Part shown: one piece after another, positions 1-32,000 of the stretch
How the letters are laid out: each line of letters opens with the position of its first letter
Numbering within the stretch: the first letter of the stretch is position 1
Assembly (NCBI GenBank): GCA_945913285.1
Contig: CAMEDD010000011.1
Location: forward strand, 1 to 32,000
Direction of reading: 5' to 3'
From: Candidatus Sulfopaludibacter sp. SbA3
GTDB lineage: Bacteria; Pseudomonadota; Alphaproteobacteria; Caulobacterales; Hyphomonadaceae
DNA length: 32,000 nt
The notes under the pieces: model-generated
What the model was told of the DNA's origin: nothing
The model's database searches: none
The model's input: the letters and a program-made list of their open reading frames with translations, nothing else
Program-made: the position numbers and the translations under genes

Positions 1-498
1 TCTGACTTTCACGGCGTCGCCTCCCGCGAAGATCTCGTCGAAGCGCTCGACGCTCATTTCGACAAGGCGATGTCTGCCGAAGGCGTGCCCGACGAAACCT
101 CTGCCCGCGAGCGCCTGTTCGATGTGATCATGCTGCGCTTCGAAGCGATGGAGCCGCACCGGGGCGGCATTCTCGAGATCACGAAGTTTCGCGAGACCTC
201 GCTCTACCATCTCTCCCGGCTGCCAAATCACCGCCATGCCAGCGCGGCCTGGGCGCTTGCGTCTTCGGGGCTCGACAATGACACCGGCGCGCCCGCCAGC
301 CTGAAACGCATCGCCGTCGCGCTCGTTATTGCGCAGGCCGAACGCGCCTGGCGCAAGGAAACCAGCGGCGATTTCGCGCTCACCATGGCCGCGCTCGACA
401 AGGGCCTGCGCCGCGCGGAGGAGCGTCTTGGCCAGTTCCGGAAATTCACCGGGCGCCGCGCCGCGCAGGGCCGCAAAACCGAAGAGGCCGCCTCGTGA
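1..498 (+). CDS. TetR/AcrR-like regulator, C-terminal (ligand-binding) part; 5' end lies outside the window
   Basis: Frame 1 is open from base 1 (SDFHGVASREDLVEALDAHFDKAM...), so the 70..498 track ORF is only the tail of a longer gene. The helical, Arg/Ala-rich C-terminal domain (RERLFDVIMLRFEAMEPHRGGILEI) resembles alphaproteobacterial TetR-family C-domains. Its stop overlaps the next gene's GTG (GTGA). No HTH is visible in the window. Confidence 0.4.
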   Translation, partial: SDFHGVASREDLVEALDAHFDKAMSAEGVPDETSARERLFDVIMLRFEAMEPHRGGILEITKFRETSLYHLSRLPNHRHASAAWALASSGLDNDTGAPASLKRIAVALVIAQAERAWRKETSGDFALTMAALDKGLRRAEERLGQFRKFTGRRAAQGRKTEEAAS

Positions 499-1586
499 GC
501 CGCCCGGGACTCGACACGCATCCGCTGGAACTGAAGCCAGACTGGTTCAACACCCTGTTCGCTGAAATCGGCATCGACGCCGAGGTGCGCGGCTTCACCG
601 CCAAGTCCATCGGCACCGGCCAGATCGGCGAAAACGTCCGCTTCGTGTTCGACTATGCCCGCGCCGGCGCCAATGCGCCGAAAACGCTCGTGGGCAAGTT
701 CCCATCGGGCAATGAGATCAGTGTCGCCACCGCAAAGATGCTGAACCACTATAAACGCGAAGTGATGTTCTATCGGACCTTCCCGAAAGTTGCAGGCCGG
801 ATCACGCCGGATGCGCTGTATACGGACTATGATCCTGAAACCAACCGCTTTGCGCTGATCATGGAGGACATGTCCCCGTCCGAGCAGGGCGACCAGTTGA
901 AGGGCTGCGGCGTCGAAGAAGCCCGCCTCGCGATGGAATCGGCCGCCGTGCTGCATGCCGCGCATTGGGAAGATCCGGTCCTGGACGCGCATGACTGGCT
1001 GCAAGGCTCCGCCAAGGCCCCGCCGCCGGGTCTCAGTTCCGAAATGGTCGCGGGCCTTTGGACCGGTTTCAAGGATCGCTATGCAGCGCATATCAATTCC
1101 GATCAGATTGAAGTCGGCGACGCGTATGCCGCGAGCCTTCCCAAATGGGGCGAGGCCTACCAGGGCCCGTTTGCGCTGACGCATTCAGACTACCGGCTCG
1201 ACAATATGCTGTTTGGCAAATCCGGCGCAAAGAAGCCGCTCGCCGTCGTGGACTGGCAGACGGCCGGCAAGGGCGCCCCTGCCAATGACGTGGCCTATTT
1301 CATCGGCGCTGGCCTCACCCGTGAGGATCGCCCGAAGCATGAGCAAGCCCTGCTGCGCCACTATCACGACTGCCTGAAGGCGGAAGGGATCACCAGCTAT
1401 AGTTTTGATGATCTCTACACGCACTATCGCTGGTTTGCGTTCTACGGCGTCTCGGTCGCCTTCGCGGCGGCCATGATCGTCAAGCAGACCGAGCGGGGCG
1501 ACGAGATGTTCCTCACCATGCTCCGGCGCCACTGTGCCCAGATCCGCGACAATAAAAGCCTGGAATTGCTGAAGTCGCTCAGCTGA
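495..1586 (+). CDS. phosphotransferase-family kinase (APH/choline-kinase/EcKL-like fold)
   Basis: 363-aa ORF. It has the catalytic-loop motif HSDYRLDNMLF followed by VVDWQ (metal-binding Asp), typical of the aminoglycoside-phosphotransferase-like fold. A GAAGAGG Shine-Dalgarno precedes the GTG start. GC3 is high. Confidence 0.8.
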   Translation: MSRPGLDTHPLELKPDWFNTLFAEIGIDAEVRGFTAKSIGTGQIGENVRFVFDYARAGANAPKTLVGKFPSGNEISVATAKMLNHYKREVMFYRTFPKVAGRITPDALYTDYDPETNRFALIMEDMSPSEQGDQLKGCGVEEARLAMESAAVLHAAHWEDPVLDAHDWLQGSAKAPPPGLSSEMVAGLWTGFKDRYAAHINSDQIEVGDAYAASLPKWGEAYQGPFALTHSDYRLDNMLFGKSGAKKPLAVVDWQTAGKGAPANDVAYFIGAGLTREDRPKHEQALLRHYHDCLKAEGITSYSFDDLYTHYRWFAFYGVSVAFAAAMIVKQTERGDEMFLTMLRRHCAQIRDNKSLELLKSLS

Positions 1587-1596
1587 ACGTGCTGCC

Positions 1597-1633
1597 GGAT
1601 TTCGTGGGCAGGGCGCTTATGCCTGCGAAATCC
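1597..1633 (+). terminator. stem-loop just after the kinase stop (terminator-like, no U-tract)
   Basis: GGATTTC (1597-1603) pairs with GAAATCC (1627-1633), and GCAGG (1608-1612) pairs with CCTGC (1622-1626). There is a 4-nt bulge and a 9-nt loop. No T-run follows, so it is not a canonical intrinsic terminator. Confidence 0.3.
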
Positions 1634-1731
1634 GAGGGCCCGAAGACAAAATCTCAACTCAGATCAGGCGCCTGTAAAACACTTCCCCTAAACTTGCGCA
1701 CCCCCTCCGCGTTCGGACCTATCCGCCGTGC

Positions 1732-2166
1732 ATGCGGGCGCTCAGCGCCCTTCGCAGCGACCCGTATTTCCCGCCGATGTTCGCGGACGTGCACGTGCTC
1801 TGCCGGCCGATCCTCGTCTGGCCGATCAACCGCTTTTTCAGCTGCCTCAAACGCGAAGGTATCGCCGTCGCGCACTACACTCTGAACCGCTGGGGCTTCA
1901 TCAAGATTGTTCATCTTGGCGACCGCGAAGACCCGGACGCCTGCAAACCCCTCATCCGAACCTTCCGTCCCCTGGCGGATGCAAGCGGCGCGGGCGACTT
2001 GCCGGCCAACCTCGCCCCACGCGAAACCCTCATGGCGGTCTCATGCCTCCCCCACCAGGTGGGTGGAGGCGTCATTGCGCGAAGCGCAATGACGCAGGGG
2101 CCTTTTGCCTCGCTTAGGCTCGGCTCAACCTGGCCCTGCCTGTCATCGCCGCTTGCGCCGGGGTGA
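1732..2166 (+). CDS. hypothetical protein (weak call; possibly a gene remnant)
   Basis: Only this frame in the 1590-2460 gap keeps high GC3 over its first ~75 codons (…MFADVHVLCRPILVWPINRFFSCLKREGIAVAHYTLNRWGFIKIVHLGD…). The tail becomes low-complexity. No family was recognised and there is no clear RBS. An alternative start is the ATG at 1777. Confidence 0.25.
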   Translation: MRALSALRSDPYFPPMFADVHVLCRPILVWPINRFFSCLKREGIAVAHYTLNRWGFIKIVHLGDREDPDACKPLIRTFRPLADASGAGDLPANLAPRETLMAVSCLPHQVGGGVIARSAMTQGPFASLRLGSTWPCLSSPLAPG

Positions 2167-2266
2167 CAGGAACGGGGCGAAAGCTCAAACACCCGGCCAG
2201 CCGCCGCTGCGTCCGCCCGAAACGGCTGCGCTGAACCTCCTGGGACGAATGTCCGAACCCCGCGAA

Positions 2267-2308
2267 AAATTCCCCGACAGCCGCCGCTTTCCTGTCAAAT
2301 TCCCCCGA
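2267..2308. repeat. direct repeat AAATTCCCC(C)GA, two copies 30 bp apart
   Basis: AAATTCCCCGA is at 2267-2277 and AAATTCCCCCGA at 2297-2308, in the non-coding stretch ~160-200 bp upstream of sciP. Confidence 0.4.
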
Positions 2309-2376
2309 TTGTCCCGCCCCGGAACAGGTTTCCAAACATCGTCCTAACGTTCGCCCCGAAACTCATCTTTCGAGTC

Positions 2377-2388
2377 AAGGCCGGGCTT
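2377..2388 (+). repeat. 12-nt motif AAGGCCGGGCTT, copy 1 (upstream of sciP)
   Basis: Exact 12-mer shared with 2769-2780. Context is GTCAAGGCCGGGCTTAAACC, ~79 bp before the sciP ATG at 2467. Confidence 0.4.
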
Positions 2389-2466
2389 AAACCGCCTCGT
2401 GTAGGCTGCCTTTCATACCCGGCAGAAGCGGGGTGAAACGCATAGGACCGTGAAGTAGTTTTGATT

Positions 2467-2739
2467 ATGAACATGCAGAATGCACGCCCGATGAGCGTCA
2501 AGGGCCCGGATGGCCAGACACTCACACTCGCCGATTTGCCCTCGCCCGGCATCTCCCGCTGGGTCACCCGCCGCAAGGCCGAAGTGGTCGCCGCTGTCCA
2601 GGGCGGTCTCCTCACCTGCCAGGATGCCTGCGAAAGCTACAATCTGACCGAAGAAGAATTCGAGGGCTGGGAGCGTCTGTACGCCCGCCACGGCTCGAAA
2701 GGCCTTCGTACGACCCGCCTTCAGCAGTACCGCCGTTAA
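2467..2739 (+). CDS. sciP: SciP, small CtrA-inhibitory transcription factor (DUF1153 family)
   Basis: …GPDGQTLTLADLPSPGISRWVTRRKAEVVAAVQGGLLTCQDACESYNLTEEEFEGWERLYARHGSKGLRTTRLQQYRR matches the SciP/DUF1153 signature as I remember it (RWVxRRKAEVVAAVxGG…GLRTTRxQQYR). The start is ambiguous among TTG 2461 and ATG 2467, 2473 or 2491. Confidence 0.85.
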   Translation: MNMQNARPMSVKGPDGQTLTLADLPSPGISRWVTRRKAEVVAAVQGGLLTCQDACESYNLTEEEFEGWERLYARHGSKGLRTTRLQQYRR

Positions 2740-2755
2740 CACGGTTTCAGGTTTG

Positions 2756-2770
2756 TTAACCCTGCCGTAA
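2756..2770 (+). promoter_or_regulatory. CtrA-box-like element TTAA-N7-GTAA upstream of the fliF-like operon
   Basis: TTAACCCTGCCGTAA has one mismatch to TTAA-N7-TTAA. A second GTTAAC at 2735-2740 overlaps the sciP stop. A -10-like GCTTCTAAC lies at 2777-2785, which would place the box over -35. Confidence 0.3.
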
Positions 2771-2780
2771 GGCCGGGCTT
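2769..2780 (+). repeat. 12-nt motif AAGGCCGGGCTT, copy 2 (upstream of the fliF-like gene)
   Basis: Exact copy of 2377-2388. Context is GTAAGGCCGGGCTTCTAAC, 51 bp before the ATG at 2831. Confidence 0.4.
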
Positions 2781-2830
2781 CTAACTTTCCGGGAATCTGC
2801 CGGCCCTCTGGCCGGTTCCGGAGGGATGGA

Positions 2831-3505
2831 ATGGCGTTTGGCAGCAGCACTCGGGCGGGAACGCCGGGATCGACGCGCTCGCTGGCGATGCTTATCTGCG
2901 CGCTGGCGCTGGGCCTTCTGGTCTGGCGCGGCGCGGCCGTGCTGACCGGCCCGGCCGCGCCTGCGCCGTCCAGCGCTGCAGAGGCCGCACTGGCCGATAT
3001 CGTCGCGCCCATTGCCGGGCCCGGCCTCTCCCGCCTCAGCGTGACCTTCAATGCCGGAGGCGGACGCACTATCCTGATTGTCTTGGATAAACGCGCTTCG
3101 GCGCAAATCCCGGAACTGGAACGCATCGCGGCCCTCGCCGCCGGGATCATACCCGAACAGGGCGACCGCCTGGTCATCGAAACCGTTACCTTTGCGGCCG
3201 GTATTCCCGGCCGCCCCACCCCGGAGCAGTGGGCCGAACTGATCGGCCTCGCCGTGCTTGCCCTTGCAGGGGGCGGCTTGATCGCCGTGTCCGGTACGCC
3301 TTTGACCGTTCAATCACCGGCCGCTCAATTAATCTCTGCGCCGGCTGCCGCGCCTGAACGCACGCCTGCGCAAACGCCTCGCGCGCCGCGTCCCGTGCCC
3401 GTCGCCCAGCCGACCGAAGCAGCCGCCGAGATTGCCCGGCGTGATCCGGCGCGCGCCGCCGCGGTCGTGCGCGGCTGGATGAACACGCGGGACGAGATCG
3501 CATGA
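2831..3505 (+). CDS. fliF: FliF-like M-ring protein, drastically shortened (224 aa)
   Basis: It sits immediately 5' of fliG with an ATGA overlap, and a GGAGGG RBS lies 5 nt before the ATG. Order of elements:
- TM1: LAMLICALALGLLVW.
- One RBM-like alpha-beta-beta-alpha-beta stretch: AALADIVAPIAGPGLSRLSVTF…RTILIVLDKRASAQIPELERIAALAAGIIPEQGDRLVIETVTF.
- TM2: LIGLAVLALAGGGLIAV.
- A Pro/Ala linker.
- A C-terminal DPARAAAVVRGWM helix resembling the FliG-binding tail of FliF.
Canonical FliF is far longer. Confidence 0.55.
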   Translation: MAFGSSTRAGTPGSTRSLAMLICALALGLLVWRGAAVLTGPAAPAPSSAAEAALADIVAPIAGPGLSRLSVTFNAGGGRTILIVLDKRASAQIPELERIAALAAGIIPEQGDRLVIETVTFAAGIPGRPTPEQWAELIGLAVLALAGGGLIAVSGTPLTVQSPAAQLISAPAAAPERTPAQTPRAPRPVPVAQPTEAAAEIARRDPARAAAVVRGWMNTRDEIA

Positions 3506-4416
3506 GCGCGTTGTCCAAAGCCGCGCCCCTGATGGCGCCCGGTCTTGCCCGTTCGGCCCGGCTGATGCGGGCGCTTGGCCCGGACGCCGCCGGGATCTGG
3601 AGCGAGCTCGACCCGCAGGAGGCCGAAGCGCTCAGCGCCGCGATGGAACGGCTCGGAGACGACCCCGCCAGCGAAGCGGATGCCTTGCGCCGTTTCACAG
3701 AGGCCCAACGCGCCCGCACCGGCATGGGCGTATGGGCTGAACTGTCGGCGCTCGATACCTCCGTCCTCGATGCCATCACCCGTCATGAACGCGCGCAAGT
3801 CGTGGCGCTGATCCTCTCGCGGCTGACAGGCGATGCTTCGGCGCGGCTGCTGCGCGCCTTGCCGTCATCCCTCGCCATCGAAGCAATGCAGCGGCTTCTG
3901 CACCTCGGCGAAGTTCACCCTGCCGCCATGGCCGGGCTCGAACAGCACCTGAAGGGCCGGGTCACGTCGATGGTCCGTGAGGGCTCGCAGGCCGGGATTG
4001 AAGGCATTGCGCTCATCTTCGACCGCCTCGATCCGCGCGCCGGAACCCTGTTCCTCGCTGCGCTCGAGAATGCCGAGCCGGGCGCCGGCGAAAAAGTCCG
4101 TTCCCTGATGTTCACCTTCGATGACCTGGGCACGCTGGATGCGGGCGGCATGCAAACGCTGCTGGCGACCGCTGATCGCGCAACGCTGGTCATCGCGCTC
4201 AAGGGCGCCAAGGAGACGACGTCTGCCGCCTTCTTCGCGAACGTCACGCAGCGCGCAGGCGACCTGCTGCGCGAAGAGATCGCGGCGCTCGGCCCCGTCC
4301 GCCGCAGCGAAGTGGACGCCGCCCGGACAGAACTCGTTGGCCTCGCGCGCCAGCTGATCAGCCGGGGCGAAATCCATGCCGGCAAGGATACCGATGAGGA
4401 CGAACTCGTCGAATGA
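3502..4416 (+). CDS. fliG: flagellar motor switch protein FliG
   Basis: 304 aa. Motifs present are MFTFDDL, VIALKGA, and the C-terminal torque helix QRAGDLLREEIAALGPVRRSEVDAARTELVGLARQLISRGEI, with conserved Arg and acidic-pair positions. The EHPQ-equivalent is degenerate (HERAQ). Confidence 0.9.
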   Translation: MSALSKAAPLMAPGLARSARLMRALGPDAAGIWSELDPQEAEALSAAMERLGDDPASEADALRRFTEAQRARTGMGVWAELSALDTSVLDAITRHERAQVVALILSRLTGDASARLLRALPSSLAIEAMQRLLHLGEVHPAAMAGLEQHLKGRVTSMVREGSQAGIEGIALIFDRLDPRAGTLFLAALENAEPGAGEKVRSLMFTFDDLGTLDAGGMQTLLATADRATLVIALKGAKETTSAAFFANVTQRAGDLLREEIAALGPVRRSEVDAARTELVGLARQLISRGEIHAGKDTDEDELVE

Positions 4417-4823
4417 CCGCGCGCGCCATCAAGACTGTCGCTCCTTTTGAGTTCCGGGCGGACTTCGGTCCGCAGCCCGAAGAAGCCGCGCCAGATGAAC
4501 CCGCGCGCGTCAGCTTCACAGGCGACGAAGTGGCCGGGCTGATTGCGCAGGTGAGGGCAGAAACGCTAGCGGAAGTTGCCCGGCGTCAGGCCGCGTCGGA
4601 GGCCGAACGACTGGCTGTACTGGCACGCGATCTGAGGGCTGCGCTCGGCGAGATCGTTCAGGTTATGAGCCATATCGAGGCTGTCCAGTTCGATCCCGTC
4701 ACCGAAGCGCGGCTGCGCGCCTCTGTTGAAACTGCCGCTGGCCGCATCATCCATGGACAGGCCGACCTGTTCGAGACACTCGCAGACACGTCTGCCTCAA
4801 AGCCGAAGGAAGGCACGACATGA
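4413..4823 (+). CDS. FliH/FlbE-like flagellar assembly protein (short, position-based call)
   Basis: 136 aa between fliG and fliN, with ATGA overlaps on both sides. It has an N-terminal FEFRADF motif like alphaproteobacterial FliH N-termini, then a coiled-coil-like Ala/Glu/Arg region. It occupies the flbE position of the Caulobacter fliF operon. Confidence 0.45.
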   Translation: MTARAIKTVAPFEFRADFGPQPEEAAPDEPARVSFTGDEVAGLIAQVRAETLAEVARRQAASEAERLAVLARDLRAALGEIVQVMSHIEAVQFDPVTEARLRASVETAAGRIIHGQADLFETLADTSASKPKEGTT

Positions 4824-5086
4824 CCGACAACGGTAACCCTGCTTTCCGCCGTATGCTGATGGATGTGCCTGTCCGTGTCGAAGTCGTGCTCGGCGACGTG
4901 CGCGTCTCGATGGATGAACTCCAGGCCCTGTCGCCGGGCGAAGTGCTGACCATGGAAAAGCAGACCGGCGAGCCCGTGGACATCTACGTCTCCGGCCGCC
5001 TGATCGCCCGCGGCAAGCTGGTGGTCGCCGACGGCGAACTGGGCGTCACGCTCACCGAAATCGTCGATGACCGCGCCGTGGCCTGA
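4820..5086 (+). CDS. fliN: flagellar motor switch protein FliN (SpoA domain)
   Basis: VPVRVEVVLGDVRVSMDELQALSPGEVLTMEKQTGEPVDIYVSGRLIARGKLVVADGELGVTLTEIV matches the FliN/SpoA consensus. Confidence 0.85.
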   Translation: MTDNGNPAFRRMLMDVPVRVEVVLGDVRVSMDELQALSPGEVLTMEKQTGEPVDIYVSGRLIARGKLVVADGELGVTLTEIVDDRAVA

Positions 5087-5145
5087 CGCGCCCTCGAAAT
5101 TAGTTACATCTGGAACTGATTTGCCGTTGGGCCTATAAGGCGCCC

Positions 5146-6018
5146 ATGGACACTGCCTTTGCCAGGAACCGGTATCACGACGCGCCCCGCGCAGCGGACT
5201 ATACGATTGACCAGGCCTGGGACACCTACAGCGCCGCCGAACATGACCGCTGGGACCGTCTCTTCCGCCGGCAGAGCGAGATCACCAAAGGCCGCGCCTG
5301 CGCCGCCGCGCTGGAGGCGATGGGCCGCCTTGAGCTGTCGCCCTCGGGCGTGCCGCACATGGGGCGCCTGTCGGGCCGGCTGGAAGCGATGACGGGCTGG
5401 CGGCTCGTGCCGGTGGCGGAGCTTGTGCCCGACGAGATCTTCTTCAATCACCTTGCCAATCGCCGCTTCCCGGCGGGCGCGTTCATCCGGCCGGAGGCGG
5501 AGTTCGATTACCTTCAGGAACCGGACATCTTCCATGACATCTTCGGGCATGTGCCGATGCTCGCCAATCCGGTCTTCGCCGACTTCATGCAGGCCTACGG
5601 GCAGGGCGGCCAGCGGGCCATGCGGCTCGGCCAGCTGCACAACCTTGCGCGGCTTTACTGGTACACCGTCGAGTTTGGACTCATTCAGGAGGCGGACGGT
5701 CTGCGCGTCTATGGCGCGGGCATCCTGTCGAGCCCGGACGAGACCGTCTTTGCCTTGGAAGACGCTAGCCCCAACCGGATCGGGTTTGATCTAAAGCGCC
5801 TGATGCGTACGAAATACATCATCGACGACTTCCAGCAGACCTATTTCGTCATCGACAGTTTCGAAGCGCTGCTGGAGGCCTGCTACCAGGATTTCGGCAA
5901 TGTCTATTCCGAGGTGAAGGACGCCGCGGACATTGAAGCGCAGGACCTGCTGGCGGATGACCGCGTGATCACGCGCGGCAGCCATGCCTATTTCGACGCG
6001 GGCGGCCGCAAGGCCTGA
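5146..6018 (+). CDS. phhA: phenylalanine 4-hydroxylase
   Basis: 290 aa. The aromatic amino-acid hydroxylase core is present: PDIFHDIFGHVPMLANPVFADFMQAYG (2-His iron site) and ARLYWYTVEFGLI. Confidence 0.9.
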   Translation: MDTAFARNRYHDAPRAADYTIDQAWDTYSAAEHDRWDRLFRRQSEITKGRACAAALEAMGRLELSPSGVPHMGRLSGRLEAMTGWRLVPVAELVPDEIFFNHLANRRFPAGAFIRPEAEFDYLQEPDIFHDIFGHVPMLANPVFADFMQAYGQGGQRAMRLGQLHNLARLYWYTVEFGLIQEADGLRVYGAGILSSPDETVFALEDASPNRIGFDLKRLMRTKYIIDDFQQTYFVIDSFEALLEACYQDFGNVYSEVKDAADIEAQDLLADDRVITRGSHAYFDAGGRKA

Positions 6019-6031
6019 TGGCGAGGCGGCG

Positions 6032-6478
6032 CTACTTGCGTCCCCGTGCCTGATCCGTACCCTGACGGGCGAGCCCGTCGGCGCGTTCGTTGCCTTCGTC
6101 GCCGGCATGACCCTTCACCCAGACCCAGGTGATCTCGTGGCGCGCGCAGGCCTCTTCCATCGCCGTCCACAAGTCCTGGTTCTTCACCGGCTTCTTGTCA
6201 GCGGTCTTCCAGCCATTGCGTTTCCAGCCCTTGATCCATTTGGTCAGGCCGTCCTTCACATAAGTGGAATCCACGTTCAGCGTGACCTTTGACGGCTTCT
6301 TGAGCGCGTTCAGCGCCTCGATCACGGCCATCATTTCCATGCGGTTATTGGTGGTCGCCGGATCGCCGCCGAACATTTCCTTTTCGTGGCCATTCCAGCG
6401 AATTAGCGCGCCCCAGCCTCCGGGGCCGGGATTGCCGCTGCACGCGCCATCGGTCCAGATTTCAATCATGTCGGTCAT
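6032..6478 (-). CDS. rnhA: ribonuclease HI
   Basis: [23 protein letters not shown]…[14 protein letters not shown]…VDSTYV…[15 protein letters not shown] is the RNase H DEDD signature. The track ORF extends to a TTG at 6514. I prefer the ATG at 6478 (MTDMIEIW…). Confidence 0.9.
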
Positions 6479-6520
6479 GCCGCGCGGGTTGGCCCGCTTC
6501 GGCGGAGGCGTCAAGACGGG

Positions 6521-7081
6521 TCAGAAGACGCTGAGGTCCACGTCCGTCAACTGCCGTGCCGGCGCGATGATGACGTGCATGAGAAAGCCGCAGAGCACGC
6601 CGGCCAAACCGCCGACCACTCCGCCCGCAACGAGCGCCCCGGCGGCAGCGCCCGCCCCGCCAAACAGCCCGAAAACACAGGTCGTCGCGCCCACCAGAAG
6701 CCCGCCCCATATCGCGCCCCAACGCAGATAGGGAAGGCGCGCGGTGATCCCCCGGTGCGGCATACGCCCGACCGACAGGCCGAGCGCCAGCGCCGCCGAT
6801 GGAACGGTGATGAAGAAGAGGAACAAGTTCAGCATCGACAGCTGCAGCGCCATTTCCACGCCGCCGAGGAAGCCGCCCTCGCCCACGGCAAGTCCGTCAA
6901 ATCCCATGATGCCGAAGGCCAGTTGCAACAGGCCGAGGCACACCGCGCCCATTAGCGTGACACAGAGGCAGGCAGCAAACGAGGAGACGAGCAGGGCAAG
7001 CCGGATCCGCTTGACCCGCTTCGGCCGCGGCGCCGTCGCATAGGCGGGAAGCTCGCTTTGGCCTTCCGCCGCGCCGGTCAT
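6521..7081 (-). CDS. hypothetical glycine-rich integral membrane protein
   Basis: 186 aa with about 5 hydrophobic helices and a Gly/Ala-zipper C-terminal half (GLFGGAGAAAGALVAGGVVGGLAGVLCG). Its start overlaps the thrB stop by 4 bp. No family was recognised. Confidence 0.6.
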   Translation of the reverse strand: MTGAAEGQSELPAYATAPRPKRVKRIRLALLVSSFAACLCVTLMGAVCLGLLQLAFGIMGFDGLAVGEGGFLGGVEMALQLSMLNLFLFFITVPSAALALGLSVGRMPHRGITARLPYLRWGAIWGGLLVGATTCVFGLFGGAGAAAGALVAGGVVGGLAGVLCGFLMHVIIAPARQLTDVDLSVF

Positions 7082-8064
7082 GCCCCATACCCCTGAGCGC
7101 TTTCCATGCGGCGATGGAACGCGAGGCGTGCGGCATATTCAAGGGGGTTCTTGGGCCGCACGAGGGCGCCGGCGGGCGTCGAGGTCCAGTCCGCGAGCCG
7201 CGTCAGGAAAAAGCGCATCGAGGCGCCGAGGCTGAGCACCGGCAGCGCATCCCGTTCCATCGCACTCAGCGGGCGGACCGACTGGTAGCCCGCGATCAGG
7301 GCCGCGCCTTTGGAGAAGTTGTACTCGAGCGCCGAGCCATCCGCTGCATGCCCTTCATCGAACGCCCAGGCGTTCAGGCAAACGGCGAGATCATAGGCCA
7401 GCGCGTCCGTGCACGCGAAGTAGAAGTCGATGGCGCCGGAGAACTCATCGCCGAGGAAGAAGGCATTGTCCGGAAACAGGTCGGCATGGATCGTGCCGCG
7501 CGGTAGGCTGCTGAAAGTCTGCCGTGCCTGGACGATCTGGACGAAGGCGGCTTCGACCGTGTCGGAGAGGCCCGGTTGCAGCGCATTGGCCGCCTGCGTC
7601 CGCCCGGCCCAGAGTTTCGTCCAGGCGGCGGGCCCGAGCGCGTTCTCGCGCGTCATGTCAAAGTCAGCGAGCGCCAGATGCATCCGCGCGAGACCCTCGC
7701 CGAGCGCCCGGCACTGGCGCACATTCGGGCGGCGCGGCGAGAGGCCGTCCAGGAAGGTAATGATCACCGCCGGGCGACCTTCCAGCGTGCGCAGCGCGCT
7801 GCCATCGCGCGCCATCACCGGCAGGGGGCACGGGTAGCCCTTGCCCGCAAGGTGCTGCTTCAGGCCGATGAAATAGGGCAGGTCGCCCGCGTTCACGCGC
7901 TTCTCGAACAGGGTCAGGATGAACCGGCCTGTCCCGGTTTCCAGATAATAGTTCGAATTCTCCACGCCCTCGGCAATGCCCTTGAAGGCGAGCGCCGCGC
8001 CAAGATCATAGGCGGAGAGAAACTCCGCCAGGGCCGCGCCTGAAACTTGCGTATAAACCGCCAT
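7078..8064 (-). CDS. thrB: homoserine kinase (ThrB, APH-fold type)
   Basis: N-terminus is MAVYTQVSGAALAEFLSAYDLG…GIAEGVENSNYYLETGTGRFILTLFEKR and the catalytic loop is IHADLFPDNAFF. Both are typical of alphaproteobacterial ThrB. Confidence 0.9.
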   Translation of the reverse strand: MAVYTQVSGAALAEFLSAYDLGAALAFKGIAEGVENSNYYLETGTGRFILTLFEKRVNAGDLPYFIGLKQHLAGKGYPCPLPVMARDGSALRTLEGRPAVIITFLDGLSPRRPNVRQCRALGEGLARMHLALADFDMTRENALGPAAWTKLWAGRTQAANALQPGLSDTVEAAFVQIVQARQTFSSLPRGTIHADLFPDNAFFLGDEFSGAIDFYFACTDALAYDLAVCLNAWAFDEGHAADGSALEYNFSKGAALIAGYQSVRPLSAMERDALPVLSLGASMRFFLTRLADWTSTPAGALVRPKNPLEYAARLAFHRRMESAQGYGA

Positions 8065-8075
8065 AGGCGGGGCGC

Positions 8076-9575
8076 TTACGCAGTTTTGGAGAGCATGTCA
8101 CGCTCGAGCGTCTTGCCAGCGAGGAGGTAGTGGATCGCTGCCCAGCCATAGAGCGTTGCGAAGATCACGATCGACCATTGCAGACCGCGCGCGTTCGCAT
8201 CGTTGCATGCGGCGGCCACGTTGTCCTGGAGGCCGGTGACATCCTTGCAGAGCTGGAGCGTCAGCCCGAGATCATAGCCGCTCATCAGGACGGTTTTGAG
8301 GAACGTGGACAGGAAGCCGATCACCGTCGGGCCAAGGCCGATGCCGATAAGGTTCACCGCGAACAGCGTGATCGCAACCGCCGTCGCGCGCGTACGGCTG
8401 TCCACGACGCCTGCCGAGACGGCATACATCGGACCGAGGTAGAAGTAGTGCAGTGTTGCGGCCAGCATCAGCGGCGGGATCATCAGCGGTATGCTCGGCG
8501 CGAGGTAGCCGAGCCAGTAGAGAGGCACCGACAGGCCCATGCCGAGCGCCGGCATCCAGGACAGGGCGGTGGGGTAGCGCTTCGACAGCTTGTCTGCGAG
8601 GAAGCCCGACAGGAATACGCCGAGCGCGGCCATCAGGCCGAGCACCAGCGAGAAGATCAGCGCCGCCTCGGTCAGCGAGAGCCCGTGCGTTCGGCGCAGG
8701 AACGAGGTCGAGAATTGCGAGATGCCATAACCCGCGAAGGAGGCGATGGCGGCGCCGATCACCACATGCACATAGGTCGGTTTGCGCATCAGGCCGCCGA
8801 GCGCCGACAGGAATTTCTCCGGCGGGCCTTTCCGGTCGGCGCCGGGTGGGTCGCTATAGCCGCGCGGCGGTTCCTTGACGGTCAGGGCAAGGATCAACGC
8901 GAAGACAACACCAGGGAAACCGACAGCAAAGAACGCGATCCGCCAGCCTTCGAGGGACTGCCAGTCGATGAGGCCTTGCACCCAGGTCCAGCCCCAGTCG
9001 CCCAGCAGGGCGTGGACGTTGGCGCCGGTGACGTAGTCGTTGATAGGTCCGGCGGCGAGACCGGCGAACATCCCGCCGAGCGGAACGCCGAGGGCGTAGA
9101 TCGAAGCAGCCGTCGCGCGGCTGGTCGGTTTGAAATAATCGGCGATCACCGACTGCGCTGGCGGCGTGCAGCCCGCTTCACCCACGCCGACGAGCAGGCG
9201 GAAGATGAACAGCGTCGTGAAGCTTGTGGCAAAGCCGCACAGCACCGTCATTAGGCTCCACATGGCGAGCGAGACCATGATGATCAGCATACGGTTATAA
9301 CGCTCGGCAACTCGCGCGATGGGGATGCCGAGGGTCGTGTAGAAAATTGCGAAGGCGAGGCCGCCCAGCAGGCCCATGTGCCAGTCTTCGAGCTTCAGGG
9401 ATTCCTTCATCGGCTCGGTCAGGATCGCGAAGATCGAACGGTCGATGAAGTTGAAGATGTAAACAATGAGTAGCGAGAACAGAACGTAGCCGCGATAGGC
9501 TGGCGTTCCGTATCCGGTCTGATACCCGGGGAGGGTTTCGTCGGATGTCTGGCTAGAGGTGGCGGCGTCGGACAT
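8076..9575 (-). CDS. MFS transporter (Spinster-like subfamily), paralogue 1
   Basis: About 12 TM helices. MFS motifs are present: NFIDRSI…, GIPIARVAERYNR, LLVGVGEAGCTPPAQSVIADYF. I prefer the ATG at 9575, which follows GGAG plus a 6-nt spacer. The track ORF starts at a GTG at 9587. Confidence 0.85.
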   Translation of the reverse strand: MSDAATSSQTSDETLPGYQTGYGTPAYRGYVLFSLLIVYIFNFIDRSIFAILTEPMKESLKLEDWHMGLLGGLAFAIFYTTLGIPIARVAERYNRMLIIMVSLAMWSLMTVLCGFATSFTTLFIFRLLVGVGEAGCTPPAQSVIADYFKPTSRATAASIYALGVPLGGMFAGLAAGPINDYVTGANVHALLGDWGWTWVQGLIDWQSLEGWRIAFFAVGFPGVVFALILALTVKEPPRGYSDPPGADRKGPPEKFLSALGGLMRKPTYVHVVIGAAIASFAGYGISQFSTSFLRRTHGLSLTEAALIFSLVLGLMAALGVFLSGFLADKLSKRYPTALSWMPALGMGLSVPLYWLGYLAPSIPLMIPPLMLAATLHYFYLGPMYAVSAGVVDSRTRATAVAITLFAVNLIGIGLGPTVIGFLSTFLKTVLMSGYDLGLTLQLCKDVTGLQDNVAAACNDANARGLQWSIVIFATLYGWAAIHYLLAGKTLERDMLSKTA

Positions 9576-9614
9576 TCGGGTCTCCACGGGTAGTCAGGCA
9601 AGGGCAGGGCGGGT

Positions 9615-11108
9615 TCAGGTCGCAGGGCTCCAGCGGTCCTTCTGGTAGGTGCGGGCAGCGAGGAAATAGAAGAGGGCGGCGATGCCGAAGAAGAGCACCG
9701 TTGCGACCATCGATTGGCGCAGACCTTCCGCGTAGGCCGAGCAAAGCTCAGGGCCGGTCTCGCCGAGTTCGGCGATGCGGCCGGCGCAGAGCCCTGGATT
9801 GAACGTCGCGAACGCCTCTTCAAGGCCGGCCTTCTTGACGATGCCGCCCATGAAGGCGCTGCTCATCATGCCGGTGAAGAGCGGGCCGATGCCGTTGCCG
9901 ATCAGGCTGACGATGAGCAGCATGACCGAGACGGTCGTCGCGCGAGAGCGCGGGCTCACGATGGACGTGGATACCGTGTACTGAGCGCCGAGATAGGCAT
10001 AGTGCGCGATCGCCGCGATGACCCAGAGCCAGAAGGCCATGGTCAGCGTCGGGCTGAGAAAGGCGCCGACATAGGCGGGGATCGCAATCAGCAGGCCGAC
10101 ACCCGGCAGCCAGGCGGCGACCGAGGGAAAGCGGGGCGAAAGCTTCTCCGACAGGAAACCGCCGGCAAAGGTTCCGAACGCGGCAACGGCCGCAAGCGGC
10201 GCGCCGTAGTGCATCGCAGCCTCGGCCACGCTGACCCCATGCACGCGCATCAGGAACGGCGCCTGGAAACTGATCAGGCCGTAGCCGACGAACGCCACGA
10301 AGGCGGCCCCAAGCGATAGCGTCCAGAAGGTCGGCTTCCGGCTGAACTCCTTGAACGCTTCAAAGAAGCCGGCCTTGTCCGGGATGGACGACTTGGGGTC
10401 CGAGTAGCCGCGAGGCGGCTCACGAACGGTCAGCCAGAAGATAAGTGCCACGAGGATTCCCGGTACGCCGACGATCACGAAGACGAGGCGCCAGCCTTCC
10501 ACTTCCGCCCAGTTCACCCCGGTGAACAGGAATTCCAGGCCGATGGCATTCATCCAGCCGCCGAACGTCTCGCCCTTCAGGCTGGCGAGCTGGCCGCCGA
10601 AAAGCTGGGCCAGGACGCCGCCGAGGGTGACGCCCATCGAATAGATGCCAATGGCGTTGGCGCGGCTCTTGGGGGGATAATAGTCGGTGATGATGGAGTT
10701 GGCGGGCGGCGTGCAGCCGGCCTCGCCGATGGCGACGCCGATACGGAACACCAGGAGCCAGAGGAAACTGGCGGCAAGGCCGCAGAACACTGTCATCAGC
10801 GACCAGATGACGACACAGAGCCCGATGATCATCACCCGGTTCGACCGGTCGGCCCACATCGCAATCGGGATGCCCATGATCGCATAGAAAAGCGCAAAGG
10901 GCGGCCCCGTCAGAAGGCCCCATTGCGCATCGCTGAGCGAGAAAGTGTTGATGATCGGCTGAGCGACGACCGTGATCACGGTGCGGTCAATGAAGTTCAG
11001 CGTGTAAATAAGCGTCAGCGCGATGAGAACATAAGAGCGATAGCCCTTCGAGCCGTAGCCCGTGATGTGCCCGTTCGCGCTGTCAGCCGTGGCTGCAGTG
11101 GCCGTCAT
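9615..11108 (-). CDS. MFS transporter (Spinster-like subfamily), paralogue 2
   Basis: Same architecture and shared motifs as the neighbouring MFS gene (NFIDRTV, GEAGCTPPANSIITDYY, REPPRGYSDP). I prefer the ATG at 11108, preceded by GGGAGG. The track ORF extends to 11135. Confidence 0.85.
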   Translation of the reverse strand: MTATAATADSANGHITGYGSKGYRSYVLIALTLIYTLNFIDRTVITVVAQPIINTFSLSDAQWGLLTGPPFALFYAIMGIPIAMWADRSNRVMIIGLCVVIWSLMTVFCGLAASFLWLLVFRIGVAIGEAGCTPPANSIITDYYPPKSRANAIGIYSMGVTLGGVLAQLFGGQLASLKGETFGGWMNAIGLEFLFTGVNWAEVEGWRLVFVIVGVPGILVALIFWLTVREPPRGYSDPKSSIPDKAGFFEAFKEFSRKPTFWTLSLGAAFVAFVGYGLISFQAPFLMRVHGVSVAEAAMHYGAPLAAVAAFGTFAGGFLSEKLSPRFPSVAAWLPGVGLLIAIPAYVGAFLSPTLTMAFWLWVIAAIAHYAYLGAQYTVSTSIVSPRSRATTVSVMLLIVSLIGNGIGPLFTGMMSSAFMGGIVKKAGLEEAFATFNPGLCAGRIAELGETGPELCSAYAEGLRQSMVATVLFFGIAALFYFLAARTYQKDRWSPAT

Positions 11109-11367
11109 GTTGCATCGCCTCCCAGGGGAAAACACGCTTCTTTTGGCGCGTTTTGTTGTTGCATGACGGTAACGTCACCTCAGCGGCCTGCAAGCCTTAT
11201 CGTCAGGTCAGCGTCTGGCTTCAGAAATTTCACCCGGCAGGCGTGTTGAAACGGATGTCCGATGCCTTAGGGTTTTGTTTGCGAAGCCTCAGGCAGGAGA
11301 TGCTGCGTCGTGGATCTCGCCCGCAAGATGACCGCCCCCGGATCACTTTGCCTGACGAGACTTGCCT

Positions 11368-11837
11368 ATGCCTGCCTCAATCACACTCTCAGCCCTCAGC
11401 TTTGCCCTGCCGACGGCCGGGTTCTCTTTTCAGACCTCGGTTTCAGTTTCAATCAGGAACGCACCGGACGGGTCGGTCGCAACGGCGCCGGCAAACCGAA
11501 GTTTCTGAAACTGGTCGCCGGTCAACACGCGCCATCCGCGGGGCGCGTCAGCCTCACCTGCACGCTTGGCACGCTCGGCCAGCTGAAGGCCGTGCCGGAC
11601 GACATGACCTTTGCCGACCTGTTCGGCGTGCGCCGCGCGCCGTCGCTCCTGCGCAAGGCCGAGGTCGGCGAGGCGTCAAAGGCAGACTTCGGCGACCTGG
11701 ATTGGACGCTAGAGGCGGTGGAGGCTGGCCTCAAGGCCGATCATGGCGCCATCCTCGTGGTCAGCCATGATGAAGCCTTCCTGGCGCGCATTGGAATCAC
11801 GCGCCGGCTGGAACTGAGATCAAGCCGCTTGACCTGA
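11368..11837 (+). pseudogene. decayed ABC-F-type (duplicated-ATPase) ABC protein: frameshift, damaged Walker A, large internal deletion
   Basis: The ATG at 11368 opens MPASITLSALSFALP in frame 1. The family sequence then continues in frame 3 (DGRVLFSDLGFSFNQERTGRVGRNGAGKPKFLKLVAG), which implies a 1-nt indel near 11412. Walker A reads GKP instead of GKS/T. After DWTLEA the ORF jumps directly to a C-terminal-type end, ILVVSHDEAFLARIGITRRLEL. That leaves about 170 codons where this family normally has roughly 500 or more. Confidence 0.6.
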
Positions 11838-12004
11838 AGCTGACGACGCCCGGCGGACGGTTTGCGTCATCGCAGCCACCGCGTTCGATGTTACTTATTA
11901 CGCAAGCGCAGGGCTTCTCTTCTCGGTCGGACGGCACGTCATGGGACGCAGCGTCAAGCCGCGTTCGCCGCCGCTCTCAAGCGCTTCTAGTCCTTCAGGA
12001 CGCG

Positions 12005-12586
12005 TCAGCAATTATAGCCCTGATAGCTGCAGGGGATCTCTATCTTGACGAAGGGGTGTTCCATTTTGGCCGCAAAGCGTGCGCTGTGCGGTGCCGCGAA
12101 GGTTGTCGGATCCTTCTCCTGAAACCATGCCTCGGCGCCGGCGGCGGCGACAACGTCTTAGGGGCCGGGCGTAAAGTCATCCTCAATATGGACGATCACG
12201 AAATTCTCCGCAGTGTAGCGCGCGAGAACAAGCGCGCCTTGGCTGACATCGCCGCGCTTGTCTTATGACACAAGGTAATAGCGCCCTTTGGCGCCTTTCA
12301 TGGGCGCATCGAAGGCGCGGCTCCAGCCGCACCATTCAGCGCCGATGATGACCAGCACTGCCTTGCCTTCAGCCCCGGCCCGCGTTGTCGCAGCGCGGTA
12401 AAGGTCCAACGGGTTCGAGCACTGATCATAGGCTGCCGCGCGGCCGTCGCGGCAGTTGGGGACAAGCGACAGGGGCTAGGAGACGATTGTCGAAGCCGCC
12501 GCCAGAATGTCTACCTGCGCAACAGCGGGCGCGCCGGAGCAGGCCGCCGCAAACAGCAAGGCCGCTGCACCCGCGGCGAATTTCAC
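12005..12586 (-). pseudogene. thioredoxin-fold lipoprotein gene with three in-frame stop codons
   Basis: One minus-strand frame reads VKFAAGAAALLFAAACSG… (lipobox) …KAVLVIIGAEWCGWS…, a CxxC-type motif with the second Cys now Ser. It is interrupted by TAG (12476-12478), TAA (12263-12265) and TAA (12158-12160), and ends at TGA (12005-12007). No frameshift is needed. Its GTG start overlaps the map stop (GTGA). Confidence 0.6.
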
Positions 12587-13407
12587 CCGCGCTGGACCTT
12601 GAACGGCTCGTGCCAGCCCTTGGGCGAGGCGGAGAAGATCTCGTAGCCGGTTTCGGTCACGCCCACCGAATGCTCGAACTGCGCAGAGAGCTGCCGGTCG
12701 CGGGTCACGGCGGTCCAGCCATCGGGGAGGATGGCGGCGTCCCGGCGGCCGAGGTTCAGCATGGGCTCGATGGTGAAGAACATGCCGGCCTTGAGCTGCG
12801 GGCCTGTTCCGTAGGCGGAGGAGTGCACAACGTTCGGCTCGTCATGGAACAGGCGGCCGAGGCCGTGTCCGCAGAACTCGTCGACCACCGAAACCCGGTT
12901 CAATCGCGCGACTTCGCTGATCGCGCCGCCAATGTCGCCGAATCGGGCGCCGGGTTTTATCTGCGCAATGCCCGCCATCATGGCTTCATAGGTCACCTCC
13001 ATCAGGCGCTCGGCTTTGCGCTTCACGTCGCCGACGCCGTACATGCGGCTATGGTCGCCGTGCCAGCCGTCGATGATCAGCGTCACGTCGATGTTCGCGA
13101 TGTCGCCGTCCTTGAGCGCTTTCGGGCCGGGGATGCCGTGGCAGATGACGTGGTTGACCGAGATGCAGGAAGCGTGGCGATAGCCCCGGTAACCGATCGT
13201 CGCGGAGGTCGCGCCGTGATCATGGACGAACTGGTAAACCAGACGGTCCAGATGCTCGGTCGTCACGCCTGGTTTTACCTCCGCCACCAGCATGTCGAGG
13301 CATTCCGCCACGAGGCGGCCGGCGCGGCGCATGCCGGCAAAGCCCTCGGCGTCATGGATTCGGATTTCGCCCGTACGCATAGGCAGGAGGAGGTTTGTTT
13401 CGGTCAT
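12583..13407 (-). CDS. map: methionine aminopeptidase, type I
   Basis: MTETNLL…SCISVNHVICHGIPG…GDIANIDVTLIIDGWHGDHSRMY…GHGLGRLFHDEP…FTIEPML…EHSV carries the MetAP D/D/H/E/E metal-site motifs. The 143 upstream codons of the track ORF (to 13836) look non-coding, so the start is taken at 13407. Confidence 0.9.
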   Translation of the reverse strand: MTETNLLLPMRTGEIRIHDAEGFAGMRRAGRLVAECLDMLVAEVKPGVTTEHLDRLVYQFVHDHGATSATIGYRGYRHASCISVNHVICHGIPGPKALKDGDIANIDVTLIIDGWHGDHSRMYGVGDVKRKAERLMEVTYEAMMAGIAQIKPGARFGDIGGAISEVARLNRVSVVDEFCGHGLGRLFHDEPNVVHSSAYGTGPQLKAGMFFTIEPMLNLGRRDAAILPDGWTAVTRDRQLSAQFEHSVGVTETGYEIFSASPKGWHEPFKVQRG

Positions 13408-13549
13408 GATCTTGTTCCGGAAGGTGTGGTCTAAACATGACAGTTCCACACTGGTTTTTCCACCCCTCCTCAGGTGAAGTCTCTGGCCCCGCCTTGCCAC
13501 GGCCGGGAATCTGGCAGATGCACACGGGCTTTCAACTCTGGAGTTTCGA

Positions 13550-14878
13550 ATGATTGAACCGTTGGCACGCCTGTTGCGCCCGGCCGGGATCGCTGCGGCG
13601 CTGGTCCTGTCTTCGGCCTGCGCGGCCCATCCCAAGCCATCCGAGGCGGCGGCGCCTGCGCCTATCGAGGCTCCGCTTGCGCCAGCGCGGGTCTCCGACG
13701 AGGGGGTCAAGGCGCTTGAGGCGCGGATGACGCAGTTCGTCGCGGACGGCCAGGTCAAGGGCATTGCCACGCGCCTGATCGTCGATGGCAAGATTGTCAG
13801 CGACGTGACCGCCGGAATTCGCCGCGCGTCGGACAACAGCCCGGTCGCAGAAGATACGATTTTCCGAATCTATTCGATGTCCAAGCCGGTAACCGGCGTT
13901 GCCTTGATGATGCTGTATGAACAGGGCGCTTTCACGCTGGATGATCCGATTACCAAATTCGTGCCGGAGTTTGCAAGCCTCCGCGTGATGACGGGTGTGA
14001 CCCCCGAAGGCGCGCCAATTCTGACAGATCCCGAACACATCCCCACGATGCGCGAAGTGATGAGCCATACGGCGGGCTTCGCGTACGGCCTGTTCGGTGA
14101 CGATCCGGCCAACAGAGCTTTCCGCGAGCAGAAGATCCTGTCCTCGCCGGATCTTGATAAGTTCATCGGCAAGGTCGCCGAAGTGCCGCTCCTGTTCCAG
14201 CCCGGCAAGGCCTGGTCCTACAGCGCTTCAGTCGATGTTCAGGGCTATGTCGTTCAGAAAATCTCCGGCCAGTCCTTCGGGTCTTTTCTGGACACAAGGC
14301 TCTTTGGCCCGCTCGGCATGAAAGATACCGGGTTCTACGTTCCGGAGGCAGATGTTGACCGCTTCAGCGATGTTTTCGGATATACGGACAAGGCGCCCGG
14401 ACTCGTGCCTTTCTCCGTGCCTCAAGTCGCATTCCGGAAGGAGACGATCGGCATGGAGTCGGGGGGCGGCGGGCTCGTCTCCACCATGGATGACTATACC
14501 CGCTTCGCGCAGATGCTTTTGAATGAAGGCGAGTTAAACGACGTCCGCGTCTTAAAGCCTGAAACCGTTCGTCTCATGCGCACCAACATGTTGCCGCCCG
14601 GCGCGGCCCTCTTCTCGGACGGCTCCGGCGCCGCGCTCAACACCGCCGGTCTCGCTTTTGGTTTGAACCTCGGCCTGATTGAAGACCCGGCAGCCTCGGG
14701 GCGTCCGCAAGGCGCGGGGTCGTATTTCTGGGGCGGCGCGGCCGGCACCTGGTTCTGGGTCGATCCCCAGAACGACGTTATCTTCATCGGTATGATCCAG
14801 CGCTTTGCCACCGGCGGCCCGAACGTCGACTTCTCCGGAGAGTCGGGCAAGCTCGTGTACGGAGCGCTTCAGAAATGA
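13550..14878 (+). CDS. secreted serine hydrolase, beta-lactamase/transpeptidase-like fold
   Basis: It has a signal/lipoprotein-like N-terminus (LVLSSACAAHP) and an SxxK motif (YSMSKPVTG). GGAG lies 6 nt before the ATG. Confidence 0.85.
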   Translation: MIEPLARLLRPAGIAAALVLSSACAAHPKPSEAAAPAPIEAPLAPARVSDEGVKALEARMTQFVADGQVKGIATRLIVDGKIVSDVTAGIRRASDNSPVAEDTIFRIYSMSKPVTGVALMMLYEQGAFTLDDPITKFVPEFASLRVMTGVTPEGAPILTDPEHIPTMREVMSHTAGFAYGLFGDDPANRAFREQKILSSPDLDKFIGKVAEVPLLFQPGKAWSYSASVDVQGYVVQKISGQSFGSFLDTRLFGPLGMKDTGFYVPEADVDRFSDVFGYTDKAPGLVPFSVPQVAFRKETIGMESGGGGLVSTMDDYTRFAQMLLNEGELNDVRVLKPETVRLMRTNMLPPGAALFSDGSGAALNTAGLAFGLNLGLIEDPAASGRPQGAGSYFWGGAAGTWFWVDPQNDVIFIGMIQRFATGGPNVDFSGESGKLVYGALQK

Positions 14879-15636
14879 CCTCGCCAAGGCCCACCGCCGC
14901 CGTCCTTCTGATCGGAGATGAACTCCTCTCCGGCCGGACCCGGGACATCAACCTTCAGCAGATCGCGCAGTATCTGGAGCCACTCGGCATTCCGGTGATG
15001 GAGTGCCGGACCGTGCCGGATATCCAGGAAGAGATCGTGGCAGCGGTGAACGCGCTCCGGGCAAAATACACCTATGTTTTCACGACCGGTGGCATCGGCC
15101 CAACGCATGATGACATCACCGCTGACGCCATTGCCGCGGCGTTCGGTGTCGGCATTTCGGAGCATCCGGACGCGCTGCGTGAGATGGCGGCCCGCTACGC
15201 CGCCATGAACACCGAGTTCACGGCGCCGCGCCGGCGGATGGCGCGCGTGCCGGATGGGGCGAGCCTTGTCGCCAACCCTGTCTCCGGCGCGCCCGGCTTC
15301 CAGACGGGCAACGTGTTCACCCTGGCCGGTGTGCCGCAGATTGCGCGCGCGATGCTCGAAGATATCGGGCCGCGACTGCAGACCGGCGCGGTCGTCCACA
15401 AGGTGACGGTCAAAGGCAAGGGCCTGCGCGAGGGTGATCTTGCGATCCGCCTCGGCGAGATCGACGCGGCGGCCCCGGCGGTCTCGGTCGGCTCCTACCC
15501 CTGGTATCTCGGGCCGGATAACAACGGCGTGTCGCTGGTGGCGCGGTCCGTCGACGCGGCGGCGCTTGAAGCGGTGCGCCTGCAACTTGTCGCACTTTCC
15601 GAATCCCTTGGCATCAAACCGGAGATCGAAGCATGA
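14875..15636 (+). CDS. CinA-like / MoCF-biosynthesis (MoaB-Mog fold) domain protein
   Basis: AAVLLIGDELLSGRTRDINLQQIA…YVFTTGGIGPTHDDITADAIAAAFG is the competence-damage CinA N-terminal-type molybdopterin-binding fold. There are ATGA overlaps with both neighbours. Confidence 0.75.
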   Translation: MTSPRPTAAVLLIGDELLSGRTRDINLQQIAQYLEPLGIPVMECRTVPDIQEEIVAAVNALRAKYTYVFTTGGIGPTHDDITADAIAAAFGVGISEHPDALREMAARYAAMNTEFTAPRRRMARVPDGASLVANPVSGAPGFQTGNVFTLAGVPQIARAMLEDIGPRLQTGAVVHKVTVKGKGLREGDLAIRLGEIDAAAPAVSVGSYPWYLGPDNNGVSLVARSVDAAALEAVRLQLVALSESLGIKPEIEA

Positions 15637-16121
15637 GTTTTATCACCCGCACGCCGGTCCTGTGGGCCCTCTTTGTGCTGACGATCGCTCTGACGGTCGC
15701 CTTTGGGGCGGCTGCGCCCGCCGTGGGCGGACAATTCCTCGATATGGTATCGGCCCCTGAAGATACCCGCGCCGTGTTCGACGCGATGACGCCCAGCGAG
15801 CGGTCGATGCACTTCTGGCTCACCCTCTTCCTCGATACGGCCTATCCATTTTCGTTCGGCTTGTTCTTTGCCGGCATGGCCTGGCGCTTTTTCGGCAAGT
15901 GGGGCCGGTTTGCTGCGATCCCCGGCTTTGCCGTGCTGATCGTCGATCTCACGGAGAACATGCTGCAGGCGATCACTTTGTCGGGCGCAGCCTACGTGCT
16001 CGAGCCGAAAGCCTGGGTCTCTCCGCTCAAGATGAACCTGTTCTACGCCGCCGCGCTGATTGCTCTGGTCGCGGCCGGCATTGCCCTCTACCGCCTGATC
16101 ACCAAGAAAAAGCAATCATAG
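15633..16121 (+). CDS. hypothetical membrane protein
   Basis: 162 aa with about 4 predicted TM helices. GGAG lies upstream and an ATGA overlaps the preceding gene. No family was recognised. Confidence 0.55.
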   Translation: MSFITRTPVLWALFVLTIALTVAFGAAAPAVGGQFLDMVSAPEDTRAVFDAMTPSERSMHFWLTLFLDTAYPFSFGLFFAGMAWRFFGKWGRFAAIPGFAVLIVDLTENMLQAITLSGAAYVLEPKAWVSPLKMNLFYAAALIALVAAGIALYRLITKKKQS

Positions 16122-16138
16122 TTTCCGGAGGAATTGCC

Positions 16139-16921
16139 ATGTCCGAATCCATCGTTCTCGTCGAGCGCCACGGCGCGGTCGCCCTCGTCACCCTGAACCG
16201 TCCGGAGGCGCTGAACGCGTTGAACCGGGCCCTGCGCGCCGAGATCGTGCGCGTGTTCACGCAGCTGAAGGATGATACGAGCATCCGGGCCGTTGTCCTG
16301 ACCGGCGCGGGCCGCGCCTTCACAGCGGGCATCGACCTGAAAGAAGCTGGCCAGACCGGATTTGCTCTGGGAGCGGACGAAGACTCCAAAGCCATAAACA
16401 TGGCCGCCGCGCTGGAAGCCTATCCCTGGCCGATCATCGGCGCGATCAACGGTTTTGCTATCACTGGCGGTTTTGAACTCGCCCTGATGTGCGATGTGCT
16501 GCTCGCCTCGGAGCATGCAAAATTTGCCGACACGCACGCCCGCGTCGGTATCGTGCCAGGCTGGGGCCTGTCGCAGAAGCTCTCGCGCCTGATCGGTATC
16601 AGCCGCGCCAAGGAACTCTCCTTCACCGGCAACTTTATTGATGCGCACACCTCCGAAAAATGGGGCCTCGTGAACCGCGTCTATCCGGCGGCGGACCTCG
16701 TGCCCGCGGCGCTGCAGCTCGCGACCGAAATGACGGGCACGCAGCCTGTGCTCCTCAAGAAGTACAAGGCACTGATCGACGACGGCTTCGCCACCGAGTT
16801 CGGCAAGGCGATGAAGGAAGAAGTGAAACGCTCCATCGAGCATTCGGCTTCCGTCTCGGCGGAGTCGGTCGAGGAAGCGCGCAAGCAGGTGACGGCGCGG
16901 GGCCGGGACCAGCAGGGTTAA
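16139..16921 (+). CDS. enoyl-CoA hydratase/isomerase (crotonase family)
   Basis: MSESIVLVERHGAVALVTLNRPEALNAL…VVLTGAGRAFTAGIDLKE…AINGFAITGGFELALMCD. A GGAGG RBS precedes the ATG at 16139. The upstream part of the track ORF (from 15899) overlaps the previous gene and is not coding. Confidence 0.9.
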   Translation: MSESIVLVERHGAVALVTLNRPEALNALNRALRAEIVRVFTQLKDDTSIRAVVLTGAGRAFTAGIDLKEAGQTGFALGADEDSKAINMAAALEAYPWPIIGAINGFAITGGFELALMCDVLLASEHAKFADTHARVGIVPGWGLSQKLSRLIGISRAKELSFTGNFIDAHTSEKWGLVNRVYPAADLVPAALQLATEMTGTQPVLLKKYKALIDDGFATEFGKAMKEEVKRSIEHSASVSAESVEEARKQVTARGRDQQG

Positions 16922-16927
16922 GCCTGC

Positions 16928-17443
16928 TCAGTCCGCAAACTCGAACGCATCCATCCTCAAAACACTCAACGTCTGCGACGGGTGAAGCGAGGCCGCGTGC
17001 AACCTCCCCGCGCCGAGCGCCGCGAACAGAGGCATGAGATGCTCCTGCGTGGGATGGTTGCGGGGTGCCCGCGGCGCGGGCCTGCGATAATTCAGCAGGT
17101 CATCGACCCGGCCGTCAGCCAACGCCGCATCACCGGGCGCCGGGTAGCGCTGGTCGAACAGGATATGCGGGAACCCGCCGAAGTCGTGGATGGTCTCGTT
17201 CATGGCCACCGCATTGACGGCCGGAATGTTCGTTTTCGTGTACGCGGAGACACCCAGGACCGCCTTGGGGCAGGGCAGGAAGTTGCCGAGCGTTACGGGG
17301 AAATCCCGCGCGCCGGCACCTCGTCGCACAGCCGTGTCGGCGAGCCATGCCAAACAAGGATGGGCGCCGTCGCAGAGGCGATACTCCAGCAGACTGTTCA
17401 GCCGCCCATACAAGAAGCTGCAGCGCGCAATGTCAGCTTTCAT
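16928..17443 (-). pseudogene. YgiD/LigB-type extradiol (4,5-DOPA) dioxygenase remnant with internal deletion
   Basis: It retains the IHDFGGFPHILFDQRYPAPGDAALA core and the C-terminal HPTQEHLMPLFAALGAG. However, the GHGSP-type and SAHW-type metal-ligand motifs read LYGRLNS and SAYT. The central part of the fold is missing, leaving 171 aa from the ATG at 17443. The track ORF's extra N-terminus (to 17701) overlaps the thiolase start. Confidence 0.55.
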
Positions 17444-17546
17444 GCCCCGGCTAACAATTATGCCGTTACGGCATGGCGTGCCGGGTGTTGCGCGAGGCGC
17501 CTGACACGGCCTATCAACACGCCAGCAAAGACCCTGGGAGCCTGCC

Positions 17547-18758
17547 ATGCGTGATGTCGTGATCTGTGAACCGGTGCGGACGGCCGTTGGCGGCTTTGGC
17601 GGCTCGTTCAAGGAAGTCCACGCGCATGCGCTTGGCGCGGCGGTGGTTGCCGGCCTGATGGAGCGCACCGGCCTGCCGCGGGACAAGGTCGATGATGTCA
17701 TCTTCGCGCAGTGCTATCCGTCGATGGACGCGCCGGCGCTGGGCCGCGTGGTTGCCCTCGATGCCGGCCTTCCGGTCGAAGTGACCGGCATGCAGATCGA
17801 CCGCCGCTGCGGCTCCGGCCTTCAGGCGATCATCAACGCGACGATGCAGGTGGCCACCGGCGCGATGGACTGCGTGATCGCCGGCGGCGCCGAGTCCATG
17901 AGCAACGCGCCGTTCTACTCGACTAACTGGCGCTGGGGCCTCGGGCAGGGGAACATGACCGTCAATGATGGTCTTATCACGGGCCGCCTCACGGCGGGCG
18001 GCAAGAACTTCCCCGTTCCCGGCGGCATGCTGGAGACGGCGGAGAACCTGCGCCGCGATTACCAGATCACCCGCGCGGCGCAGGACGAGTTCGCCGCCGC
18101 CTCGCACGCCAAGGCGGTCGCTGCGCAGGCCAGCGGCGTGTTTGCCGAGGAGATTATTCCGGTCACCGTGGCGGGCCGCAAGGGTGATACGGTCGTCACC
18201 AAGGACGAACATCCGCGGGCAGACTCCACAGCCGAAGTGCTCGGCAAGCTGAAGCCAATCCGCCTGAAGCAGGACCCCGAAGCGACCGTCACCGCCGGCA
18301 ACGCGAGCGGCCAGAATGACGGCGCCTCCGCCTGCCTCGTGATGACGCGCGAGATGGCTGAACAATATGGCCTGAAGCCGCTTGCCCGGCTCGTTTCCTG
18401 GGCAGCTGGCGGCGTCGGCCCCGCGGTTATGGGGATCGGGCCTGTTCCGTCTACGGACAAAGCACTGAAGCGCGCAGGCCTCTCGATCAAGGACATTGAT
18501 CTCATCGAACTCAATGAAGCCTTCGCCGCGCAGGTGCTCGCCTGCACGAAGGCGATGGGCTTCACAGAAGACGACTATGCGCGCCTCAACGTGCATGGCT
18601 CCGGCATCTCGCTCGGCCACCCCGTGGGCGCCACCGGCGGGCGAATTCTCGCCACGCTCCTGCGCGAGATGGACCGCCGCGAAGCGCGCTACGGCCTCGA
18701 AACCATGTGCATTGGCGGCGGTCAGGGCCTTGCCGCCGTGTTCGAACGGGTTAGCTGA
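17547..18758 (+). CDS. acetyl-CoA C-acyl/acetyltransferase (thiolase)
   Basis: 403 aa: MRDVVICEPVRTAVGGFGG…, QIDRRCGSGLQAI (active-site Cys), NEAFAAQVLAC, NVHGSGISLGHPVGATG, CIGGGQGLAAVFERV. GGGAG lies 6 nt before the ATG. Confidence 0.9.
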   Translation: MRDVVICEPVRTAVGGFGGSFKEVHAHALGAAVVAGLMERTGLPRDKVDDVIFAQCYPSMDAPALGRVVALDAGLPVEVTGMQIDRRCGSGLQAIINATMQVATGAMDCVIAGGAESMSNAPFYSTNWRWGLGQGNMTVNDGLITGRLTAGGKNFPVPGGMLETAENLRRDYQITRAAQDEFAAASHAKAVAAQASGVFAEEIIPVTVAGRKGDTVVTKDEHPRADSTAEVLGKLKPIRLKQDPEATVTAGNASGQNDGASACLVMTREMAEQYGLKPLARLVSWAAGGVGPAVMGIGPVPSTDKALKRAGLSIKDIDLIELNEAFAAQVLACTKAMGFTEDDYARLNVHGSGISLGHPVGATGGRILATLLREMDRREARYGLETMCIGGGQGLAAVFERVS

Positions 18759-18779
18759 CAATTGTCAAAAGTCTGACAA
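18756..18779. promoter_or_regulatory. triple TGACAA half-site element (TGACAATTGTCA-N6-TGACAA)
   Basis: A perfect 12-bp palindrome, TGACAATTGTCA (18756-18767), begins on the thiolase stop codon. A third TGACAA lies at 18774-18779. This is the start of the AT-richer cspA upstream region. It could be an operator or a weak hairpin. Confidence 0.3.
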
Positions 18780-18964
18780 TACCTAAGGTAACGTAGAAAT
18801 AACTTGCTATTGCGCAGGGCTGGGCGCATATGCCGCTCATCGACGTTGGCCGGACAATCAGGCGCAGCTCCTTGAAAGGGAGCGGTTTCAGACCCTTCAC
18901 CAAATAATCGATATGCAAGGGCTGGCGCATTGTCAGCCCACAAACTGGTATGAGACTTACTTAT

Positions 18965-19174
18965 ATGACGAACGGTACTGTGAAATTCTTCAATAGCCAA
19001 AAAGGCTTCGGCTTCATTGCGCCAGCAAACGGTGGGAACGACGTGTTCGTTCACGTCACCGCTCTTGAGCGCTCGGGCATCGCAACCCTGAACGAAGGCC
19101 AGAAAGTCAATTTTGACACGGCCAAAGATCAGCGCTCCGGCAAGGTTGCTGTGAGCACGATCGAACTGGCATAG
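18965..19174 (+). CDS. cspA: cold-shock protein (CspA family)
   Basis: MTNGTVKFFNSQKGFGFIAPANGGNDVFVHVTAL… contains the RNP1 (KGFGFI) and RNP2 (VFVHV) motifs. A long ~200-nt upstream leader is typical of csp genes. The track ORF starts 5 codons earlier, at 18950. Confidence 0.9.
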   Translation: MTNGTVKFFNSQKGFGFIAPANGGNDVFVHVTALERSGIATLNEGQKVNFDTAKDQRSGKVAVSTIELA

Positions 19175-19228
19175 TCCAGGCTAGCCGCCAGCGCGCGCCT
19201 AGCGCCGCTGATCCGGCAAACTAAAGAG

Positions 19229-19258
19229 GCGCGTTCCGGCAACGGGGCGCGCTTTTTT
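19229..19258 (+). terminator. rho-independent terminator of cspA
   Basis: A 10-bp stem pairs GCGCGUUCCG with CGGGGCGCGC (two G-U pairs). It has a GCAA tetraloop (19239-19242) and is followed by TTTTTT (19253-19258). Confidence 0.75.
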
Positions 19259-19287
19259 GATTCCGGGCGCTGGAGTTTTGTTTGGTC

Positions 19288-19331
19288 GCGATGTCGTCCG
19301 CTCAACCGGTACCTACTTGAGCGGACATCGC
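19288..19331. other. long imperfect inverted repeat between the convergent cspA and DASS genes
   Basis: GCGATGTC(GT)CCGCTCAA … TTGAGCGGGACATCGC gives 8+8 bp with a 2-nt bulge. The 11-nt loop contains GGTACC. It lies 8 nt past the DASS stop. Neither strand has a U-tract. Confidence 0.4.
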
Positions 19332-19338
19332 TCTAACG

Positions 19339-20802
19339 TCAAAGCCCGAAATACATGGCAATAATCGCGATGCACGTGAGGTTCAGGGCAAGCCCCGCCC
19401 GGGCCATGTCGCGCACCGTCACTTTGCGCGTGGCGTAGACGACGGCATTCGGGCCCGTTGCGATCGGCAGCATGAAACCGCAGGACGCCGCCACGCAGCA
19501 GGGGATGACCAGGGCGCGGATATCGAGTCCTGTCGCGTCCGAGAGCGCGCCGAGCACTGGCAGGAACGTGGTCATCGCGGCGACGTTGGACATCACTTCC
19601 GACAGGAACACCACCATCGTGACGATGATCAAGATAAGAACGATCGGCGGCAGGGTCGCAAGGCCGGCGAGGTTATTGCCAAGCCACCCGGCCAGCCCTG
19701 AGGCCTGGATCGCCGCAGCCATCGAAAGGCCGCCGCCGAACAGCAGGACGACATCCCACGGCACATTCTTCCCGTCTTCCCAGTCCAGGAGGGCGCGTCC
19801 GCGTCCCACCGCCCGTTCGGACGTATCGCCGTGCGGCACAAGGAACATCGCCACGGCGCCGAGCATCGCGATGCCCATGTCGGTCAGGCCGGCGAGGGCC
19901 GGCGCCTTGATCAGCTGCTCGCGCAGGATCCACGCGGCGGCCACGCAGGCGAACACGGTGGCCACGCGCGCCTCGGCGGATGTCATGCGCCCGAGCGCGC
20001 CATGTTGCGCGCGAATGGACGCGCTGGCCGCCTTGGCCTGTTCGGGCGTGGATTTCAGCCCCCAGGTCAGGATCAGACAGGCGGCGGGCAGCATCAGCGC
20101 GATCATCGGTAAACCGGTCGCCATCCACTCCCGGAACGTGATTTCAATCCCGGCATTCTCTTTAAGCCATCCGATGGCGATCAGGTTCGTCGGTGTGCCC
20201 ACCGGCGTGCCGAGGCCGCCAATCGAGGCGGCATAACAAACGCCGAGCAGCAGCGCGACCGCGAGCCTTGGACCGCCGCCGGCCGCCACCGCGACCGACA
20301 GGATGATCGGCGTCATCATGAGCGCCGTCGCCGTGTTGGAAATCCACATCGACAAGAGCGCCGTTGCCAGCATCACGCCCGCTGTGAGAATTTTCACGCG
20401 CGCGCCTGAAACACGCAGCACGTTAAGCGCAATGCGACGGTGAAGGTTCCATTTCTCTATGGCGAGCGCCACCAGGAACCCGCCGAGGAGAAGCATCACC
20501 ACAGGGTCTGCATACGGCGCGGCAACGTCCTTGAGTTCCATGATGCCAAACAGCGGCAAAATGGCGAGCGGCAGAAGCGACGTCACCGCCATCGGCAGCG
20601 CCTCGGTGGCCCACCAGATCGCCATCAGCAGAAACAGGCCGGCGACCATCATGGCGCTGGGCTCAAGTCCCCCGGGCGGCGGAAGGAAGGCGACGATCAG
20701 CGCCAGTACGGGGCCCGCGAACAGGCCGAACTTCGCGGCGAAGCCGGTGTCGCTGTCCGGAATACCTTCACGCGGCGGGGAGGTCTCACCCGTCTCGGCC
20801 AT
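19339..20802 (-). CDS. DASS/SLC13-family anion:sodium symporter (dicarboxylate/sulfate type)
   Basis: 487 aa and polytopic, with the SNTATALMMTPI and SNVAAMTTFLPV hairpin-loop motifs characteristic of DASS transporters. Confidence 0.85.
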   Translation of the reverse strand: MAETGETSPPREGIPDSDTGFAAKFGLFAGPVLALIVAFLPPPGGLEPSAMMVAGLFLLMAIWWATEALPMAVTSLLPLAILPLFGIMELKDVAAPYADPVVMLLLGGFLVALAIEKWNLHRRIALNVLRVSGARVKILTAGVMLATALLSMWISNTATALMMTPIILSVAVAAGGGPRLAVALLLGVCYAASIGGLGTPVGTPTNLIAIGWLKENAGIEITFREWMATGLPMIALMLPAACLILTWGLKSTPEQAKAASASIRAQHGALGRMTSAEARVATVFACVAAAWILREQLIKAPALAGLTDMGIAMLGAVAMFLVPHGDTSERAVGRGRALLDWEDGKNVPWDVVLLFGGGLSMAAAIQASGLAGWLGNNLAGLATLPPIVLILIIVTMVVFLSEVMSNVAAMTTFLPVLGALSDATGLDIRALVIPCCVAASCGFMLPIATGPNAVVYATRKVTVRDMARAGLALNLTCIAIIAMYFGL

Positions 20803-20937
20803 GGATTTTTTCCCCGCTTGCCGCCTTCTGGCGTGTTTGTGACGGCGAGGCTTAGCCTGCTTTCCCTGTGCTTGGAACCGTCTCCAGAACGCGCCAGCTT
20901 GCCATCCGCGCGACTGCGCCCTAACCCTGAATCCAGC

Positions 20938-21024
20938 GCGGGCGTGGCGAAATTGGTATACGCAAGGGACTTAAAATCCCTCGGCCGCAAGGCCTTGCCG
21001 GTTCAAGCCCGGCCGCCCGCACCA
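20938..21024 (+). tRNA. tRNA-Leu (anticodon UAA)
   Basis: Manual cloverleaf:
- Acceptor stem GCGGGCG/CGCCCGC.
- D-arm GCG…GG…CGC.
- Anticodon stem AGGGA/TCCCT with loop CTTAAAA.
- Long variable arm GGCC-GCAA-GGCC.
- T-arm GCCGG-TTCAAGC-CCGGC.
- Discriminator A and an encoded CCA. Confidence 0.9.
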
Positions 21025-21048
21025 TCCAAGCCGGTCCGCGCAGCCGAT

Positions 21049-21071
21049 CACTCGGTCCTGGGGGCCGAGTG
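21049..21071 (+). other. stem-loop 25 nt downstream of tRNA-Leu
   Basis: CACTCGG (21049-21055) pairs with CCGAGTG (21065-21071), and the stem is extendable with G-U/G-C pairs. No T-tract follows. It may be a tRNA 3' processing or termination structure. Confidence 0.3.
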
Positions 21072-21125
21072 AAGGCGCCGGATGAAGCAAGGACACTCCC
21101 CCCTCGCCGCTTAGATTTCGCAGGC

Positions 21126-22103
21126 TCAGCCTGTGATCGACACCCACGCCTTGCTGCGCCGCGTTTCGCGGGCCCTGGCAGCAACGCCAAGAGTGCCGGC
21201 TCCCGGGCTCCAGCGTACGCGGTCCGCTTCCGGTATGCGCGTCCAGCTGTCCCCGATCCGGCTCCAGAGCGCGTCCGATGCCCGGAAATAGGCTGACATC
21301 ACGATGACATCTTCTGCCCGCGCCATCGGCGTCTGTGAGATCGCGTGCGCCTGCACGACCAGCGCCGCGAGATCTTCCAACACATCCTGCGGCCATCCAT
21401 GGGCGCGCCCGAGGCGCAACAAGGCGATCTGAGTAGCCGCCGTATTGTAAACATCTTCGATCAGCCGGAACGGCTTGATATAGGTCTCATAGGCATCTGC
21501 TGGCAGAATCTCTCCGGCGCCGATCGCGATGTCCTCAAGGATCAGATCGGCAATCGGCATATGGTCCTGATACGCTCCGTAGGCTGATGTATCGAGCGTG
21601 AGGCCACCGCGCCCCGCAGGCAGCCGCACCATCTGCAGCTGATTGCGCCCGTCGAGCTGCCCAATAGAAGCAGCAACATAGAGCACGTCGGCCAGCGGCG
21701 ACATCGATCCCCAGCGCTTCACGCCGTTCAGCCGAAACCCGGCGCCGTCCGGCGTCAGCGCGGCTAGAATATGCGCCGGTCGCGGGCCCTTGTCCTCGCT
21801 GACACAGAAGGCCGTCACGGCGTCGTCCGGCGTATCCGGGAAGAGGCGCCGGATCGCGGCCTGATGCCCCGCCGCGCCCGCCGCGCGCCGGTTGTCCGCG
21901 CGCGATGCGACCCGCACGAGACGCTCGAACGCGGACGGGCTCGCCGGCGTGCCGGGTCCGGAAGCCTTTAGGAAAGCGCGCAGGTCCCGGCTGTCGGCCG
22001 CAGCTTCTGGTTCAAACAGGATCGAGAGGAGTTCGGCGGGCGTCATCGCACGCGTGATGCCGCCCGCGCGGCGCCGTGTCAAATGCTGCGGCGAACGGCT
22101 CAC
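21126..22103 (-). CDS. acyl-CoA dehydrogenase-like protein (short, divergent)
   Basis: The middle-domain-like segment GFRLNGVKRWGSMSPLADVLYV and an all-helical C-terminal half resemble ACAD-family proteins. The flavin and catalytic residues are not confidently identifiable. The start is either the GTG at 22103, overlapping the pirin stop, or the ATG at 22046. Confidence 0.45.
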   Translation of the reverse strand: MSRSPQHLTRRRAGGITRAMTPAELLSILFEPEAAADSRDLRAFLKASGPGTPASPSAFERLVRVASRADNRRAAGAAGHQAAIRRLFPDTPDDAVTAFCVSEDKGPRPAHILAALTPDGAGFRLNGVKRWGSMSPLADVLYVAASIGQLDGRNQLQMVRLPAGRGGLTLDTSAYGAYQDHMPIADLILEDIAIGAGEILPADAYETYIKPFRLIEDVYNTAATQIALLRLGRAHGWPQDVLEDLAALVVQAHAISQTPMARAEDVIVMSAYFRASDALWSRIGDSWTRIPEADRVRWSPGAGTLGVAARARETRRSKAWVSITG

Positions 22104-22531
22104 CCCGCCGGCAGGGGCGTGAATTCCTGATCGTCCCCGTCCGGCAGCTTCATCTGCCCCGCCGCCCAGGCCGGTATGCCGTGCATGCGCGCGCCATGCA
22201 TTCGCGCATGTTCGAGGCGCTCGGAATGCGTAATGCCCTTGCCGGCTGTGATCCAGTTGACGGCGCCCGGCTTGATCTCCTGTTTGGAGCCGAGACTGTC
22301 GCGGTGCGTCATCGCGCCGGAATAAAGATAGGTCACGGTGGACAGGCCAATGTGCGGATGCGGCCGAACATCGAGCTCGCGCAGAATGCCGGCCGCAAAG
22401 TCCACAGGCCCCATCTGGTCGAAGAAGATGAACGGGCCCATCATGCGCCGCTTCGCAAAGGGCAGCACACGGCCCACTTCAAATCCGCCGCCAAGGCCGC
22501 GCGTGCGCTTGTCGGTGATGAGGTCGATCAT
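22100..22531 (-). CDS. pirin-family protein reduced to the N-terminal cupin (apparent in-frame internal deletion)
   Basis: The N-terminal cupin has an intact metal site (RPHPHIGLSTVTYLYSGAMTHRDSLG, AGKGITHSER). After MHGI(P)AW the ORF runs straight into …LPDGDDQEFTPLPAG. That resembles the extreme C-terminus (…PGD..EFIPLP) of ~290-aa bicupin pirins. The ORF is only 143 aa. Confidence 0.55.
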   Translation of the reverse strand: MIDLITDKRTRGLGGGFEVGRVLPFAKRRMMGPFIFFDQMGPVDFAAGILRELDVRPHPHIGLSTVTYLYSGAMTHRDSLGSKQEIKPGAVNWITAGKGITHSERLEHARMHGARMHGIPAWAAGQMKLPDGDDQEFTPLPAG

Positions 22532-22664
22532 GGGTTCTCCATTCGTGTGGTACCGGTGTTCTTTCTGCCGAAGGGATCACTCCCGGCGAGGCTTTATATG
22601 CCCGCGCGGGACTGATAACACCTAGGCAAGTCTTGGTTTCAAACGTCTGCGGAGTCTCATCCTG

Positions 22665-23975
22665 ATGCCGATCACTGTCCCCTTTCATCGCGCATTGGCC
22701 TGCGCCGGCGTGATCGCCGCGCTGGCCATGCCCGCCGTCGCCGATACCGTTTACATCCAGGCCGGCAAGGTGCTTGCCATTGCGGGCGAAGCCCCGCGCG
22801 GGCCGACCACGATCATCATTACCGATGGAAAGATCGTCGCGCTGGAAGCCGGCTACAAAGCGCCGAAGGACAACGAGATCCGCGTCATTGACCTCAAGAG
22901 CCACTATGTGCTCCCGGGCCTGATCGACAGCCACGTCCACCTGACGTCTGACACCGGCGGCATCGCTTCGCAGCTCGAAGACGTCACCCTCTCGCCCGCC
23001 GCGCAGGCCTTCAATGCCTGGGGCAATGGAATGAAGACGCTGAACGCCGGCTTTACCACCGTGCGCAACCTCGGTGACGGCGACGGCGCTGTGCTCGCTC
23101 TGCGCGATGCTATCAATGACGGCCAGGTCACGGGTCCGCGCATCCTCGATGCGGGCGCGTCGATCTCTGCCTCGGCCGGCCACATGGACGGCTCGCTCGG
23201 CTTCCGCGACGAGTTGCGCGAGTTCTTCAACGCAACCGGCAATACGTGCAGCGGCGCGGATGATTGCCGCCGCGCGGTGCGCCTGCAGATCGCGCGGGGC
23301 GCGGACGTGATCAAGCTCGCCACCACTGGCGGCGTCAACAGCCGTATCGGCGCCGGTCTCGGCAAGCAGATGTTCGACGACGAGGCCCGCGCGATTGTCG
23401 AAACCGCGAAGCTCTTCGGCAAAAAGGTGGCCGCCCATGCCCACGGCGCGGACGGCATCCGCCTCGCGCTGCTTGCAGGCGTTGATTCCATCGAGCACGG
23501 CACGATCCTCGACCCCGAAACCATCGACGCCTTTGTGGCTTCTGACGCCTATTACGTCCCTACGCTTTCGACCGTGAACGGATATATCGAACGCCTGAAA
23601 GACAATCCAGACGCCTATGAGCCGGATGTCCGGGCCAAGATCGAATGGCGTATCGGCATCACCGGCAAGAGCCTCGAAGTGCTCTACGCCAAGGGCGTGA
23701 AGATCGCCTTCGGCACGGACGCGGGCGTCTCGAAACATGGCCGCAACGCCGATGAGTTCGAACTCATGGTGAAGTTCGGCATGCCGCCCGCCGAAGCCAT
23801 CAAGGCTGCAACGGTCAACGCCGCCGACCTCTTGGGACTGACCGCCGAAATCGGCACGCTTGAGCCGGGCAAGAGCGCCGACCTCATCGCCGTTAAGGGC
23901 GACCCGCTGAAGGACGTGAAAGTCCTCAAGCAGGTCGATTTCGTCATGGTGCGCGGCGACGTCGCGAAGCAATAG
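22665..23975 (+). CDS. secreted metal-dependent amidohydrolase (amidohydrolase_1 superfamily)
   Basis: It has a signal peptide (ALACAGVIAALAMPAVA). Motifs present are PGLIDSHVHL (HxH), KVAAHAHG, SIEHG and AFGTDAG (Asp). Confidence 0.85.
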   Translation: MPITVPFHRALACAGVIAALAMPAVADTVYIQAGKVLAIAGEAPRGPTTIIITDGKIVALEAGYKAPKDNEIRVIDLKSHYVLPGLIDSHVHLTSDTGGIASQLEDVTLSPAAQAFNAWGNGMKTLNAGFTTVRNLGDGDGAVLALRDAINDGQVTGPRILDAGASISASAGHMDGSLGFRDELREFFNATGNTCSGADDCRRAVRLQIARGADVIKLATTGGVNSRIGAGLGKQMFDDEARAIVETAKLFGKKVAAHAHGADGIRLALLAGVDSIEHGTILDPETIDAFVASDAYYVPTLSTVNGYIERLKDNPDAYEPDVRAKIEWRIGITGKSLEVLYAKGVKIAFGTDAGVSKHGRNADEFELMVKFGMPPAEAIKAATVNAADLLGLTAEIGTLEPGKSADLIAVKGDPLKDVKVLKQVDFVMVRGDVAKQ

Positions 23976-24001
23976 CCGCCCCGTCCGTCAGCCTTGAGAC
24001 A

Positions 24002-25381
24002 TCAGGGCTGGCAGGCCGGCTCGTCTTTCTTCTTCTTGCCGAACAGGCCAGCGCCCGGAATCTGGGACATCAGCGCCTCCTTCACGATGTCGCCCGCTTC
24101 CGGCGGCGGGCATTTCGGCAGGTCGCTGCCCGCATCCGCCATGCCTTCCGCAGCCATCCCGGCGGACATGTTGTCCGAGAGGTTGCCAACCATGAGGTTC
24201 GCAACCGATTTGACGCGAACCCGCGCAGTCCATTCCTGATCCCAGGCCACTTTCGGATCGGCGGGCCGCTCCGGATGCACGATGTTGAGTTCCCGCCCAT
24301 AGGCAATGCCGCGTGCGTTCACGAACATCGCATCGGCAAAGATGCCCGCCGGAATCTCGCACGATGTTTTCGACGTCGGCAGGATTGCCTTTTCCTTCAG
24401 GTGCTTTTCCTGGTTCGCATTCGAGAGATAGTTCACGAGACCGTCACCAGCTTCCGGCACTTCGGACGAGCTCCACTGCGTGAAGGTCATCTCTTCCGGT
24501 TGTCCGCCGCTTCCTTCCTTCATCGCCATGCCGCTGGCATTCACGAAATAGGCTGAGGCCTGCGCCAGGGGCGACCAGGCGAGCGTGATCACGGAGGCTT
24601 TGTCGCCGCTGGAGCCGAGCCCGAGGTCCGGCAGGAAGTCCTGCGCCGCGCGGATCGAGAAGCTGAGGCTCGCCGGCAGTCCCGCGCCCGTCACCGTATG
24701 CGTTCCCGCGAGCGAAGCATCCTTCGGCACGCGCTTGGAATTGTCCTTGTTCGGCCAGAAACTGGAATTCCGGTTCGACGTCGCACCCCGGTCGATCTCG
24801 ACCCGGGAGCGGAGCGCCTCGCCCCAGACGTCCACGCCCTTTTTGCTGTCGAACTCAATGGTCTGGACGTTCGGCTGGCCGGGGCGCACCTTCGCGCCGC
24901 AGCCCCAATAGGTCAGAATCGTGATCTTCATCTTGCCTTCGGGCGCCTCGGGCGTGGGCTCGTCGAACGGCGTACGGCCGCTGACTTTTGCCGGTGGGCG
25001 AAGCGGCAGGCTCGCGCCGAGCTTCACCGTTTTCGGGATCGCCTGATCGGCCTTCACCGTGCCGGACGTGCGCGCATCAAAGATCGCGATGTCCACCCGC
25101 TTGCCATCCTGGCCCATGTTGGCCGCGCCAAACCAGTTGTCACCATTGCCAAAGGCGCTGCCGAAGCCGGGGTCTCCGCCGCCCATCATGGCGCCGAGGC
25201 CCATCAGGCCGCCGCCCTGCATCGGTTGCCCCGTGGAGATGTCCATCCAGTAATTGACCGGCGCCGGATTGACGACCTGCTTGGCCGCACCCCCAGCGCC
25301 CTGCGCCGCCGAAGGTATCGCCAGCGCCGCCACCGCGCAGGCGGCCAATGCCAGTTTCCGAGTTGTCGATGTCGTTCCCAT
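24002..25381 (-). CDS. secreted protein of unknown function (459 aa)
   Basis: The ATG at 25381 gives MGTTSTTRKLALAACAVAALAIPSAAQG, a signal peptide. Next is a Gly/Met-rich stretch (GGGLMGLGAMMGGGDPGFGSAFGNGDNWFG), then a long mixed beta-type region and a C-terminal GKKKKDEPACQP. GC3 is high. No domain was recognised. Confidence 0.6.
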   Translation of the reverse strand: MGTTSTTRKLALAACAVAALAIPSAAQGAGGAAKQVVNPAPVNYWMDISTGQPMQGGGLMGLGAMMGGGDPGFGSAFGNGDNWFGAANMGQDGKRVDIAIFDARTSGTVKADQAIPKTVKLGASLPLRPPAKVSGRTPFDEPTPEAPEGKMKITILTYWGCGAKVRPGQPNVQTIEFDSKKGVDVWGEALRSRVEIDRGATSNRNSSFWPNKDNSKRVPKDASLAGTHTVTGAGLPASLSFSIRAAQDFLPDLGLGSSGDKASVITLAWSPLAQASAYFVNASGMAMKEGSGGQPEEMTFTQWSSSEVPEAGDGLVNYLSNANQEKHLKEKAILPTSKTSCEIPAGIFADAMFVNARGIAYGRELNIVHPERPADPKVAWDQEWTARVRVKSVANLMVGNLSDNMSAGMAAEGMADAGSDLPKCPPPEAGDIVKEALMSQIPGAGLFGKKKKDEPACQP

Positions 25382-25481
25382 GTGCGTCCACCCATGACTT
25401 ATGGTCCCCCGACCGTCCCGGCAGGAAGATAGCATGGCGGCGCTGCCTGTCACGCGGATTGGCGCACAGGCGTGGCGGGCC

Positions 25482-26606
25482 TCAGGTGAAGGCGACGTTC
25501 AGCCAGCTCGGGCGCACATAGGTCTCGCCGAGATCGCGCGCGACCAGCTTGTGGGCGATCGTGCCCTGATCGACCGTCAGGCCATTGGCCAGGTGCCGGT
25601 TCGCATTGATCGCGCCGCGCGTGCCCTTGCCCGCGATCTGCATCACGAAGGGCAGGGTGGCATTGTTCAGCGCGTAAGTCGACGTGCGCGGCACGGCGCC
25701 CGGCATGTTCGCGACGCAATAGTGAAGTATTCCGTCCACGTCATAAATCGGGTCTTCGTGCGTCGTCGCGTGGCTCGTCTCGAAACAGCCGCCCTGGTCG
25801 ATCGCAATGTCCACCAGCACTGCGCCGGGCTTCATCGTCTTCAGCTGCTCGCGGCTGACGAGCTTCGGCGCCGAAGCGCCGGGGATCAGCACGGCGCCAA
25901 TCACGAGGTCAGCCTCCTTGATCGCTTCGGCCAGCGCATGCGCGGTCGAGTACATCGTCTTGAGGCTGCCGCGGAACTGCTCGTCGAGCTGGCCGAGGCG
26001 CACATTGTTCCGGTCGAAGACGGTCACGTCCGCGCGCATGCCGACGGCGATCTCCGCTGCGTGGGTTCCGGACACGCCGCCGCCGATGATCACCACTTTC
26101 GAGGGCGCCACGCCCGGCACGCCGCCGAGCAGGATGCCGCGTCCGCGCTTCGTGCGCATCAGTGCCCAGGCCGCCAGCTGCATCGACATGCGCCCCGCCA
26201 CCTGGCTCATCGGGCGCAGCAGCGGCAGGCCGCCCTCAGCGTCGGTGACGGTTTCATAAGCGATCGCGAGGCAGCCCGATTTCATCAGGCCCTTTGCCTG
26301 CACCGGATCCGGCGCAAGGTGCAGGTAGGTGAACAGGGTATGCTCCGGCGTCAGGCGCGCGGTCTCTTCCGGCTGCGGCTCCTTCACCTTCACGATCAGT
26401 TCGCTGCCGCCGAACACCGCTGCGGCGTCCGGCGCGATCTGCGCGCCGACAGCGAGATAGGCGTCATTGTTGAAACCGGAGTTCACGCCCGCATCCGATT
26501 GCACCAGCACGCTGTGGCCCGCGCGGACCAGTTCGCCCACGCTTTCGGGTGTCAGGCCGACACGCGATTCCTGCTTCTTGATTTCGGTTGGAACGCCAAT
26601 GCGCAT
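25482..26606 (-). CDS. ald: alanine dehydrogenase
   Basis: MRIGVPTEIKKQESRVGLTPESVGELVRAGHSVLVQSDAG… is followed by the Rossmann motif VVIIGGGVSGTHAA. A GGAGAGG RBS is present. Confidence 0.9.
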   Translation of the reverse strand: MRIGVPTEIKKQESRVGLTPESVGELVRAGHSVLVQSDAGVNSGFNNDAYLAVGAQIAPDAAAVFGGSELIVKVKEPQPEETARLTPEHTLFTYLHLAPDPVQAKGLMKSGCLAIAYETVTDAEGGLPLLRPMSQVAGRMSMQLAAWALMRTKRGRGILLGGVPGVAPSKVVIIGGGVSGTHAAEIAVGMRADVTVFDRNNVRLGQLDEQFRGSLKTMYSTAHALAEAIKEADLVIGAVLIPGASAPKLVSREQLKTMKPGAVLVDIAIDQGGCFETSHATTHEDPIYDVDGILHYCVANMPGAVPRTSTYALNNATLPFVMQIAGKGTRGAINANRHLANGLTVDQGTIAHKLVARDLGETYVRPSWLNVAFT

Positions 26607-26700
26607 TGTGCCTCTCCAGGAGGAAAGTCCATGCGTATAGCGTCGCGCGCGCGCAATTTCCAGCCCTCAGCCGGCCGAACTCCCATGGCGAGCCCGCCAA

Positions 26701-26735
26701 CAGAAATCCCCCCTCCGGCGAACCGAAGGGAGGAC
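26701..26735 (-). terminator. possible terminator of the porin gene
   Basis: On the minus strand, CCUCC…(12-nt loop containing CUUCGG)…GGAGG is followed by GGGGAUUUCUGUU. The stem is short and the U-tract imperfect. Confidence 0.3.
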
Positions 26736-26782
26736 AGTGTGCCAGGCACCAGAGTGCCGGCCAAACGCTACAGATCCGTCGA

Positions 26783-27448
26783 TCAGAAGTATTTCGAGAT
26801 CATCACGACGAAGTTCTGGTCGGCCGTGTCACCTGCGATGGCGTCGTCGATGTCAGTGTCGCTGTACTTAAGCGTCAGGTCGAAGAGTTCGAAGGCGTAT
26901 GCACCGCCGAGCGACCAGTTGGTGTAGTCGCCGCCGCCGTCGAAGCTGGCATTGCCAACGCTCGCCAGACCTTTGAGCTTGTCGGTGAACGCGTAAGCGC
27001 CAGTACCTTCAACATAGGTGTTCTTGTTGTCCGGGTCGTAATAGACCGTTGCGCCGCCCGAGAGGGCGTCCGCGGTGAAGCCGAGGCCGGCCTTCAGTTC
27101 GGTAAAGTTCAGATCGTCTTCACCAGGGTAAAGATAGGTGATCACGCCAACGTCCCAGGACAGGTTCTCGGTGAAAGCGCCACGGAAGCCGCCATAGAGG
27201 TCAACTTCAATATCGGCGTCAGAGCCGTAATCGACATTCGAGGCCCAGCCACCGGCATAGAACGAGCCGTTGGTGTAATCGACGCCGGCCTGGAGGGCTG
27301 CGCCGTTGTCGGTCTGCGAGACACCCCGCCAGACATAGTCGTTCGTGACAGCGACGTTGTAGGACACTGCGCCTTGAGCTTGAGCGGTTCCCGCTGCGGC
27401 GATAAGCGCGGCGGCAAGGAGGCTGGCCCGGGAGAGATTGTTTTTCAT
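26783..27448 (-). CDS. TorF-family (TIGR02001/Gcw_chp-like) putative outer-membrane porin
   Basis: It has a signal peptide (ASLLAAALIAAAGTAQA) and N-terminal VAVTNDYVWRGVSQTDNGAALQAGVDY. It also shows alternating beta-strand periodicity and a C-terminal aromatic residue (…ISKYF). Confidence 0.75.
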   Translation of the reverse strand: MKNNLSRASLLAAALIAAAGTAQAQGAVSYNVAVTNDYVWRGVSQTDNGAALQAGVDYTNGSFYAGGWASNVDYGSDADIEVDLYGGFRGAFTENLSWDVGVITYLYPGEDDLNFTELKAGLGFTADALSGGATVYYDPDNKNTYVEGTGAYAFTDKLKGLASVGNASFDGGGDYTNWSLGGAYAFELFDLTLKYSDTDIDDAIAGDTADQNFVVMISKYF

Positions 27449-27617
27449 AAAAGAGACCTTGCTTCTGTATCCACGCTCCGGATCGAGCGGCGAGGTCAGA
27501 CGACCCCAGTCCGCGTTCGATTTCGATGGGAAGCGTAGCGTTAACTGGCCTTTTGAGCGAACTGCGCCGGGCTTTTGGGCAGGCCGGATGCGGCATGCCC
27601 GTGCTTTGTGCGATGCA

Positions 27618-27646
27618 GCGAATCCACACTTGTGTGGCAGATTCGC
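27618..27646. other. stem-loop between the SDR stop and the porin gene
   Basis: GCGAATC-CACAC-TT-GTGTG-(GCA)-GATTCGC gives 7+4-5 bp with a bulge, 15 nt past the SDR stop. No U-tract is present. Confidence 0.3.
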
Positions 27647-27660
27647 AACAAAAAGCAGGC

Positions 27661-28476
27661 TCAGCGCGCGACCAGCGGTGCATACCCCAGATGTAGGCCC
27701 GCATCCACGAGCAAAGTCTCGCCGGTGACGTGCCGGGAGGCGTCCGTCAGGAAGAAAACGGCAGAGTCGGCAACGTCATCCGGACCGCTGGCGACGTTCA
27801 GGGGAACCGACGCCGCCACGCCAGCTTCCATTTTCGCGTATTGCTCCGGGCTCATCTCGTCCTTGAACCACCGTGTGCCGATAAAGCCAGGGCAGATCGC
27901 GTTGACGCGGATCGCCGGGGCCAGCGCCCGCGCAAGGCTCAGCGTCATCGTGTTCAGCGCGCCCTTGGTGGCTGCATAGGCGACCGACGAGCCGATCCCG
28001 GTGACGCCGGCGATCGACGAAACGTTCAGCACGGCCGAAGCGCGGCCGGTCTGGCGGTGCGCCTCGACGAGCAGCGGCTTCACCTTCTGGAGCATCAGGA
28101 ACGGCCCCGCCACGTTCACCGCATAGGTGTGCAGGAAGTCTTCGCGGCTCAGGGCGTCGAGGTCCGAATGATCGCGCGCATGCTTGGTGATCCCGGCATT
28201 GTTGACGAGGATGTCGAGGCGTCCCCCTTGCGCCGCCGCTTCGGCGAGTCTCGCGCTGCCTTCATCCGTCGAGACATCGGCCTGAACCAGCCGGGCCTGC
28301 GCGCCCACCTTCTGGCAGTCGGCGACCGTCGCCTCGGCGTCCGCGACCGACTTGGTGCAGTTGATGATGACGCTGGCGCCCCGCTCGGCGAGCCGCAGGG
28401 CGATCGAGCGGCCAAGGCCGGTTGCCGATCCCGTCACAAGCGCATGTCGGCCTTCAAGGTCCTTGGGCTCATTCAT
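27661..28476 (-). CDS. SDR-family oxidoreductase (FabG-like)
   Basis: ALVTGSATGLGRSIA (TGxxxGxG), NNAG, and the catalytic S…YAATKGAL (YxxxK) are present. A GGGAGGAAAATC RBS precedes the ATG. Confidence 0.9.
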   Translation of the reverse strand: MNEPKDLEGRHALVTGSATGLGRSIALRLAERGASVIINCTKSVADAEATVADCQKVGAQARLVQADVSTDEGSARLAEAAAQGGRLDILVNNAGITKHARDHSDLDALSREDFLHTYAVNVAGPFLMLQKVKPLLVEAHRQTGRASAVLNVSSIAGVTGIGSSVAYAATKGALNTMTLSLARALAPAIRVNAICPGFIGTRWFKDEMSPEQYAKMEAGVAASVPLNVASGPDDVADSAVFFLTDASRHVTGETLLVDAGLHLGYAPLVAR

Positions 28477-28607
28477 GATTTTCCTCCCGCCGCGTATGAT
28501 TTGTCTGGCATTGTATTAGCGCGGCGTATCCTGGAGTGTCTATCGGCGCGCACGCGATACGAGAGTGAACCCCCGGCTTGTAAGCAACCGGCAAGAAGGC
28601 AAAAAGT

Positions 28608-28623
28608 GTCAATATAGATTGAC
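28608..28623. promoter_or_regulatory. perfect AT-rich palindrome GTCAAT-ATAG-ATTGAC upstream of the BLUF gene
   Basis: 6-bp arms with a 4-bp spacer, ending 11 nt before the BLUF TTG start. It lies in the divergent SDR/BLUF intergenic region and is conspicuous in a GC-rich background. Confidence 0.35.
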
Positions 28624-28634
28624 GGATTCGTATC

Positions 28635-29132
28635 TTGGATGGTCTCTTTCGCCTCGTCTACGTCAGTACGGCCCAACCGGGCCTGACCGACCATGACGTC
28701 GAACGGCTGCTCAACGAGTCCCAATCCAATAACAACGAACGCTTCATCACGGGATACCTGGTCCATAACGGCCAGAATTTCATGCAGCTGATCGAGGGAC
28801 CGCATGACGAAGTGAACGACCTCTATGCCCGCATCCTGCGTGACCGGCGCCACACCGGCGTCGTAAGGATCATGGCCGAATGGGCAGAGCGGCGTGCCTT
28901 CCCGAACTGGTCGATGAACTATTTCCGGGTCGATATGCACGGCTCGGTGGGCATGATGATCGCGCGGCAGGCGGACTCACTCGATACGCTTATGGACGCT
29001 CATGTTCCGCGTGAGCTGCTCCACCTCTTCACCAAGTTCATCCAGCAGACCGAGTATCCGGAACCACGCGGAGATCACCCGGCGGGCAACGTGATCCAGC
29101 GGAGCCGTGAGCAACACGATCCCCGCGAGTAG
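28635..29132 (+). CDS. short BLUF-domain blue-light photoreceptor (FAD-binding) with a ~65-aa C-terminal extension
   Basis: LFRLVYVSTA…ESQSNNNERFITGYLVHNGQNFMQLIEGPHDEVNDLYARILRDRRH…FPNWSM carries the BLUF Tyr, Asn, Gln and Trp/Met positions. An in-frame TGA at 28620-28622 leaves TTG 28635 as the only standard start codon that keeps strand beta-1. Confidence 0.8.
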   Translation: MDGLFRLVYVSTAQPGLTDHDVERLLNESQSNNNERFITGYLVHNGQNFMQLIEGPHDEVNDLYARILRDRRHTGVVRIMAEWAERRAFPNWSMNYFRVDMHGSVGMMIARQADSLDTLMDAHVPRELLHLFTKFIQQTEYPEPRGDHPAGNVIQRSREQHDPRE

Positions 29133-29149
29133 GCCTGCCTGCTCGGTCG

Positions 29150-30361
29150 TTATTCTGCGTCCACCGCCGCCTGTACCGACTTGTAGAATGCCTTGCGTTC
29201 CTCGAACTCACCGTCCCTCAGGCCGAGCGCGGTTGTCCAGTTGGCGTTGGACGCAATCACCAGACGGCGCGCGGGGTCGATGAAGATGCCCTGTCCGAAA
29301 ATGCCGTCGGCCTCGAAGGCGCCCGCGTCCTTGGTCCACCACTGGAACCCGTAGCCTTCACCGGCCAAGCCATAATCGGCCTGCTTCAACGTCGCGGTTG
29401 CCAGCCAGTCCGCCGGCACGACAGGCCCAGCGGGCGTTGCGGCGCCGTCCAGGATGAACTGCCCGAATCGGGCGAAATCGCGCGTGGTTGCCTGTATGCA
29501 GCAACCGCTGATCTCATGCCCGTCCGCGCCGAGCAGCCAACTGGCATCCTGTTCCATGCCGAAGGGCGCCCAGATTTTCTCTGACAGGTAATCGGCCACC
29601 GTCTTGCCAGTCGCAGAGCTCACCAGCACGCCGATGAGATTTGTCTCGCCGGTGGAGTAGTTCCACACTTCGCCTGGCGGATGCGCCCGCCCAAGGCTGC
29701 GCATGTAAGATACCGTGCCGTTCACGCCGGGCCCGGGCACATGCAGGTCGAATTGCGCAACGTTGGAGTTCGGGTCTTCATAATCCTCGTTCCAGGCCAC
29801 GCCCGAGGTCATCGTAAGCAGCTGATCGATGGTCACATCGTCATAGGGCGAGCCCTTGAGATCGGGGATGTAGGTGCTGACCTTGTCACTGAGGCTGTTG
29901 ATATGGCCGTCGGCAATCGCGGCGCCGACCAGGGTCGAGGTCAGCGATTTTGCCACCGAGAAACTGGTCCAGCGGCCATGATCGGTAAAGTCGTTGCCAT
30001 AGCGCTCCAGCCGGATCTTGCCGTCCTGCACGATGATCAGTGCGGCGGCGTTCTGGCTTTCCATGTAGGCATCAAGGTTAATCGTTGCGCCGAGATCGAG
30101 GGAGGCGCCTTCGGGCAGGGGATGGACTGCCGCGCCTTTCTTGATGGGCCGCGATTCGATGATCAGCGGCAGCCGGTCCATCATCCGGAACGCGGCGTCG
30201 CGTTGCGGCACGGACCAGAACAATACGCCGCGGCCCTCGGGCGGATGGGACGCCAGCGCCCGCCAGTCCGGCCCGATGAGCATCCAGCCCGCGCCCCCCG
30301 TAATCACGAGCGCGGCCAACACGGTGCCGATCCGGCGCAGCCAACGGTTTGACGTGCTCAT
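29150..30361 (-). CDS. serine hydrolase, beta-lactamase/transpeptidase-like fold (membrane-anchored or secreted)
   Basis: It has an N-terminal anchor (IGTVLAALVITGGAGWMLI) and an SxxK motif (FSVAKSLTS). I prefer the ATG at 30361, preceded by AGGGGG. The track ORF starts at a TTG at 30379. Confidence 0.8.
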   Translation of the reverse strand: MSTSNRWLRRIGTVLAALVITGGAGWMLIGPDWRALASHPPEGRGVLFWSVPQRDAAFRMMDRLPLIIESRPIKKGAAVHPLPEGASLDLGATINLDAYMESQNAAALIIVQDGKIRLERYGNDFTDHGRWTSFSVAKSLTSTLVGAAIADGHINSLSDKVSTYIPDLKGSPYDDVTIDQLLTMTSGVAWNEDYEDPNSNVAQFDLHVPGPGVNGTVSYMRSLGRAHPPGEVWNYSTGETNLIGVLVSSATGKTVADYLSEKIWAPFGMEQDASWLLGADGHEISGCCIQATTRDFARFGQFILDGAATPAGPVVPADWLATATLKQADYGLAGEGYGFQWWTKDAGAFEADGIFGQGIFIDPARRLVIASNANWTTALGLRDGEFEERKAFYKSVQAAVDAE

Positions 30362-30518
30362 GAACTGTGCCCCCTGCAATCCAGCTAGGCTGGCACCTTA
30401 AACCGGCCCGGCCATCCGGCAAGGACAGGGCCTCAAATTGCCGGAGCGGCAAGCATGGACAAGGCGGCAGACCCGGCTTAACTGCGGCAGGTTTTTGTTT
30501 GAGGGGCTGCCGGGGCGT

Positions 30519-32000
30519 ATGTTCAGCAAGATTTTGATTGCCAACCGAGGCGAGATCGCCGTTCGCGTCATCAAGACGTGCCGGCGGATGGGCATCAAGA
30601 CCGTGGTGGTCTATTCGGATGCCGACGCGAACTCGATGGCGGTCGAGATGGCCGACGAGTCGGTCTATATCGGCGGCTCTCCCGCGGCGCAGTCCTACCT
30701 CGTGCAGGACAAGATCATCGCTGCCGTGCGCCAGACCGGCGCCGAAGCGATCCACCCGGGCTTCGGCTTCCTGTCGGAAAACCCCGCCTTCGCCAAACGC
30801 CTCGAAGCCGAGAAGATCGGCTGGATCGGCCCGAACGCCTTCGCCATCGACGCGATGGGCGACAAGATCAGCTCAAAGAAACTCGCCGCCGAAGCCGGCG
30901 TGTCCACCGTGCCCGGCCATATGGGCCTGATCGAGGACACGAAAGAGGCGGTCAAGATCTCGAACGAGATCGGCTACCCCGTGATGATCAAGGCCTCGGC
31001 TGGCGGCGGCGGCAAGGGCATCCGCGTCGCCTATAATGACAAGGAAACCGAAGAGGGCTTCCCCGCCGTGAAGGCCGAAGCCAAGGCCGCCTTCGGCGAC
31101 GACCGCGTCTTTATCGAGAAATTCATCCTTGAGCCGCGCCACATCGAAATCCAGGTGCTCGGCGACAAGCACGGCAACTGCATCTACCTCAACGAGCGCG
31201 AGTGCTCGATCCAGCGCCGCAACCAGAAGGTCATCGAGGAAGCACCGTCGCCCCTGCTCGATCCGGAAACACGCAAGAAGATGGGCGAGCAGGCCGTCGC
31301 CCTCGCCAAGGCCGTGAAGTATGACAGCGCCGGCACCGTCGAGTTCGTCGCCTCCGGCAAGGACAAGGGCTTCTACTTCCTCGAAATGAACACCCGCCTG
31401 CAGGTGGAGCACCCAGTCACGGAAATGATCACCGGTGTTGATCTCGTCGAACAGATGCTGCGCGTCGCCTATAGCGAGAAGCTCAAGATCAAGCAGTCGG
31501 ACGTCAAGATCAACGGCTGGGCGGTCGAGAGCCGTGTGTACGCAGAAGATCCCTACCGCAACTTCCTGCCATCCATTGGCCGCCTCAAGCGCTTCCATCC
31601 GCCCGCGGAAGGAAAGCTCGGCGAGGGCGAAGTCCGTATGGATTCGGGCGTGCGCGAGGGCGACGAGATTTCCATGTTCTATGACCCGATGATCGCCAAG
31701 CTTATCACCTGGGGCAAGGACCGCGACACCGCCCTTGATGTGCACGGCGAAGCGCTCGACCGCTTCCACATCGAAGGCATCCAGGACAACATCCCGTTCA
31801 TCGCCGCCGTGATGGACGAGAAGCGCTTCCGATCCGGCAACATCACCACCGCCTATATCAAGGACGAGTTCCCCGAAGGCTTCCAGGGCGTTGCGCCCAC
31901 GAAGATGCAGGAAACGCAGCTCGTCTGCGCCGCCGCCTACGTCCACACCTTCTGTGACCGCCGCGCCGGCCGCATCTCCGGCCGCGTTGCGCCGGCCGGC
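30519..32000 (+). CDS. pccA: biotin carboxylase subunit of an acyl-CoA carboxylase, propionyl-CoA carboxylase alpha-like (3' end outside the window)
   Basis: It is not in the ORF track because it has no stop in the window. The frame from the ATG at 30519 reads MFSKILIANRGEIAVRVIKTCRRMGIKTVVVYSDAD…GYPVMIKASAGGGGKGIRV…YFLEMNTRLQVEHPVTE…, open for 494 codons to the window end. Confidence 0.9.
   Translation, partial: MFSKILIANRGEIAVRVIKTCRRMGIKTVVVYSDADANSMAVEMADESVYIGGSPAAQSYLVQDKIIAAVRQTGAEAIHPGFGFLSENPAFAKRLEAEKIGWIGPNAFAIDAMGDKISSKKLAAEAGVSTVPGHMGLIEDTKEAVKISNEIGYPVMIKASAGGGGKGIRVAYNDKETEEGFPAVKAEAKAAFGDDRVFIEKFILEPRHIEIQVLGDKHGNCIYLNERECSIQRRNQKVIEEAPSPLLDPETRKKMGEQAVALAKAVKYDSAGTVEFVASGKDKGFYFLEMNTRLQVEHPVTEMITGVDLVEQMLRVAYSEKLKIKQSDVKINGWAVESRVYAEDPYRNFLPSIGRLKRFHPPAEGKLGEGEVRMDSGVREGDEISMFYDPMIAKLITWGKDRDTALDVHGEALDRFHIEGIQDNIPFIAAVMDEKRFRSGNITTAYIKDEFPEGFQGVAPTKMQETQLVCAAAYVHTFCDRRAGRISGRVAPAG

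Follow-up and report, generated by a model that had tools for sequence, protein, structure and literature searches.

The MS-ring protein FliF of Salmonella (PDB 6SD3, 7CG7, 8FTF), of about 530–590 aa in its canonical form, is a two-TM hairpin. Its ring-building motifs RBM1 and RBM2 are SctJ/PrgK-like and lie around the export gate, and an RBM3-type domain with a β-collar stands directly before TM2. A disordered cytoplasmic linker and a C-terminal DP..A..(V/I)R.W(M/L) helix follow, and the gene is coupled 5′ to fliG.

Single ring-building motifs outside the cytoplasm also occur in the membrane-anchored proteins SpoIIIAG, SpoIIIAH, SctJ/EscJ/PrgK and SctD. SpoIIIAG, SpoIIIAH, SctJ and SctD are attached by a single TM or by a lipid anchor and lack a FliG-binding tail; SpoIIIAG has a collar-like insertion. 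The flagellated Borrelia burgdorferi has, in FliG1, a second FliG that is not the main rotor protein; it is encoded by a lone gene.

A shortened FliF is described from Chlamydiaceae, where a FliF-FliG fusion of about 330 aa with two TMs and a collar-less, reduced periplasmic region is retained with few flagellar genes (Bergeron, bioRxiv 10.1101/023564). It keeps RBM2 and a second RBM, is fused to a FliG-M-like domain and belongs to a non-flagellated host with an injectisome (10.1101/023564). In full size, fliF belongs to the type-A class II operon of Caulobacter (CC_0903 to CC_0908; S8 Data, PMC7200025), Bradyrhizobium, Rhodopseudomonas and others.

Here we analyse a 32-kb window (the whole stretch of DNA studied, 32,000 nucleotides) that holds a much smaller version of this operon. 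Its products, marked below with a prime, include a FliF′ of 224 aa that lacks RBM1, RBM2 and the β-collar. Unlike the Chlamydia protein, FliF′ has one RBM3 core and a free FliG-binding-type tail, is encoded next to separate FliG′, FliH′ and FliN′, and occurs in a flagellated lineage. Unlike Borrelia FliG1, FliG′ lies in a coupled operon with a FliF′ anchor, FliH′ and FliN′. No description of the module was found in the literature searched.

A coupled four-gene block downstream of sciP

A spacer of 91 bp separates sciP from fliF′, and ATGA overlaps at 3502, 4413 and 4820 join fliF′, fliG′, fliH′ and fliN′. Re-reading of the sequence and its open reading frames reproduced the gene order, spacer, coupling and good ribosome-binding site given in the original prediction, and a Biopterin_H match confirmed phhA directly 3′ of fliN′. 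In one MAG, fliN and phhA are fused in frame. The 224-aa frame cannot be extended, because in the list of open reading frames each frame opens at the earliest start codon that follows a stop in the same frame; it is already at maximal length, and the earlier statement that no further fliF codons are hidden there stands.

Table 1 Features of the sciP-fliF′-fliG′-fliH′-fliN′ locus (positions in the window).
Feature	Positions	Strand	Basis and remarks
sciP (CtrA inhibitor, DUF1153)	2461-2739	+	NCBIfam NF051866 CtrAInhibSciP, 130.5 bits vs cutoff 100; Pfam DUF1153, 9.6e-38
CtrA-box-like motif TTAACCCTGCCGTAA	2756-2770	+	In the sciP-fliF′ spacer
GGAGG ribosome-binding site of short fliF	2820-2824	+	Sequence reading; 6 nt 5′ of the ATG at 2831
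FliF′ (short FliF, without RBM1, RBM2, β-collar)	2831-3505	+	224 aa; profile, hhalign, Foldseek
FliF′ TM1 (aa 13-38)	2867-2944	+	AlphaFold helix, pLDDT ~80-92; comparatively well conserved within the family
FliF′ RBM3 core (aa 49-119, αββαβ)	2975-3187	+	pLDDT 95-98
FliF′ TM2 (aa 131-154)	3221-3292	+	AlphaFold helix; aligns with the canonical FliF TM2 region
FliF′ Pro/Ala-rich disordered cytoplasmic linker (aa 155-195)	3293-3415	+	Low pLDDT, secondary structure absent
FliF′ C-terminal helices (aa 196-223), ARRDPARAAAVVRGWM motif, FliG-binding-tail type	3416-3499	+	Alignment, AlphaFold
FliG′	3502-4416	+	304 aa; middle and C-terminal domains intact, N-terminal domain cut to three helices
FliH′	4413-4823	+	136 aa; N-terminal half of FliH, C-terminal globular half absent
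FliN′	4820-5086	+	88 aa; SpoA core only

FliF′ is a FliF reduced to its RBM3 core

Profile comparison and structure prediction show the 224-aa protein to be a genuine homologue of FliF that retains TM1, an RBM3 core, TM2 and a FliG-binding-type tail. An exhaustive profile search with FliF′ returned more than 100 short relatives, followed by annotated full-length FliFs (4e-7 to 5e-5), which match the FliF′ profile only in their C-terminal third. Against 50 alphaproteobacterial FliFs, hhalign gives a probability of 98.1% (E 6.9e-14), so that the profile similarity to FliF on which the original prediction had staked itself is found. The 13 best PDB matches in Foldseek are FliF S-ring/RBM3 throughout, with EscJ and PrgK ranking after FliF; FliF′ is thus nearest to FliF RBM3 in both sequence profile and fold, and not to the single-RBM ring builders. 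FliF′ stays below threshold in Pfam (YscJ_FliF_C, E 0.3) and in NCBIfam; of the Pfam models suggested earlier for the block, FliG_N/M/C are matched above cutoff and FliMN_C at 2.5e-21.

The AlphaFold model matches the layout predicted before from the sequence: TM1, one αββαβ domain, TM2, a Pro-Ala linker and a tail. The RBM3 elements comprise α 49–62, β 67–73, β 79–86, α 87–104 and β 113–119. The alignment to full-length FliFs, proposed earlier to map the deletion, places the losses at RBM1, RBM2 and the β-collar. Residues 50–72 align with α1-β1 of canonical RBM3 and residues 79–121 with β2-α2-β3; the approximately 85 β-collar residues between these halves are missing, and a NAGGG hairpin takes their place.

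Conservation in FliF′ is highest in the strands, TMs and tail and lowest in the linker, which is rich in indels across the family. In H. oceanitis SCH89, fliF′ has a frameshift in this linker. The tail aligns with the very C-terminal end of FliF from Salmonella (DPRVVALVIRQWM) and of alphaproteobacterial FliFs; across 109 sequences, conservation at P206, R214 and W216 is 90% or more, and the motif is present in all full-length members examined. Judging from this alignment, the tail would bind FliG.

FliG′, FliH′ and FliN′ are shortened as well

FliG′ matches FliG_N, FliG_M and FliG_C, each above the Pfam cutoff, and contains MFTFDDL, ALKGA and QRAGDLLREEI, in agreement with its earlier reading as a clear FliG. 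It matches FliGs of the PDB at about 1e-42 and the syntenic FliGs with 100% probability (hhalign); it scores below the TIGR00207 equivalog cutoff (136.8 vs 226.7). Its FliG_N is short by about 35 internal and 15 N-terminal residues. Residues K234, R251, E258, E259 and R267 are spaced like the stator-contact charges of E. coli, and each is either invariant or conserved to 90% or more; most of the FliM-binding E..Q...R positions are retained.

FliH′ has no match in Pfam or NCBIfam. The syntenic outgroup gene of about 207 aa is FliH (PF02108, 25.4 bits vs 24.1), and hhalign of ingroup FliH′ with outgroup FliH gives a probability of 88.6% (E 2.7e-6) that spans only the first ~135 FliH residues; the ingroup profile also matches one type-A FliH at 7.6e-8. 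FliH′ retains the F.F..DF motif and the helical region of the N-terminal half, and the missing half corresponds to the FliI-binding domain. The former label 'FliH/FlbE-like' therefore applies to the N-terminal half, the C-terminal globular half being absent.

FliN′, taken earlier for a clear FliN/SpoA protein, is one by FliMN_C (2.5e-21) and TIGR02480 (86.0 vs 84.05, above cutoff); it aligns with syntenic FliN at 99.7% (hhalign), with about 28 N-terminal residues missing.

Descent from the type-A operon

We find the full-size operon in 50 outgroup loci, in the order (sciP)-FliF (533–596 aa), FliG (337–372), FliH (~207) and FliN (105–159). Ingroup profiles reach 266/92/55/26 bits with type A, compared with 164/68/23/2 bits with a single representative type-B cluster. 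Gene order and sciP neighbour are those of the type-A operon. All four proteins are at the short end, as noted originally: 224/304/136/88 aa against ~540/~360/~207/~115 aa for the syntenic counterparts, and flbD is absent. The module descends from the operon sciP-fliF-fliG-fliH-fliN, which is widespread in Alphaproteobacteria; it is reduced and strongly conserved, and each of its four structural proteins has been cut back at domain boundaries in the Hyphomonas/Henriciella lineage. The FliF-tail/FliG/FliN core survives with the stator-contact charges; all parts that would touch the export gate, rod or FliI are lost.

The neighbourhood is shared too. Upstream, sciP lies 5′ of the module in all ingroup loci that reach that far; in 38 outgroup loci it precedes a full-length fliF. 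Downstream of the module, flhF/flhG-like and ctrA-like genes follow in most lineages, and flhF/flhG-like genes are also found 3′ of some type-A operons in outgroups.

Within the spacer, TTAACCCTGCCGTAA is the sole match to TTAA-N7-TTAA (at most one mismatch) across the window. TTAA-N7-(T/G)T(A/T)N occurs in 29 of 30 distinct orthologous spacers (shuffles: mean 0.2, max 4), in most of them 63–78 nt 5′ of the start codon. CtrA may bind this box, whose placement resembles that in a class II promoter. In H. neptunium, CtrA ChIP assigned no peak to HNE_1391-1393 and one to the adjacent sciP (PMC7200025).

A complete flagellar island in H. neptunium

Annotation lists HNE_1390-1393 of H. neptunium as sciP-hypothetical-FliG-hypothetical (supplements of PMC7200025), so that by gene order and annotation HNE_1391-1393 correspond to the module. 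Apart from it, the genome has a motility island with a full-length FliF (HNE_0242, ~533 codons), a FliH-like protein, FliN, FliP, FliG (COG1536) and FliM (COG1868), together with rod, hook and stator genes (PMC7200025). The gene order of this type-B island is that of a Sulfitobacter type-B cluster. The island encodes a working polar flagellum, and its fliL mutant is non-motile; HNE_1391-1393 are transcribed, with RNA-seq counts several-fold below those of island fliF, fliG and fliN (PMC7200025).

No other flagellar gene was found anywhere in the window, nor, in the ingroup loci, at a distance of up to 10 kb from the module. The window by itself therefore leaves the reading that the organism has no FliF besides the 224-aa protein, which would then form a miniature MS-ring of a working flagellum, in keeping with its position, coupling to fliG, good ribosome-binding site and FliG-binding-type tail. 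We regard this as very improbable, given the H. neptunium island with its full-length FliF, FliG, FliM, FliN, FliP, rod, hook and stators and the non-motile fliL mutant; moreover, the regions of FliF around the export gate and proximal rod are missing from FliF′, and the FliI-binding half from FliH′. The premise of a sole MS-ring, implicit in the original prediction, fails at least in H. neptunium, the one species in which gene order and annotation place module and complete island in the same genome. There FliF′ coexists with a normal FliF, and, in contrast to the type-A operon, FliF, FliG and FliN have another source in Hyphomonas besides the module operon. Because this complete island makes a working flagellum, the module is, at least there, a second, partial rotor set, and neither the sole MS-ring nor a case of ongoing loss.

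An old module under purifying selection

The five-gene block is found in 35 related loci (Hyphomonas, Henriciella and MAGs), drawn from isolate genomes, MAGs of many studies and chromosome-level assemblies, with two pairs of identical protein sequences. It is present in each ingroup locus covering the region and in three very divergent members. Close homologues of FliF′ (n=87) have 137–238 aa, mostly 208–238, and the short FliF family exceeds 100 clusters at 50% identity. The dN/dS ratios amount to 0.03–0.19 for FliG, 0.02–0.17 for FliN, 0.08–0.25 for FliH′ and 0.14–0.36 for FliF′, FliG′ being among the most constrained. Its recurrence and the purifying selection on it mean that the block did not arise by chance.

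An assembly or annotation artefact, in which some 0.9 kb of fliF was collapsed or lost, is suggested by the unusual length alone and has a negligible probability: a short gene (207–239 aa) recurs in the 35 loci, and one collapse could not produce two separate domain-exact deletions.

Nor is a functionless, decaying relic of early flagellar loss at all plausible. The module does descend from a once complete type-A operon, and lesions such as the linker frameshift and the fliN-phhA fusion occur occasionally. However, FliF′ falls to ~21–30% identity while lengths, architecture and ATGA coupling are kept, all four genes show dN/dS of 0.02–0.36, the deletions coincide exactly with domain boundaries, the remaining part is predicted to fold with high confidence, the upstream motif is conserved, and HNE_1391-1393 are transcribed. 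As a description of the family, decay is ruled out by dN/dS and the retained architecture. The reduced form is thus ancient, and the 'early snapshot of flagellar loss' once considered, with dN/dS near 1 as its mark of decay, gives way to the other original reading, a module still under selection and possibly repurposed, whose selection part is borne out. The cut-down form of the module is neither an artefact nor a recent deletion.

Discussion

We consider it probable that this reduced type-A descendant acts as a second, partial rotor set with an accessory role, most likely as a membrane-anchored FliG/FliN platform controlled by CtrA. FliF′ would form a hairpin across the inner membrane and probably oligomerise via its RBM3 core, with its tail available to the N-domain of FliG′ in its shortened form. 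FliG′ would bear FliN′, and FliH′ would be bound to FliN′, resulting in a C-ring-like platform anchored in the membrane. It is presumed here that RBM3 can form rings without a collar, that the tail binds FliG′ and that FliH′ binds FliN′. Without RBM1/RBM2, the collar and the FliI-binding FliH domain, the module can neither enclose an export gate nor support a rod, and the ATPase has nowhere to dock; the module is therefore not a second flagellum. FliF/FliG have a precedent as a signalling platform (PMC3760246).

Three points count against this view: a FliM is missing from the module, no CtrA ChIP peak was assigned to HNE_1391-1393 in H. neptunium, and the conserved FliG′ stator-contact charges, which are difficult to reconcile with a purely static platform, fit better with FliG′ meeting MotA, in a role in or at a motor. 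A less likely but conceivable alternative is that the module proteins act within the island-encoded motor, FliG′ and FliN′ as C-ring isoforms, incorporated or stacked, and FliF′ as a membrane anchor, chaperone or extra ring holding or delivering FliG′ by the MS-ring. Since the module lacks FliM, rod and export genes, any motor-like activity would need island parts. The five (near-)invariant charges in a strongly constrained FliG′ and the largely retained FliM-binding positions agree with this, and the tails of FliF′ and canonical FliFs are so alike that cross-binding is conceivable. On the other hand, three indirect points speak against it: FliF′ without β-collar, RBM1 and RBM2 could take no normal MS-ring protomer position; the FliG′ N-domain lost ~50 residues alongside the reduction of FliF′, which suggests a private FliF′-FliG′ interface; and RNA-seq counts of the module in H. 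neptunium are several-fold under those of island fliF, fliG and fliN.

For the favoured second rotor set, our best guess is an accessory platform for polar or flagellar development, timed by CtrA/SciP. It may serve in positioning, together with the FlhF/FlhG genes downstream in most lineages, or alternatively provide an assembly or checkpoint signal.

Results

Immediately downstream of sciP, the window carries four overlapping genes for shortened flagellar proteins, which we call FliF', FliG', FliH' and FliN' (table). Coordinates, overlaps and ribosome-binding site bear out the original prediction of sciP followed by four coupled ORFs; its FliG and FliN assignments hold as well, with Pfam and NCBIfam domains above cutoff. 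The gene phhA directly follows fliN'. The remainder of the 32-kb window is taken up by genes of metabolism and transport, without any further flagellar gene. It includes tandem paralogous MFS/OATP-like transporter genes, two genes of the beta-lactamase family and several large, possibly coding ORFs devoid of a Pfam match, some of which overlap on opposite strands. A hydrophobic ORF beyond RNase H, matched by a 186-aa gene at the same position in two related loci (L003 and L004), may by its sequence encode a conserved membrane protein of no named family.

Features of the window and of three related loci (positions in nt of the respective sequence)
Feature	Sequence	Positions	Strand	Remarks
sciP (CtrA inhibitor SciP)	window	2461-2739	+	NCBIfam equivalog model, 130.5 bits (cutoff 100)
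CtrA-box-like motif	window	2756-2770		sciP-fliF' spacer; the window's sole TTAA-N7-TTAA match, with one mismatch
GGAGG	window		+	6 nt 5' of the fliF' ATG
fliF'	window	2831-3505	+	224 aa; 91-bp spacer after sciP
fliG'	window	3502-4416	+	304 aa
fliH'	window	4413-4823	+	136 aa
fliN'	window	4820-5086	+	88 aa
Stop/start overlaps ATGA	window	3502, 4413, 4820	+	join the four module ORFs
Interval between fliN' and RNase H	window	5087-6514		phhA alone, in the window's clade
Hydrophobic ORF	window	6521-7081	-	186 aa; between RNase H and APH-family kinase gene; no Pfam match
MFS/OATP-like transporter	window	8076-9587	-	503 aa
MFS/OATP-like transporter	window	9615-11135	-	506 aa
Beta-lactamase family (serine hydrolase)	window	13550-14878	+
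Beta-lactamase family (serine hydrolase)	window	29150-30379	-
Large ORFs	window	24002-25453, 25401-26927, 26588-27538, 30873-31946		no Pfam match
Interval compared with window 5087-6514	L003	11625-18666		flhF-, flhG- and ctrA-like genes, then patatin, selD, selU before RNase H
fliF' frameshift	L028 (H. oceanitis SCH89)	9280-9956		in disordered linker; 217-aa ORF with aberrant end, then 67-aa ORF
fliN'-phhA in-frame fusion	L012 (Hyphomonas sp. 34-62-18 MAG)	11325-12395		356-aa ORF

Three independent lines, namely profile search, profile-profile alignment and structure, agree that FliF' is, as judged from sequence and model, a FliF cut to one ring-building motif (RBM). We searched 1.84 billion representative proteins exhaustively with an HMM built from close homologues of FliF' and obtained 193 hits. 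More than 100 of them are 200-240 aa long; next come proteins of 494-572 aa, which are named FliF wherever a name exists and align only by their C-terminal third. Annotated FliFs are reached at E 4e-7, for example with residues 65-216 of the query against residues 353-530 (E 4.4e-7). When 109 members of the short family were aligned by hhalign to 50 full-length alphaproteobacterial FliFs, the two groups matched with a probability of 98.1% and an E-value of 6.9e-14.

The same alignment locates the deletions. Residues 50-72 of FliF' correspond to α1-β1 of RBM3 and residues 79-121 to its β2-α2-β3; the β-collar of about 85 residues between β1 and β2 is absent, and a 5-residue hairpin, NAGGG (aa 74-78), stands in its stead. 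The second transmembrane segment matches canonical TM2, and the final ~25 residues match the FliF C-terminus. Nothing in FliF' corresponds to RBM1 or RBM2: hhalign covers canonical FliF from RBM3 onward only, and just about 10 residues separate TM1 from α1 of RBM3 in the AlphaFold model.

That model has a mean pLDDT of 83.8 overall and of 95-98 in the periplasmic domain. Two predicted helices, 13-38 (TM1) and 131-154 (TM2), enclose the folded domain, giving the two-TM topology of a FliF with both termini in the cytoplasm. The domain has the order α-β-β-α-β at residues 49-119; a disordered linker follows TM2 and leads to two terminal helices (196-223). A Foldseek search of the PDB with the model returned FliF S-ring/RBM3 structures as all of its best 13 matches, with EscJ, PrgK and KH-like folds ranking lower. 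An RBM3 core fold homologous to that of FliF is present.

Curated models do not recognize the protein. Pfam YscJ_FliF (PF01514) has no match in FliF' or in 19 family members; YscJ_FliF_C (PF08345) gives 11.9 bits at residues 83-121 (cutoff 23.8, E 0.3), NCBIfam returns nothing, and plain hmmsearch with a model of 50 alphaproteobacterial FliFs reaches only 9.3 bits. The homology becomes clear only through exhaustive profile search, profile-profile alignment and structure. The original prediction of a single-RBM FliF derivative is upheld by hhalign, the Foldseek matches and the AlphaFold domain, and alignment to full-length FliF shows RBM1, RBM2 and the β-collar to be the missing parts; similarity to the Pfam FliF families did not materialize at their thresholds, but is evident between profiles.

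Conservation across the FliF' family is highest in the strands, both transmembrane segments and the tail, and lowest in the linker and N-terminus. The C-terminal helices, of the FliG-binding type, are the best conserved cytoplasmic part. Their motif ARRDPARAAAVVRGWM corresponds to DPRVVALVIRQWM of Salmonella FliF, and variants of it occur in all full-length family members examined; in 109 sequences, P206, R214 and W216 reach 90% conservation or more. The tail is a putative FliG-binding element.

For the three neighbours, the reference was the set of syntenic genes in 52 outgroup loci, i.e. loci of other Alphaproteobacteria with a full-size operon. FliG' passes all Pfam cutoffs (FliG_N 41.8, FliG_M 47.9 and FliG_C 117.8 bits), matches FliGs in the PDB at about 1e-42 and is homologous to the syntenic FliG end to end (hhalign 100%); it falls short of the TIGR00207 equivalog cutoff (136.8 vs 226.7). 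Missing are about 35 residues within FliG_N and, at the N-terminus, about 15; the modelled N-domain has three helices, and the middle and C-terminal domains are intact. Residues K234, R251, E258, E259 and R267 are spaced by 17, 7, 1 and 8, identically to the stator-contact charges of E. coli FliG (K264, R281, D288, D289 and R297). Among 42 orthologues, each of the five is either invariant or conserved to at least 90%. At the position of the FliG_M motif EHPQR, a putative FliM-binding site in FliG', the sequence is E96-R-A-Q...R131; in the aligned orthologues R131 never varies, conservation of the glutamate reaches 90% or more, and most have ERPQ.

FliN' scores 75.8 bits with PF01052 (SpoA/FliMN_C, cutoff 23.8) and 86.0 with TIGR02480 (cutoff 84.05). 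Against the syntenic FliN (hhalign 99.7%) it keeps the SpoA core and lacks an N-terminal extension of ~28 residues. FliH' has no match in Pfam or NCBIfam. Its operon position is that of FliH: Pfam recognizes FliH in the outgroup gene of ~207 aa that lies between fliG and fliN (25.4 bits, cutoff 24.1). The FliH' family aligns with this protein over FliH residues of about 5-141 only (hhalign probability 88.6%, E 2.7e-6), a stretch that includes the N-terminal F.F..DF motif, and within a small database its profile finds one FliH of the outgroup operon type (7.6e-8). In FliH, the N-terminal half is the part that binds FliN. The C-terminal globular half, which binds the ATPase FliI, is absent from FliH' (136 vs about 207 aa), and the Pfam FliH domain, at residues 65-179 in the outgroup, has no counterpart there.

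The origin of the module emerges from synteny. All 50 outgroup loci spanning the region have a full-length FliF (533-596 aa) before fliG (337-372 aa), followed by FliH and FliN (105-159 aa); sciP was detected upstream in 38 of them. They come from Bradyrhizobium, Rhodopseudomonas, Afipia, Pleomorphomonas, Pelagibacterium, Magnetospirillum, Acetobacteraceae, a Paracoccaceae MAG and others. The window's operon is the syntenic counterpart of this Caulobacter-like sciP-fliF-fliG-fliH-fliN operon, here type A, with each protein shortened. Profiles of the ingroup, i.e. Hyphomonas, Henriciella and unnamed MAG loci with the reduced module, score far higher with type-A proteins than with those of a second layout, type B, described below: FliG 266 vs 164 bits, FliN 92 vs 68, FliF 55 vs 23 and FliH' 26 vs 2. 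We consider the identity and history of the module to be established with high confidence.

A word-indexed search returned 87 FliF' homologues of 137-238 aa (most 208-238) with 42-100% identity; nearly all named ones are labelled Hyphomonas, and one Acidobacteria. We also scanned genomes with FliG as the anchor and analysed the best 80 loci with local HMMs. All Hyphomonas, Henriciella and related MAG loci spanning the region carry sciP, short FliF (212-236 aa), FliG (302-318), FliH' (116-139) and FliN (84-89), usually with the 4-nt overlap at the F-G junction. Three distant loci, L086-L088 (GCA_039033955.1, ERZ25074695 and GCA_964492485.1), keep the five-gene block with a FliF' only about 21-29% identical to that of the window. 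Their neighbourhood differs, with mnmA upstream and not APH/P5CR/YbjN; in L088, genes for a chpT-like protein (HPTransfase), a response regulator and cheR lie just upstream of the block.

Pairwise Nei-Gojobori dN/dS is 0.03-0.19 for FliG', 0.02-0.17 for FliN', 0.08-0.25 for FliH' and 0.14-0.36 for FliF'; the four module genes, which the original prediction placed either under selection or at an early stage of flagellar loss, thus span 0.02-0.36. For sciP it is 0.04-0.13. A recent deletion is rejected, since the short form is common to divergent members and dN/dS is low. We reject assembly collapse on the grounds that the same short gene occurs throughout the ingroup loci and the deletions map to domains. 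A mis-called fliF' start codon was likewise discarded after an ORF check.

Only two lesions were seen among the loci. In H. oceanitis SCH89, fliF' has a frameshift in its linker, after which a 67-aa ORF with the conserved tail runs into fliG; an error in sequencing, a local pseudogene and a gene split by nature are all conceivable. In one Hyphomonas MAG, fliN' is fused to phhA with loss of the last FliN residues and about the first 19-20 PhhA residues, and this fusion is either real or an assembly deletion.

The spacer between sciP and fliF' contains a CtrA-box-like motif, and no terminator-like site was found between the two genes. TTAA-N7-(T/G)T(A/T)N occurs in 29 of 30 distinct orthologous spacers (L001-L033), mostly 63-78 nt 5' of the short fliF start, and in seven of those spacers as a perfect TTAA-N7-TTAA; in shuffled spacers the motif averages 0.2 and never exceeds 4. 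Downstream of fliN', most ingroup lineages have flhF-like (SRP54), flhG-like (ParA) and ctrA-like response-regulator genes, as exemplified by L003. The flhF- and flhG-like genes also lie downstream of the type-A operon in 8-9 outgroup loci. In the window's clade, a block of roughly 6 kb including the ctrA-like gene is either gone from this position or moved.

Published data on a relative list another flagellar gene set apart from the module. H. neptunium has a motility island, HNE_0239-0276 (Leicht et al. 2020 supplements, PMC7200025). It comprises fliL (HNE_0241), a 'flagellar M-ring protein FliF' of about 533 codons (HNE_0242, coordinates 232121-233720), a ~200-aa hypothetical protein (HNE_0243), FliN (HNE_0244), FliP (HNE_0245), a COG1536 FliG-type protein of ~360 aa (HNE_0246) and a COG1868 FliM-type protein (HNE_0252), as well as flgI, flgL, flgK, flgE, motB and motA; an island fliL mutant served as the non-motile control (PMC7200025). 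The island's gene order (fliL, then divergent fliF-fliH-fliN-fliP-fliG) is identical to that of an annotated Sulfitobacter plasmid cluster, and we name this layout type B. No match to FliF' was found in the plasmid collection. In the FliG-anchored scan, only the sciP-linked locus of each Hyphomonas genome was among the best 80.

Apart from the island lie HNE_1390 (sciP), HNE_1391 (hypothetical), HNE_1392 ('putative FliG') and HNE_1393 (hypothetical) (PMC7200025). Membership of HNE_1391-1393 in the window's module family rests on gene order and annotation. These genes are transcribed, with counts several-fold below island fliF, fliG and fliN, and go up by 1.5-2.1-fold when divJ is deleted; sciP has an assigned CtrA peak, and HNE_1391-1393 have none (PMC7200025). 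In S8 Data of that study, the Caulobacter homologue is 'NA' for island FliN (HNE_0244) and FliG (HNE_0246) and is listed for island FliF, FliP, FliI and MotB (PMC7200025). The 'NA' entries would fit sciP-linked FliG' and FliN' being putatively nearer to Caulobacter FliG and FliN.

According to the H. neptunium literature, the Hyphomonas flagellum is encoded by a complete type-B island, and a reduced type-A rotor module persists next to sciP. The idea that FliF' is the cell's only MS-ring protein is contradicted for H. neptunium by the full-length FliF of the island (PMC7200025), and this makes the case less striking than originally hoped. A 'hat-like' structure related to the flagellum's type III secretion system, seen in H. 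neptunium (PMC9380563), was considered and gave no lead: it is present in many species devoid of the module, and in H. pylori it is independent of FliF and FliG (PMC9380563).

Discussion

The pattern of retained and lost parts is coherent. What remains is a membrane hairpin, the RBM3 core, a FliG-binding-type tail with a matching remnant of the FliG N-domain, FliG_M and FliG_C with their charges, the SpoA core of FliN and what is probably the N-terminal half of FliH. RBM1, RBM2, the β-collar and the C-terminal half of FliH are lost; going by the literature and the solved MS-ring structures, these are the parts that encircle the export gate, keep the proximal rod in place and bind FliI. We infer an assembly of FliF', FliG' and FliN', possibly with FliH', anchored in the membrane and probably ring-shaped through RBM3. 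The title of PDB entry 8FTF, a 33-mer of Salmonella RBM3, suggests that ring formation without RBM1 and RBM2 is possible. Such an assembly would be unable to export proteins or bear an axle.

As to its role, we tentatively envisage a platform of its own at the pole, serving in positioning, a checkpoint or signalling. In Campylobacter jejuni, activation of the FlgSR two-component system is reported to need the MS-ring and rotor (PMC3760246). The module could instead contribute to the island-encoded motor, a role favoured by the conserved stator-contact charges of FliG'; we regard this as somewhat less likely. It is more doubtful still that it forms its own rod-less, export-less mini rotor, in which an RBM3-only FliF' ring with FliG' and FliN' would still engage MotAB-type stators, repurposed with FlhF/FlhG and CtrA/SciP as a sensor, a brake or a device for signalling and positioning at the pole, coupled to stators and not used for propulsion; engaged stators would explain the conserved torque-helix charges. 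Other or mixed roles take up the remaining probability.

We found no description of the module in the literature on short, truncated or paralogous FliF, or on sciP with fliF, fliG and Hyphomonadaceae. Database labels of its proteins are unnamed, 'hypothetical' or the generic 'FliF/YscJ' (COG); FliG' orthologues are named 'FliG C-terminal domain-containing protein' at NCBI and 'flagellar motor switch protein FliG' at JGI.

Altogether, the module shows a flagellar rotor core surviving alone, a case that is unusual, old and amenable to tests. If the module is functional, as its conservation implies, FliF' would be a natural minimal FliF: a hairpin of two TMs that keeps just the RBM3 core and the tail for FliG binding and that evolved along with a trimmed FliG N-domain. 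It would offer a simple system to ask what is the least FliF that makes a ring and templates FliG, whether the RBM3 core alone sets ring size, and what FliG and FliN do once severed from export and rod. These questions are open to experiment, because counterparts by gene order (HNE_1391-1394) exist in H. neptunium, a species that is amenable to genetics and for which cryo-ET images of the motor are already available. The module would also mark an evolutionary route in which, of two ancient flagellar systems of the Alphaproteobacteria, one was cut back a domain at a time to its rotor/switch core and motility passed to the other.

Follow-up and report, generated by a model that had tools for sequence, protein, structure and literature searches.

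Three gene remnants in a freshwater Hyphomonas-like bacterium, probably left by deletions between short repeats within a wider loss of genes

Deletional bias in reductive genome evolution was reportedly described by Mira, Ochman and Moran in 2001, with inactivated genes being removed stepwise by deletions. In obligate leaf-nodule symbionts, bacterial pseudogenes carry small indels, mostly of 15 nt or less, and the deletions are flanked by microhomologies of up to 11–12 nt and biased towards multiples of three, for which the 3n spacing of microhomologies has already been raised as an explanation (Danneels, Pinto-Carbo and Carlier 2018, PMC6054270). The remnants of three genes in the window (the whole 32,000-nt stretch of DNA analysed here) represent decay of this known kind, as they were formed by microhomology-flanked, multiple-of-three deletions in a genome that is losing genes. 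Unlike the indels of the symbionts, the deletions described here span 327–1125 bp, and the freshwater bacterium that carries them is of a free-living type. The 3n spacing of 9- to 11-mers was also measured directly here (72–86%). A literature search returned no report of genome reduction in freshwater Hyphomonas. It is highly probable that all three genes, now dead or dying, were reduced to remnants by deletions between short repeats, within a wider and ongoing loss of genes, and that a FliF-like gene in the same window is unrelated to them.

The three genes, an ABC-F ATPase, a YgiD-type extradiol dioxygenase and a pirin, had been described in the initial annotation as keeping both ends and lacking the middle, with an assembly artefact as the alternative. 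Intact orthologues occupy the same syntenic sites in sister species (approximately 88–90% nucleotide identity) and in outgroups (approximately 75–80%). Comparison of the junctions with the sister genomes, a check that the annotation had proposed, shows that 1125, 327 and 435 bp are missing, respectively, from between direct repeats of 11, ~6 and 9/10 bp. The genome containing the window (G000) is a 98-contig MAG, which makes an assembly or binning artefact, with sequence collapsed at the three loci, conceivable in principle. However, all three joins are crossed without a gap by contigs from independent assemblies of three further data sets (runs X2/X3, X6 and X10), and independent ENA and Logan contigs from the runs of other studies bridge the three joins and a further join in DprA, again with no gaps, at 99.4–99.9% identity. 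Since independent contigs cross the joins, the deletions are not an assembly artefact. Furthermore, no assembler uses words nearly as short as the repeats at the joins (6–11 bp), and the probability that the three loci reflect collapsed sequence is practically nil. The three deletions are true genomic events specific to the G000 lineage.

A fourth gene, FliF-like and located at 2831–3505 on the plus strand, had been assigned the same ends-kept topology. It encodes 224 aa and is collinear, at 217–228 aa, in every relative examined, while its homologues (n = 87, some of them labelled FliF/YscJ by JGI) are nearly all 208–238 aa long. The gene lies upstream of fliG-, fliH/flbE- and fliN-like genes, and this order with fliG is what it shares with the canonical MS-ring FliF. 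In contrast to the canonical protein, it is ~220 aa long across the genus and lacks the ring-building domain PF01514; searches of 2831–3505 gave no Pfam or NCBIfam match, and PF01514 has no match anywhere in G000. True FliF is found alongside the FliF-like gene in 15 of 18 genomes of the genus (canonical FliF is ~520 aa, as on contig C75 of the sister genome G017), and pairwise BLASTP between the two gives only a weak similarity over 32 residues (E = 0.09) and no C-terminal alignment. Because the length of ~220 aa is seen throughout the genus, the FliF-like gene is not a recent remnant, and it was rejected as a fourth member of the series; it is a conserved, naturally short paralogue, unrelated to the deletion process. 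The proposal that short forms are naturally short subfamilies rather than deletion products holds, then, for the FliF-like gene, but it fails for the ABC-F, YgiD and pirin genes. These three are full-length at the same site in every sister and outgroup examined, with the exception of G017, which has lost YgiD entirely, and their short forms are restricted to one species cluster. For them a naturally short origin is very improbable.

The ABC-F remnant is located at 11362–11837 on the plus strand. Intact orthologues at this site in the sister species encode 533–535 aa, and alignment to those of G017 (535 aa; L009:2928-4535), G004 and G008 shows that only residues 1–139 and 491–533 of the 535-aa gene are kept, in agreement with the initial description. 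The deletion of exactly 1125 bp (375 codons) took the linker and most of both ABC domains. At the join (11707–11717, plus strand), DWTLEA runs directly into VEAGL and one copy is left of an 11-bp direct repeat, CGCTGGAGGCG, which flanks the missing segment on both sides in G008; the G017 copy has one mismatch. Homologous recombination between the two ABC domains was rejected as the cause, as the two breakpoints do not correspond to each other in their placement within the domains. The displaced start and mutated Walker A motif described earlier are both confirmed. A base is missing after 11411 (a 1-nt deletion at 11411–11412, plus strand), which places the MPASITLS start in another frame, and Walker A reads GKPK at 11490–11501 (GAGKP) in place of GxxGxGK[ST]. 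The intact G017 orthologue possesses two ABC_tran domains and scores 344 bits to the NCBIfam ribosomal-protection-like ABC-F model, compared with a single sub-threshold ABC_tran match (22 bits, cut-off 25) in the remnant, where two tandem domains are not found. With its frameshift and Walker A lesion, the ABC-F remnant is dead. In L044, a relative with 97.8% identity, the frameshift at 11411 is absent, Walker A carries a different lesion (GQT, in GAGQT) and a further ~272 bp have been lost inside the remnant; the original join is no longer present there. The neighbouring gene on the minus strand (12005–12586) is a pseudogene of a thioredoxin-like lipoprotein that is interrupted by three in-frame stop codons but has lost no large segment. 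Its intact orthologue in G017 encodes 215 aa with a Thioredoxin_7 domain, and its polymorphism density is raised.

The YgiD/LigB-type remnant on the minus strand extends from 16928 to ~17500, as judged by nucleotide alignment, and its intact orthologue in G004 (L012:5366-6136) encodes 256 aa. Relative to G004, G008 and G015, 327 bp (109 codons) are missing at ~17125, which bears out the loss of the middle, and the join (17121–17130, minus strand) contains ~5–6 bp of microhomology within an imperfect 11/13 repeat. The 257-aa ORF at 16928–17701 is an accident of frame, as the real YgiD start has been lost and a +2 insertion is present at ~17299–17322. While the G004 orthologue scores 147 bits to Pfam LigB and 205 bits to NF007914, the remnant has no Pfam match, lacks a full LigB domain and, with 66.6 bits to NF007914, falls below the cut-off of that model (233). 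The histidine motifs had been described as mutated. The second His is now Tyr (SAHWET to SAYTKT), the first (HGSP) is left only in the reading frame that precedes the +2 frameshift, and the region of the third is deleted; the His metal ligands are not found together in one frame. Having lost its start and its second His and gained the +2 insertion, the YgiD remnant is dead.

The pirin stub (22100–22531, minus strand) differs from these two remnants in remaining open, as a 143-codon ORF made up of the N-terminal cupin and the last 19 codons of the gene, joined in frame. Intact pirin at the same site in sister species is 287–288 aa, and the 435 bp (145 codons) missing from the stub include the whole of Pirin_C, consistent with the intact first cupin and short tail reported initially; one copy of a 9/10 direct repeat is left at the join (22160–22169, minus strand). 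Like the bicupin pirins (Pirin plus Pirin_C, named YhaK-type redox-sensitive bicupin by JGI), the stub has an intact N-terminal cupin (Pfam Pirin, 108 bits) in which all four of the His/His/His/Glu ligands are kept and the HPH and HSE motifs are conserved. Unlike them, it lacks the entire C-terminal cupin (Pirin_C, 84 bits in the G004 orthologue) and evolves without visible constraint. It had been suggested that the stub might be a neo-functional minimal protein, that is, a single-cupin protein retained by selection. The intact ligands and Pirin domain and the open frame in all full-length alleles are in keeping with this suggestion (the stub allele cluster, present on more than 30 contigs, comprises nine variants, of which seven are 143 aa long), but the pattern of substitution and the density of polymorphism match those of pseudogenes. 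Changes unique to the G000 branch number 9 nonsynonymous to 7 synonymous in the stub versus 37 to 139 in ten control genes (Fisher p = 0.004), and nonsynonymous changes have accumulated faster at positions that do not otherwise vary. Polymorphisms are 4 nonsynonymous to 1 synonymous, compared with 6 to 8 in intact neighbours, and strains differ by 15 per kb in the stub, compared with 9.9 in the thioredoxin-like and YgiD remnants and 2.0 in intact genes. Furthermore, there is no conserved 143-aa family outside the species cluster, where other short matches are contig-end fragments; a full-length pirin paralogue persists at G000:C50; and an open frame of 432 nt easily persists at 64% GC. A neo-functional protein is accordingly improbable, and the stub is most likely a pseudogene, still open but evolving like the neighbouring pseudogenes.

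A residual role of the stub may nevertheless exist, given that its ligands are kept, that every allele seen has an open frame and that co-transcription with the downstream gene is possible. This gene, acyl-CoA-dehydrogenase-like and lineage-specific, lies directly downstream at 21126–22103 on the minus strand, and no orthologue of it adjoins pirin in any relative. The stub could be dead as an enzyme and kept as an expression platform for this gene, supplying a promoter, a ribosome site and possibly coupled translation. Retention of the promoter-proximal end and the stop, overlap of the stub's TGA with the GTG that opens the longest downstream ORF, and a divergence of the downstream gene (~3 per kb) similar to that of intact genes would all fit. 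However, public gene calls start 54 nt past the stop, leaving translational coupling putative, and in-frame retention is already expected from the periodicity of repeats. An expression platform is thus unlikely, though less so than a new protein function.

The preferred reading, deletion between short repeats followed by decay, accounts for the shared features of the three loci: an intact orthologue at the syntenic site, with polarity given by the outgroups, a single copy left of each repeat, and relaxed constraint afterwards. The junction analysis was carried out base by base for the three joins. The genes hit would have been dispensable; the ABC-F gene was an accessory paralogue, the pirin was one of two, and the third encoded the YgiD-type dioxygenase. 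A single RecA-independent deletion, bounded by short direct repeats, probably removed each middle, and the presumed route is microhomology-mediated end joining or slipped mispairing as the DNA is replicated. All three deletions (1125, 327 and 435 bp) keep the reading frame, and this would follow from short identical words in genes sitting mostly a multiple of three bases apart. Within G000 genes, the share of identical k-mer pairs spaced by 3n is 72% at k = 9, 78% at k = 10 and 86% at k = 11. Because 9- to 11-mers within genes are mostly 3n-spaced in this GC3-rich genome, the in-frame deletions do not require selection. Subsequently, the remnants would have drifted neutrally, accumulating frameshifts, lost starts and missense changes, and further deletions in sister strains.

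The three remnants belong to a wider, ongoing loss of genes in the lineage and represent ordinary gene decay. The species is freshwater and Hyphomonas-like, with ~99.4–99.9% identity across metagenomes from at least eight studies. The genome-wide census called for initially was run as two reciprocal comparisons, in which partial gene stubs in G000 are ~3 to more than 10 times those of relatives; these figures come from a crude GC3-based gene caller applied to incomplete MAGs. Against G017, 11 partial stubs were found in G000 and no genuine one in the reverse direction, with G017 contigs C108 (entirely) and C197 (mostly) being uninformative as they have no counterpart in G000. Against G008, partial stubs numbered 16/415 in G000 and 5/349 in reverse, and absent genes 89 and 39. 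The nonsense and frameshift classes are not reliable in these censuses, and the counts of genes so broken in the G008 census were dropped, as spurious antisense ORFs made them equal both ways (17 vs 18). The 16 stubs are spread over the ~456 kb of the G008 comparison, and ABC-F, YgiD and pirin, which are among them, all fall within 11 kb, more than would be expected by chance. DprA has likewise been reduced to a stub with both ends kept, as independent contigs confirm; other G000 stubs are out of frame or retain one end only. Expansion of IS elements or repeats was rejected as a driver, as the two repeats of the window have only 2–4 degenerate copies in G000. No flagellar genes were found in G000 (one G017 contig starts inside a flagellar island), Ku was not found there, and radC gave no tblastn match anywhere in G000; a scar of radC and a GIY-YIG gene is present at 11851–11947 (98 bp here, 1223 bp in G017). 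As in the deletional bias attributed to Mira, Ochman and Moran, syntenic blocks lack more sequence in G000 than in its relatives. In contrast to Mycobacterium leprae and Sodalis, the load is far lower, with stubs at a modest ~4–7% of compared genes and a crude coding density of 86%. The initial proposal of a lineage with deletional bias or streamlining is supported, as G000 has more stubs and has lost more genes than the two relatives compared, but its contention that large deletions act rather than point decay is not. Frameshifts, missense changes and a lost start are found in the very remnants that bear the deletions, and the thioredoxin-like neighbour was killed by nonsense mutations alone.

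These findings have consequences for annotation, as the 175-, 257- and 143-codon ORFs should be treated as pseudogenes or stubs, and labels such as short ABC, hypothetical or pirin protein should be avoided. The remnant of an in-frame deletion need not signal selection for a mini-protein, as the spacing of short repeats in GC-rich genomes alone makes most such deletions in-frame, and an idea published for small indels is extended here to kilobase deletions. Tentatively, this nearly clonal species may be at an early, still visible reductive stage, with no flagellar apparatus found, dprA and radC gone and ~4–7% of compared genes reduced to stubs. If true, such a stage would suggest that the species recently passed through a bottleneck or changed its lifestyle, for example by attaching to a host or phototroph, and would provide a natural system of the free-living type for measuring how genes are removed by large microhomology-mediated deletions that are 3n-biased through codon periodicity. 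The lineage may thereby serve as a case of ongoing loss, of the flagellum and competence-associated genes, outside obligate symbiosis.

Three genes in the window, which encode an ABC-F ATPase (11362-11837, forward strand), a YgiD-type dioxygenase (16928 to ~17500, reverse strand) and a pirin (22100-22531, reverse strand), retain their ends and lack their middle, as noticed in the initial annotation, with 1125, 327 and 435 bp absent, respectively, relative to intact relatives. The long form of the gene is present in outgroups in every case, placing the deletions on the branch of the genome under study (G000). This is a metagenome-assembled genome of 3.02 Mb (98 contigs, 93% complete), and the window (G+C ~64%) comprises the first 32 kb of its contig C11. 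The nearest other species among the genomes compared are G017 and G004 (~87-90% nucleotide identity), followed by G008 and G002 (~76-85%) and then by G015 (~73-80%). The proteins of the relatives, including those of a 701-kb contig (G008:C9), are labelled 'Hyphomonas sp.' by NCBI.

Assembly collapse was the alternative initially raised for these loci. DNA of the window is also present in lake, freshwater and sediment metagenomes from at least eight further studies (0.72-0.94 of sampled 31-mers shared), and contigs assembled independently match it at 99.4-99.9% identity. Logan contigs from the runs of other studies span, with zero gaps, the join at which the retained ends meet in ABC-F (X10 record 1, X2 record 9, X6 record 25), YgiD (X10 record 2, X2 record 10, X6 record 25) and pirin (X10 record 8, X2 record 15, X6 record 31). 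X6 and X10 are separate data sets, while X2 and X3 are apparently one data set filed twice. ENA contigs L085 (99.4%) and L090 (99.7%), from closely related strains, are also collinear with the window across the YgiD and pirin remnants. The gap-free independent contigs over each join rule out an assembly artefact as the cause of the three remnants.

In G017, G004 and G008, a two-domain ABC-F gene of 533-535 aa lies between the MFS transporter gene and map, and the G017 protein scores 344 bits against a ribosomal-protection-like ABC-F model. The window sequence aligns to residues 1-139 and 491-533 only, and the deletion is exactly 1125 bp (375 codons). The search for flanking microhomology proposed in the initial annotation was productive at all three loci; here, the 11-mer CGCTGGAGGCG occurs at both sides of the segment in G008, and a single copy is left at window 11707-11717. 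Further lesions in the window include the loss of one base after 11411, a Walker A that reads GKP, and a stop codon shifted two codons upstream. The ABC-F stub of strain contig L044 (97.8% identical) is free of this frameshift, carries its own Walker A lesion (GQT), and has lost a further ~272 bp net, with 36 bp of other sequence in place of window 11643-11950 (308 bp). The small lesions therefore postdate the split of these strains, and erosion is ongoing.

It is plausible that a large deletion was the first hit in ABC-F. This was clearly not so for the nearby thioredoxin-like lipoprotein gene (12005-12586), which is full length yet contains three stop codons, and which has an orthologue in G017. 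This gene, together with the small lesions in ABC-F and YgiD, contradicts the view that decay proceeds by large deletions rather than by point decay. The radC and GIY-YIG genes found 3' of ABC-F in G017 have shrunk to a 98-bp scar at 11851-11947, and radC was not found in the G000 assembly. The map-MFS segment (window 11136-12600, compared with L090 and L044) is hypervariable within the species, even between strains 99.7% identical elsewhere. In one 99.7%-identical strain, the thioredoxin-like pseudogene is replaced by a radC that has diverged (75% identical to the sister species) and directly follows map.

At the YgiD locus of G004, G008 and G015, the enoyl-CoA hydratase and thiolase genes flank a LigB-family gene of 256 aa; in G017 YgiD has been removed entirely. 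The deletion in the window (327 bp, 109 codons, at ~17125) is bordered by repeats that match imperfectly around an exact core of 5-6 bp. The start codon has also been lost, 2 nt have been gained, and a ligand His has been changed to Tyr. Given the start loss, the two added nucleotides and the deletion, the 257-codon ORF at this locus is a frame accident.

All five relatives carry a bicupin pirin of 287-288 aa. The deletion in the window (435 bp, 145 codons; join at 22160-22169) lies between 10-mers matching at 9 of 10 positions, leaving the N-terminal cupin and 19 C-terminal codons. The resulting 143-aa stub, present as at least eight allelic variants in more than 30 contigs, remains open and had been suggested to be a neo-functional minimal protein. 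Changes unique to the G000 branch argue otherwise, with 9 nonsynonymous and 7 synonymous in the stub versus 37 and 139 in ten neighbouring genes pooled (Fisher p = 0.004), and several fall at positions invariant across all relatives. The best-supported polymorphisms in four runs give nonsynonymous to synonymous counts of 4:1 in the stub and 6:8 in intact genes. Divergence from strain L085 is 2.0 per kb in intact genes, 9.9 per kb in the thioredoxin-like and YgiD remnants (p = 2e-4), and 15 per kb in the pirin stub outside its 5' end. No family of such short pirins was found beyond this species cluster, and a second, full-length pirin is retained at G000:C50. Taken together, these results indicate that the stub is probably not functional.

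The stop codon of the stub overlaps the GTG at which a lineage-specific acyl-CoA-dehydrogenase-like ORF begins in its longest form; public gene calls start this gene 54 nt later, so that a role of the stub as an expression platform for the downstream gene is only possible. In L085, the first ~30 codons of the stub (window 22436-22507) are swapped for a homologous stretch that has diverged and differs by a 3-nt indel, which suggests an imported allele or a contig-end effect. The tRNA-Leu(TAA) at 20938-21024 has the opposite orientation to that in G017, G004 and G015. No relative has the same gene between this tRNA gene and pirin: the position is occupied by the acyl-CoA-dehydrogenase-like gene in the window (21126-22103), by a gene for an abhydrolase-OsmC fusion in both G017 and G008, and by no gene in G004. 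Near 21098-21103, all four runs compared have one base fewer than the window.

The FliF-like gene (2831-3505, forward strand) had been proposed as a fourth case of the same topology. Region 2300-5700 is collinear and of the same length in G017, G004, G008 and G015; the FliF-like gene 5' of fliG encodes 217-224 aa in G008 and G015, and almost all of 87 homologues are 208-238 aa. Collinearity and conserved short length rule out a recent deletion remnant. True FliF (~520 aa) is encoded elsewhere in the genome in 15 of 18 genomes of the genus, and the short protein shows weak similarity to it over 32 residues only. The collinear locus, uniform short length and separate true FliF thus identify the FliF-like gene, at the level of sequence comparison, as an old, conserved, short paralogue. 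The adjacent FliG is under purifying selection (12 synonymous and 2 nonsynonymous changes on the G000 branch). Neither the FliF domain (PF01514) nor FlhA/FHIPEP (PF00771) had a match in G000, and none of ~18 ORFs of the G017 flagellar island (G017:C75, L083-L084) has a counterpart there, consistent with loss of the flagellum in this lineage, G000 being only 93% complete. The short FliF-like/FliG/FliN-like cluster (2831-5086) is kept under purifying selection although none of these flagellar genes was found.

Two reciprocal censuses of gene loss were made within syntenic blocks, with genes called by a crude GC3-based method and sought by tblastn. When 149 G017 genes were sought in G000 (~170-180 kb), 118 were intact, 11 partial stubs, 3 frameshifted and 17 absent; of 128 G000 genes sought in G017, 114 were intact, 2 partial stubs (both artefacts), 3 frameshifted and 8 absent. 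For 415 G008 genes sought in G000 (~456-527 kb), there were 16 partial stubs and 89 absent genes, compared with 5 (at least one being G000's own remnant) and 39 for 349 G000 genes sought in G008 (Fisher p = 0.046 for stubs and 1e-4 for absent genes; the frameshift class is unreliable in both directions). Syntenic blocks are 8-13% shorter in G000 than in the partner genome, and the crude coding density of G000 is 85.8% versus 89-91% in samples of relatives. Most G000 stubs retain one end only; both ends are kept in the three of the window, in DprA, and in a polysaccharide-flippase gene that is broken into several parts. The dprA stub (G000:C2:65750-66438, L086), also present in independent Logan contigs, retains the N-terminal HHH (DprA_N) and winged-helix domains and has lost the DNA_processg_A core out of frame; a second dprA was not found in the G000 assembly.

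The excess of stubs and absent genes over G017 and G008 supports the proposal of a lineage with deletion-driven gene loss, but relatives lose genes too, as sequence comparison indicates for YgiD in G017 and for a beta-lactamase-fold gene (13550-14878) that is intact in G000, G008, G015 and G002 and cleanly excised in G017 and G004 (93-97 bp left). The initial observation was largely right and its interpretation right in part. The sequence at window 1605-2240 (~640 bp) is present more than ten times in each of G017 and G004, compared with only 2-4 degenerate pieces in G000; it probably represents a small mobile or repeat element under-represented in or lost from the metagenome-assembled genome. 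A REP/MITE-like 65-bp insert relative to G017 (19270-19334) occurs in multiple copies in G017 and G004, and G000 contains three others.

The retention of the reading frame was examined in a survey of 1,858 long GC3-rich ORFs of G000, in which identical k-mer pairs 60-2000 bp apart in the same gene were spaced by multiples of three in 57% (k = 6), 72% (k = 9), 78% (k = 10) and 86% (k = 11) of cases. Most deletions between repeats of this kind should therefore preserve the frame, so that finding all three in frame is unremarkable. Out-of-frame stubs also exist in G000, e.g. DprA (net 400 bp missing). Ku was not found in G000, making canonical end joining an unlikely source of the deletions. A dispensable gene would first undergo deletion between short direct repeats, for which replication slippage or microhomology-mediated alternative end joining would fit, and would then accumulate neutral substitutions, small indels and more deletions until it is gone, as YgiD is in G017. 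A bias toward multiples of three and microhomologies have been described for small pseudogene deletions, for which an explanation by 3n spacing was also raised (Danneels et al. 2018, PMC6054270); those deletions are small, whereas the deletions in G000 span 327-1125 bp. The ends-kept remnants found here are a documented kind of gene decay.
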